Shown: positions 1 to 48,335 of the stretch, one piece after another
How positions within the stretch are numbered: the first letter of the stretch is position 1
Layout: each line of letters opens with the position of its first letter
Assembly (NCBI GenBank): GCA_004561785.1
Contig: SFUB01000001.1
Location: 1-48,335, forward strand
Length of the DNA stretch: 48,335 nucleotides
Direction of reading: 5' to 3'
Source of the DNA: a bacterium
GTDB lineage: Bacteria > Bacillota_I > Bacilli_A > RFN20 > CAG-826
Notes under the pieces: generated by a model
What the model was told of the DNA's origin: nothing
Database searches by the model: none
Seen by the model: the letters and a program-made list of their open reading frames with translations, nothing else
Position numbers and translations under genes: made by a program

Positions 1-240
1 TTCATTTTCATAAGTCCTCCTAAACCGCTTCATTGCTATCCCGTTAACTATACAGGATATCCAAGGTTTTAAGAAATTTTGGTTCTCCAACATTTCCTGG
101 GGTCGGCCCCCCCATGCAAAAGGGGGCCGGGGCATGCCCAGACCCCAGATTTCCCCCAGGTTATAAAGGAGAATCGAAAAAACGCGATTTCCTCGCGTCT
201 TTCGAATGTATATCAGAACGATTTCGTTCCAGATGTCTGT

Positions 241-316
<76 letters not shown>

Positions 317-337
317 AATGCGCTGTTGCGCTTGAGT

Positions 338-366
338 ATTCTATTCCCGCATGAACAAGGGAGCAA
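338..366 (-). promoter_or_regulatory. Candidate sigma-70 promoter for tRNA-Lys
   Basis: Minus strand reads TTGCTC (366-361), 17 nt spacer, TAGAAT (343-338), about 22 nt upstream of the mature tRNA 5' end. Confidence 0.35.
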
Positions 367-416
367 GCCCCTATTTTGCGATTTTCGAAAAATCGCTCTC
401 CGCGGAGAGGAATCCT

Positions 417-1427
417 TCAATCCTCGTAGGTGGCTTTGAAATCGATGGGCTTCTTTTCCCCTTCGACCCCATCCAAGGAGATCTCCTCATAGCTCGAATA
501 GAGTTTATTTTGGCTGATGTCCACCTCATACAAACCCAAAAGATAATCGGGGAACCCTTGCTTATGCTTTGAGAAGGCCATCAAGGAAAAGGATACGATC
601 ACAGGGATCCCGAAGGTGAATAGAGAAAGGCAGAGTTCCCCGAAGAAGAAGATCGCCCAGCGGCCAAGGAAGCGAGGGAGAGAGCAGGACAAAAGCCTAT
701 TGTCGACCAGGCCGATCTGGTACATCGCCTTGCCTAAGGTTCTTCTTCCTTTTTTGAAGAAGAGAGGCGGAACCAAATAGACGAGGATCCCACCCATTAG
801 ATAGGCGATGGGGATCTCAACGAAAAGAAGCATGTTGGATTCGAAGCGGGTAAGTTCAAGATACCCCGGGACCATCGTGATCAGATAACCCTGGCAATGT
901 TCATCCAAAAACGGGGCGTAGGCGGAGGAGAAATAGGTTTGGTTGTCCGCTCCGCAGGCTTTGTTCCTTAAGATGGATCCGGAATCGTCTTGGATAAAGA
1001 AAGGCGTCCCTTCGTAGACGAGCCCCGGATCCAAACGGTAGGCATCATAGTCTTTTTGGACCGCTTCTTGGTCCTCTTGCCCCGAGACCTCGCCTACATA
1101 GACGATGAAATCGTCGATGGCTTGGCTAGACAGGCTCATTTTCGCATAGGACGTGTAGTTGTTCTCTTCCATGTCGAGGTAGGTCACGACGTCGATGGTT
1201 TTCCCGTCTTTAACCCGGTAAAGCCCGGAATCGAGTCGGATTGCCATCATGGTCTCGTCTTTTTCAACGTAGGCGGGAACATGGGTGACCGCGGCCCGGG
1301 TCGCTAAAAACAGCAAAAAGAAAGCGAATACGAAAAGGATGAAATCGAACAGGTTCGCAAGCACCCTCCGGTGGAACTTCGGATAGGAATAATGGATATT
1401 GTAATGGGGCTGGTAAGCCATCTTCAT
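417..1427 (-). CDS. RDD-family-like integral membrane protein with a large extracytoplasmic insert
   Basis: 336-aa ORF. N-terminal RRVLANLFDFILFVFAFFLLF TM segment, a ~170-aa soluble middle part, and C-terminal TMs with KKGRRTLGKAMYQIGLVD. The start overlaps the upstream stop (ATGA at 1424-1427). Confidence 0.7.
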   Translation of the reverse strand: MKMAYQPHYNIHYSYPKFHRRVLANLFDFILFVFAFFLLFLATRAAVTHVPAYVEKDETMMAIRLDSGLYRVKDGKTIDVVTYLDMEENNYTSYAKMSLSSQAIDDFIVYVGEVSGQEDQEAVQKDYDAYRLDPGLVYEGTPFFIQDDSGSILRNKACGADNQTYFSSAYAPFLDEHCQGYLITMVPGYLELTRFESNMLLFVEIPIAYLMGGILVYLVPPLFFKKGRRTLGKAMYQIGLVDNRLLSCSLPRFLGRWAIFFFGELCLSLFTFGIPVIVSFSLMAFSKHKQGFPDYLLGLYEVDISQNKLYSSYEEISLDGVEGEKKPIDFKATYED

Positions 1428-2527
1428 TCACCATACCCTTTCGCACGATACAAAGCATCCATCATCTCTTCTTCAAGCATGACGGTCCCGGTGAGTTTGT
1501 CCACCAGGGTGCGGTCCATTTTATCGAAGAGAAGGAAGAACAAAGAGACCAAATCGAACAGGAGGGAGAGCAAAGACAGCTGCCATAAGCTCGGGATCGC
1601 GAAAAGCTCATTGAAGGAGACGATCGGCCAAGGCAAGAGGAACAGCAATCCCGCGTTCGCGAAAAGGGCGTAGAGGAAATGCAAGGGCAAGGTTCTCTTT
1701 CGGACCAAAGTCAGTCCATCGACCCGAACCCGTTCCCTTCTTAGGAAGAGCATCCCCAAAGTCTTCCTCGTCTTGGAGAGAAGCGGAACGACCAAAAAGA
1801 CGATCGAGAGGGAAACCGTCTCGGCCAGCCCAGCGGACAGCAAGACGATTCCATTGCTTTTGGCGTTGAAGGAGGCGACTTCGTTTTGCTTTTCGACGTA
1901 AGAGATCCCTTCGTAAGTCAGATCTTCTTTGCCAATCTCTTGGATCATGGCCCCATAAGAAGGCAAGAAGAACTCCTTCTGGAACTTCTGATAATCCTCC
2001 TCGCCCTTTTTGCTGGGCGCGTTTCCCACCTCGTAGAAAGGGGCGAATTCCTCTGCGTACTGGGGTTTCAAGGCCAAAGGGGAATAATCGAAGAACTGAG
2101 TCGCCGTGTCTTTGGTTTTGATGAAATCGAGATAACGTCCCTCATCTTTTCTTAGGTCCACGAAATAGGTCCGGAGCACGTCCCCCTCCGAGGAAGATTT
2201 GCCAAGAAGAGAGGAGACGTAGACGGAGCAGGTATAGACGAGGTTCGCAGAATAAGAAGATGGCTCTCGGTCGCTTTTGCCCTCTTCGTAGAACAGGAGC
2301 TTGTTCCCGTATAAAACGAGGTCGCGTTCCTTCTGGGCTTTCAGGCATTGTTCTTGTTCCCCATAGAGATTGCTCGCATAGGAGCAAAGGGGGTAGAAGG
2401 CCAAATGGAACAAGGCGAAAGCAATCACGAAAACCAAAGCGAAATCCGCGGCGAAGGCCACGAATCTCTTTCCCTTTGATAAGGGGAAGATTTGAATTTC
2501 TTCTTGGATGTTCTCTTCCGTTCCCAT
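1424..2527 (-). CDS. RDD-family-like integral membrane protein, paralog of 417..1427
   Basis: Same architecture as its neighbour (KRFVAFAADFALVFVIAF N-terminal TM, soluble insert, C-terminal TMs with KTRKTLGMLFL). The track start at 2533 is TTG, and the first ATG is at 2527 (MGTEENIQ). The exact start is uncertain. Confidence 0.7.
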   Translation of the reverse strand: MGTEENIQEEIQIFPLSKGKRFVAFAADFALVFVIAFALFHLAFYPLCSYASNLYGEQEQCLKAQKERDLVLYGNKLLFYEEGKSDREPSSYSANLVYTCSVYVSSLLGKSSSEGDVLRTYFVDLRKDEGRYLDFIKTKDTATQFFDYSPLALKPQYAEEFAPFYEVGNAPSKKGEEDYQKFQKEFFLPSYGAMIQEIGKEDLTYEGISYVEKQNEVASFNAKSNGIVLLSAGLAETVSLSIVFLVVPLLSKTRKTLGMLFLRRERVRVDGLTLVRKRTLPLHFLYALFANAGLLFLLPWPIVSFNELFAIPSLWQLSLLSLLFDLVSLFFLLFDKMDRTLVDKLTGTVMLEEEMMDALYRAKGYGE

Positions 2528-2554
2528 GTTCAAAGAATCTTACCTTAACAAGCG

Positions 2555-2596
2555 AAGAATAAAAAGAAGGCCTTAGGGCAAGCCTAAAGCCTTCTT
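2555..2596 (-). terminator. Intrinsic terminator ending the nine-gene operon
   Basis: Minus strand has a 14-bp stem (one mismatch), AAGAAGGCTTTAGG-CTTGC-CCTAAGGCCTTCTT, followed by TTTTTATTCTT. It lies 16 nt after the stop at 2612. Confidence 0.78.
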
Positions 2597-2611
2597 TGAG
2601 GTTCGAAGCGT

Positions 2612-5194
2612 TTATTCCGCGAAGGTGAGGGTCAAACCCTTCACGTAGACGCGTTCACTTGAGCCGGTACCGGTCGTGGTGAGCTTGAAGAATTTGACGC
2701 CGGTGCCCTCGAATTTGAGGGTGACTTCATGGTTGCTCCAAGCCGGGGCCGTCACGGCCTCGCCCACGCTTTCGGCAGAAGCCCCATAGACGTAAGTGAA
2801 GGGGCCTTCGCCCTTGGAAGCGCCGTCGGAAACGATGGTAAGAGAGACCAAAGCCTTGGCCTCCGCGCCGCCTTCAATGGTGAAGGTTCCGCCCCCCTGA
2901 TAGACGCGGATCGCGCCGCTGTACACCCCAGGTGCGGTGCCAGCGTTGCCTTGCTCAGCTTTGTAGGTATAGCCGGTCTCGCCGAGAGTTCCATTCACGG
3001 CCGCGAAGGAAGTGACCATGAACTCATTGTTGCCGGCGACTGAGACTTCGATATAAGCCTTCCTACCGGTGGAGGAGGTGATGGTGATGCGGGCATCCCC
3101 ACCGGCGACGGCGGTCACGAGGCCGGTCTCGCTGACGGTCGCGACGGCATCGTCGGAGCTTGCGTAGGTGAAGGTGTCACCTTCCCCCGCGGAAGCGGTG
3201 ATCTGAGAGGTTTCTCCGATCTTCAGGGCGCTAGAAGCAATGGAGGCACTGACGGCGGTTCCAGAAGCGGCCTCGAGGAATTCGATTTTCGCGGCGCCTT
3301 TGTTGACGGTCTCAGGGGTGCCATTATAATTGGTCACTGCTCCAGTGACCTTGACTTTGGCCCCGGCGACGATCTTTTTGCTGACCTCTTCGGTGCAGCC
3401 GACTTGGAAGGCGATGAATTTAGCATCCGGATCGTCGATCTCATCCGAAAGGGTGACGCTCATATTCTCAAACTTGGCAGACCATTCATTGGTGACCTTT
3501 GCGACGTAGCCGGTGATGACGTAGGTGTCGGCGCTGACCGCTCCGCTGGCAAGTTTGTTGGCGGCTGCGATGGCCTCCGCGACGGTCGCATTGATGGTTG
3601 ACCCAACCGCTTCGGAGAGGAATTGGGTCGTTCCTTTCGTGGCCTGGAGGGAAACGGTCTTAACGCCATCATCCGCGGTCTTCACGTACTTGTTGAGATA
3701 AGCGGTGACCTTGACTTTGGCCCCGGCGACGATTTTGGAGGAATCGACGCCATCGGCGAGTTTAGTGCGGAAGACCTCGAGGACATCCTTCGCATCGGCG
3801 GAAGCGCCGATCTTATAGCTCATGTTCTTGTATTGGTCGCTCCAAGCGTTGGTGACCTCGGTCACGTAACCGGTGATGGCGTATTCCTTCTCGGTGGTCT
3901 TGCCTTCTTCCAAACCGTTCACGATCTCAAGGGCTTTCGCGACGTCGATCTCTTCCACGACAACGGGAGCATCGCCAGCTTCGAGGATCTCGACGGAGAT
4001 GACCTTGCCGGTCTCGACGGCGTATTTGCCTTCTTCGGAGGTGGAAACATAGTACTTGAGGGTGCACTTCACCTTGACCTTTGCATTGAGGGTGCATTGA
4101 TCCTTGTTATCCCCGGAATAGCCATAGACGAGGAAATCGTCCTTGGTCGGGGTGATCGCCCCCTTCGCATCGGCGATGTAGAAGCCCTCGGAGGAAGTGG
4201 CGACGATGTAGCCGGTGATGATGTAGTTGTCGACGGAGGTGGCATTTTTGTCGAGGGCCTTCGTGGCGGCGACGGCCTGGGCGACGGTCGCTTCGATGTC
4301 TTTGACGGTGATCTTCTCACCTTCGACCTTGGTGATTTCTCCGCCTTGTTCGGTTTCGGGGACGCTGTTGTTGTAATTGACAATCTTGACCTTCGCGGTC
4401 ACGGTCGCGCCGACCCAGATGTCTTCATCGGTGACTTTGGTGCTTCCGTCGGCTTTGAAGTCCTTGCTCAAGACCGCGCGGTAAACGAGGAACTTGGCGT
4501 CGTCTCCGGAGTTGGCTTTGAGATAATAGGAGACGTTGCCATAGCTAGAAGGAGCGTCGCGGAAGGAATCGACGACGCCTTTGACGTAGAAGTATTTCTC
4601 CGTCGCAGTCGTGCCGGTGGCTTTGGCGACTTTGAGGGCGTCGGCGTTGTCAAGAGGATCCGTGGCGGTGCCGGCGTGGACGGTGCCATAAAGATTGATG
4701 GCGTTTTGGGCAGGGGAGACGGTCAAATCGACGCTGTCGCTCTTATCGCCATAGGTAACGGTGATTTTGGCGGTGCCGGCGGAGATGGCGCTCAAGACGC
4801 GTCCGGTGACTCTGACGACCTCAGGGTTGGAGGAGACAATCGTGATCTTGCCCTGATTGATGAGAAGATTGATGTTCCCCGCCGGATCGACGGCGATACT
4901 CAGGGTGCGGTTGGCGCTCTCAACGGCCCAAGCGGCCTGCAACTCTTCTTTGTTGGTGATGCTGATGGAGTTGACGACGTCCTCAGAACTCTTAGATTCC
5001 GAAGACGAAGGCACGTCGACGGAGCTCGAAGGCACGTCGACGGAGCTCGAAGGCTTATCAACGGAACTCGAAGGCACATCGATGGAGCTCGCAGGCTCAT
5101 CGACGGAGCTTGAGGAGCTCTCGACGGGGTTCGGTCCGCAAGAGACCAAAGCGAACAAAGCCAAAGCGGTTAATGGGATAAACGATTTTTTCAT
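2612..5194 (-). CDS. Large surface lipoprotein: Ser-rich tether, Big_2 domain, four OB-like repeat modules, second Big_2 domain, C-terminal beta domain
   Basis: Signal peptide plus lipobox MKKSFIPLTALALFALVSC. AGGAGG lies 5 nt before the ATG at 5194, so the track start at 5212 is an upstream extension. Big_2-like segments are ITIVSSNPEVVRVTGRVLSAISAGTAKITVTY and FTYASSDDAVATVSETGLVTAVAGGDARITIT. The repeated motifs are YxITGYV...NMS...AGAKVKVT. Confidence 0.85.
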   Translation of the reverse strand: MKKSFIPLTALALFALVSCGPNPVESSSSSVDEPASSIDVPSSSVDKPSSSVDVPSSSVDVPSSSESKSSEDVVNSISITNKEELQAAWAVESANRTLSIAVDPAGNINLLINQGKITIVSSNPEVVRVTGRVLSAISAGTAKITVTYGDKSDSVDLTVSPAQNAINLYGTVHAGTATDPLDNADALKVAKATGTTATEKYFYVKGVVDSFRDAPSSYGNVSYYLKANSGDDAKFLVYRAVLSKDFKADGSTKVTDEDIWVGATVTAKVKIVNYNNSVPETEQGGEITKVEGEKITVKDIEATVAQAVAATKALDKNATSVDNYIITGYIVATSSEGFYIADAKGAITPTKDDFLVYGYSGDNKDQCTLNAKVKVKCTLKYYVSTSEEGKYAVETGKVISVEILEAGDAPVVVEEIDVAKALEIVNGLEEGKTTEKEYAITGYVTEVTNAWSDQYKNMSYKIGASADAKDVLEVFRTKLADGVDSSKIVAGAKVKVTAYLNKYVKTADDGVKTVSLQATKGTTQFLSEAVGSTINATVAEAIAAANKLASGAVSADTYVITGYVAKVTNEWSAKFENMSVTLSDEIDDPDAKFIAFQVGCTEEVSKKIVAGAKVKVTGAVTNYNGTPETVNKGAAKIEFLEAASGTAVSASIASSALKIGETSQITASAGEGDTFTYASSDDAVATVSETGLVTAVAGGDARITITSSTGRKAYIEVSVAGNNEFMVTSFAAVNGTLGETGYTYKAEQGNAGTAPGVYSGAIRVYQGGGTFTIEGGAEAKALVSLTIVSDGASKGEGPFTYVYGASAESVGEAVTAPAWSNHEVTLKFEGTGVKFFKLTTTGTGSSERVYVKGLTLTFAE
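5007..5111 (-). repeat. 21-bp tandem repeat x5 (plus a partial sixth) encoding the (P)SSSVD(V) tether
   Basis: Units lie at 5007-5027, 5028-5048 (identical), 5049-5069, 5070-5090 and 5091-5111. The consensus is GAAGGCACGTCGACGGAGCTC on the plus strand. Confidence 0.9.
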
Positions 5195-5238
5195 ATTTCC
5201 TCCTATTCCCAAATAACGAAAGCGACGATATCCCGGAC

Positions 5239-5712
5239 TTACTGGACGAAGGTCCGGTTGTTAATATCCTTCAGCAGGCGCGAGTTGGAACGTTTCTTGG
5301 CGATGCCAAGGCAAACGAACGTCGCTCCTGCGCAAAGGAGAATAACCGAGGCGACGAGGAGAACCACGAAGACATAGAACTCCGCGCATTCGACGACCAA
5401 CTGGTATTGGTTGGTCGGCTTCTTCGCGAGGAAGAAGAAGAGGATGGAGAGGATGAGCGCGATGCCTCCAATGGAGAGCATGCCCATCCCGCTGGCGAAG
5501 GAGTTGCGGGCCCTTTGGATCTGTGCGTGGGCGGCTTGCGAGAGGGACTTGACCTCCGCCTCGTCAAGACCGGCGTGGATCAGATGGCCGCAGCGGGGGC
5601 AAACGTAATTAAGCGTGGCGTCTTCTGCAATCTCCACGTCAGGAGAATAGGAAGAAGACTTCGCTTCGATCTTCGATTCATCGATCTTTTTGGCGCAATG
5701 GGGGCAATACAT
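5239..5712 (-). CDS. Zinc-ribbon membrane protein (N-terminal CxxC...CxxC, two C-terminal TM helices)
   Basis: 157 aa. MYCPHCAKK...VCPRCGHL form a 4-Cys ribbon, followed by the hydrophobic helices MLSIGGIALILSILFFFL and FYVFVVLLVASVILLCAGATFVCLGI. It starts 4 nt after the nuclease gene stop. Confidence 0.7.
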   Translation of the reverse strand: MYCPHCAKKIDESKIEAKSSSYSPDVEIAEDATLNYVCPRCGHLIHAGLDEAEVKSLSQAAHAQIQRARNSFASGMGMLSIGGIALILSILFFFLAKKPTNQYQLVVECAEFYVFVVLLVASVILLCAGATFVCLGIAKKRSNSRLLKDINNRTFVQ

Positions 5713-5716
5713 AAGT

Positions 5717-7294
5717 TCAGGCCTGTTCTTTCTTCACCCATTTCATGTCCGTGGACTTCCTGGGGTAGATGTTGAATTTGTCGTTGCCGGTCGAAGAGGA
5801 GTGGAGGCCGAGGACCCCTTGGAAGAGGAAGGTCTCGCCCACGAAGCGGTCATAGCTGCTCCACCTCAGGGCGGTGTCATTGGGGTCGGGCTGATAGTCG
5901 AAGGTGAAATAGACGCTCCAAGCCGTTTTGTCGGTGGCGGAGGTGTAGAGGACGTGGGCGGAATCGGAATCGTAGCCGCCGGTGACGGTCACTTCGTCGG
6001 TGATCTTGACGGAGCAATTCAAAGCGGAATAATCCTCGGCTTTGATCGCTGCGTTGAGCTCGGCGTTCGTGTATTCGAAGGTGTAGAGCTTATGCTCTTC
6101 GGGGACGTCTTTCGCGCGGTAGATGACTTGAGCATCCTTTTCATCAAAAGAAACGGTCGGGAAAGTGCCGTCGGTGAGCTGGAATCCGAAGTTGCTCTCC
6201 AACGCCAAAGCGGAAACTTGGATGTAGTTCCCGATGGTGGTGAACTTCGAGGGAATCGCGGACATGCCGACGAAGATGTTGATCCCGGCGTACTCGCCTA
6301 GGATTCCTTGTTTGATTTTGTCTTCATAGATGGAGTTGCCATAATCGTCGAAATAAAGAGGCTCGCCGGATTCGCTCACGTAGGAGCAGTAATCCTGGAT
6401 GTAGACGATGTGGTTCGAGAAGCCAGCGACGGCCCCCTGGACGGTGACCTTAGCGTTATCGTAGGCGTTCTTATGGGAGGGGTCTTTCAAGGAAGCGACG
6501 ACTTCGTTTTTGATGTCGAGCAAAGAGACGTTCTTATATCCGCCATAGTTGAAATAGGGGTCGGGCTCGGTTCCGAAAAGATGGAGCCCGGCGTTCTTGG
6601 CTTGGGTTTCCGCGGCGTAGAAGGTATCGACGTAATCGGGGATGTCCGCGACGTTTTTGACCCAAGAATAGCCGTTCTCGACGATCATGAGGTTCAGAAG
6701 CTTCAGCTGATCGAAGGGGGCGTTCTTGACGGATTCGTTGATCCAGACAAGGGAGACGTAGCGCGAGCCGGTGGAATCGGCGGAAGGGGCTTCATAGACG
6801 CTCGTGGGGGAGGAGACGACGATCGTTCCTTTCTTATTGGCCCTCTCAAGGATCTCCGAGGTGTATTTGGAGGCGGGTTTCCCCCAAGGTTGGACCTTGC
6901 CGGTGGATTCGGGGGTGTCGATCCCGTAGAAACGGGCCTTCAGAAGGGTCTCGCCCTTTTCGCTTTTTGTGGAGGTGGTGAAATGGGCGGTGTCCCCGTC
7001 GATCGTCGAATGGAGGGTGACTTGCTCAATGCCATCGGTCCAGAAAGAATGCCCGACGTAATCCAGATTGAGCTTCACCGATCCATCGGAAGCGTAATCG
7101 ATCCAACCCATGGAGGAAGATTCCGAGGATGGCTCCGAGGAAATGGAAGAAGAAGATTCCGATGGTTGTTCCGAAGAAATGGAAGAAGCGGGCTGCTCGT
7201 CTTCCGTGGAAGAGCTGGGGGTTGGCGCGTCATTGCAGGCGGCAAGCCCAAGGCAAAGCGCGGTAAGGACGAAGAGAAGGGAACGTTTTTTCAT
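5717..7294 (-). CDS. Membrane-anchored lipoprotein nuclease (staphylococcal nuclease/thermonuclease fold) with a C-terminal beta-rich extension
   Basis: Lipobox MKKRSLLFVLTALCLGLAAC, then a Ser-rich tether. The SNase core reads GETLLKARFYGIDTPESTGKVQPWGKPASKYTSEIL...VSLVWINE...LMIVENGYSWV. A GAGG SD precedes the ATG at 7294. An alternative ATG at 7309 overlaps the upstream stop. Confidence 0.85.
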   Translation of the reverse strand: MKKRSLLFVLTALCLGLAACNDAPTPSSSTEDEQPASSISSEQPSESSSSISSEPSSESSSMGWIDYASDGSVKLNLDYVGHSFWTDGIEQVTLHSTIDGDTAHFTTSTKSEKGETLLKARFYGIDTPESTGKVQPWGKPASKYTSEILERANKKGTIVVSSPTSVYEAPSADSTGSRYVSLVWINESVKNAPFDQLKLLNLMIVENGYSWVKNVADIPDYVDTFYAAETQAKNAGLHLFGTEPDPYFNYGGYKNVSLLDIKNEVVASLKDPSHKNAYDNAKVTVQGAVAGFSNHIVYIQDYCSYVSESGEPLYFDDYGNSIYEDKIKQGILGEYAGINIFVGMSAIPSKFTTIGNYIQVSALALESNFGFQLTDGTFPTVSFDEKDAQVIYRAKDVPEEHKLYTFEYTNAELNAAIKAEDYSALNCSVKITDEVTVTGGYDSDSAHVLYTSATDKTAWSVYFTFDYQPDPNDTALRWSSYDRFVGETFLFQGVLGLHSSSTGNDKFNIYPRKSTDMKWVKKEQA

Positions 7295-7305
7295 ATTCAG
7301 GAACC

Positions 7306-8865
7306 TCATTTGATGTAAGTCGCGGCCGTGGCGATGGCGTCGTCGAGGGCCGTGGTGACGGACTTGGAGCCGAGGAGAGCTTGGGTCAAGGCGCCGCCGA
7401 TTTGTTCGCGGAGCTGGGCCGATCCGACGAAGACGTCGGTGTTGAGGTAATGGCCGTCGATGTCGTTGATCAAGACCTTCGCCGATTCCGCGTAGGTCTC
7501 GCCTTCTTCCATGAAAGTGAGGAATTCGTTGGTCTCATAGGCGGAATAGCGGACGGGGAGATAGCCTTCCGATCCGTAGATGCAGAGATAGTCGTTGACG
7601 ACGGGGTTCGTGATGAATTTCGCGAATTGCCACGCGTAGCGCATCTTCTCATCGTTTTCCTCATCGCTGTTTCGGCTGGAGCGGAGGAAGGTCATAGTCG
7701 GGCCTTGGGTGACGTAGAGGGGGTTCGAATTGTTCGCGGGGACCCTCACGATGCCAACGTCGAAGGTCGCGCCGTCGGGGGAGTTATAGCCGGTGCCGCC
7801 GGAGGAACCGATCTCGAAGATGACCTGGCCTTTTTTGAAAGCGTCGGAGCCATAGGTCCCCTTCATGCCCTTGGTGGTCAATAAGCCGTCATCGACTTCT
7901 TTCTTGGTTTTGGTCATCCAAGCTTCGAGATCCTCGCGGGCTTTCCCATCCTTGAATTCGATCTTGCCGACGCCGTCGGATCCGATCGAGGCATAGGGGA
8001 TGTTCTCTTGGAACATCTTCGAGATGATGAAGTTCGCGTCGGAGTCGTACCAAACCGGAGAGGTCAAAGAGGAAAGGACCTTGTCTTTGTTGTCCAAGGC
8101 GACCTTGGCCAGATCCATCAGCTGATCCCAGCTCATGGAGGCCAAGAAGGCGTCCCTTTCGTCTTCGGAGACGATGTCAGGGCGATAGATGCGGAAGGCG
8201 TTGGCGACGGCCTGTTTGTTATAGAACATGACCTCGGAGGATTTCATCAAGGGCAGAGAATAGGTTCCCGGCTTGGAGTAGTGGGTGCCTTCATCGAGGA
8301 AGGCCTCCACGAAATCGGAGGCATCGTAGACCGAGGTCCCGACTTTGTCGCCGAGGTAATCCTGGGTCCCGAAGCCGATCTCGGGATCATTCATGTAGTC
8401 GTCGAGATTGTAGACGAGAGAGCCGCCCAAGACGTTCAGGTAATTGGCGACGTGGTCGGGGTAGGCAATCGCGATCGTCGGGGTGTTGCCGATGGAGAAG
8501 CCCTTGGTCACCTTGTCGAGCATATCACCATAGGCGCCTTGGTATTCGCAGTGGATGGTGACATCCACCCCCTGCTCCTTCTTGATGATTGCAGAAAACT
8601 CGTCGGCTTTCTTTTGAAGGGCCACGCCGTTGCTTTGGCCGAAGGTGGTCCAAAAGTCCAGCTCGACCTTCTTCATCTCGCCGCTATTTCCGTTTTGGGA
8701 AGAGGCTTGGGAAGATGCTTGGGAAGATGCTTGGGAAGAGGCTTCGGAAGAGGAAGGGACCTCTCCCGAGGCGGAAGAAGAAGGAGGCTCCTCCGTGGGG
8801 CCGCAGGCGCAGAGGGCCACGAGAGCCGGAGCGCATGCCAAGATAAGTTTTCCGTTGATTTTCAT
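7306..8865 (-). CDS. ABC transporter substrate-binding lipoprotein (family 1 SBP), copy 1
   Basis: Lipobox LVALCAC and a Ser/Gln tether (SSQA repeats). The SBP_bac_1-like body reads ELDFWTTFGQ...YSLPLMKSSEVMFYNKQ...GIVRVPA. AAGGAG SD present. Confidence 0.85.
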   Translation of the reverse strand: MKINGKLILACAPALVALCACGPTEEPPSSSASGEVPSSSEASSQASSQASSQASSQNGNSGEMKKVELDFWTTFGQSNGVALQKKADEFSAIIKKEQGVDVTIHCEYQGAYGDMLDKVTKGFSIGNTPTIAIAYPDHVANYLNVLGGSLVYNLDDYMNDPEIGFGTQDYLGDKVGTSVYDASDFVEAFLDEGTHYSKPGTYSLPLMKSSEVMFYNKQAVANAFRIYRPDIVSEDERDAFLASMSWDQLMDLAKVALDNKDKVLSSLTSPVWYDSDANFIISKMFQENIPYASIGSDGVGKIEFKDGKAREDLEAWMTKTKKEVDDGLLTTKGMKGTYGSDAFKKGQVIFEIGSSGGTGYNSPDGATFDVGIVRVPANNSNPLYVTQGPTMTFLRSSRNSDEENDEKMRYAWQFAKFITNPVVNDYLCIYGSEGYLPVRYSAYETNEFLTFMEEGETYAESAKVLINDIDGHYLNTDVFVGSAQLREQIGGALTQALLGSKSVTTALDDAIATAATYIK

Positions 8866-8895
8866 ATCGTTCTCCTTCTTCTCCGCTTGGGAGGA

Positions 8896-10485
8896 TTACA
8901 TTTTGGTTTTGATGGTGTTTTCGGCTTTGTCGAATTCGGTGTTGACGATTTCGTCGGTGAGGGTCCCTTTATCCTTCATGAGAAGGGTGGTGACCAAGGA
9001 GCCGCAGGCGGTCCTGGCGACGTCGGAGCCTTTGAAGACCGGCGAGGTGTAGAGGCTACTAGCGACTTTTTCGTCCGCGACGTATTGGAAGACCCTGGCT
9101 TTGACCATGTCCAAACTATAGAGCTCCTTGCCTTCTTCGCTGGCGACATCGAGATAGTCGTTGGTCTCCATGTTGGAATAGCGGATCGGGGAGTAGCCGG
9201 TGTCGAGAGCCCATTTGAGGGAGTTCATCTCGTTGGTCATGTGCTTGTAGAAGAGCCAAGCGGCGAGGGCGCGGTTGTCGTCTTTGTGATCGAGGAGGCA
9301 AATGGACGGGCCCTGAGAGATGAGGGAGTTCTTATGGCCTGCGCCAGCAGGGGCCTGCGGGATGCGGGCAACCCCGGTATCGAGGTTCGCCGCGACTTGG
9401 TATTTGAGGCCGCCGGTGGAGCCGACGGTGAACAGGGCGGAGGAAGCGGTGAAGGAGAAGTTGGTGTACTTGCCATCTTTGGAGGAGCCTTTGGTGAAGA
9501 AGTAGCCGTTATCGTAGGCGGCTTTGAATTTCTTCATGAGGCCTTTCATGCCATCGTTGTTGAAGAGCAATTTTCCTTCGCCGGTAACGGGATCGACTTC
9601 GGTGTAGCCGTAGCCATATTGCTCAGCCAGGGTGATGAAGAGGTTGTCGTCGGAATCGTAGCCGAAGACGGCTTTGGTGTAGGTCGCGTTGTCGCGGAGG
9701 ATCTTGCGTTCGTCGTCGAGGGTGTTGTTATAGGAGACGAGGGCCGGGGCGAGGTGATCGAAGAGCTCATCCCAGGTGAGGTTATTGATGTATTCCTCGC
9801 TGATTGGGTTGCCGCCATTGATGGAGGAATCGATTTTGGAAAGGTCGAGGCCAAGGATGCATTTATTGTAGAACATGGCTTCGGTGGATTTGGAGAAGGG
9901 GAGCGAATAGGTTCCGGGGAGGGTGTATTTGACTCCTTCTTGGAGATAGGCGGGGATGATGTCGTCAAGATCATCATCGCTCCAGCCGTAGGTCTCATTC
10001 GTCATGTAGGGATCGAGCTGGCGGACGACGCCGTAATCCATGAGGGTGCCGATCGCGTCGGGATAAAGGACGGCGAGGTCGGCGTAGTTGTTGGCGGCGA
10101 GGCCATCGACAATCTTGTCTTTCAAGCCATCATAGCTTGTGGATTCCTTCGTGTTGATAACGGTTACGTTGGGTTCGATCTTCTTGAAGCTCGCGATGAA
10201 GGAGTCCAAATCATCCGTGTAGGAGGAGTTGGAGACGAGCTCAATGGTGGTCGGCTCTTTGATGAGGTATCGATCGCCGTCGGCGGAAGAGGACTCCTGC
10301 TCCTTGCTGCTTTCTTCCACGCTGGAGGAGGGTTCCTGTTCCTTGCTGCTTTCTTCAACGCTGGCGGCGGGGATGGAAGAGGCGGATTCCGGTTCCTTTG
10401 ACTCGGACTTGTCCTTGCTCCCCTGCGAGCAGGAGGCGATGGTGAGCAACGCGGCCATCGGCAAGACGTACAACAGCTTTTTCAT
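8896..10485 (-). CDS. ABC transporter substrate-binding lipoprotein (family 1 SBP), copy 2 (paralog)
   Basis: Lipobox LLTIASC and an acidic Ser-rich tether. It is colinear with copy 1 (YSLPFSKSTEAMFYNKC versus YSLPLMKSSEVMFYNKQ). Confidence 0.85.
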   Translation of the reverse strand: MKKLLYVLPMAALLTIASCSQGSKDKSESKEPESASSIPAASVEESSKEQEPSSSVEESSKEQESSSADGDRYLIKEPTTIELVSNSSYTDDLDSFIASFKKIEPNVTVINTKESTSYDGLKDKIVDGLAANNYADLAVLYPDAIGTLMDYGVVRQLDPYMTNETYGWSDDDLDDIIPAYLQEGVKYTLPGTYSLPFSKSTEAMFYNKCILGLDLSKIDSSINGGNPISEEYINNLTWDELFDHLAPALVSYNNTLDDERKILRDNATYTKAVFGYDSDDNLFITLAEQYGYGYTEVDPVTGEGKLLFNNDGMKGLMKKFKAAYDNGYFFTKGSSKDGKYTNFSFTASSALFTVGSTGGLKYQVAANLDTGVARIPQAPAGAGHKNSLISQGPSICLLDHKDDNRALAAWLFYKHMTNEMNSLKWALDTGYSPIRYSNMETNDYLDVASEEGKELYSLDMVKARVFQYVADEKVASSLYTSPVFKGSDVARTACGSLVTTLLMKDKGTLTDEIVNTEFDKAENTIKTKM

Positions 10486-10545
10486 GACTTTTTCCTTTCG
10501 TTCTATTTATATTCAAAGATTCATAGAATCTTGGAACATCTTATT

Positions 10546-11520
10546 TTAGCCTTTAATCCCGGCGCGCCCAACACCTTTCATAATGTACTTGCGGAAGAAG
10601 ATGAAGAGCAGGAACAACGGGACGGTGACCAAGACGGTGGCGGCCATTTGGTAGCCGTAATCGGTGACGCCCAAGTCGACGTCGACGAAGGTGGAGGAAC
10701 GCAGACCGTTGGAGATCAAGCGGAAATCGCGGGACTGGGTGACCAGGTTCGGCCAAACGTAGGAGTTCCAAGTGCCCATGAATTTGAGGATGGTGATGGA
10801 GATGAGGGTCGGCGCGGCCAAAGGAACCATGACCCTCCAAAGGAAGGACCAGTCGCTTTTGCCGTCGACCTTCGCGGCCAGATAAAGCTCATTGGGGATT
10901 TGCTTGAAGTTCTGACGGAGCAAATAGATGTAGAAGACCGAGACGATGAAAGGCACGATCATGGCCAAATAGGCATCGATCAGGGTCTGCGCCTGGCCGA
11001 CCCAGCCAAAGCTCGCCACGGTGATGTAGTTGGAGATGACCATCATCTCGCCCGGGATCATCATGGTCATGAGGAAAATCGCGAACACGGCGTCACGCCC
11101 TTTGAATTTGAGCCTCGCGAAGGCAAAGGCCGCGAGGATGGTCGTGATGAGGGTGCCGGCGGTGGAGAAGAAGGCGACCACGATGGTGTTCCACATATAG
11201 GTCCCGAAGTCGAAGACCTGGAAGACGTGGACGTAGTTGCTCCACATGACGATGCTCGGGAAGAAGGTCTGGGTCGCCCCGCGGATTTCCTCGTTCTGCT
11301 TGAGCGAGGTGATGATCATCCAGTAGAAGGGGAAGACGACGATGACGGCCAAAGCCAAAATGAAGAGGTAAGTGAGGACGGTCATGATGGCCTTGCTGAC
11401 CTTCTCGGTCCTTTTGATGGCCTCGACGGTCTTGCCCGATTCGCCCAAAGAGAGGGTTAGGTTGTCGTTGACGCGGACTTTCTTGAAATCCGGATAGGTT
11501 TTGACGGCGGTGTTTTCCAT
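10546..11520 (-). CDS. ABC transporter permease (MalG/UgpE-like, BPD_transp_1)
   Basis: 324 aa with six predicted TMs and the EAA-like loop region LYLAAKVDGKSDWSFLWRVMVPLAAP. AAGGAGGG SD present. Confidence 0.9.
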   Translation of the reverse strand: MENTAVKTYPDFKKVRVNDNLTLSLGESGKTVEAIKRTEKVSKAIMTVLTYLFILALAVIVVFPFYWMIITSLKQNEEIRGATQTFFPSIVMWSNYVHVFQVFDFGTYMWNTIVVAFFSTAGTLITTILAAFAFARLKFKGRDAVFAIFLMTMMIPGEMMVISNYITVASFGWVGQAQTLIDAYLAMIVPFIVSVFYIYLLRQNFKQIPNELYLAAKVDGKSDWSFLWRVMVPLAAPTLISITILKFMGTWNSYVWPNLVTQSRDFRLISNGLRSSTFVDVDLGVTDYGYQMAATVLVTVPLFLLFIFFRKYIMKGVGRAGIKG

Positions 11521-11533
11521 GCCTTGACCCTCC

Positions 11534-12616
11534 TTAATAATGGACCTTTTTCTTGGACGCCCAGAACTGCAGGGCGGTGAAGATCAGGATAACGATGAAG
11601 AGGAACACGGCCGCGGCCGCGGCGTAAGAGGTGTTCGTGGAAAGATTGTCGTAGATGTAATAGACGATCGTCTCCATGTTCGGGTCGCCCGCGGTGCCCA
11701 AGGTGCCGGGCCCGTTGAAGAGACCGACGATGTGGGTGTATTCCTTGAACGAGCCGATGAAGGAAGTGATCATGATGTAGAGGATCTGAGGCGAAAGAAG
11801 GGGGACGGTGATCTTCCAAAGCACTTTCCAGTGCGGGGTGGAATCAATCATCGCGGCCTGGTAGTACTGCTTATCGATGCCTTGAAGCCCGGAGAGGAAG
11901 ATGAGGATCTTGTAAGGAATAGAGCCCCAGATGATGTAGAGGCAAAGAGGAATGTAGGCAAGCTTCGGATCGGCCCCGTAGATCCAGGTGGTCGAGGTGT
12001 TGAAGATGTAGTTGATGACGCCGTTGGTGTCGAAGATGACCGAGAAGACCATGCCTACCGCGATGGAGTTCGTGACGTAGGGCAGGAAGAAGAGGGTCTG
12101 GAGGAATTTTTTGAACCAGGGGATCGAATTCAAGGCGACCGAGATGATGAGGGCCAAGAAGATCGAGACCGGCACCGTGATGATGACGAGGAGGAACGTA
12201 TTCGGGATCGCGTAGTTCACGAAGTTGATCTCGCGTCCTCCGGCGGCGTTGGTCGTAAGGCCGAAGATGTAAGTGAAGTTGTCGAAGGTGAGGTAATCGA
12301 ATTTGCCCGTGGCGTATTCGTATCCGCCGGTAAAGGCGATGAAGATGGTGTTGATGAGGGGGTAGATCAAGAAGATCGCCACCAGGATGATGACCGGGGC
12401 AAGATAGAGCCAGCCCTTCCAATTATTGGAGGCGCCGATGTCTTCGATGCCGCGGGTCCGGTAGGCTTTCTTCGAGGCGTGGTTCGAAACCAAAGTCACG
12501 ATGCGCTTGTTCTCCGGATCGTAGCCCGGATCGTAGCTCGGGCGCTCTTCCGCGAAGAGTTCCTGGGCGGCTAACCCGGAAGAGGCTATTGCTTTCTTTC
12601 TTCGATTGAAAAGCAT
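11534..12616 (-). CDS. ABC transporter permease (MalF/UgpA-like, BPD_transp_1)
   Basis: 360 aa, multi-TM, with the EAA-like loop YYQAAMIDSTPHWKVLWKITVPLLSP. AAGGAGG SD present. Confidence 0.9.
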   Translation of the reverse strand: MLFNRRKKAIASSGLAAQELFAEERPSYDPGYDPENKRIVTLVSNHASKKAYRTRGIEDIGASNNWKGWLYLAPVIILVAIFLIYPLINTIFIAFTGGYEYATGKFDYLTFDNFTYIFGLTTNAAGGREINFVNYAIPNTFLLVIITVPVSIFLALIISVALNSIPWFKKFLQTLFFLPYVTNSIAVGMVFSVIFDTNGVINYIFNTSTTWIYGADPKLAYIPLCLYIIWGSIPYKILIFLSGLQGIDKQYYQAAMIDSTPHWKVLWKITVPLLSPQILYIMITSFIGSFKEYTHIVGLFNGPGTLGTAGDPNMETIVYYIYDNLSTNTSYAAAAAVFLFIVILIFTALQFWASKKKVHY

Positions 12617-12628
12617 GTCGTCTCCTCC

Positions 12629-14539
12629 TTAGAAGCGGATCCTCTCTTCGGTCTCCCCGTCGAATAGGAAGGTTTTGTTGGGCTTGAGGAGCAATTTGAC
12701 GGATTTCCCTTGCTGCATCTCCTCGCTGGAGATGATGACTTTGAAGGTCGGCTTCACGGAAGCTTTGTTCAAGGCGACCAAGGAGATGTCGCGCCCGAGG
12801 ACCTGAAGCTGCTCGATGTCGGCGGAAAGGACGTTCTTTTGCCCTTTCTTGGCCAAGATGAACCCCTCGGGGCGGACGGCGACGAAGATATCTTTGTCGC
12901 CAAGCTCTTTGGGAAGATCCATGACGGCTTCTTCGCCGATGTAGACCTGCTTGCCTTGGATGCGGCCTTTGAAGACGTTGATCGGCGGGTTGCCGAGGAA
13001 CTGGGCGACGAAGAGGTTCGCGGGGTTGTTATAGACTTCCTGCGGGGCATCCATCTGCTGCATGATGCCGAATTTCATGACGACGATCTGATCGCAGATC
13101 GACATGGCTTCTTCCTGATCGTGGGTGACGAAGACGGTCGTGATGCCGGTCTCCTGCTGGATGCGGCGGATTTCCTCACGGGTCTGCAGGCGCAAACGGG
13201 CATCGAGGTTGGACAAAGGCTCGTCCAAGAGCAAGACGCGGGGCTTCTTGACCAAAGCGCGGGCGATGGCGACGCGCTGCTGCTGACCGCCGGAGAGTTG
13301 ATTCGGCTTCCTTTGGAGGTATTCATCGACCTGAACGAGTTTGGCAACGTCATAAACGATGTCACGCCTTTCCTCTTTCGTCAAAGAACGGTGGGCGATC
13401 GCTTGAGCCGTGTCGACTTCAAGATCCACCAGGTGGAGTTCTTCGGAAAGGCGATCAAGGATCTCCTTGGCCTTGTCCTTGCTGATCCGCTTCAGTTTGA
13501 AGTAGACCTTGGTGTTCGAACGGTCAAAGTAGAGTTTGAAGTCACTGAAGGCGGCCTTTTCTTTCTTGAGGGCCTCTTTGATGTTCTTCTCAAAGAGCCT
13601 GTCGACCACTTTGGAGATGGAATAGGAGACGCCTCCCGGATAGGGGAAGGAGCTTTCGATGGCGGAGATCAACTCATCCAGGGAGGCCCGCTTGGCGTTC
13701 GTGATGTTGCCCATGAGCTCGTAGCCTTCGCCGGTCTTGGCGATCGCGGCGCTTTCGATCTTTCCGAATTCTTTCGCGGAAGTGCGGAAGGAGGTGATGC
13801 ATTCATCGATGTGGGCGGTGGAGAAGCTCTTGCCGAGCTTTCCTTTGATGGCGAGGGAGAGGGTTTCCTTCTCGCTGGCGGCAGCCACGGTCGCGCGGAC
13901 GGTGGAGTCATAAAGCGGCTCAGACACCATGGTCTCCTCTTCGTCGACGAGCTTGGCCTCGATGATCGAAGGGAAGTGCTTGTCGAAGGCGGCGCGGACG
14001 CTCTTGGAGACGCCTTTCAAAGCGATGGTGAAATGGACGTTCTCGCCTTCTTCTTTGGCGGAGACGGAGAATTGCTTCTTGGAAAGGCCGAGTTTGCGGC
14101 AAAGGCTCTCGATGGATTTCACGATCCCGGGGACGATGTCGCGCGGATCTTTCTTATAATCATAAGACAAGGAATAATCGAAGAAGGTCTCCAAGGGGAC
14201 TTCGACTTTGAGGTTGGTCAAAGGGAATTCGATGTTCTTGTAGATCGTCATATGGGGATAGAGGGCGTAGTTCTGGAAGACCAAGCCGATCCCGCGCTTC
14301 TCCGGCGAGAGGTTGGTGACTTCCTGATCCCCGAACCAAACTTCCCCGGAAGTGGGGACCTGAAGGCCCGAAATCATGTAAAGGGTCGTGGACTTGCCGC
14401 AGCCGGAAGGGCCGAGCAAGCCGACGAGCTTGCCGTCGGGGACGACGAAGCTCATGTCTTTGACCGCGACGGTGTCGCGAATCCCTTTCTTCGCGTCGCC
14501 CGGGAAAATTTTGGTGAGGTCTTTGATGCGGATTTCCAT
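12629..14539 (-). CDS. ABC transporter ATP-binding protein (MalK/UgpC family) with a ~275-aa insertion in the helical subdomain
   Basis: Walker A GPSGCGKST, Q-loop LVFQNYALYPHMT, signature LSGGQQQRVAIARAL, Walker B VLLLDEPLSNLD, H-loop FVTHDQ and a C-terminal MalK-type regulatory beta domain. About 275 residues are inserted between PLTNLKV and LTKEERRDIV. Confidence 0.93.
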   Translation of the reverse strand: MEIRIKDLTKIFPGDAKKGIRDTVAVKDMSFVVPDGKLVGLLGPSGCGKSTTLYMISGLQVPTSGEVWFGDQEVTNLSPEKRGIGLVFQNYALYPHMTIYKNIEFPLTNLKVEVPLETFFDYSLSYDYKKDPRDIVPGIVKSIESLCRKLGLSKKQFSVSAKEEGENVHFTIALKGVSKSVRAAFDKHFPSIIEAKLVDEEETMVSEPLYDSTVRATVAAASEKETLSLAIKGKLGKSFSTAHIDECITSFRTSAKEFGKIESAAIAKTGEGYELMGNITNAKRASLDELISAIESSFPYPGGVSYSISKVVDRLFEKNIKEALKKEKAAFSDFKLYFDRSNTKVYFKLKRISKDKAKEILDRLSEELHLVDLEVDTAQAIAHRSLTKEERRDIVYDVAKLVQVDEYLQRKPNQLSGGQQQRVAIARALVKKPRVLLLDEPLSNLDARLRLQTREEIRRIQQETGITTVFVTHDQEEAMSICDQIVVMKFGIMQQMDAPQEVYNNPANLFVAQFLGNPPINVFKGRIQGKQVYIGEEAVMDLPKELGDKDIFVAVRPEGFILAKKGQKNVLSADIEQLQVLGRDISLVALNKASVKPTFKVIISSEEMQQGKSVKLLLKPNKTFLFDGETEERIRF

Positions 14540-14553
14540 ATGATTTCTCCTTC

Positions 14554-16596
14554 TTATTTGGTACCGTCTTCGACGATGTCAGAGTCTAAATGAAGCTTTT
14601 CCTTCTTCTTTCTCTCCATGGTTTCCTTGATGGAAATCACCATATCCTTGATGGCGAAGCCTAAGAATATGGCCCCGGCGAGGGTGAACACGATCACCCA
14701 GACGTCGAGGGGATTGAAGACCACGATGGTATTCTTCAGCATCGCCCAGCGGGCTGTGATGAAGAGGATAGAGGAGAGGATCAAGGCATAGCCGAGGAAG
14801 TTCTCGGCGGACTTGATCACGAATTTCTGCGTGTTGACGCGCCGGAATTCGTCGTTGCGGTACTTCTTCTTGCAGTAGAAGTAATAGGCGAAGGCGCCGG
14901 CGATGAACAAGGCGGCATAGGAGCCATAGGCGATTCCGAGGACCGCCCCAATGGAGAGGATTTGCACCCCGGCGACGCCTTCATCGGGGAGCAAGTCGAG
15001 GGTCGCGAAGCGGAAGGATTTCTTGGAGTTGTTGGCGATCGAGTTCTTCGTCGCGTTGAAGAGGTCCGCCTGGACGAAGAAGCCGCAAAGCTGAACGGAA
15101 CGGGCTTTCTCGATGCTGAAGTCAGGGGCGACGTCGCTATCCTTGATCAGGAATCCGATTTGGGTTCCATCGGTGATCTCGGTGGCTGTAACGGGGGTTC
15201 TGACAAAAAAGGTCTTGGTAACCAATTCCCCATTCCGGTTTTCATAGACGACGCGGTAAGAAGCGCTGGAAAGGGAGGAGAAGAGCAAACGGATGCGGAG
15301 GGTTCCGTTCTCAATGAGGGCCTTGTTGCTCTCATAGGCGGAAGGATTCACGGTTTGGTAGATCTCGTAATTGGCTTTGGCCTTCACCGAGAAGCGGGAA
15401 TAGCCGCCGATGAAAGTGGCCTGATCGGGGGTTAAGGAGAAGAAAGAGGAGAAATCGGAGACGCCGCTATAGGAGATGAGCGGCTTGGCTTTGATGGGTC
15501 TCGCCTCCGGATCGAAGATGACTCCGGTTCCGGCTTCGTCGCGAATCAGGCGGCGGATATTGTGGAAGACGATGCTTTCCCCGTCGATGTGCGCCCCCTT
15601 TGGGATTTCCACATCCACGTAACGGTCGTCCTTCGCTTTCCCGGCCAAGGTGCCAACCGCGTCAAACGGAAGGGTGGTCGACGCTTTGGGAAGCTCGTAA
15701 TAGCAATGCTCCCGCAAAACGCGGTTCTCGGAATCAAGAAGCGTGTATTCCATCGTCAAGGGCAGATTGTTCTCGGGGTTGGCCTCGTCAAAATAGCCGA
15801 CGAAGAAGTTCTTGCCCTCGCCAAAGGCGGTCGCACCCGTAGTGTTGACGCTGAGCATCCTCTTCTCGGCGCTTGAATAAGAGTCCTCGGTATGGGAATA
15901 TTCAACTTCGGCGTCAGTCCAGTCTTCTTCCCAGCCCGGCAAAGCGGAGGCTTCGGCGGATTTGATCTTCACGCCGGCTTCCTGAGCGCCGGCGAAGGCG
16001 TTCGCGGAGATGGAAGTGTATCCAGAAGGGATCACGATGGTCTCGATGTTGTTGTAGGAAACGGCTTTGAGATTGTTGTAATCATAGCAGGCATCGGCAT
16101 CGATCCCCGTCACATGGAGGCGAAAGATAGCGACCGGGGAGCCATAGTTGATGTATTGAGGCAAGACCACGTTCTTGCTGGATTTGCCAGCGTTGTTGAT
16201 GTTGAAGACCCTCGCCTCATAGACCTCCGGCTCATAAGGGTGTTCCTCGGTCGCATTCTTCTGCGCCTCCTCGGATTTGGCTTTGGCCGTATTGAGGTCC
16301 ACGTAGTTCTCATCGACGATGCGGGCGAAGACGTTGTTGTAACGGGTGGAGTTGTTCCAAGCCTCAATCTTGACCGACTGCATGGACAAATTGAAACTCT
16401 GGGAGGTGGAGGTGATGGAGCTCCCCGTCAGCGAGACGGCGAGTTCCATGCGATCGGCATCTTCCTCATCGCCGAAATCGCGGATATTCTCCGCTTCGGC
16501 CTTGGCTTCGAACGCCGAACCGCCGAGGCCGGTGAGCATTCCTCCGCCAAGCAGCAAAGCGAGCGATCCCAAGAAAGCGAAAAGACGTTTCCTCAT
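14554..16596 (-). CDS. Secreted protein of unknown function with a large ectodomain, anchored by three C-terminal TM helices; first gene of the operon
   Basis: 680 aa. Signal peptide MRKRLFAFLGSLALLLGGGMLTGLGGSAFEAKA with no lipobox Cys. One BspA/LRR_5-like segment (IETIVIPSGYTSISANAFAG). Three hydrophobic helices lie near the C-terminus. GGGGGA lies upstream of the ATG. Confidence 0.75.
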   Translation of the reverse strand: MRKRLFAFLGSLALLLGGGMLTGLGGSAFEAKAEAENIRDFGDEEDADRMELAVSLTGSSITSTSQSFNLSMQSVKIEAWNNSTRYNNVFARIVDENYVDLNTAKAKSEEAQKNATEEHPYEPEVYEARVFNINNAGKSSKNVVLPQYINYGSPVAIFRLHVTGIDADACYDYNNLKAVSYNNIETIVIPSGYTSISANAFAGAQEAGVKIKSAEASALPGWEEDWTDAEVEYSHTEDSYSSAEKRMLSVNTTGATAFGEGKNFFVGYFDEANPENNLPLTMEYTLLDSENRVLREHCYYELPKASTTLPFDAVGTLAGKAKDDRYVDVEIPKGAHIDGESIVFHNIRRLIRDEAGTGVIFDPEARPIKAKPLISYSGVSDFSSFFSLTPDQATFIGGYSRFSVKAKANYEIYQTVNPSAYESNKALIENGTLRIRLLFSSLSSASYRVVYENRNGELVTKTFFVRTPVTATEITDGTQIGFLIKDSDVAPDFSIEKARSVQLCGFFVQADLFNATKNSIANNSKKSFRFATLDLLPDEGVAGVQILSIGAVLGIAYGSYAALFIAGAFAYYFYCKKKYRNDEFRRVNTQKFVIKSAENFLGYALILSSILFITARWAMLKNTIVVFNPLDVWVIVFTLAGAIFLGFAIKDMVISIKETMERKKKEKLHLDSDIVEDGTK

Positions 16597-16660
16597 AGAA
16601 AATTATCCCCCTGTCGCGACATGCATTCCAAAAAAGTGGGCAGGTTCATATCTGGGCCTA

Positions 16661-16689
16661 ATACTACCGCCATTAGGCGAGCTTTGCAA
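16661..16689 (-). promoter_or_regulatory. Candidate sigma-70 promoter of the nine-gene operon
   Basis: Minus strand reads TTGCAA (16689-16684), 17 nt spacer, TAGTAT (16666-16661), about 65 nt upstream of the ATG at 16596. Confidence 0.4.
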
Positions 16690-16985
16690 ACCGTCATAAC
16701 GGGAAAGGACAAGGGGATATTCAAAGGAAAATAAAAAGAGGATTCTCCAAAGTTCCACAAGCGGAATTCGTTTGGCCCAATCTACATTTTTCCTTTTTTA
16801 AAATTGCCGCCAGTTTCCTTTTGGAGGCAAAGCCGAAAAGCAATGCTCCCTAGCAATGGCATTGGACGGTTGGGCAACCCAATAAAAGGGGGAAACGTAT
16901 AAGGGGTGGTGTGGATGAAAAGTCGTTCAAAGTCCAAAGACGCGTGGCGATGGCGAGCATGGATTGCCGGACTTTTGTTTACGCT

Positions 16986-17642
16986 TCATGGAATTGCGAA
17001 CTCGGCAAACCCGTTGCTCGACGTATCCTCCGAAGCTGCGTTAGGAGGGCCATAGGTGATGTTTGCAATCGGCGGCTCTTGCACGGAATCAACAAAATCA
17101 TATAAATCTTTGAATTTCGAAGAAGAGGAACTATCAAAAATAGATTTGTCAGCCATGTAAAACAGCATTTTAAAGTCCGTTGGATCAGTCGAATCGAGAT
17201 AAAAGAAATGAAATATGAGAAAAGCATTCAAGGACGGATAGTCCGCGCGCAGAATAGAACTGATTCCAAAATTGACGCCATAATAGCGAAGTTCCCAATT
17301 CAAGTCCGGCAGGAGCGTCGCCCCTTCCCACCAATAGGCCGCGTTTTTGACCCTTTCTTTTCCATTGAAATAGGACGGCCAGGCTATCCGCGACGTGCCA
17401 TCCGGGACCTCAGAGATGGGAGAAGCATGCAAGTCCTTCCCCTCGATCTGCGCCCTGAAAGCGGAGGCGAAGGGGAAGAAATCGTTCCCCTCCGAAGGCA
17501 GAGAGAATACGGATTCCTTCATCGAGATGGTCCAATAGCCGCTCGGTTCAGGATAACCAGGGGGCGTAAGCGGATCCGGCCCACAAGAAGCTAGGCCCAA
17601 GGCCAAGGCTCCCAAGCAAAGAACAGGAAGATGTCTTTTCAT
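16986..17642 (-). CDS. Lipoprotein of unknown function
   Basis: 218 aa, lipobox LGLASC. A GAGGGAGAAA SD precedes the ATG, which lies 12 nt after the stop of the peptidase reading frame. Codon composition is AT-richer than in the neighbouring genes. Confidence 0.7.
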   Translation of the reverse strand: MKRHLPVLCLGALALGLASCGPDPLTPPGYPEPSGYWTISMKESVFSLPSEGNDFFPFASAFRAQIEGKDLHASPISEVPDGTSRIAWPSYFNGKERVKNAAYWWEGATLLPDLNWELRYYGVNFGISSILRADYPSLNAFLIFHFFYLDSTDPTDFKMLFYMADKSIFDSSSSSKFKDLYDFVDSVQEPPIANITYGPPNAASEDTSSNGFAEFAIP

Positions 17643-17654
17643 TTTCTCCCTCTT

Positions 17655-18859
17655 TCATTCGGCGTAGTTCCAAATCAGGAAGGCGCCGATGTTTCCGTTG
17701 TAATCCGTGATGTCGAAGTACCTTCTGCTCGCGCTCCAGCCGTCCAAAACGTCCAAGATGCATTTCCACTCCGTGACGTTGAAGAACAGCACTTTCTTCT
17801 CGAGTTTGTAAAAGCGATAGCCGAAAACGGCAATCTGATGGGACCCATACACGCCCGTTGACGTGGCGAATATGATAGGGGTAGAGCGGACGTCGAAATT
17901 ATTTTTGAAGTCTTCTGTTCCCACGTACCTGTTGTAATTGATTTCCTCCCACGAATCCAGCCTTGGATGTCATAAACGTTGGCGACACGCTCGGCCATCT
18001 GAGAAGTTTGCCAAATATCAAGGCCGCCCGGGTTTTCGGAATACCAAGTTGTCTGTGTTTGAAAAGAAGCACTCCTTACTTGACGATAGAGATCCGTCCG
18101 ATTTTTTACAGGGAGAGCCGAATAATCCTCCCCATATTTGCGTTCGACGCCATCCCGAAATTTATAGAGTTTTTTCTGAACGCTCATCGTAAGAAAATAG
18201 GAATACATCGCAGATTCCTCAAAACGAATGTCATAAGGCGAGGTCTTCTTCATCGCCGAAGGGAAAATGGAAGGCTTCGCGCCAGCCAGATAATCAAAAA
18301 CGTTATAACAAGCGGTTAGCGTGCAGTTGGGTTCGGCGTTGGCCCAGTAACCATTCCTTTCTTCCAGGTAATTGCCAAAATCTTGTTGGGTCGTACCCCT
18401 ATAATCAAGCGAAGTCCAGCAATCCAGTTTGCAATCCCTCCCGTACTTTTCCTCGATGTATTTCGATAAAGGGCGGGGATCTGCGGCGCTGCCGTAAAGC
18501 TCAGCCCCTCCATTCGGGACTATTCCCCGGGCTGGCAGTTCCGATTTCTGAGCCAAAAGTTCGCCGTCCTCTATGAGATCGCCCGAATAGGCGTTGAAGG
18601 TCAAAGAGGAATCGTGAGAAAGGTCAGCTTGCAGCAAGGAAACAGAGCCATAGCATTGATTGGACCCGCCCACGACGCACCCTTTCCCGCTTGAGAAAAG
18701 GAAAAGAGACCCCTCCAAGTCGCCAGAGGGGGTCTTCACGGAAAAAGGGTATTCGCCAACGAAGACCCCTATGTCGGAATCCGGAAAATAGAAAGAGGCG
18801 AGCTCCCTTACCTTTTCCTCCTTGCCCTTTTGGAAAGCCGTTGCCTTCCAAAAGGGCAA
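17655..18859 (-). pseudogene. Frameshifted papain-like (C10/streptopain-like) cysteine peptidase gene
   Basis: Two overlapping minus-strand ORFs, 17675..18859 and 17655..17924. The first reads sensibly up to ...ERVANVYDIQGW and then turns into low-complexity junk. The second frame, open from 17969, continues as DSWEEINYNRYVGTEDF...GSHQIAVFGY...DGWSASRRYFDI. The putative catalytic Cys context (NCTLTACYNVFDYL) and His context (GSHQIAVFGY) fall in different frames. There is no ATG start (TTG at 18859) and no in-frame signal peptide. Confidence 0.6.
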
Positions 18860-18979
18860 AAAAGAGAAGAGACGGCTGAAGCCAGAAGCAAAGACAGAAG
18901 TTTCCTTTATTTATCCTCCGAACCAAAAATAACAAGGAGGAAAATGGAAGACAAGGGGACGACCTATTGAGGATGAAAG

Positions 18980-19007
18980 AGGAAAAAAGCCCCTCCGAAG
19001 AGGGGCT
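18980..19007 (-). terminator. Intrinsic terminator of the str operon (after tuf)
   Basis: Minus strand reads AGCCCCTC-TTCG-GAGGGGCT followed by TTTTTT, 20 nt after the tuf stop. Confidence 0.88.
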
Positions 19008-19027
19008 AGTTGGCCATAGAGGCGAGA

Positions 19028-20245
19028 TCAATGAAGGATCTCAGCGACGGTGCCGGCGCCGACGGTCCTGCCACCCTCACGGATGGAGAACTTGGTGCCT
19101 TTTTCCATGGCGATCGGGTGGATCAGCTCAACGGTGAAGGTGACGTGGTCGCCAGGCATAACCATGTCGGTCCCAGCGGGGAGTTCGATGGTGCCGGTGA
19201 TGTCGGTCGTGCGGAAGAAGAACTGAGGACGATAGCCATTGAGGAAGTGGGTGTGACGGCCACCTTCCTCTTTGGTGAGGATGTAGGTGGTAGCGGTGAA
19301 CTTGTCGTGGGGGATGATGGATCCCGGCTTGGCAAGGACCTGGCCACGCTCGACCTGGTCGTGGGTGATGCCACGGAGGAGGGCGCCGATGTTGTCGCCG
19401 GATTCAGCGAAGTCGAGGGTCTTGCGGAACATCTCGAGGCCGGTGACGACGGTCTTCTGGGTGGGACGGATGCCGACGATTTCAGCTTCGTCGTTCATCT
19501 TGATCATACCACGCTCGACACGGCCGGTGACGACGGTGCCACGGCCGGAGATGGTCATGACGTCTTCGATCGGGAGAAGGAAGGGCTTGTCGGTGTCGCG
19601 GGTCGGATCGGGGACATAGGTGTCGAGGGCTTCGAGGAGCTCTTTGATGCAAGCGCAGGCGGGATCGTCCATGGAAGTGGCCTGGCCGGCTTTGAGGGCG
19701 GAACCCTTGATCACGGGGATCTCGTCTCCGGGGAAGCCGTATTTGCTGAGGAGGTCGCGGACGTCCATCTCGACGAGGTCGATGAGCTCAGGATCGTCGA
19801 CCATGTCGCACTTGTTGAGGAAGACGACGATATAAGGAACGCCGACCTGACGGGCGAGCAAGACGTGCTCACGGGTCTGAGGCATGACGCCATCGGTGGC
19901 GGCGACGACGAGGATCGCGGCGTCCATCTGGGCGGCGCCGGTGATCATGTTCTTGACGTAGTCAGCGTGCCCCGGGCAGTCGACGTGGGCGTAGTGACGC
20001 TTCTTGGTCTCGTATTCTTCGTGGGCGGAGTTGATCGTGATGCCACGAGCCCTTTCCTCGGGGCTGGAGTCGATGTCGCCATAGGCTTTGTCGACGGCAT
20101 TGCCCTCGGCGCCGTTGGTGGCTTTGCCAACCATGGCGAGGTAGTGGGTGATGGCCGCGGTAAGGGTGGTCTTGCCGTGGTCAACGTGGCCGATGGTACC
20201 GACGTTCATGTGAACGCGGTCACGGTTGAACTTTTCTTTTGCCAT
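19028..20245 (-). CDS. tuf: Elongation factor Tu
   Basis: [40 protein letters not shown] and NKCD motifs, 405 aa. GGAGGA SD present. Confidence 0.99.
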
Positions 20246-20305
20246 TTGTAATTTCCTCCAAAAATGGTCTTGTCGAAATTGGCGAATAAATATTAGGACA
20301 AGGGG

Positions 20306-20344
20306 GGCGGGGAAGCAATACTAGAAGTATTGGTTTTCCCCGCC
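20306..20344 (-). other. Stable stem-loop in the fusA-tuf spacer (no U-tract), overlapping a weak candidate tuf promoter
   Basis: Outer stem GGCGGGGAA/TTCCCCGCC (20306-20314 / 20336-20344), inner stem CAATAC/GTATTG, loop TAGAA. On the minus strand TTGCTT (20318-20313), 17 nt spacer, TAATAT (20295-20290) could act as a secondary promoter. Confidence 0.45.
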
Positions 20345-20365
20345 TCTTGAGCTAAACGTTTGGGG

Positions 20366-22462
20366 TTACTTCCCGCCGGTGGCCTTCTTGATGATGGCGT
20401 CCTGGACGAACCGCGGGGTCTCCCCGTAGTGGTCGAACTGCATCGTGAAGTTGCCGCGGCCCTGGGTGATCGAGCGAAGGTCGGTGACGTAGCCGAACAT
20501 CTCGGCGAGCGGGACTTCGCACTCGACTTCCTTCGCGTTGCCGCGCTGGGTCTCCCCGACCATGTTGCCACGTCTCCTGGCGATATCGCCGATGACGTCG
20601 CCGTAATACTGTTCGGGGACGGTGATCTCAACCTTCATGATCGGCTCGAGGATGACCGGATCACACTTCGGAGCGGCCGCTTTGAGGGCCATGGAAGCAG
20701 CGACTTTATAGGCGGCTTCGGAAGAGTCGACATCATGGTAGGACCCGTCGAAGAGGGTCGCCTTGAGGTCGATGAGGGGGTAGCCGGCGAGGACGCCGCG
20801 CTGAAGCGCGTCTTCCAAACCTTGCTGGGTCGGCTTGATGAATTCCTTCGGGACGGAGCCGCCGACGATGGCATCGACGAATTCGAAGCCTTTGCCGGGG
20901 TTCGGTTCGAAGCGGATCCAAACGTCGCCGTATTGGCCGTGGCCGCCGGTCTGTTTGATGTAGCGGCCTTCCGCTTCGCCGGTCTTGCGGATGGTTTCGC
21001 GGTAGTTGACCTGCGGGGCGCCGACGTTGACGTCGACTTTGAATTCGCGGCGCATACGCTCGACGAGGACGTCGAGCTGAAGCTCACCGACGCCGGCGAT
21101 GATGGTCTGGCCGGAATCCGCATCGGTGTGGACGCGGAAGGTCGGGTCTTCTTCGGCGAGTTTGGTGAGGGCGACGGACATCTTCTCCTGGTCGGCTTTG
21201 GTCTTAGGCTCAACGGCCTCTTCCAGAACCGGCTCGGGGAAGGTGAGCTGCTCGAGGATGACGTTGGTGTCTTCGTCGCAGAGGGTGTCGCCGGTGGTCG
21301 TGGACTTAAGTCCGACGACGGCTCCGATTTCTCCCGCGTGGAGGACGGAGACTTCCTGACGATGGTTCGCGTGCATCAAGACCAAACGGGCGATGCGCTC
21401 TTTCCCGCCGTGGGTGGAATTGAGGACGTAGCTGCCGGATTTAAGGACGCCCTGATAGACGCGGACATAAGCCAAACGTCCGATGAAGGGGTCGGTCGCG
21501 ATCTTGAAGGCCAAGCCGACGAAGGGCTTGTTGTCGGTCGCTTCGCAGACGTAGGGTTCGCCATCGATGGTCCCCTTCTCGCCCGGAATGTCCAAGGGGG
21601 AGGGGAGATAATCGACGACCGCGTCGAGAAGCGGCTGGATGCACTTGTTCTTGTAAGCGGAGCCGCAGAAGACGGGGAAGAAGGTCCCGGTCAAGACGGC
21701 TTTGCGGATGGCGGCTTTGATCATGTCGACGGGGACTTCCTCTCCGTCGAGGACGAGCATCATGATCTCATCGTCGAAGGAAGCGAGGTCTTCGAGGAGG
21801 ATCTGGCGGTAGTTTTCCACCTTTTCCTTATATTCCTCGGGGACATCGGTCACCTTCGGGGCATCGCCTTTGTCGGTCTCATAGATGTAGGCTTTGCGTT
21901 CGATGATGTCGATGCAGCCCTTGAAGTTGCCTTCCTTGCCGATCGGGCATTGGACGGCGTCGGCGTGCTTCTCGCCCAAGCGGGAATGGATGGACTCAAC
22001 GCACATATCGAAGTCGGCTCCGGTGGCATCCATCTTGTTGCAGAAGACGATGCGGGGGACGCCGTATTTGGTGCCCTGACGCCAAACGGTCTCGGTCTGG
22101 GGCTCAACGCCGTTTTTGGAGTCGAGAACGGTGATGGCGCCGTCAAGGACGCGGAGGGAGCGCTCGACTTCGACGGTGAAGTCGACGTGCCCTGGAGTGT
22201 CGATGATGTTGAAGCGGGTGCCCTTCCAGAAGCAGGTGGTGGCGGAAGAGGTGATGGTGATGCCCCTCTCCTGCTCTTCTTCCATCCAGTCCATGGTGGC
22301 GGTGCCTTCATGGACCTCGCCGATCTTGTGGGTGCGGCCGGTGTAGAAGAGGATACGCTCGGTGGTAGTGGTTTTGCCCGCGTCGATGTGGGCCATGATC
22401 CCGATATTGCGGGTATGGGGGAGGTCGTACGTTTCGGTTTCTTCGATTTCGTTCTCAGCCAT
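20366..22462 (-). CDS. fusA: Elongation factor G
   Basis: [32 protein letters not shown] and NKMD motifs, 698 aa. Confidence 0.99.
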
Positions 22463-22482
22463 AAGGTTGCTCCTAAATCAGA

Positions 22483-22953
22483 TTAGAAACGATAGTGGGC
22501 GTAAGCTTTGTTGGCTTCGGCCATTTTGTGGACGTCTTCCTTCTTCTTGACGGAAGCACCGGTGCCGTTGGCGGCGTCGATGATCTCGCCGGCGAGCTTG
22601 TCTTCCATGCTCTTCTCGCCGCGGAGGCGGGAATAGGTGACGAGCCAGCGGAGGCCGAGGGTTTGTTTTCTCTCCTTGGAGACCTCGGTCGGGACCTGAT
22701 AGTTGGCGGCGCCGATGCGGCGGACCTTGAGCTCAACCTCGGGCATGATGTTGTTGATGGCGGTCGCGAAGATGTCGATGGCCGGTTTGCCGGTCTTGGC
22801 TTCGATCTTCTCGAAGGCCTTGTAGATGATGGTTTGGGCCGTGCCCCTCTTGCCGTCGTACATGACGCGGTTGATGAGGCGGGTGACGAGCTTGCTGTTA
22901 TAAACAGGATCTGGCAAGACGTCGCGTTTTTCAACAGAACCTTTTCTTGGCAT
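22483..22953 (-). CDS. rpsG: 30S ribosomal protein S7
   Basis: [31 protein letters not shown]..., 156 aa, conserved position between rpsL and fusA. Confidence 0.98.
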
Positions 22954-22964
22954 GGTAATTCTCC

Positions 22965-23384
22965 TTACTTAGAGGCCTTGGGCTTCTTGGTCCCATAGAG
23001 GGAACGCCCCTGACGGCGGGCATCGATGCCGGCGCAGTCGAGGCAGCCGCGGATGATGTGGTAACGAACGCCCGGCAGGTCTTTGACACGGCCGCCGCGG
23101 ATCATGACGGTCGAGTGCTCCTGGAGGTTGTGGCCTTCGCCGCCGATGTAGGCAGTGACTTCGTATCCGTTGGAAAGGCGGACACGGGCGTACTTCCTAA
23201 GAGCGGAGTTCGGCTTCTTCGGGGTCATGGTGCCCACACGGGTGCAGACGCCACGCTTCTGGGCGGAGGGCTGGCTGGAGTTGCGCTTGGTCAAAGAGTT
23301 CCAGCGACGTCCCAAAGCGGGGGTCTTGGATTTCTTGACCGCGGACTTGCGGCCCTGCCTAACGAGTTGGTTAATGGTTGGCAT
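22965..23384 (-). CDS. rpsL: 30S ribosomal protein S12
   Basis: [13 protein letters not shown]...[19 protein letters not shown]...[13 protein letters not shown], 139 aa. Confidence 0.98.
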
Positions 23385-23481
23385 GTTTGTGTTTCTCCTT
23401 CTTTAATTCACACAATACCCGGTGTATCCAGCACCGGGGTAAATAAAAGGGGCAAAACCCTCTTACTTACGTCCGGGGGTG

Positions 23482-23511
23482 ATGATAAACCGGCCCAATA
23501 GGGCCTGTCAA
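23482..23511 (-). promoter_or_regulatory. Candidate sigma-70 promoter of the rpsL-rpsG-fusA-tuf operon
   Basis: Minus strand reads TTGACA (23511-23506), 18 nt spacer, TATCAT (23487-23482), giving a ~90-nt leader with a 7-bp hairpin CCCGGTG-CTGGATA-CACCGGG. Confidence 0.5.
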
Positions 23512-23729
23512 CATAGTTTTTCGCTTTTTCGAATATACCACAAGGCCCGGTGTATCATTTTGGGCACAGTGCACAATAAAAAGGCGGTTTCGCCGTCCCA
23601 GCACCCTATATAGATTAAGGATACGGAGAAGGCGGCATACTGCTGCTAGAATATCGAAGGAAAAAGCACAAATGGCATTTCTAAATCTAGGCTTGGCCGC
23701 TTTGGCTTTCTTTTTGATTTGAGCCGAAA

Positions 23730-23768
23730 AACAGGAAGAAAAAGCCCACCCCCTTTCGGAGATGGGCT
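23730..23768 (-). terminator. Intrinsic terminator after rpoC
   Basis: Minus strand reads AGCCCATC-TCCGAAAGGG-GGTGGGCT (one G-U pair) followed by TTTTCTTCCTGTTTTT, 12 nt after the rpoC stop. Confidence 0.75.
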
Positions 23769-23780
23769 CAGGGGAAGAGG

Positions 23781-27851
<4,071 letters not shown>

Positions 27852-27871
27852 GTTTGTTACCTCGCTTTCCT

Positions 27872-30800
27872 TCATTCCTCATCCCCGGAGCTGACGTTCC
27901 TGGAGATGGTGAGTCCCTCTTCCTCGGCGAGGTCATTGCTGACTTCGACGGTGGCGGTGGGATCAACGGCCTCCTCGCGCGGAGACATGGCGTTGCGGAT
28001 GGAGGAGTTGACCTTCCTCTCTTCGATCAGGGCCTTCTTGGCGAGATCGTCGAGGTTGATCTGAGAACCATCCTTCTTATAAAGGGTGACGTTGAGGCAG
28101 AGGCCCTTGAGCTCCTTGACCAAGACCTTGAAGGCCTCGGGCATGCCCGGAGTCGGGATGTCCTTCTGCTTGATGATGGCTTCGTAGGCCCTCCTTCTGC
28201 CGACGCGATCGTCGGATTTGATGGTGAGCATCTCTTGGAGGGTGTGCGCGGCGCCGTAGGCTTCGAGGGCCCAGACTTCCATTTCGCCGAAGCGCTGGCC
28301 GCCGTTCTGGGCTTTGCCACCCAAAGGCTGCTGCGTGACGAGGGAATAAGGCCCGGTGGCGCGGGCGTGGAGTTTGTCGTCGACCATGTGCACGAGTTTG
28401 ATCATGTACTGGACGCCGACGGAGATCCTTTCGCCGAAGGGTTCGCCAGTCTGGCCATCGTAGAGGACGGTCTTGCCATCTTCGGAGAGGCCGGCTTTCT
28501 TCATCAGGTCGAAGAGCTCATCGTTGCTCACGCCGTCGAAGACGGGGGTGGCGACCCTCATCTGCAGCTTGCGGCAAGCCAAGCCCAAGTGGACCTCGAG
28601 AATCTGACCGATGTTCATACGGGAAGGAACGCCCATCGGGGAGAGGAGGATGTCGATCGGGGTGCCGTCGGCGAGGAAGGGCATGTCCTGGATCGGGAGG
28701 ATCTTGGAGATGACGCCCTTGTTGCCGTGGCGGCCGGACATCTTGTCGCCTTCGGAGATCTTCCTCTTCTGGACGATGTAGACGCGGACGACCATGTTGA
28801 CTCCCGGCGGGAGCGGGTCTTTGTTCTTGCGGGAGAAGATCTTCACCGCATGGACGATGCCGGCGCCGCCGTGGGGAACGCGGAGGGAGGAATCCTTCCC
28901 TTCCTTGGTCTTCTCGGCGAAGATCGCCATGAGAAGCTTCTCTTCAGGCGTGGGCTCGGTCTGGCCCTTCGGGGTGACTTTGCCTACAAGGATGTCGCCT
29001 TCTTTGACTTCGGCGCCCGGGATGATGATGCCCCTCTCGTCGAGGAAGGCTTTCGCCTCTTCGCCGACGTTGGGGACGTCGCGGGTGATCTCTTCGACGC
29101 CGAGTTTGGTGTCGCGGCACTCGATTTCGTATTTCTCGATGTGGACGGAGGTGTAGACGTCATCCTTGACCATGCGCTCAGACATGATGATGGCGTCTTC
29201 GTAGTTGTATCCGTGCCAGGTCATGTAAGCGACCAAGACGTTGTGGCCGAGGGCCAGTTCGCCATGGCGCATGGCCGGGCCGTCGGCGATGATGTCGCCG
29301 GCTTTGACCTGGTCGCCCACGTGGACGATCGGGGTCTGGTTCATGCAGGTGCCGTTGTTGGTACGGTCGAATTTCTGCAGGTTGTAGGTGGTCTTTTCCT
29401 TGCCGGACTTCGTGACGATGGTCTTGGAGTCCATGTAGGTGACTTCCCCATCTTTGGTGGCGACGACGGCCAAGCCGGAGTCGCGGGCGATGAGCTGCTC
29501 CATGCCGGTCCCGACGTAGGGGATCTCCGGGGAGAGAAGCGGCAAAGCCTGACGCTGCATGTTGGCGCCCATCAAGGCGCGGGTCGCGTCATCGTGATCG
29601 AGGAAGGGGATGCTCGCCGCGGCGATCGAGACGATCTGACGCGGGGAGACGTCGACGAAGTTGACCTTCTCCTTCTCGGTTTCGAGGTTGTCCTCGTCAT
29701 GGCGGGCGACGACTTTGTCATCGAGGATCTCCTTGACGAGGCAATCGTGCTCGACGTTCGGATAGATGGATTTGAGGTGGGTCGCTTCGCCAAGGCGGAT
29801 ATTGGCTTCAGCAACGTAGAGGCCCCTCTCGGCGTCGGCAGAGAGGTACTTAGCGCGGTATTCGACCGAGCCGTCATCCTTGAAATCGCCCTCCACGACG
29901 AAGGCGCGGCCATCGTCCATGTGAAGGACTTCGCGGAACGGGGTCTCAACGAAGCCGTGCTCATTGATCTTCGCGTAGCAGGCGAGGTTGTTGATAAGGC
30001 CGATGTTCTGGCCTTCCGGAGATTCGATCGGGCAGATGCGGCCGTAGTGGGTGTAGTGGACGTCGCGGACTTCCATGGAAGCGCGATCGCGGGCAAGGCC
30101 GCCAGGGCCGAGGGCCGAGATGCGGCGCTTGTTGGTGAGCTCGGCCAGCGGGTTGACCTGATCCATGAACTGGGAGAGTTGGCTGGAGGAGAAGAACTCG
30201 CGGACGGAGGAGGACAGCGGGCGGATGTTGACCAAAGACTGGGGAGTCATGCTCTCGGAGTCGGAGATGGACATCTTCTGCTGGACGTTCTTGGCCATCT
30301 TGGCGAGGCCGTTGCGGAACTGGTTCTGCAGCAATTCGCCGACGCAGCGGATGCGGCGGTTGCCCAAGTGGTCGATGTCGTCGGTCTGGCCGATCCCGAA
30401 TTGGATGTTGCAGAAGTAAGAGAAGCAAGCGACCATGTCGGAGATGGTGACGCGGGAAAGGGTCAGATTGAGGTCGGTGCCGACCACGGGGACGATGTCC
30501 TCGCCTTCCTTATCCTCCGCGTAGACGTGGACGATGTTGACGTTGGAGTGGGTGTCGAGCCTCTCGTTGACGTTCAGTTTGACGGCGTAGTTGCCCCTTT
30601 CGAAGAACTCGCTGTCGCGGAGGGATTGGACATCCTCTTTGGAGAGTTTGTGGCCCTTCTCGAAAACGGTGACGGGGAGAACGAGCTCGCCGTTTGCGTC
30701 GATGATGTGGCCGGCGTCGTCGACGATGTAGCCGTCGCCTTCCTGGTGGGAATCGACGAGGTCTTCGGCCAAGACGCGCCCGGCAAGGCGATCGTAGATG

Positions 30801-31684
30801 CCGAGCTTCTGGGCGTATTTGAAGCGGCCCGCGTGGCCGAGGTCATTGCGCTTCTCGTCGAAGAATTTGGTGACGAGGAAGTCGATGGTGCCCTCTTCGG
30901 TGACCGGCTCGCCAGGTTTGAGTTTCTGGAAGATGTCGATCAAGGCGCGGGCGGAATTGGTGATGCTCTTGTCTTTGGCAAGGGTGTTCTCCAAAGCGTC
31001 GGACTTTCCGAAAAGCTCGAAGAGCTGCTCTTCTTTGTCGAGGCCCAAGGCCTTGAAGAAAGTGGTGGCAGGCATTTTCCTCTGCCTGTCGATGCGGACG
31101 TAGAGGACGCCTTTGAGATCGCTCTCGAACTGCAGCCAGGTGCCGCGGGACGGGGTGATTTCCCCGTTATAGATATGGACGCCGCTCTTGTCGATGGTGT
31201 CTTGGAAATAGGCGCCGGGTGAACGGACGATCTGGGAGACGATGACCCTTTCGGCGCCGTTAACGATGAAGGTACCGGATTCGGTCATCAAAGGCAATTC
31301 GCCCATGAAGACCTCGGAGTCTTTGATCTCGCCGCTATTGAGGACGAGGCGAAGGGTGACTTTGATCTTGCTTGAATAGGTCATGTCGCCCGCTTTGCAT
31401 TCAAGCGGGGTGTACTTCGGCTCTTCGAGGCGGCAGGAAACGTAGTCGATGCGGCTGTCCTTGTTGAAGGAATCGATGGGGAAAACTTCGCGGAAGATTT
31501 CATCGAGGCCTTGTTTGAGGAACCAGCGGTAGGAATCGGTCTGGATTTCAACCAAATAGGGGAGCGGAAGCTTCCCGGAGATTTTGGAGAAGTTGATGCG
31601 GCCGTTGGCGCCTACGGGGTAGGGAACGCCATTGGGATCTTTGTAATCCAGAAGCTGATGGTCGAATTTTTCTTCTTGTGGCAT
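27872..31684 (-). CDS. rpoB: DNA-directed RNA polymerase subunit beta
   Basis: 1270 aa with [42 protein letters not shown] and [59 protein letters not shown] present. Confidence 0.99.
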
Positions 31685-31694
31685 GTGTTGCTCC

Positions 31695-32294
31695 TTATTT
31701 TCGCGCGATGAGAATTTGGAAGCCCTTATGGCGGGCTTTCACCTCCACTTTCCGGAAAAGGGTTTGGAGGTAGCGGAAGCAGGACTCAGCGCCCTGCTGT
31801 TTTCGGATGACTAGGATCAAGGAGCCATCTTGATGAAGGTGGCTAGGTGCGCCCGCGTACATCGCGTACGTAACCTTTTTACCCGCGCGTATAGGCGGGT
31901 TGGTTACGATTGTGGAGAAAGAGGAAGTCGTAAGGTTGTTGTAGACGTCTGAGTGGACGAGCTCGACTTGGTCGCTGACGCCGAGGTTGACGGCGTTTTT
32001 CTTTGCGCATTCGAGGGCCCGATCGTTCACGTCGGCTAGGACGACGTGGCGGGAAGGGTCAGTGTGAGCCAGGATTAGTCCGATAGGTCCGACTCCACAC
32101 CCGAGGTCCAAGATATTCGTCCCAAGGTCGGTCTTGGCGATGGTTTCAAGCAGTAGCCTAGTGCCATCGTCAAGGCCGTCTTTGGAGAAGACCCCTGCGT
32201 CGCTTTGGAAGGAATAACGCTCGCCCAACAGTTCGAACTGATAGGTGATGTCTTGGTGGGCCAAGCCTTCTACATTGTCGAAATATTGGCTCAT
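31695..32294 (-). CDS. Class I SAM-dependent methyltransferase (RsmC/MTS small-domain type, YbxB-like)
   Basis: 199 aa with ILDLGCGVGPIG (SAM motif I) and VTNPPIRAGK (NPPxxxG motif IV). It occupies the rplL-rpoB position held by ybxB in Bacillus. Confidence 0.85.
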   Translation of the reverse strand: MSQYFDNVEGLAHQDITYQFELLGERYSFQSDAGVFSKDGLDDGTRLLLETIAKTDLGTNILDLGCGVGPIGLILAHTDPSRHVVLADVNDRALECAKKNAVNLGVSDQVELVHSDVYNNLTTSSFSTIVTNPPIRAGKKVTYAMYAGAPSHLHQDGSLILVIRKQQGAESCFRYLQTLFRKVEVKARHKGFQILIARK

Positions 32295-32307
32295 TTTTCA
32301 CTCCTCT

Positions 32308-32352
32308 AGAAACGCAAGAACCCCGCCCAAGGGAGACGTGCCCCTGGGCGGG
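32308..32352 (-). terminator. Hairpin/attenuator downstream of rplL
   Basis: Minus strand reads CCCGCCCAGGGG-CACGTCT-CCCTTGGGCGGG (one mismatch) followed by GTTCTTGCGTTTCT. An rplL-rpoB attenuator is a known feature of this operon. Confidence 0.5.
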
Positions 32353-32382
32353 TTTCGGGTAGATTGGTTGTAAAAGCCGAAA

Positions 32383-32757
32383 TTACTTGATTTCGACTTC
32401 GGCGCCGGCGGCGACAAGAGCCTTCTTGTGCTCCTCGGCTTCGACCGGGGAGATGTGCTCTTTGATCGGGGCGGGGACGGCGTCGACGAGCTTCTTGGCA
32501 TCCATCAAGCCAAGGCCGGTGATGGCCTGGACGGCTTTGATGACGGCGACTTTAGATCCGCCGACGGCTTTGAGGATGAGGGAGACCTCAGCGGGTCCCT
32601 TCTTGACTTCCTCTTCTTCGGCCGGAGCAGCGGCAGCGGTCGCGACGGCGGCGGTGACGCCGAAGGCTTCTTCGACGGCCTTGACGAGGTCCGCGAGTTC
32701 GAGGGCGGTGTACTCTTTCAAGGATTCAACGATCTCTTCTTTGGTGAGCTTAGCCAT
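32383..32757 (-). CDS. rplL: 50S ribosomal protein L7/L12
   Basis: 124 aa, [34 protein letters not shown]... Ala-rich hinge ...[19 protein letters not shown]. Confidence 0.98.
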
Positions 32758-32777
32758 TTTTGTTTACCTCCATTGGC

Positions 32778-33290
32778 TTATTCGGCGGCGGGAGCGGGAG
32801 CTCCTCCGTCTTTCTCCGACGCGGCTTTGACGGTCGCGGCGAATTTCTGAATTGGCGCATTGAGCACCGATAGGAACATAGAGAGCAAACCGTTGCGATC
32901 CGGAAGTTTGGCAAGAGCCTTCATCTGATCCGCATCGAACGCTTGTCCTTCGCCCATGCCGCCGCGGATGACGAGATGTTCATGCCTGCGGCTGAATTTG
33001 GCGACAACCTTCGGTCCGGCCGAGAGTTCCTTGGAGAAGACCAAGGCATTCGGGCCTTCGAGAACGCTGTCGAGGTTCGGGGCGCCGGTATCCGCGATGG
33101 CGCGCTTGACGAGGGTGTTCTTGTAAACGCCCATGGAAGCGCCGTCCTTTTCGAGGAGTCTGCGGAGCTCCTGAATCTCAGCGACGGTGAGTCCTTGGTA
33201 GGAAACAACCGTGACGGAAGCGGATTCCTTGATCCCTTTGGTGATCTCGGCGACGGCTTCCTTTTTGGCTTGGAGAGCTTGCTGATTCAT
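32778..33290 (-). CDS. rplJ: 50S ribosomal protein L10
   Basis: 170 aa with VVSYQGLTVAEIQELRRLLEKDGASMGVYKNTL, immediately upstream of rplL. Confidence 0.97.
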   Translation of the reverse strand: MNQQALQAKKEAVAEITKGIKESASVTVVSYQGLTVAEIQELRRLLEKDGASMGVYKNTLVKRAIADTGAPNLDSVLEGPNALVFSKELSAGPKVVAKFSRRHEHLVIRGGMGEGQAFDADQMKALAKLPDRNGLLSMFLSVLNAPIQKFAATVKAASEKDGGAPAPAAE

Positions 33291-33451
33291 GTGTTTCTAC
33301 CTCCTTTCTTGTCGACTTTATGTGATGCTTCGAATAACTAGTGGGTTGTGATGTTTCATTAACCTCAGCAGGGTGGAGATTTAAGGCACTTGCCCCCGGC
33401 TATCTTAGGTATAGGAAGCGATTCACCGAATTGGATTCCTGCTCTTTCCGA
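33291..33451 (-). promoter_or_regulatory. Probable ribosomal protein L10 leader (autoregulatory 5' UTR of rplJL)
   Basis: A 161-nt untranslated spacer between rplA and rplJ, in the position of the known Firmicutes L10 leader. It contains a GC-rich structured core (..CCTAAGATAGCCGGGGGCAAGTGCCTTAAATCTCC..). No covariance-model search was possible. Confidence 0.5.
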
Positions 33452-34144
33452 TTAGCTGCGGGAAGAGAAGGTGATCTTGATGGAAGGTCCCATCGAAGTG
33501 GAGATGACGACCTTCTGGATGTAGGTCCCTTTGACGGTCGCGGGACGGGCGGCAGCGATTTGGTTGCAAACGGCCTGGATGTTGTCGGCGAGGTCCGCCT
33601 CGGAGAAGGAAACGCGGCCGACGCCCATGGCGAGGTTGCCGTCCTTATCAACGCGGTAAGCGATCTTGCCTTTCTTGATTTCGGCGACGGCGGTCTTGAC
33701 GTCCATGGTGACGGTGCCGGTCTTGGGGTTCGGCATCAAGCCCTTGGGGCCGAGGATACGGCCCATCTTCCCGAGTTCGCCCATCATGTCCGGAGTGGCG
33801 ACGATGATGTCGAAGTCGAACCAGTTCTCGGTCTTGATCTTCTCGAGCATGTCGATTCCGCCGAAATAGTCGGCGCCGGAGGCTTTGGCGTCCTCAAGCT
33901 TGGTGTTGGTGACGACGAGGACCTTCTTGGTCTTGCCGTTGCCGTGGGGGAGGGAGATGGTCCCGCGGATGAGCTGCTCGGCCTTGGTCGGGTTGACGTT
34001 CAGACGGAAGCAGAGGTCGACGGAAGAATCGAATTTGGTGACGGAGGTCTCCTTGACGAGTTTGCAGGCCTCGGCGATGTCATAGACTTTGGCGGTGTCG
34101 ATCTTAGCAAGAGCGACTTTGTAGTTTTTGCTCAACTTTTTCAT
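33452..34144 (-). CDS. rplA: 50S ribosomal protein L1
   Basis: MKKLSKNYKVALAKID...; the ATG at 34144 is preceded by a GAGGAG SD, and the track start at 34159 overlaps the rplK end. Confidence 0.97.
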   Translation of the reverse strand: MKKLSKNYKVALAKIDTAKVYDIAEACKLVKETSVTKFDSSVDLCFRLNVNPTKAEQLIRGTISLPHGNGKTKKVLVVTNTKLEDAKASGADYFGGIDMLEKIKTENWFDFDIIVATPDMMGELGKMGRILGPKGLMPNPKTGTVTMDVKTAVAEIKKGKIAYRVDKDGNLAMGVGRVSFSEADLADNIQAVCNQIAAARPATVKGTYIQKVVISTSMGPSIKITFSSRS

Positions 34145-34155
34145 GGTTTCGCTCC

Positions 34156-34560
34156 TCACTTGATGGCAATGCCCATCTGGCGGCAGGTGCCGGCGATGAC
34201 TTTCTTGGCGGCTTCGACGTCCTCGGTGTTGAGGTCGGGGAGCTTGTACTTGGCGATTTCTTCGAGCTGAGCGTCGGTGATGGAACCAACGATCTGCTTG
34301 GCGCTGCCAGCGCCTTTCTGGATGCCGGCGGCTTTCAAGATCAATTCAGCAGCGGGGCTGGTCTTGATCACGAACTCATAGCTCTTGTCTTCGTAAGCGG
34401 TGATGATGACGGGGACGGTCTGTCCTTTCCTGTCACCGGTCTTCGCGTTGAAGTCGGTGCAGAATTTCGCCATGTTGACACCCGCAGAAGCGAGCTTCGG
34501 TCCTGGATGGGCGTTCCCGCCAGGGAGCTCCATCTTCACGACTTTGACGACTTTTTTCAT
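34156..34560 (-). CDS. rplK: 50S ribosomal protein L11
   Basis: MKKVVKVVKMELPGGNAHPGPKLASAGVNMAKFCTDFNAKT...; the ATG at 34560 is preceded by AGGAGG. The 41-aa extension to 34683 in the track is spurious. Confidence 0.97.
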   Translation of the reverse strand: MKKVVKVVKMELPGGNAHPGPKLASAGVNMAKFCTDFNAKTGDRKGQTVPVIITAYEDKSYEFVIKTSPAAELILKAAGIQKGAGSAKQIVGSITDAQLEEIAKYKLPDLNTEDVEAAKKVIAGTCRQMGIAIK

Positions 34561-34653
34561 GTGCAATCCTCCTTGTGGATTTGGCATGCAGTGGTGATCC
34601 GGGTCTCGTCTAACCCTCCCACGTTTGTGCACGCGGGGGTAATTATGCGCATG

Positions 34654-34683
34654 CATATACGCGAATGCAAGCAAAATTTGCAA
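34654..34683 (-). promoter_or_regulatory. Candidate promoter for rplKA
   Basis: Minus strand reads TTGCAA (34683-34678), 18 nt spacer, TATATG (34659-34654), about 95 nt upstream of the rplK ATG. The match is weak. Confidence 0.3.
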
Positions 34684-35023
34684 AGTCGGTGACTTCCCAA
34701 GTTCAGCGTAGCCGGAAGGGAAACGGTGCGGGCGTTTATATTTGGAAATCGTTGAGCGCCCGCTTTCTATCTCACCGAGAGTTTAGCAATGGCGCTTTGC
34801 TTCTGAAAAACGGCCATTTTCACAAGTTTTTGCACGGTCGGGCTGAATTGGCGAGATTTGCTGGAATCGCCCTACCACCCGGCGTTGCAGCAGATCTTGA
34901 CGTTTCCTTGCTTCCAAGGCGAGAAGCGGATAAACGGAAAGGCGCATCACCTTCCGGGCGGCAAATTCATCGCGGTTCATCTCTCGCAAAAAGGCAAGGC
35001 TTCTAACGAGCAACGATTTTAGG

Positions 35024-35053
35024 CAAGACAGAAAAGACGCCCCGGAAGGCGTC
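35024..35053 (-). terminator. Intrinsic terminator after the metal ATPase gene
   Basis: Minus strand reads GACGCC-TTCCGG-GGCGTC followed by TTTTCTGTCTTG. The stem overlaps the stop codon by 2 nt. Confidence 0.6.
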
Positions 35054-36974
35054 AATCGACTTTGGAATAGCCAAGCAGGAGAGCGAATAAAACCGAAAGC
35101 AAGGCAACTCCGGAGTCCCCTAGAACCGTCACCCACATAGGCACGACGAACGCCCCCGTGGAAGCGGCGATCACCGAAGCGATCATGATCCCGATTTTGA
35201 CGAATAGGGAAAATCCGATGCAGAACATGGCTCGCATTTTGGTTTTGCGCGCCACTTTGATCAAGGTCAGGAGTTTCACGGGATCATCTTGCATCAAGAC
35301 GACGTCCGCGTTTTTCACCGCAACGTCGCTTCCAAGGCCGCCCATGGCGACCCCGATGTCCGCAAAAACGATGGAGGGCGCGTCGTTGATCCCGTCTCCC
35401 ACGAAAGCAACCGCCCCAGAATTTTCATCGATCCGCGAATGGATATAGGACTGCTTTTGCTCGGGGAGGAGCTCGCCGTGCCATTCATCGATGCCGAGAT
35501 TCTTGGCAACGGCCTCGACGTTTTCCTTTTTGTCCCCGGAGAGAAGCATCGTCTTGACCCCGCGCTTTTTAAGGCCCGCGACCATATTTTTCGACGTGGC
35601 CCTCAGCGTATCGTTGAGCACGATGTAACCGGCGAACTCCCCGTCGACGGCCAAATAAGTGACGGAACCGACCATCGCGGGATCCTCGGTGACGATCCCA
35701 TTCTCGATGAGCAACTGCTTTTTGCCGGCAAGTAAGGCGTGCCCTTGGTAATTGGCGATGATGCCATAGCCGGATTTCTCTTCGTATAAGCCAACGTCCT
35801 CGCTGTTTTCATCAAAACCAGAGTAAGCGAGTATGGCTTTCGCGATAGGGTGGCTGGAGCGCGATTCGGCGGCGGAAAGATAAAGAAGGAAGGCGGACTC
35901 GTCCATTCCGATTGGGTGGACTTCCGTCACCGCAAATTTTCCTTCGGTAAGGGTCCCCGTCTTATCGAAGCACACCGTCCCCAGCTCATTGATCTTGTCA
36001 AAATATTCTGCGCCTTTGACGACGACCCCTTTCTTGGAGGCAAGGCCCAAGCCCGCGAAGTAGCAAAGCGGGACCGAGATGACGATCGCGCAGGGGCAAG
36101 AGACGATTAGGAATTCCAGGGCGGTGAAGATCCAATCGCTCCAAACCGAGAAGTCGGATATGCCTAGGAATAGCGGCGGGACCACGGCCACCAAAAGGGC
36201 CAACCCGGTTACGATGGGGGTATAAATCCTCGCAAAACGGGTAATGAAGCGAGTGGCTTTTGATTTTTTCTCCGCGCTGTTTTGAACTAGATCCAAAAGC
36301 TTCGCGACCGTGCAATCTTTGTATTCTTTCCCAACGGAGACAACCAAGGATCCTTCCTTGAGAATCGTCCCGGAGGACACCGCGTCCCCCTCCCCTTTCG
36401 CGACGGGGAGGAATTCCCCGGTCAAGGAGCTTTCGTCCACGGAGCCATGTCCGGAGACTACTTTCCCATCGCAAAGGATCTTCTCGCCAGCGCCTAGGAT
36501 GATCTTATCTCCCACACAAAGTTCTTCCGGAGACTTCAGGACCGTTGAATTCCCATCCACGACCTTCGCCTTTTCGTCGCGAAGGTCCAAGGCGGACACG
36601 ATGGCTTCCTTCGATTTGTCCGCCGCAAGATCCTCAAACACCTCGCCGACTTGGTATAGAAGCATGACCAAGACGCCTTCCAAGAATTCATTATGGTCCT
36701 TCCCAAAGAATCGCAGCGCGAAAGCACCCAAAGAAGCAACCGTCATGAGGAGATGCTCATCGAAGGGTTTGCGCTCTTTGAAGATGCAGAGAAGCCCTTC
36801 CCAAATCACGTCGTATGCGACGATCAGATAGGCAAAGAGCATCACGGGCAAATTGACGGCAAGCCCAAAGGACTCCTCCGTCAGATAGAATTGCCCTAGC
36901 AGCGCCAAAGTCAAGCTGACCGCGATGCGGACGCCCAGGATAATCATTTGAGATTTAGAACGTTCCTCTTCCAT
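35052..36974 (-). CDS. Heavy-metal translocating P1B-type ATPase (Zn/Cd/Co-type), lacking an N-terminal HMA domain
   Basis: CPC motif SCPCAIVISVPL, phosphorylation site DKTGTLT, hinge VGDGINDAP, and no CxxC metal-binding domain. GGAGGA precedes the ATG at 36974; the track start is a GTG at 37001. Confidence 0.92.
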   Translation of the reverse strand: MEEERSKSQMIILGVRIAVSLTLALLGQFYLTEESFGLAVNLPVMLFAYLIVAYDVIWEGLLCIFKERKPFDEHLLMTVASLGAFALRFFGKDHNEFLEGVLVMLLYQVGEVFEDLAADKSKEAIVSALDLRDEKAKVVDGNSTVLKSPEELCVGDKIILGAGEKILCDGKVVSGHGSVDESSLTGEFLPVAKGEGDAVSSGTILKEGSLVVSVGKEYKDCTVAKLLDLVQNSAEKKSKATRFITRFARIYTPIVTGLALLVAVVPPLFLGISDFSVWSDWIFTALEFLIVSCPCAIVISVPLCYFAGLGLASKKGVVVKGAEYFDKINELGTVCFDKTGTLTEGKFAVTEVHPIGMDESAFLLYLSAAESRSSHPIAKAILAYSGFDENSEDVGLYEEKSGYGIIANYQGHALLAGKKQLLIENGIVTEDPAMVGSVTYLAVDGEFAGYIVLNDTLRATSKNMVAGLKKRGVKTMLLSGDKKENVEAVAKNLGIDEWHGELLPEQKQSYIHSRIDENSGAVAFVGDGINDAPSIVFADIGVAMGGLGSDVAVKNADVVLMQDDPVKLLTLIKVARKTKMRAMFCIGFSLFVKIGIMIASVIAASTGAFVVPMWVTVLGDSGVALLSVLFALLLGYSKVD

Positions 36975-36997
36975 GGCTTGTTCCTCCGTTTCGCTGT

Positions 36998-37294
36998 TCA
37001 CCGCTCATTCACGTGTTCGAAGACCAAAGTCAGCAAACGGTTGACGTGGTCGTCATCGAGGGAATAGAAGACATGGGTGCCTTCTTTCCGGGTGGAAACC
37101 AAATGGGCGTTCCGCAGAACCTGAAGCTGGTGGGACACTAGCGACTGAGAGGCCCCCACGGATTCCACGATTTCCGAAACGGATTTTTCTTTATCCGAAA
37201 TCGCATAGAGGATTTTCAACCGAGTGAAATCGCTTGCGATATTGAGCAGGCTCTCCATTTTGTCGATCGTTTTGTCATCTGGCATTTCCGGCAT
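36998..37294 (-). CDS. ArsR/SmtB-family metalloregulator, cysteine-free, CzrA-like alpha5 site
   Basis: wHTH region LKILYAISDKEKSVSEIVESVGASQSLVSHQLQVLRNAHLV. The C-terminal DDDHVNRLLTLVFEHVNE shows D-x-H...H(+11)..E(+14) spacing. AGGAGG lies 7 nt before the ATG at 37294, and the product has no Cys. Confidence 0.85.
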   Translation of the reverse strand: MPEMPDDKTIDKMESLLNIASDFTRLKILYAISDKEKSVSEIVESVGASQSLVSHQLQVLRNAHLVSTRKEGTHVFYSLDDDHVNRLLTLVFEHVNER

Positions 37295-37308
37295 ATTGCA
37301 TCCTCCTA

Positions 37309-37330
37309 AATATGAATAGTGTTTCATATT
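37309..37330. promoter_or_regulatory. Operator-like perfect inverted repeat 1 (8-6-8)
   Basis: AATATGAA-TAGTGT-TTCATATT, directly upstream of the repressor gene SD. Confidence 0.7.
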
Positions 37331-37370
37331 CAAGCAAAATTATACCCACGGAGAAAATGGAATCAATATA

Positions 37371-37392
37371 AATATGAATTATTGTTCATATT
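37371..37392. promoter_or_regulatory. Operator-like perfect inverted repeat 2 (8-6-8)
   Basis: AATATGAA-TTATTG-TTCATATT, with arms identical to repeat 1, 62 bp further upstream. Confidence 0.7.
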
Positions 37393-37558
37393 CTTAAAAA
37401 CATGCTTCCTGAAAGAATAGAAGCGGGGCAATGGTTCCATCGTTCTCTCAAGGGATCCGAAAAATAAAAACGGTGAATCCCGTCGGGCATTGCGGGCTTC
37501 TCGGCCTTAGCCAATAAAAGGGGAATTCACCTACTTTTCGAGCCTCAAGAAAAGCGGT

Positions 37559-38068
37559 TCAAAAGAGCAACCGTTCAAGGATCAGCCCGTTATCAGCGTT
37601 AAGAAGAGCCATACCCTCCTCATCCATAACCGCATAGGAAGCGCAATCGTCCCTGGGAAGGGAAATGCTTCCGGGATTGCAATAGATCGCGCCGGAATCT
37701 CCATATAAGATCTTCCGGTGAGTGTGGCCGTTCAGAAGAATCGTCTTGGCCGGGTAGCGGAGGCAGTAAGGCCGGTGCTGCATGCGGACCTCAAAACCGC
37801 GGAAAGAAAAAGATCGCTCCCCCGGAAGCTCAATGCCCAAAGCCAGCCCATCGGAATAAGAATCATCGCAATTCCCAGCTACGGCCAAAACGCCCTTCTT
37901 GAAAGAAGAGATGACGCGAATCACGGCGTTTTCATCCCCGTCATAGCCCCCATGGAGCAAATCGCCCAGCAAAAGCAAACAATCCGGGTTTTCACGGAAC
38001 AAGGCATTCTTCAGCCTCTCGCAACCGGCCAAGGAACCATGGATATCCGAAACGATGAGGTATTTCAC
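37559..38068 (-). CDS. YfcE-like metallophosphoesterase (calcineurin-like, MPP superfamily)
   Basis: 169 aa with MKYLIVSDIHGS, LLGDLLHGG, GNCD and NGHTH motifs. GTG start with no SD, and TATAAT lies 6 nt upstream. Confidence 0.85.
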   Translation of the reverse strand: MKYLIVSDIHGSLAGCERLKNALFRENPDCLLLLGDLLHGGYDGDENAVIRVISSFKKGVLAVAGNCDDSYSDGLALGIELPGERSFSFRGFEVRMQHRPYCLRYPAKTILLNGHTHRKILYGDSGAIYCNPGSISLPRDDCASYAVMDEEGMALLNADNGLILERLLF

Positions 38069-38115
38069 GAAAACATTATAAGACTCCGACCAAGTCCGCT
38101 AGAATAGTGCCACTT

Positions 38116-38709
38116 ATGAAAAAAGCCTTGGATTGCTATTCCCAAATCACTGATGCCTTCGATTATCTTTGCTCTTCTTGGCTGCGTTTGGATCTGGCCG
38201 ACGGAACAAGGAAGGAAGCGATCAACATCGCCGGGGCATCCGCCTATCTATTCGACAACCTCTTCGCCGAAGAAGACGCCGGAAGCGACATAACCCGCGC
38301 CGTATACGAAGACCTCAGAAGCTCCTACGACCCAAAAGAGCTCTCCGCGAAAGCAACCTCCCTCCGTTTGGGGATGGACAAAGCCCTTTATGAAAAAGGC
38401 GGAACGCCCTTCCGCGATTATTATCGATGGATTTTGCCCTCGGAACCCGATTTGGAGAATGCCCTCAAAGACAACGCCGGATTGCTTGCCTTCGCGACCA
38501 TCGACGCCTTCGTGAGCCTTCTTGCCGAACAGAACAAAGAAGTTTCGGCGCTCCGGATCGCCGAAATCGTGTTCCTGAATCTCACGCGCGTTTTCGAACG
38601 GGTTTTCCGTTCCCATTATGGACCCGATTTCCGGTTCCTTGCCTCGAGTCCCTACTTCCTATCCGTGGAAGAGCAGTTTGAAAGGATACGGGCTTCCATC
38701 GAAGACTGA
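38116..38709 (+). CDS. Hypothetical protein (helical, no recognisable motif); the only plus-strand gene
   Basis: 197-aa ORF from the ATG at 38116 (track start is a GTG at 38107). The amino-acid composition looks coding, and no SD is visible. Confidence 0.55.
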   Translation: MKKALDCYSQITDAFDYLCSSWLRLDLADGTRKEAINIAGASAYLFDNLFAEEDAGSDITRAVYEDLRSSYDPKELSAKATSLRLGMDKALYEKGGTPFRDYYRWILPSEPDLENALKDNAGLLAFATIDAFVSLLAEQNKEVSALRIAEIVFLNLTRVFERVFRSHYGPDFRFLASSPYFLSVEEQFERIRASIED

Positions 38710-38716
38710 GAGAGCG

Positions 38717-38750
38717 CAAAAAGAGCCGTTTGGCTGCTTTTCTTCTTTGC
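38717..38750. terminator. Bidirectional terminator between the convergent genes
   Basis: Hairpin AAAAGAGCC-GTTT-GGCTGCTTTT (one bulge), with a T-tract following the hairpin on each strand. It lies between the stops at 38709 and 38756. Confidence 0.45.
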
Positions 38751-38755
38751 TTTCT

Positions 38756-39529
38756 TTATTCGCTGGTCACGTCCCGGAAATGGACCTTCTCGACCTTAAG
38801 CACCCCTTCCCGGTTGGAGAAGGACTCGCAATATTCCTCCAAAGCCGCTTGGTTGCTATGCATCGCGAAGAGAACTTTGATGACGGTCGCCTCGGTCCCA
38901 TCCTTGGCGATCACAATGTGGGTGGAGATGTTTTTTACGATGAGCCCATTGGCGTCGGCTTGGGAACGGAGGTCGCGCACCATGGCCAGATTTTTTTGGA
39001 CGGTGAATTTGATCTGAGGGCTTCTTTTCCCGATGGCCTTCTCGATATAGAGCAAGCCGGAAAGCAAAGCCACGGTGACGACGTCCACGACAATGGCCTC
39101 TAAGATGAGGCCGCTCCCGCAGGCCATGCCGATCCCCGCGCAGACCCAGAGCGTCGCGGCGGTCGTCAGCCCCCTGACAGAAAGCCCGGTGCGGATGATC
39201 GTGCCGGCGCAGACGAAGCCCAAGCCGGCGAGGATGCCGGCGGCGATCCTCGAGGTGTCGTAGGATACGAGGTTCTTCTCAACGGCCCCGGCGGACAAAT
39301 CGATCTGCCCGGAGACGAGGCCAATCCCGAAGATGGATACGACCATGAGCAACGCGCACCCAACGGAAAGGAGGACGTGGGTGCGAAACCCCGCGGCCTG
39401 CCCTTTCATCTCGCGCTCAATGCCGATGACCCCGGACAACAATCCGGCAACGAGAGTCACGATAAGGACATAGAGAACAAGTCCCCAACCATTGAAACGA
39501 TAAATAAGAGAAGAAATTGCCTGATCCAT
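38756..39529 (-). CDS. MgtC/SapB-family membrane protein with a C-terminal soluble domain
   Basis: 257 aa with GIEREMKGQAAGFRTHVLLSVGCALLM, the typical MgtC N-terminal TM bundle. Confidence 0.88.
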   Translation of the reverse strand: MDQAISSLIYRFNGWGLVLYVLIVTLVAGLLSGVIGIEREMKGQAAGFRTHVLLSVGCALLMVVSIFGIGLVSGQIDLSAGAVEKNLVSYDTSRIAAGILAGLGFVCAGTIIRTGLSVRGLTTAATLWVCAGIGMACGSGLILEAIVVDVVTVALLSGLLYIEKAIGKRSPQIKFTVQKNLAMVRDLRSQADANGLIVKNISTHIVIAKDGTEATVIKVLFAMHSNQAALEEYCESFSNREGVLKVEKVHFRDVTSE

Positions 39530-39558
39530 AAGTCTACCTGCTATGACCGATATGACCG

Positions 39559-39567
39559 ATTATATCA
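39559..39567 (-). promoter_or_regulatory. Candidate extended -10 promoter for the MgtC-family gene
   Basis: Minus strand reads TGATATAAT (TG-N-TATAAT), 29 nt upstream of the ATG at 39529. There is no good -35. Confidence 0.4.
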
Positions 39568-39590
39568 AAAAGGGCGGAATTTTCATTCCG
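39566..39590 (-). terminator. Second, weaker hairpin plus T-tract downstream of nusG
   Basis: Minus strand reads CGGAAT-GAAA-ATTCCG then CCCTTTTT. It overlaps the -35 region of the candidate MgtC-gene promoter. Confidence 0.35.
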
Positions 39591-39623
39591 TTTCATTTTT
39601 TGCCCGTTTTAGGCCTTTATGAT

Positions 39624-39656
39624 GGCGAAAGAAAAGCCCAGGAGCATGCCTGGGCT
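39624..39656 (-). terminator. Intrinsic terminator after nusG
   Basis: Minus strand reads AGCCCAGG-CATGCT-CCTGGGCT followed by TTTCTTTC, 8 nt after the nusG stop. Confidence 0.8.
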
Positions 39657-39663
39657 CGTATTC

Positions 39664-40254
39664 TCACACTTTCTCGATTTCGGAGAAGTCGACGTCGACC
39701 GGGGTGGAGCGGCCGAAGAAGAGGGTCTCGATGCGGCAGGCGCCGGTATCTTTGTCGATGGAGACGATCTTGCCTTCGGTTCCTTCGAAGGGACCGTGGA
39801 TGACGCGGACGGAATCCCCGACGGCGTAGCGGTCGTACATGGATTCGTCGACTTCGCCCATCCTCTTCAAGACAGGTTCGATCTCCTCGCGGGTGACCGG
39901 GGTCGGCTTCTGTCCGCCGCCGGAGGAGCCGGCGATGCCGGTGACGCCCGGAGTGTTACGGACGATGTACCAAGATTCATCGGTCATGATCATCTCGACG
40001 AAGATGTAGCCAGGATAGAGGTTCTTAAGCTTCATCTTGGGTTTGATCTCGCCGGTCTTCTTGTCCTTCTCGGTCGCGGGAAGGCCGTTCTTATCAAGCA
40101 CGGGGACCTGCTGCTCCGCGACGAGGACGCGCAGGATGTAGTCCTGCATGTTCATGTTCTCGATGCGTTTGCGAAGATTGTCGGCGGTCTTCTGCTCGTG
40201 CATGGAATAAGTGGTGACGATGTACCACTGTTTTTCGCCAATGTTGTTTGCCAT
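39664..40254 (-). CDS. nusG: Transcription termination/antitermination factor NusG
   Basis: 196 aa with KQWYIVTTYSMHEQK (NGN domain) and a C-terminal KOW domain (GDSVRVIHGPFEGTEGKIVSID). Confidence 0.97.
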   Translation of the reverse strand: MANNIGEKQWYIVTTYSMHEQKTADNLRKRIENMNMQDYILRVLVAEQQVPVLDKNGLPATEKDKKTGEIKPKMKLKNLYPGYIFVEMIMTDESWYIVRNTPGVTGIAGSSGGGQKPTPVTREEIEPVLKRMGEVDESMYDRYAVGDSVRVIHGPFEGTEGKIVSIDKDTGACRIETLFFGRSTPVDVDFSEIEKV

Positions 40255-40260
40255 GTGTGG

Positions 40261-40455
40261 TTATCCTCCGAAAGCGGCTTTGAGCTGGCTGATCATCGAG
40301 GCGGCGGTGAGATCCTCCAGCGAAAGGAAGATGGCCGCGAAGGCCGTGATGGCGATGACGACGATGATCATCGGAACGAGCTGCTCTCTCTTGGGCCAGC
40401 GGACGCGCTTGCCCTCTTTGATCACTTCTTTGGCGTATTTGCCCGGGGTTGTCAT
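40261..40455 (-). CDS. secE: Preprotein translocase subunit SecE
   Basis: 64 aa, KEVIKEGKRVRWPKREQLVPMIIVVIAITAFAAIFL, a single TM, conserved position before nusG. AGGAGG SD present. Confidence 0.92.
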   Translation of the reverse strand: MTTPGKYAKEVIKEGKRVRWPKREQLVPMIIVVIAITAFAAIFLSLEDLTAASMISQLKAAFGG

Positions 40456-40485
40456 GTTAGGGTTTTCCTCCTTTGACTAGTGGCT

Positions 40486-40635
40486 TCACTTGCTTTCTTT
40501 GTGAAGAGTGTACTTCCCGCAACGGGGGCAGTACTTGTTGAACTGAAGGCGCACGGAAGAGTCTTTGCGCTTGGTCACAGTATAGTTCCTCGACAAGCAA
40601 TCGGAACAAACCAAAAAAACCTTTTCCCTTCCCAT
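40486..40635 (-). CDS. rpmG: 50S ribosomal protein L33
   Basis: Hand-translated 49-aa ORF absent from the track: [49 protein letters not shown]. It has the CxxC...CxxC zinc ribbon and sits in the conserved position before secE. Confidence 0.93.
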
Positions 40636-40665
40636 AAAACCTTTATCCAACTTTCAGCGTCAAGA

Positions 40666-40695
40666 ATAATAAGCCAGCTCAAAGCCCTTCGTCAA
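40666..40695 (-). promoter_or_regulatory. Candidate promoter for rpmG-secE-nusG
   Basis: Minus strand reads TTGACG (40695-40690), 18 nt spacer, TATTAT (40671-40666), about 30 nt upstream of the rpmG ATG. Confidence 0.45.
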
Positions 40696-40726
40696 TACGA
40701 TTTGGGCTTTCTCCCTTAAGGGAGGC

Positions 40727-41377
40727 TCAAGAAGAGAAGACCCCCGCTTTGGAGAGGACGCTCTTTGCCCAAGCCCGATAACGAGACAAGTGGTAATTGG
40801 CTTGTTTTTCCGAAAGGCCGATCTCTTTGGCGACCTCGCAGATCCGATATCCCTTGCACAAGCCAGCGACGATTTTCAAAGCCACGGGGTTGATCCCTTT
40901 GGGGAGGCGGTGGAGCAGATTCAAGGATTCCGCATAATCGAGGAACACTCTCGGATCCTCCGGAGAAGAACCGTCTTGGACGATGTCGGCCAAGCAAAGC
41001 GTCGTCTCTTCGCCGTCGTCGTTTCTCTGGGCCGCGTCCAAGGAGAAGGCCACCATCATCCGCGTCTTCGAGAGTTTGGAATCGGCCGCGTTGGCTAGGG
41101 CAAAGCGGATGCAGCGGGTCGCATAAGTCTTGAAACTCACCCGCCCAAATCGATAGGACATCTCCGCGTCAAGGTAGCCGCGGAAGAAAGCCTCATTCAC
41201 CTCCCAATCATCCAAGAAGGTGCAAATGGAAGGGGAGGCGTTGCGGCAAATCCGCTTCCTCATCCGGTAATAACGTACGGCCAAAGAATCGCGTGCCCCT
41301 TCCTTGCCCATCCGTCCAAGCAACAGCAAAAACTCGTCATCGACTTCGCAAAGAGGATCGACTATCCGGGATCCCAT
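40727..41377 (-). CDS. sigH: Sigma-70 family sigma factor, SigH-like
   Basis: Region 2 resembles SigH (SFKTYATRCIRFALANA). Region 4 has an HTH (GYRICEVAKEIGLSEKQANYHLSRYRAW). The rlmB-sigH-rpmG-secE-nusG order matches Bacillus. GGAGGAAA precedes the ATG at 41377; the track start is 41395. Confidence 0.75.
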   Translation of the reverse strand: MGSRIVDPLCEVDDEFLLLLGRMGKEGARDSLAVRYYRMRKRICRNASPSICTFLDDWEVNEAFFRGYLDAEMSYRFGRVSFKTYATRCIRFALANAADSKLSKTRMMVAFSLDAAQRNDDGEETTLCLADIVQDGSSPEDPRVFLDYAESLNLLHRLPKGINPVALKIVAGLCKGYRICEVAKEIGLSEKQANYHLSRYRAWAKSVLSKAGVFSS

Positions 41378-41413
41378 AATATGTATTTCCTCCATTTGGG
41401 AGGCAAGAGACGC

Positions 41414-42133
41414 TTAATGAGAACGCGAAGAGGAGATTTGGGCCAGGAACACGGCGGTGGCGACGGAAGCGTTCAAAGAATTGACATGCCCAACCATCGG
41501 GATTTTGGCGACGAAATCACTGTCCCGGACAAGGAGTCTGGAGACCCCGAACCCTTCGCTTCCAACCACGAGGGCAATCGGGCATTTGTAGTCGATTTCG
41601 TCGTAATTCGTCGTTCCGGAACCGTCGCTCGTGACAACCCAAAAGCCATTGTCCTTCAATTTGCGGATGGCTTGGGACAAGTTGGGTACCGAGGCGACTT
41701 TCTCATAGCAGATGGCGCCGGTGGAAACCTTGGCGACGGTGCTATTGAGGGGGACTTCATTCCGCTTCTTCATGATGATGCCATCGATTCCAAACGCATC
41801 GCAGGAGCGGAGAATCGCCCCGAGGTTATGCGGATCTTCAATGCCATCTAGAATCAAAAGAAGGGGGTAAGCGCTACGTTTGGAGGATTCGATCAATTCC
41901 TCTATGGTGTAGTTCTTCCATCCTTTGCAGATTGCCAGAAAGCCCTGATGCGAGGGATTTTTGGCAATCCGCGTCAACTCGGGTTCCTCAACGAGTTCGA
42001 CGGGGATCTTCTTCGCTTTGGCCTGTTGGACAATCATGTCCTGCTCGAAACGCTTCACGACCTTCAATCCAGTCGCGCAGCCCGAGGCGACAGCCTCACG
42101 AACGGCGTTCTTGCCATAAATGATTATACTCAT
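41414..42133 (-). CDS. rlmB: SpoU/TrmH-family 23S rRNA 2'-O-methyltransferase (RlmB/YacO-like)
   Basis: 239 aa with an N-terminal SpoU_sub_bind-like IIYGKNAVREA, then LLILDGIEDPHNLGAILRSCDAFG, LVVGSEGFGVS and IPMVGHVNSLNASVATAV. Confidence 0.88.
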   Translation of the reverse strand: MSIIIYGKNAVREAVASGCATGLKVVKRFEQDMIVQQAKAKKIPVELVEEPELTRIAKNPSHQGFLAICKGWKNYTIEELIESSKRSAYPLLLILDGIEDPHNLGAILRSCDAFGIDGIIMKKRNEVPLNSTVAKVSTGAICYEKVASVPNLSQAIRKLKDNGFWVVTSDGSGTTNYDEIDYKCPIALVVGSEGFGVSRLLVRDSDFVAKIPMVGHVNSLNASVATAVFLAQISSSRSH

Positions 42134-42167
42134 GAAATTCTCCTATAAAAGACCGTTGTAAATCGGA

Positions 42168-43514
42168 TCAGAAAACGCCTTTTTCCATCAATTTCGCACG
42201 CACGAGGTCGCTCTTTTGGAAATCCTTGGCTTTCTTGGCGTCTTCGTATTCGCGATACAGATCCAAAGCCTCCTCATCTAGAAGCACCTCGCCGCCATCG
42301 ATCCCGAGGGCGAAAAGATAGTCCTTCAATCTTCCGTAATGGGCTTTGAGGAGCTCAGCCTCGCCGGCGTGTTGACGAAGGTCTTGGTTGGTTTGCTTGA
42401 CCTCGGCGAAGAGAACGCTCAAGGCGTTGGGCGTATTAAGATCATTGCAAAGCTCATCGAAGAAAGCGTCTTCCCCTTCGCCGTGAACACCAGAGAGATC
42501 CACGCCATCCCTTTGGAGCTTGATGGAGAGGGAGCGGTAGCAAGAGACGATCTTCTGATAGGTCTTCATCGCCTCCCCGATGGTCTCCTCGGTGAAGGAA
42601 AGCGGGGCCCTATAATGGGTGTTGAGCACCATCAAGCGGAAAGGCATTCCGCCGAATTTAGCGATGACGTCCTTAGCCAAAATCACGTTCCCAAGGGACT
42701 TGGACATCTTTTCATTGTCGATGTTGATGAAGCCATTATGGAGCCAATAATGGGCCAAGTGGTTTCCGTTATGAGCCTCGGATTGGGCAATTTCGTTCTC
42801 ATGGTGGGGGAACTTGAGGTCGAACCCCCCGCCGTGGATGTCGATATAGCCATTCTGAGCTTTGAAGATCGAATCGATCATGACGCAGCATTCGGTGTGC
42901 CATCCAGGACGTCCTTTGCTCCACGGGGTGTCCCATTTGATCCCTTCCTCGGTCTTCTTCCATAAGGCGAAATCCAAGGGGGATTCCTTTTTTGAGCTAA
43001 CCTCGATGCGGGCACCAGACATCAACGAATCCGGCGTGTTCCCGGAAAGGCAACCGTAATCTTTGTCTTTGCCGACGCGGAAATAGACGTCCCCGTCCTT
43101 TTCATAGGCGTTCCCCGAATCGACGAGATCCTGAATGTAGGAAATCATCTGGGGCATGTAGACGGTAGGGCGCGGGGTGACGTCTGGCTGCAAAGCGCCG
43201 ACGGCGCTGACCGCGGAGCGGAATTCCTCAATGACCCCTTCGGTCAATTCCTTCTCGGAGATGCCCAGTTCTTTGGCGCGATTGATGATTTTGTCATCGA
43301 CGTCGGTATAGTTGGAAACGTAGGTCACCTCATATCCGAGCGACAAGAACAGGCGACGCCAGGTATCGAAGACGATCACGGGGCGCATGTTGCCGATGTG
43401 GGGGGAATTATAGACGGTGGGTCCACAGACGTAGATCGATACCTTGCCCGGGACCAAGGGCGTGAACTCCTCGATTTTGTTGCCGAGGGAATTGAATAGC
43501 TTTACGGAATGCAT
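42168..43514 (-). CDS. cysS: Cysteine--tRNA ligase
   Basis: 448 aa with HIGN (YVCGPTVYNSPHIGNMR) and KMSKS motifs, plus GWHTECCVM zinc ligands. Confidence 0.98.
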   Translation of the reverse strand: MHSVKLFNSLGNKIEEFTPLVPGKVSIYVCGPTVYNSPHIGNMRPVIVFDTWRRLFLSLGYEVTYVSNYTDVDDKIINRAKELGISEKELTEGVIEEFRSAVSAVGALQPDVTPRPTVYMPQMISYIQDLVDSGNAYEKDGDVYFRVGKDKDYGCLSGNTPDSLMSGARIEVSSKKESPLDFALWKKTEEGIKWDTPWSKGRPGWHTECCVMIDSIFKAQNGYIDIHGGGFDLKFPHHENEIAQSEAHNGNHLAHYWLHNGFINIDNEKMSKSLGNVILAKDVIAKFGGMPFRLMVLNTHYRAPLSFTEETIGEAMKTYQKIVSCYRSLSIKLQRDGVDLSGVHGEGEDAFFDELCNDLNTPNALSVLFAEVKQTNQDLRQHAGEAELLKAHYGRLKDYLFALGIDGGEVLLDEEALDLYREYEDAKKAKDFQKSDLVRAKLMEKGVF

Positions 43515-43540
43515 GGCCTGATTCTACCATCCTTAGGTCT

Positions 43541-44197
43541 TTATAGGGATTCCACTAATTCATAAAGGGAAGCAGGACTATGAATGACATAGTCGCTCTC
43601 CCCGAGGGTCTTGGGATCGTAGGATCCATAGCCCCAAGTCACCAACACGCTCCGGAGATGGGCGTTGTGGGCGGTTTCGATGTCGAAATGGGAATCGCCC
43701 ACGTACAGGGTCTCTTCGTTTTTCATCCGGAATTCCCCCATCATCTCCAAAGTCGACGCGGGATTGGGCTTCGGAGGGAAGCCCTCCCTTTGGCCCAAAA
43801 CCCCTTCAAAAAGAGGGGGCAAGAATGTCGCAACGGCCTTTTTGGCCAAGGGATCCGGTTTGTTCGAAACCACGAATAGACGCACCCCGCGGCTGCGAAG
43901 GACGTCGAGGACGCCTGCTAGTCCCGGGAAAGGCTTGGTATCCGTTTTCTGAAACTGGCCATACAAAGGCATATACGCCGCTTTGAGGGAAGCGAAAGCG
44001 GTCGGGTCCTCGCCTTTCTCTCTCAGGGCCTTCTTCACCAATCGATCAGCGCCTCCGCCGATCAAATCCTTGGCCTCTTCCACGGAATAAGAATAGGCGT
44101 ATCCCTCTCTTTTCAGCGCTTCGTTGATCGCGAGGGTGATGCCGGGGAGGGTCTCAAGGAGAGTTCCGTCCAAATCGAAAATGAGATTCTTGATCAT
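43541..44197 (-). CDS. HAD-superfamily hydrolase (phosphoglycolate phosphatase-like)
   Basis: MIKNLIFDLDGTLLET (DxDGT motif I), VSNKP (motif II) and YVGDSHFDIETA (motif III). The start at 44197 is chosen by motif position; the 28-aa upstream extension in the track is unlikely. Confidence 0.88.
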   Translation of the reverse strand: MIKNLIFDLDGTLLETLPGITLAINEALKREGYAYSYSVEEAKDLIGGGADRLVKKALREKGEDPTAFASLKAAYMPLYGQFQKTDTKPFPGLAGVLDVLRSRGVRLFVVSNKPDPLAKKAVATFLPPLFEGVLGQREGFPPKPNPASTLEMMGEFRMKNEETLYVGDSHFDIETAHNAHLRSVLVTWGYGSYDPKTLGESDYVIHSPASLYELVESL

Positions 44198-44262
44198 GAG
44201 GGCATTATAAGAGCAAGCGAACCCCGCGGCGAAAATAAGCGCTTTTACGCAAACGCGGAGGC

Positions 44263-44298
44263 AAGAAAAAGCGCGCCCCAAGAGGAGATGCGCGCTTT
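44263..44298 (-). terminator. Intrinsic terminator after hydA
   Basis: Minus strand reads AAAGCGCGC-13 nt loop-GCGCGCTTT continuing as TTTTTCTTG, 6 nt after the hydA stop. Confidence 0.78.
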
Positions 44299-44303
44299 AA
44301 GAC

Positions 44304-46103
44304 TTATTTCGGGAACTTCTCCCGGTCGGACCGGTAATGGGTGTGGAGCAGATTCTCCGAGACGCCCCCGCAGGGCTCTCCGAGGAATTCCGCATAGAGT
44401 TTCTGAATGTCGGGGTTGTTGTGGGATTGCCTAATCGCGCATTTCTCATCGATCGAGTAGAGGATGTCCGCGCGTTTTTGGCAGTAAGTGTCGAGGATAT
44501 CCGGGGCTTCCTTGCCAGCTAAGAGGTTCGGTTTGACGAAAGGCTGTCCGCCGCCGTTCACGCATCCGCCGGGGCAGCCCATGATTTCGATGAAGGCGTA
44601 GGGCGATTTCCCGGCGCGAATCTCATCGAGCAACGGCTTTGCGTTCTTCATGCCCGAAGCGATGGCGACCTTGAGGGTGACCCCACCGATTTGGATTTCT
44701 GCCTCTTTGACCCCGGCAAGCCCGCGGACCGCGCCGAATTCGATCGGTCCGTATTCCTCGCCGGTAAGGCTGTGGTAAGCGGTGCGAAGAGCCGCTTCCA
44801 TAACCCCGCCCGTTACGCCGAAGATCTGGGCGGCGCCGCTATATTGCCCAAGCAGATCTTGGTCGAACTCCTCCTCCGGGAGCTCGTCCCAGAGCAAGCC
44901 GGCCCTCTTGATGAGAACGGCAAGCTCGCGGGTGGTCAAGACGGCGTCGACGTCAGGGAGGTTCTCCACCGCGGCGTTCTCTTTCCGTTTTGCCTCGCCT
45001 TTTTTGGCGGTGCAGGGCATGATGGAGACCACAAAGACGTCTTCCGGCTTCAAACCGTGGCATTTGGCGAAATAGCTCTTCAGGATCGCCCCCTCCATCT
45101 CATGGGGGGATTTGCAGGTGGAAACGTGGGGAATGAGGTCGCTATAGAAATATTCGAGGTAGTTGATCCATCCCGGGGAGCAGGAGGTAATCTGAGGCAA
45201 GACGCCTTTGGACGAGATGCGGTTCAATAGTTCCTGAGATTCCTCCATGACGGTCAAATCGGCGCCGAAGTTGGTGTCGAAGACCCTTTTGAAACCAAGG
45301 CGATGGAGGGCGGCCACCATCTTGCCGGTCCCGTTCTCAGAGCCGATCTTATGGCCGAATTCCTCGCTGATGGCGGCGCGGACCGCCGGTGCGGTCTGAA
45401 CCACGACGAACTTTCCCTGTTGGATGGCTTCGTCGACTTTGCCGATCTCGCGGTGCTCGGACAATGCGCCCGTGGGGCAGACTTCGATGCATTGCCCGCA
45501 TTGGATGCAGGGAACCTTGCTGAAGGAGCGGTTCTCCGCCGGCCCGACAAGGGTCTGGAACCCGCGTTTTTCAAAGCCGAGGATCCCGATCCCCTGAGCT
45601 TCTTTGCAGCGTTCGATGCAGCGGCCGCAAAGGATGCATTTGCTGGTGTCGCGCACGATGCCCGGGGCGGCTTCGTCGTAGGTCGATGCGGACTTCTCGC
45701 CTTCGAATTGATGGTCCCTGGCGCCGACTAAGTCCGCGACGTGAAGCAATTCGCAACGGCCGTTTTTGACGCAGGTCTGGCAGTTTTGGGAATGGTTGCT
45801 GAGCAAAAGTTCCACCGAAGTCCGCCTCGCGTTGATGGCCATCGGAGAGGAGATGTGGATTTCGAATCCCCTTTCGGCTTGGCAGTCGGAGACGGGATAG
45901 ACGCAGGAGGCAATGAGCCTAGAGCCCCTTTGGGTGCGTAGCTCCACGAGGCAGACGCGGCAGGAGGCCAAGGAGTTGGCGCCGTTCTTCCAGTAGCAGA
46001 GGGTGGGGATGTTGTAGCCGACTTTGCGTGCGGCTTCGAGGACGGTGAGGTTGCCGGGGACGCTGTAGATGCGGCCCTCGATGTTGATATTGACGTTTTC
46101 CAT
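44304..46103 (-). CDS. hydA: [FeFe] hydrogenase catalytic subunit (HydA/HndD type with N-terminal 2Fe-2S and 4Fe-4S domains and a C-terminal SSU-like domain)
   Basis: Starts MENVNINIEGRIY after a GAGGAG SD at 46103. It has a 2Fe-2S ferredoxin fold, CxxCxxCxxxC ferredoxin motifs, and H-cluster motifs MPCTAKKGE and EIMGCPGGCVNGGGQP. The P1 motif reads TSCSPGW (see findings). Confidence 0.93.
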   Translation of the reverse strand: MENVNINIEGRIYSVPGNLTVLEAARKVGYNIPTLCYWKNGANSLASCRVCLVELRTQRGSRLIASCVYPVSDCQAERGFEIHISSPMAINARRTSVELLLSNHSQNCQTCVKNGRCELLHVADLVGARDHQFEGEKSASTYDEAAPGIVRDTSKCILCGRCIERCKEAQGIGILGFEKRGFQTLVGPAENRSFSKVPCIQCGQCIEVCPTGALSEHREIGKVDEAIQQGKFVVVQTAPAVRAAISEEFGHKIGSENGTGKMVAALHRLGFKRVFDTNFGADLTVMEESQELLNRISSKGVLPQITSCSPGWINYLEYFYSDLIPHVSTCKSPHEMEGAILKSYFAKCHGLKPEDVFVVSIMPCTAKKGEAKRKENAAVENLPDVDAVLTTRELAVLIKRAGLLWDELPEEEFDQDLLGQYSGAAQIFGVTGGVMEAALRTAYHSLTGEEYGPIEFGAVRGLAGVKEAEIQIGGVTLKVAIASGMKNAKPLLDEIRAGKSPYAFIEIMGCPGGCVNGGGQPFVKPNLLAGKEAPDILDTYCQKRADILYSIDEKCAIRQSHNNPDIQKLYAEFLGEPCGGVSENLLHTHYRSDREKFPK

Positions 46104-46114
46104 GGATAATCTCC

Positions 46115-47992
46115 TCAGCGTTTTTCGATCGCGTGGAAGGCGCATCCGCCCATGCATGCGCCGCATTTTAGGCACTTGCTCTGGTCGATGACGTAGGGCA
46201 CTTTGCCCGGGACGCCGCTGATGCAGTTGGCGGGGCAGTTCCTGGCGCACTTAGAGCATTTCTTGCACTTGTCCGGATCGATCCAGTACTGCATGAGCTT
46301 CTTGCAGATATGGGCCGGGCATTTCTTGTCTTTGACGTGGGCCTCGTATTCTTCCGGGAAGTTGGCCATCGTCGAAAGGATCGGGTTGGCCGAGGTTTGG
46401 CCCAGGGCGCAAAGGGATCCGTCTTTGATGACGGTCGCCAAATACTTCATATCCTTCAAGGTCTGCTCGGTCGCGGTGCCGTTCGTGACTTTTTGGAGCA
46501 TCTCGTAGAGACGTTTGGTCCCGATGCGGCAAGGGGAGCATTTCCCGCAGGATTCGTTGCAGATGAAGTCCATGTAGAAAGAGGCGACGTCGACCATGCA
46601 GTTATCCTCGTCCATGACGATCGCCCCGCCGGAGCCCATCATGGAGCCTTTGGCGACGAGGGAATCGTAATCGATCGGTGTGTCGAGGTCTTTTTCGGTC
46701 AAGCAGCCGCCCGAGGGGCCGCCGGTTTGGATGGCTTTGAAGCGCTTGTTCCCGGGAATGCCTCCGCCGATGTCGAAGATGAGGGTCCGCAGAGTGGTGC
46801 CCATGGGCACCTCGACCAACCCGACGTTGTTGATCTTGCCGCCCAAAGCGAAGACTTTCGTCCCTTTGCTGCCTTCGGTGCCGATTTTGGCGTATTCCTT
46901 GGCGCCCACTCGGATGATGTAGGGAACTTGGGCGAGGGTTTCGACGTTATTGACGCAGGTGGGCTTGCCCCAGAGGCCTTTGATGGCCGGGAAGGGCGGG
47001 CGGGGGCGGGGCATGCCGCGCTTGCCTTCGATCGAATTCAGCAAGGCGGTCTCTTCGCCGCAGACGAAGGCGCCGGCGCCCAGTCTCAGATGGGCGCGGA
47101 AGCAGAAAGAGGTGCCGAGGATATTGTCCCCGAGCAAGCCGACCTGCTCCATGTCCTTGATGGCCCTTTCCAGACGTTCGACGGCCACGGGGTATTCGGC
47201 GCGGACGTAGAAATAGCCTTCGCTGGCGCCGAAAGCATAGCCGGCGATCATCATGCCCTCGATGACTTCAAAAGGGTTGCCCTCGAGGATCGAGCGGTCC
47301 ATGAATGCGCCGGGGTCGCCCTCATCGCCATTGCAGACGATGTACTTTTGGTCGGAGGCGACGTTGGCGGCGAACTGCCATTTTCTCCCGGTGGGGAAGC
47401 CGGCTCCGCCCCTGCCGCGCAAGCCGGAGGCGAGGACTTCGTCGATGACTTGCTGCGGGGTCATTTCGGTCAGGACTTTCTTGAGGGCCTTGAAACCATC
47501 GTAGCCAAGCGCCTCTTCCAAGAAGTCCGGATTAATCAAGGAGCAGCCGTGCAAAGAAACGCGGACCTGCTTTTTGTAGAAGTTGATGTCGTCTTGACGC
47601 TGCACCTTCTGATGGGTGGATGGGTCGACGTAGAGCAGATTCTCGCAGACCTTGCCTTGGAGGAGATCCTCTTCGACGATCTGTTTGACGTCGGAGAGTT
47701 TGACGGCGCGGTAAAGGGTGTCTTCCGGGTAGATTTTCACGAAGGGCCCTTGGGAGCAAAAACCAAAGCAGCCGACGTGGTTGATGGCAACCTTGTCTTC
47801 CAGACCATGCTCATGGATTTGCTTCTTCAGCTCATCGAGGATCGATTCGGAATTATTGGCGATGCATCCGGTGCCGCCACAAACCATGACGGTCCTCTTG
47901 CCTCCGAATCCGCTGATCTTCTTTTGGAACGCCTCTTCGCAGGAGGAAATGCTCTCCTGAAGCTGTTCCGGGGTTTTGATGGGGTCAAGCAT
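46115..47992 (-). CDS. hydB: NADH-binding flavoprotein subunit of a bifurcating-type hydrogenase (NuoF-like, HydB/HndC)
   Basis: 625 aa with an N-terminal thioredoxin-like 2Fe-2S, an FMN/NADH site GRGGAGFPTGRKW, SLBB, a NuoF 4Fe-4S (ESCGKCSPCR) and two C-terminal ferredoxin-type CxxCxxCxxxCP motifs. Confidence 0.95.
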   Translation of the reverse strand: MLDPIKTPEQLQESISSCEEAFQKKISGFGGKRTVMVCGGTGCIANNSESILDELKKQIHEHGLEDKVAINHVGCFGFCSQGPFVKIYPEDTLYRAVKLSDVKQIVEEDLLQGKVCENLLYVDPSTHQKVQRQDDINFYKKQVRVSLHGCSLINPDFLEEALGYDGFKALKKVLTEMTPQQVIDEVLASGLRGRGGAGFPTGRKWQFAANVASDQKYIVCNGDEGDPGAFMDRSILEGNPFEVIEGMMIAGYAFGASEGYFYVRAEYPVAVERLERAIKDMEQVGLLGDNILGTSFCFRAHLRLGAGAFVCGEETALLNSIEGKRGMPRPRPPFPAIKGLWGKPTCVNNVETLAQVPYIIRVGAKEYAKIGTEGSKGTKVFALGGKINNVGLVEVPMGTTLRTLIFDIGGGIPGNKRFKAIQTGGPSGGCLTEKDLDTPIDYDSLVAKGSMMGSGGAIVMDEDNCMVDVASFYMDFICNESCGKCSPCRIGTKRLYEMLQKVTNGTATEQTLKDMKYLATVIKDGSLCALGQTSANPILSTMANFPEEYEAHVKDKKCPAHICKKLMQYWIDPDKCKKCSKCARNCPANCISGVPGKVPYVIDQSKCLKCGACMGGCAFHAIEKR

Positions 47993-48335
47993 CGATGTTC
48001 TCCTTCTGACGATATTCGTCGATGATCCTCTCGACTTGGTCGGGGGTCACCTTTGGATAGACTTTGCCGTTGATCGACATGGCGGGGGCGAGGGCGCAGG
48101 CCCCGATGCAGCGGATTGCCTCGATGGTGAAGAGGCCATCTTCGGTGGTCTCTCCGGATTGGATCCCCAGCTTTTCATGGAATTTGTCGAGCACCATTTG
48201 GGAATTCTTGACGTAGCAAGCGGTCCCAAGGCAGATGCCGATGACGTATTTCCCCTTCGGTTTGAGAGAGAAGAAAGAGTAGAAAGTAACGACCCCATAG
48301 ATTTCGGCGGTGGGAATTCCGGTCTTTTTGGACAC
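47985..48335 (-). CDS. hydC: NuoE-like 2Fe-2S subunit (HydC/HndA), N-terminus outside the window
   Basis: Partial ORF with GICLGTACYVKN...IRCIGACALAPAMSING. Its stop overlaps the hydB start by 8 nt. Confidence 0.9.
   Translation of the reverse strand: MSKKTGIPTAEIYGVVTFYSFFSLKPKGKYVIGICLGTACYVKNSQMVLDKFHEKLGIQSGETTEDGLFTIEAIRCIGACALAPAMSINGKVYPKVTPDQVERIIDEYRQKENIDA

Follow-up and report, generated by a model that had tools for sequence, protein, structure and literature searches.

The window analysed here, 48,335 nucleotides from the start of contig SFUB01000001.1, comes from a Candidatus Enteromonas-like gut bacterium of the order RFN20 (RFN20/CAG-826) with a GC content of 55% and the standard genetic code; a homologue of the last gene described below, g9, with 98% identity carries the name Ca. 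Enteromonas. Members of the RFN20/CAG-826 lineage have genomes of about 1.2 Mb, are predicted to be deficient in peptidoglycan and group with the Mycoplasmatales. Towards the left end of the window lie nine minus-strand genes, g1 to g9 (Table 1). All nine open reading frames were found where a sequence-only reading had placed them, and each of the component identities named in that reading is borne out by HMM or structure evidence.

Table 1. Genes and other features at the locus (positions are those of the window)
Feature	Position	Strand	Description
Promoter-like box	16661..16689	(-)	TTGCAA - 17 nt - TAGTAT, read from sequence
Upstream ORF (tentative)	16593..16649	(-)	18 codons (MNLPTFLECMSRQGDNFL); TGA overlaps g1 ATG
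g1	14554..16596	(-)	ORF, 680 aa
g2	12629..14539	(-)	ORF, 636 aa
g3	11534..12616	(-)	ORF, 360 aa
g4	10546..11520	(-)	ORF, 324 aa
g5	8896..10485	(-)	ORF, 529 aa
g6	7306..8865	(-)	ORF, 519 aa
g7	5717..7309	(-)	ORF, 530 aa
g8	5239..5712	(-)	ORF, 157 aa
g9	2612..5212	(-)	ORF from TTG, 866 aa; likely ATG start at 5194 (2612..5194, 860 aa)
Intrinsic terminator	2563..2597	(-)	15-bp stem, 5-nt loop, TTTTTATT tail
RDD-family membrane protein genes (two)	1424-2533, 417-1427	(-)	Pfam RDD

The genes are closely packed, with gaps from g1 to g9 of 14, 12, 13, 60, 30, −4 (an ATGA overlap), 4 and 26–44 nt. The promoter proposed upstream of g1 matches the consensus at only 8 of 12 positions and was therefore missed by a consensus scan, yet seven relatives with 49–58% identity in g1 all keep its −35 hexamer and TAT(A)TTA box without change, while the flanks have diverged. 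The strong terminator claimed at the other end was likewise found, 15 nt past the g9 stop; with its long stem and T-run, it is the strongest in 18 kb. Conservation and spacing suggest that the nine genes are read as one transcript, from the conserved promoter to the terminator. A search upstream of the operon found no purine, PRPP or other riboswitch. The short upstream ORF retains its open frame, its length and the ATGA overlap in the seven closest relatives and is absent from more distant ones; its conservation may reflect coding or could equally mark a 5′-UTR element.

A pair of RDD-family genes is a persistent neighbor of the operon, although it lies outside the transcription unit in this window. 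In 55 genomes the RDD genes adjoin the operon, being placed upstream of g1 in 44 of them and downstream in the other 11.

Such an arrangement goes well beyond what chance would give. Of 80 species-representative genomes, 66 show g1 to g8 in colinear order, while the remaining 14 loci are cut off by contig ends, so that no counter-example was found among the 80 species-level genomes (66 informative loci). In all 66 informative loci, the transporter is found together with the nuclease, the Zn-ribbon protein, both substrate-binding proteins (SBPs) and a large modular lipoprotein. Loss of the link between nuclease, OB-type lipoprotein and transporter in related genomes had been set beforehand as a test that could refute the sequence-only reading; the linkage is kept in 66/66.

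The transporter genes encode two BPD_transp_1 permeases and a MalK/UgpC-type ATPase, which together with a family-1 SBP make up a CUT1 importer (TC 3.A.1.1). The permeases are the UgpA/MalF-like g3 (BPD_transp_1, E 6e-21; NCBIfam UgpA, 8e-17) and the UgpE/MalG-like g4 (2e-16; NCBIfam UgpE, 1e-29), the latter being the most conserved protein of the operon, with 70–94% identity. The ATPase, g2, is UgpC/MalK/MsmX-like and matches NCBIfam UgpC in two stretches (E 9e-101, 337 bits), separated by an insert of about 273 residues (109–381) that lies in the helical subdomain, after the Q-loop region and before the LSGGQ signature. MalK, MsmX and SugC from the PDB match residues 1–~110 and 384–636, and as these matches run through residue 636, the C-terminal regulatory domain is present. 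The insert has 12 relatives in all among 1.84 billion representative proteins, and no similarity was detectable outside this lineage in that search. The g2 orthologues (n = 27) are 631–655 aa long, with a column identity of 0.51 in the insert versus 0.91 in the NBD core.

The genes g5 and g6 encode paralogous SBPs (30% identity, E 6e-42), both of which are present in every complete locus. The lipoprotein g5 (lipobox IASC) matches SBP_bac_8 in Pfam (E 1e-26, 94.6 bits); g6 itself has no Pfam match, but its orthologues carry SBP_bac_8. Four residues, Y118, S200, S356 and Y431 in g5 numbering, are invariant in 54 members of the SBP family and align by HMMER with Y65, S144, S270 and Y346 of E. coli UgpB (precursor numbering); in a MAFFT alignment, the two N-lobe sites agree and the C-lobe sites are shifted. 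In the UgpB subclade, two tyrosines and two serines coordinate the phosphate, and they are absent from glucose binders (PMC12718374). When a profile of the 54 SBPs is compared with the PDB, the best matches are 7C0F/7C0X (E 4-5e-25), followed by G3P-binding UgpB (1e-18 to 1e-19), GPC-binding UgpB (1e-9) and then sugar binders (≥6e-6). According to SI Table S5 of PMC12718374, 7C0F is the uridylyl-3′-5′-phosphoguanosine-binding protein of T. thermophilus. g6 alone matches the 7C0x dinucleotide-binding series (E 5e-7). Among NCBIfam models, the “P68 family surface lipoprotein”, which we take to be a Mollicutes family, matches 43 of the 54 SBPs, none of which reaches its 200-bit cut-off (best E 9e-18); no match to a P80 model was returned.

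CUT1 systems mostly carry sugars, and the best PDB match was named a “sugar ABC transporter” by its depositors; the sequence-only reading held that the SBPs would fit oligosaccharides equally well. That claim does not stand, since the SBPs share their phosphate quartet with the UgpB/GPC/dinucleotide subclade, and the closest protein of solved structure binds a dinucleotide. An oligosaccharide importer of the CUT1 type, with g9 as a glycan-binding Ig/CBM-like surface protein as in Gram-positive glycan loci, is extremely unlikely. In score, sugar SBPs trail the phosphate-ester binders by 19 or more orders of magnitude, the quartet that glucose binders lack is kept, the operon is without a glycoside hydrolase, and the “sugar” entry is itself, as listed in SI Table S5 of PMC12718374, a dinucleotide-binding protein.

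An importer for phosphorylated glycerol compounds has more to recommend it. On this account, the transporter would be Ugp-like and take up G3P or glycerophosphodiesters derived from teichoic acids or from phospholipids of the host or its diet, and the nuclease and g9 would have a separate role and simply be co-transcribed. In NCBIfam, the best curated matches are to UgpC, UgpA, UgpE and UgpB, 34 of the 54 SBPs match UgpB, the phosphate-coordinating quartet is kept and fits glycerophosphodiesters equally well, and a wall-less cell requires lipid precursors. Four genes of the homologous M. bovis operon, MBOVPG45_0307-0310, are annotated as a G3P transporter (PMC5634790), as are MPN134-136 (PMC3178575). 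However, all of these matches are below the equivalog cut-offs: for the UgpB model NF008211 (cut-off 411 bits), g5 and g6 reach 19–22 bits and the best of the 54 SBPs no more than about 60 bits (E 2e-14). At the columns of the UgpB tryptophan clamp (W169/W172), the g5 group has D/A and F and the g6 group S/A/G and F/I/M, an approximate assignment because the region falls outside the HMMER alignment; on that assignment, there is no conserved tryptophan pair at the glycerol clamp in either group. Among solved structures, 7C0F, which binds a dinucleotide, is closer than UgpB. The operon contains no GlpQ/UgpQ-type diesterase, its only phosphodiesterases being one or two staphylococcal-type nucleases (SNases), and the SNase gene or genes stay beside the SBP genes in every genome. 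We therefore regard a glycerol-phosphate importer as unlikely. Because the quartet is kept, the tryptophan pair is replaced and 7C0F is the best relative, the sequences favor nucleotides or dinucleotides as the SBP ligands and argue against neutral sugars and G3P itself.

The nuclease gene, g7, encodes a lipoprotein (lipobox LAAC) with an SNase domain at about residues 95–245 and a conserved C-terminal region of about 280 residues. Residues 125–244 match Pfam SNase PF00565 with 38 bits (cut-off 21), and a profile of the g7 family matches SNase chains in the PDB (E 1.5e-7). Homologues are numerous (n = 693), and conservation in the best matches extends along almost the whole protein. Eleven diverse homologues all retain D106, R126, D131, T132, E134 and R183, which correspond to D21, R35, D40, T41, E43 and R87 of SNase, the Ca2+ ligands and catalytic residues; the alignment spans the DGDT and DTPE motifs, and R183 was equated with R87 by eye from the GSRYVSL motif. 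The catalytic residues are thus intact, and g7 is predicted to be a Ca2+-type staphylococcal nuclease. In fourteen relatives, a second SNase lipoprotein gene is found between g7 and g8.

The last gene encodes a modular surface lipoprotein with Big-like and Big_2 domains, both matched in Pfam, a C-terminal β-sandwich (723–860) and, in the AlphaFold2 (AF2) model (pLDDT 84.5), four OB-type modules (163–294, 295–410, 411–530 and 531–645), each made of one helix and five strands. A Foldseek search with the whole protein returned mostly generic strings of Ig domains but also the tandem OB folds of the RPA-like Teb1 (3u58, probability 1.0, E 1.6e-5). Scored against the nucleic-acid OB families of Pfam (PF01336, PF13742 and PF12869), g9 itself stays below threshold (17.2–17.8 bits, cut-off 27), whereas distant homologues exceed the cut-offs of PF01336 (P0202, 37.2 bits; P0206, 36.9; P0177, 30.9) and PF13742 (36.7 bits). 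The high-probability structural matches also include a Big_2-CBM56 protein (7r3t), a match that on our reading spans the Big_2 domain and the C-terminal region. The C-terminal domain thus looks like a carbohydrate-binding module, and some distant homologues carry CBM_4_9; these features are what g9 offers in favor of the oligosaccharide importer considered above.

Two further proteins complete the set. g1 has a signal peptide, a β-sandwich ectodomain and three C-terminal transmembrane helices, and its gene opens the operon in each of the 66 complete loci. No family in Pfam or NCBIfam matches it; its AF2 model (pLDDT 80) has long helices at 549–578, 589–620 and 630–677, and a Foldseek search of the PDB gave only generic Ig/arrestin matches (TM < 0.2). 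g8 has an N-terminal CxxC...CxxC motif resembling a Zn ribbon, with weak Pfam matches to Zn-ribbon families only, and two hydrophobic, presumably transmembrane, helices. Its gene comes after that of the nuclease in every informative locus, with 35–84% identity. g1, g8 and the ATPase insert are conserved, lineage-specific accessories that possibly have a role in assembly or regulation.

The surface nuclease might also have nothing to do with nutrition. In Mycoplasma, nucleases at the cell surface break down neutrophil extracellular traps and serve as virulence factors (PMC9740415), and g7 and g9 could similarly degrade DNA in traps, in biofilm matrix or of foreign origin, the transporter being a neighbor by inherited synteny. 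At least one strain can do without the operon, since one relative has lost g2 to g8 and carries an in-frame g1::g9 fusion. However, nuclease identity across the colinear genomes ranges from 40 to 76%, and strict colinearity persists down to 40%; 4-nt overlaps or gaps join the SBP, nuclease and g8 genes. Such colinearity and tight spacing argue for functional coupling. In addition, the phosphate-ester signature of the SBPs and their affinity to a dinucleotide binder fit the predicted products of the nuclease. A purely degradative role that leaves the transporter aside is distinctly improbable.

The reading that we favor, with a probability of about 0.6, is that the operon lets a gut bacterium with no wall and a reduced genome scavenge nucleic acid, which would be bound, cut and imported as phosphorylated fragments. 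It draws on sequence, structure models and analogy with known systems. In the first step, the lipid-anchored g9 would hold extracellular DNA or RNA through its four OB-type modules. The nuclease, also lipid-anchored, would then cut it to 3′-phosphorylated mono- and dinucleotides. Staphylococcal nucleases are Ca2+-dependent endo/exonucleases whose chemistry yields 3′-phosphates, and since the catalytic residues are intact, the same type of product is predicted here. g5 and g6 would bind the phosphate esters, with phosphate recognition supported by the conserved residues and the nature of the ligand suggested by relatedness, and pass them to the CUT1-type importer formed by g3, g4 and two copies of g2. 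The scheme would parallel ugpBAEC-ugpQ, with the phosphodiesterase outside the cell and nucleic acid as its target. Several observations weigh against this reading: the transporter parts have their best curated matches in UgpBAEC, the OB modules of g9 stay under the Pfam thresholds and its C-terminal end resembles a carbohydrate-binding module, no riboswitch was found ahead of the genes, one relative does without g2 to g8, and the gene order departs from that of Mycoplasma.

We infer both the identity of the imported molecule and the existence of “one dedicated machine” in the sense of a physical complex. A fuller version, which we put forward only tentatively, is that the SBPs and importer take up 3′-nucleotides, dinucleotides or short oligonucleotides made at the surface, and that a complete “nucleic-acid utilisation locus” physically couples capture, cleavage and uptake via g1, g8 and the ATPase insert. 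Were this true, a CUT1 importer would be carrying a class of substrate so far without in vivo demonstration, and by homology the case would settle the cargo of the long-debated Mycoplasma MG187-189 / MPN134-136 / MBOVPG45_0307-0309 transporter.

Several known systems share parts of this design. E. coli ugpBAEC-ugpQ has the same transporter architecture, the phosphate quartet and a phosphodiesterase gene in the operon. The RFN20 locus differs in lacking the Trp169/Trp172 clamp, in having a predicted extracellular nuclease in place of the glycerophosphodiesterase UgpQ, in the 273-residue ATPase insert and in scores under the equivalog cut-offs. The T. thermophilus SBP 7C0F (Chandravanshi et al. 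2021, as cited in PMC12718374) belongs to the same CUT1 phosphate-ester subclade as g5 and g6. Its N-lobe Tyr, “KS” Ser and C-lobe “GY.P” Tyr align with those of the SBP family, at low identity and over about 270 of about 490 profile positions; the comparison covers these phosphate-site residues, and g5 and g6 are 100–120 residues longer and lipid-anchored. We know of no nuclease at the Thermus locus. In B. subtilis, YhcR combines OB folds, a Ca2+-dependent SNase domain and a 5′-nucleotidase domain in one sortase-anchored polypeptide. The pairing of surface nucleic-acid OB folds with an SNase domain is thus shared, but here the two are split over two lipoproteins and joined to a transporter.

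The closest parallel in gene content is with Mycoplasma. The sequence-only reading had pointed to a smaller Mollicutes version whose substrate is unsettled, and published work agrees: in M. agalactiae, M. bovis, M. hominis, M. pneumoniae and M. hyopneumoniae, SNase genes lie next to a gene for an SBP-like lipoprotein and an ABC operon (PMC3585158, PMC9740415). These SNase-ABC “nucleotide transporter” operons include M. gallisepticum mslA-MGA_0676, M. agalactiae MAG_5030(P80)-5040-5050-5060-5070, M. bovis MBOVPG45_0307-0311, M. hyopneumoniae mhp379, M. pneumoniae MPN133-136 and M. genitalium MG185-189. Co-transcription was shown in M. agalactiae (PMC3585158), MslA binds to DNA whether single- or double-stranded (PMC4045577), and a bind-cut-import model has already been proposed for the MslA/P80-SNase-ABC operon. 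Both types of locus have an SNase lipoprotein beside an SBP-like lipoprotein, a MalK/UgpC-type ATPase and two MalFG/UgpAE-type permeases, and both occur in wall-less, genome-reduced members of the Bacilli, although wall loss is a prediction here; the transported substrate is unsettled in both. The likeness is one of gene content and families, the sequence link to Mycoplasma proteins consisting of sub-threshold P68 matches only. The gene order is SBP-SNase-ATPase-permease-permease in Mycoplasma (PMC3585158), as opposed to g1-ATPase-permease-permease-SBP-SBP-SNase-g8-g9 here. Where Mycoplasma has a single SBP, the RFN20 locus has a pair of paralogues; its nuclease has 530 aa with a 280-residue C-terminal extension, compared with 250–390 aa, and three conserved genes are additional, namely g1, g8 and g9, the last encoding the multi-OB lipoprotein. 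In make-up it is an enlarged counterpart of the mycoplasma-type SNase-ABC operon.

The nine minus-strand genes that a sequence-only reading had taken for an operon of nucleic-acid capture, degradation and import were all recovered at exactly the positions that it had listed. In order of transcription, they encode a membrane protein (g1), an ATPase (g2), two permeases (g3 and g4), two substrate-binding proteins (SBPs; g5 and g6), a staphylococcal nuclease (SNase; g7), a Zn-ribbon protein (g8) and a modular lipoprotein (g9), with spacers of 14, 12, 13, 60, 30, -4, 4 and 26-44 nt. Because of this tight spacing, one promoter and one strong terminator, a single transcript is the simplest reading of the layout. 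The two boxes of the promoter proposed by the sequence-only reading, TTGCAA and TAT(A)TTA, are invariant in seven relatives with diverged flanks; the promoter's match to the consensus is weak. The 5' end of the transcript is predicted to lie near 16652-16654. Terminator-like minus-strand sites within the operon are short and lie in coding sequence. Rfam gave nothing at the gathering threshold over the whole window, and no riboswitch or leader RNA was found 5' of g1 at E<=1 in 16400-17200, where the only match was a chance sRNA match on the opposite strand.

An 18-codon upstream ORF ends in a TGA that overlaps the g1 start codon (ATGA). Its frame, length and overlap are retained in the seven closest relatives, but not in more distant ones. 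It may encode a near-leaderless leader peptide with coupling to g1, or the stretch may just be a conserved 5'-UTR. Very long plus-strand ORFs also lie antisense to operon genes; they translate into low-complexity sequence enriched in G, D, E and R, and were rejected as genes and taken as shadow ORFs arising from the codon bias of the real genes.

Features of the operon, its surroundings and related loci
Feature	Position	Strand	Remark
g1-g9	2612-16596	minus	nine genes
Promoter	16689-16661		
Upstream ORF MNLPTFLECMSRQGDNFL	within 16593-16689	minus	18 codons; ~11 nt 3' of the conserved -10 box
g2 insert	13396-14215	minus	between two ATPase halves
g9 residues 723-860	2612-3025	minus	resembles a carbohydrate-binding module
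Terminator	2597-2563	minus	15-bp stem, 3' of the last gene
RDD-family genes	417-2533	minus	two tandem genes; 336 and 369 aa
Upstream ORFs	16986-18859	minus	218 and 394 aa
Antisense ORFs	3623-5113, 8008-10401, 12710-14593	plus	496-797 aa
Extra SNase gene	L056:11374-12504, L060:11339-12487, L080:11310-12449		loci of relatives; 11 further loci
g1::g9 fusion ORF	L086:8001-9971, L087:4991-6961		loci of relatives; protein P0171

The window, which averages 50-60% GC, is chromosomal, since it also holds rpoB/rpoC-sized ORFs and genes for EF-G, EF-Tu and ribosomal proteins. A g9 homologue with 98% identity carries the name "Candidatus Enteromonas sp.". Candidatus Enteromonas corresponds to GTDB UBA733, in the order RFN20 and family CAG-826, and its type genomes are ~1.2 Mb with 57% GC (PMC8035907). 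RFN20 and the Mycoplasmatales share an ancestral node in the tree used by PMC10868615, and peptidoglycan is predicted to be missing in CAG-826 and CAG-288. Lipoproteins in this lineage would therefore be directly surface-exposed, as in mycoplasmas.

A nuclease profile scanned against one genome per GTDB species gave 220 relatives. The best 80 loci (nuclease identity 40-76%) were fetched and their synteny scored by tblastn with the window proteins. The genes g1-g2-g3-g4-g5-g6-g7-g8 are colinear in 66 of these 80, and the remaining 14 all stop at a contig boundary; the same order was seen in independent contigs retrieved via a protein index. The linkage of nuclease and transporter, whose loss would have counted against the sequence-only reading, is thus kept in related genomes. 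A g9-like gene of highly variable architecture lies 3' of g8 in 68 of the 80. Upstream of the operon, the two window ORFs match no Pfam family and recur beside it in none of the 80 related loci, so that g1 (or an RDD gene) marks the upstream limit of the conserved block. The two genes for RDD-family membrane proteins adjoin the operon in 55 genomes, downstream in 11 (close relatives included) and upstream of g1 in 44, and a link between them and the g1-g9 system is possible.

In a relative, represented by the NCBI MAG GCA_050872145.1 and by independent Logan assemblies, the place of the operon, flanked by an AAA_33 kinase gene and the RDD genes, is taken by a single 656-aa ORF. Its product joins g1 residues 1-372 in frame to g9 residues 354-648. 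A natural deletion apparently took out roughly 10 kb here, with the genes for the ATPase, permeases, SBPs, nuclease and g8; an assembly collapse is the alternative. The system therefore appears dispensable in some strains.

The transporter core is made of recognizable parts. g3 is a UgpA/MalF-like and g4 a UgpE/MalG-like permease, while g2 is a MalK/UgpC/MsmX-type ATPase whose halves (residues 1-~110 and 384-636) match solved ATPases of the CUT1 importer class. Between them lies an insert of 273 residues (109-381) that is present in 27 of the 27 orthologues examined (631-655 aa), with a column identity of 0.51 versus 0.91 for the core. An exhaustive phmmer search of 1.84 billion representative proteins found 12 relatives of the insert, all clade-internal in size and pattern, and linked it to no other family. 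A DUF6899 match in the insert (E 0.0018) was absent from three insert homologues and treated as chance, and internal repeats were not accepted, as a self-comparison of the insert by hhalign reached only E 0.004 and a probability of 8%. The 680-aa g1 protein has a signal peptide and matched no family in Pfam and NCBIfam searches. Its AF2 model (pLDDT 80) pairs a beta-sandwich ectodomain with three long membrane helices on the C-terminal side; Foldseek against the PDB returned nothing specific for this fold, only generic tandem beta-sandwich matches with TM <0.2.

The g7 product is a lipoprotein with an SNase domain in which the Ca2+-binding and catalytic residues are invariant, followed by a conserved C-terminal region of ~280 residues. 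Blastp found no similarity between this region and the OB modules of g9; hhalign paired them at a probability of 93%, a value attributable to the Big_2 extension that some g7 homologues have. In 14 low-GC relatives, an additional gene for an SNase lipoprotein of ~380 aa lies between g7 and g8; the SNase domain that it encodes, the second in the operon (Pfam E 8e-12 to 9e-7), is preceded by an N-terminal domain that by eye resembles a lamin tail.

g8 combines a CxxC...CxxC motif with two membrane helices. g9 is an 860-aa lipoprotein modelled by AF2 (pLDDT 84.5) as a Big-like domain, four modules of one helix and five strands each, a Big_2 domain and a C-terminal beta-sandwich. With the whole model, Foldseek returned mostly Ig-string proteins, and only two matches were domain-specific: Teb1, with its RPA-like OB folds in tandem, and a Big_2-CBM56 pair. 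Pfam OB thresholds are missed by the window g9 but passed by several homologues, and Pfam run on single g9 modules gave a weak OB match for module D only. The carbohydrate-binding-module resemblance at the C-terminus comes from the Big_2-CBM56 structure 7r3t, and distant g9 homologues (P0202-P0204) carry CBM_4_9. Domain composition varies greatly among species, with the placement 3' of g8 fixed.

The likely ligand was approached through the lipoprotein SBPs g5 and g6, which are 30% identical to each other. A profile of 54 sequences (27 of each paralogue plus the window pair) searched against PDB sequences ranked the dinucleotide (U3G) binders of the 7C0X/7C0F series first (E 4-5e-25), followed by the G3P binders (UgpB) 9LFF, 4AQ4 and 6X84 (E 1e-18 to 1e-19), the GPC-binding mycobacterial UgpB structures 6R1B and 4MFI (E about 1e-9 to 1e-10) and binders of neutral sugars (E 6e-6 or worse). 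SI Table S5 of PMC12718374 lists 7C0F as the uridylyl-3'-5'-phosphoguanosine-binding protein of Thermus thermophilus. Strict conservation of two phosphate-coordinating Tyr and two phosphate-coordinating Ser unites UgpB with the GPC and U3G binders and does not extend to glucose binders, while a pair of Trp that clamps glycerol is found in G3P binders only (PMC12718374). In the HMMER alignment to the SBP profile, the Tyr/Ser/Ser/Tyr of E. coli UgpB fall on g5 Y118, S200, S356 and Y431, positions that are invariant in all 54 sequences. (MAFFT --add of E. coli UgpB shifted the C-lobe sites by a few columns, and the motif-consistent HMMER alignment was adopted.) The Trp-clamp positions correspond to D/S/A and F, in a region that aligns poorly, so that these columns are approximate.

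Because the Tyr/Ser quartet is invariant and the Trp pair replaced, g5 and g6 are thus predicted to be phosphate-ester binders with a non-G3P pocket. Import of oligosaccharides, against which the invariant quartet stands, is very improbable. Import of glycerophosphodiesters or G3P, with the nuclease unrelated to the transporter, would agree with the UgpB matches and the shared phosphate site; given the replaced clamp and the conserved nuclease linkage, it is considered unlikely. Judged by the SBP residues and by the relationship to the dinucleotide binder of Thermus, the predicted ligand is a phosphorylated nucleotide or dinucleotide. Every genome retains both paralogues, and consistent differences between them at columns of the pocket region suggest two classes of ligand.

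As judged computationally, a nucleic-acid scavenging system is the favored reading of g1-g9, at a probability of about 0.6. Observed are the families of the parts, intact nuclease residues, the phosphate-binding signature, fixed linkage, lipoprotein signals and a host lineage predicted to be wall-less. It is established that staphylococcal nuclease yields 3'-phosphorylated mono- and dinucleotides and that SBPs hand the ligand to type I ABC importers. In the proposed mechanism, g9 would bind nucleic acid, the SBPs would bind the products of the nuclease, and g1, g8 and the ATPase insert may be accessory or regulatory parts of one assembly. A mainly non-nutritional role of the surface proteins is, given their fixed linkage to an importer, improbable.

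Mycoplasmas and their uncultured gut relatives do not make many of their own building blocks. For 20 years it has been debated how mycoplasmas feed on nucleic acid outside the cell and, to our knowledge, no transporter substrate has been defined. The pairing of nuclease and transporter extends beyond the Mycoplasmatales and is probably older than them; it is fixed, with extra conserved parts, across at least 66 species of a large clade that inhabits animal guts. A genome of 55% GC and a standard genetic code allow direct expression in E. coli, and the ligand prediction is therefore easier to test with the window proteins than in Mycoplasma. Should it prove wrong, the locus would still be a new branch of phosphate-ester ABC importers.

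The closest known systems are those of mycoplasmas. In M. agalactiae, the genes for the SNase MAG_5040, the SBP-like lipoprotein P80, an ABC ATPase and two permeases are co-transcribed; this arrangement recurs across mycoplasmas and was proposed to form a machine for nucleotide uptake (PMC3585158, PMC9740415). Both ss and ds DNA are bound by MslA, the homologue in M. gallisepticum, and M. bovis genes 0307-0311 were described as a putative nucleotide transporter operon (PMC4045577). M. bovis 0307-0310 were later named a G3P transporter (PMC5634790), as were MPN134-136 (PMC3178575). Demonstrated nucleoside uptake in M. agalactiae belongs to a different, PnrA-type system (PMC12892991); the mBio 2025 paper on P48 deals with such a PnrA-type nucleoside transporter and not with the type found here. 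The NCBIfam "P68 family surface lipoprotein" was matched by 43 of the 54 SBPs, all below the cut-off. The window operon differs from the Mycoplasma operons in gene order and bacterial order, in its duplicated SBP and larger nuclease, and in three added conserved genes, the multi-OB lipoprotein among them. The nuclease-transporter concept is thus already known from mycoplasmas, and the window operon is an expanded variant of it.
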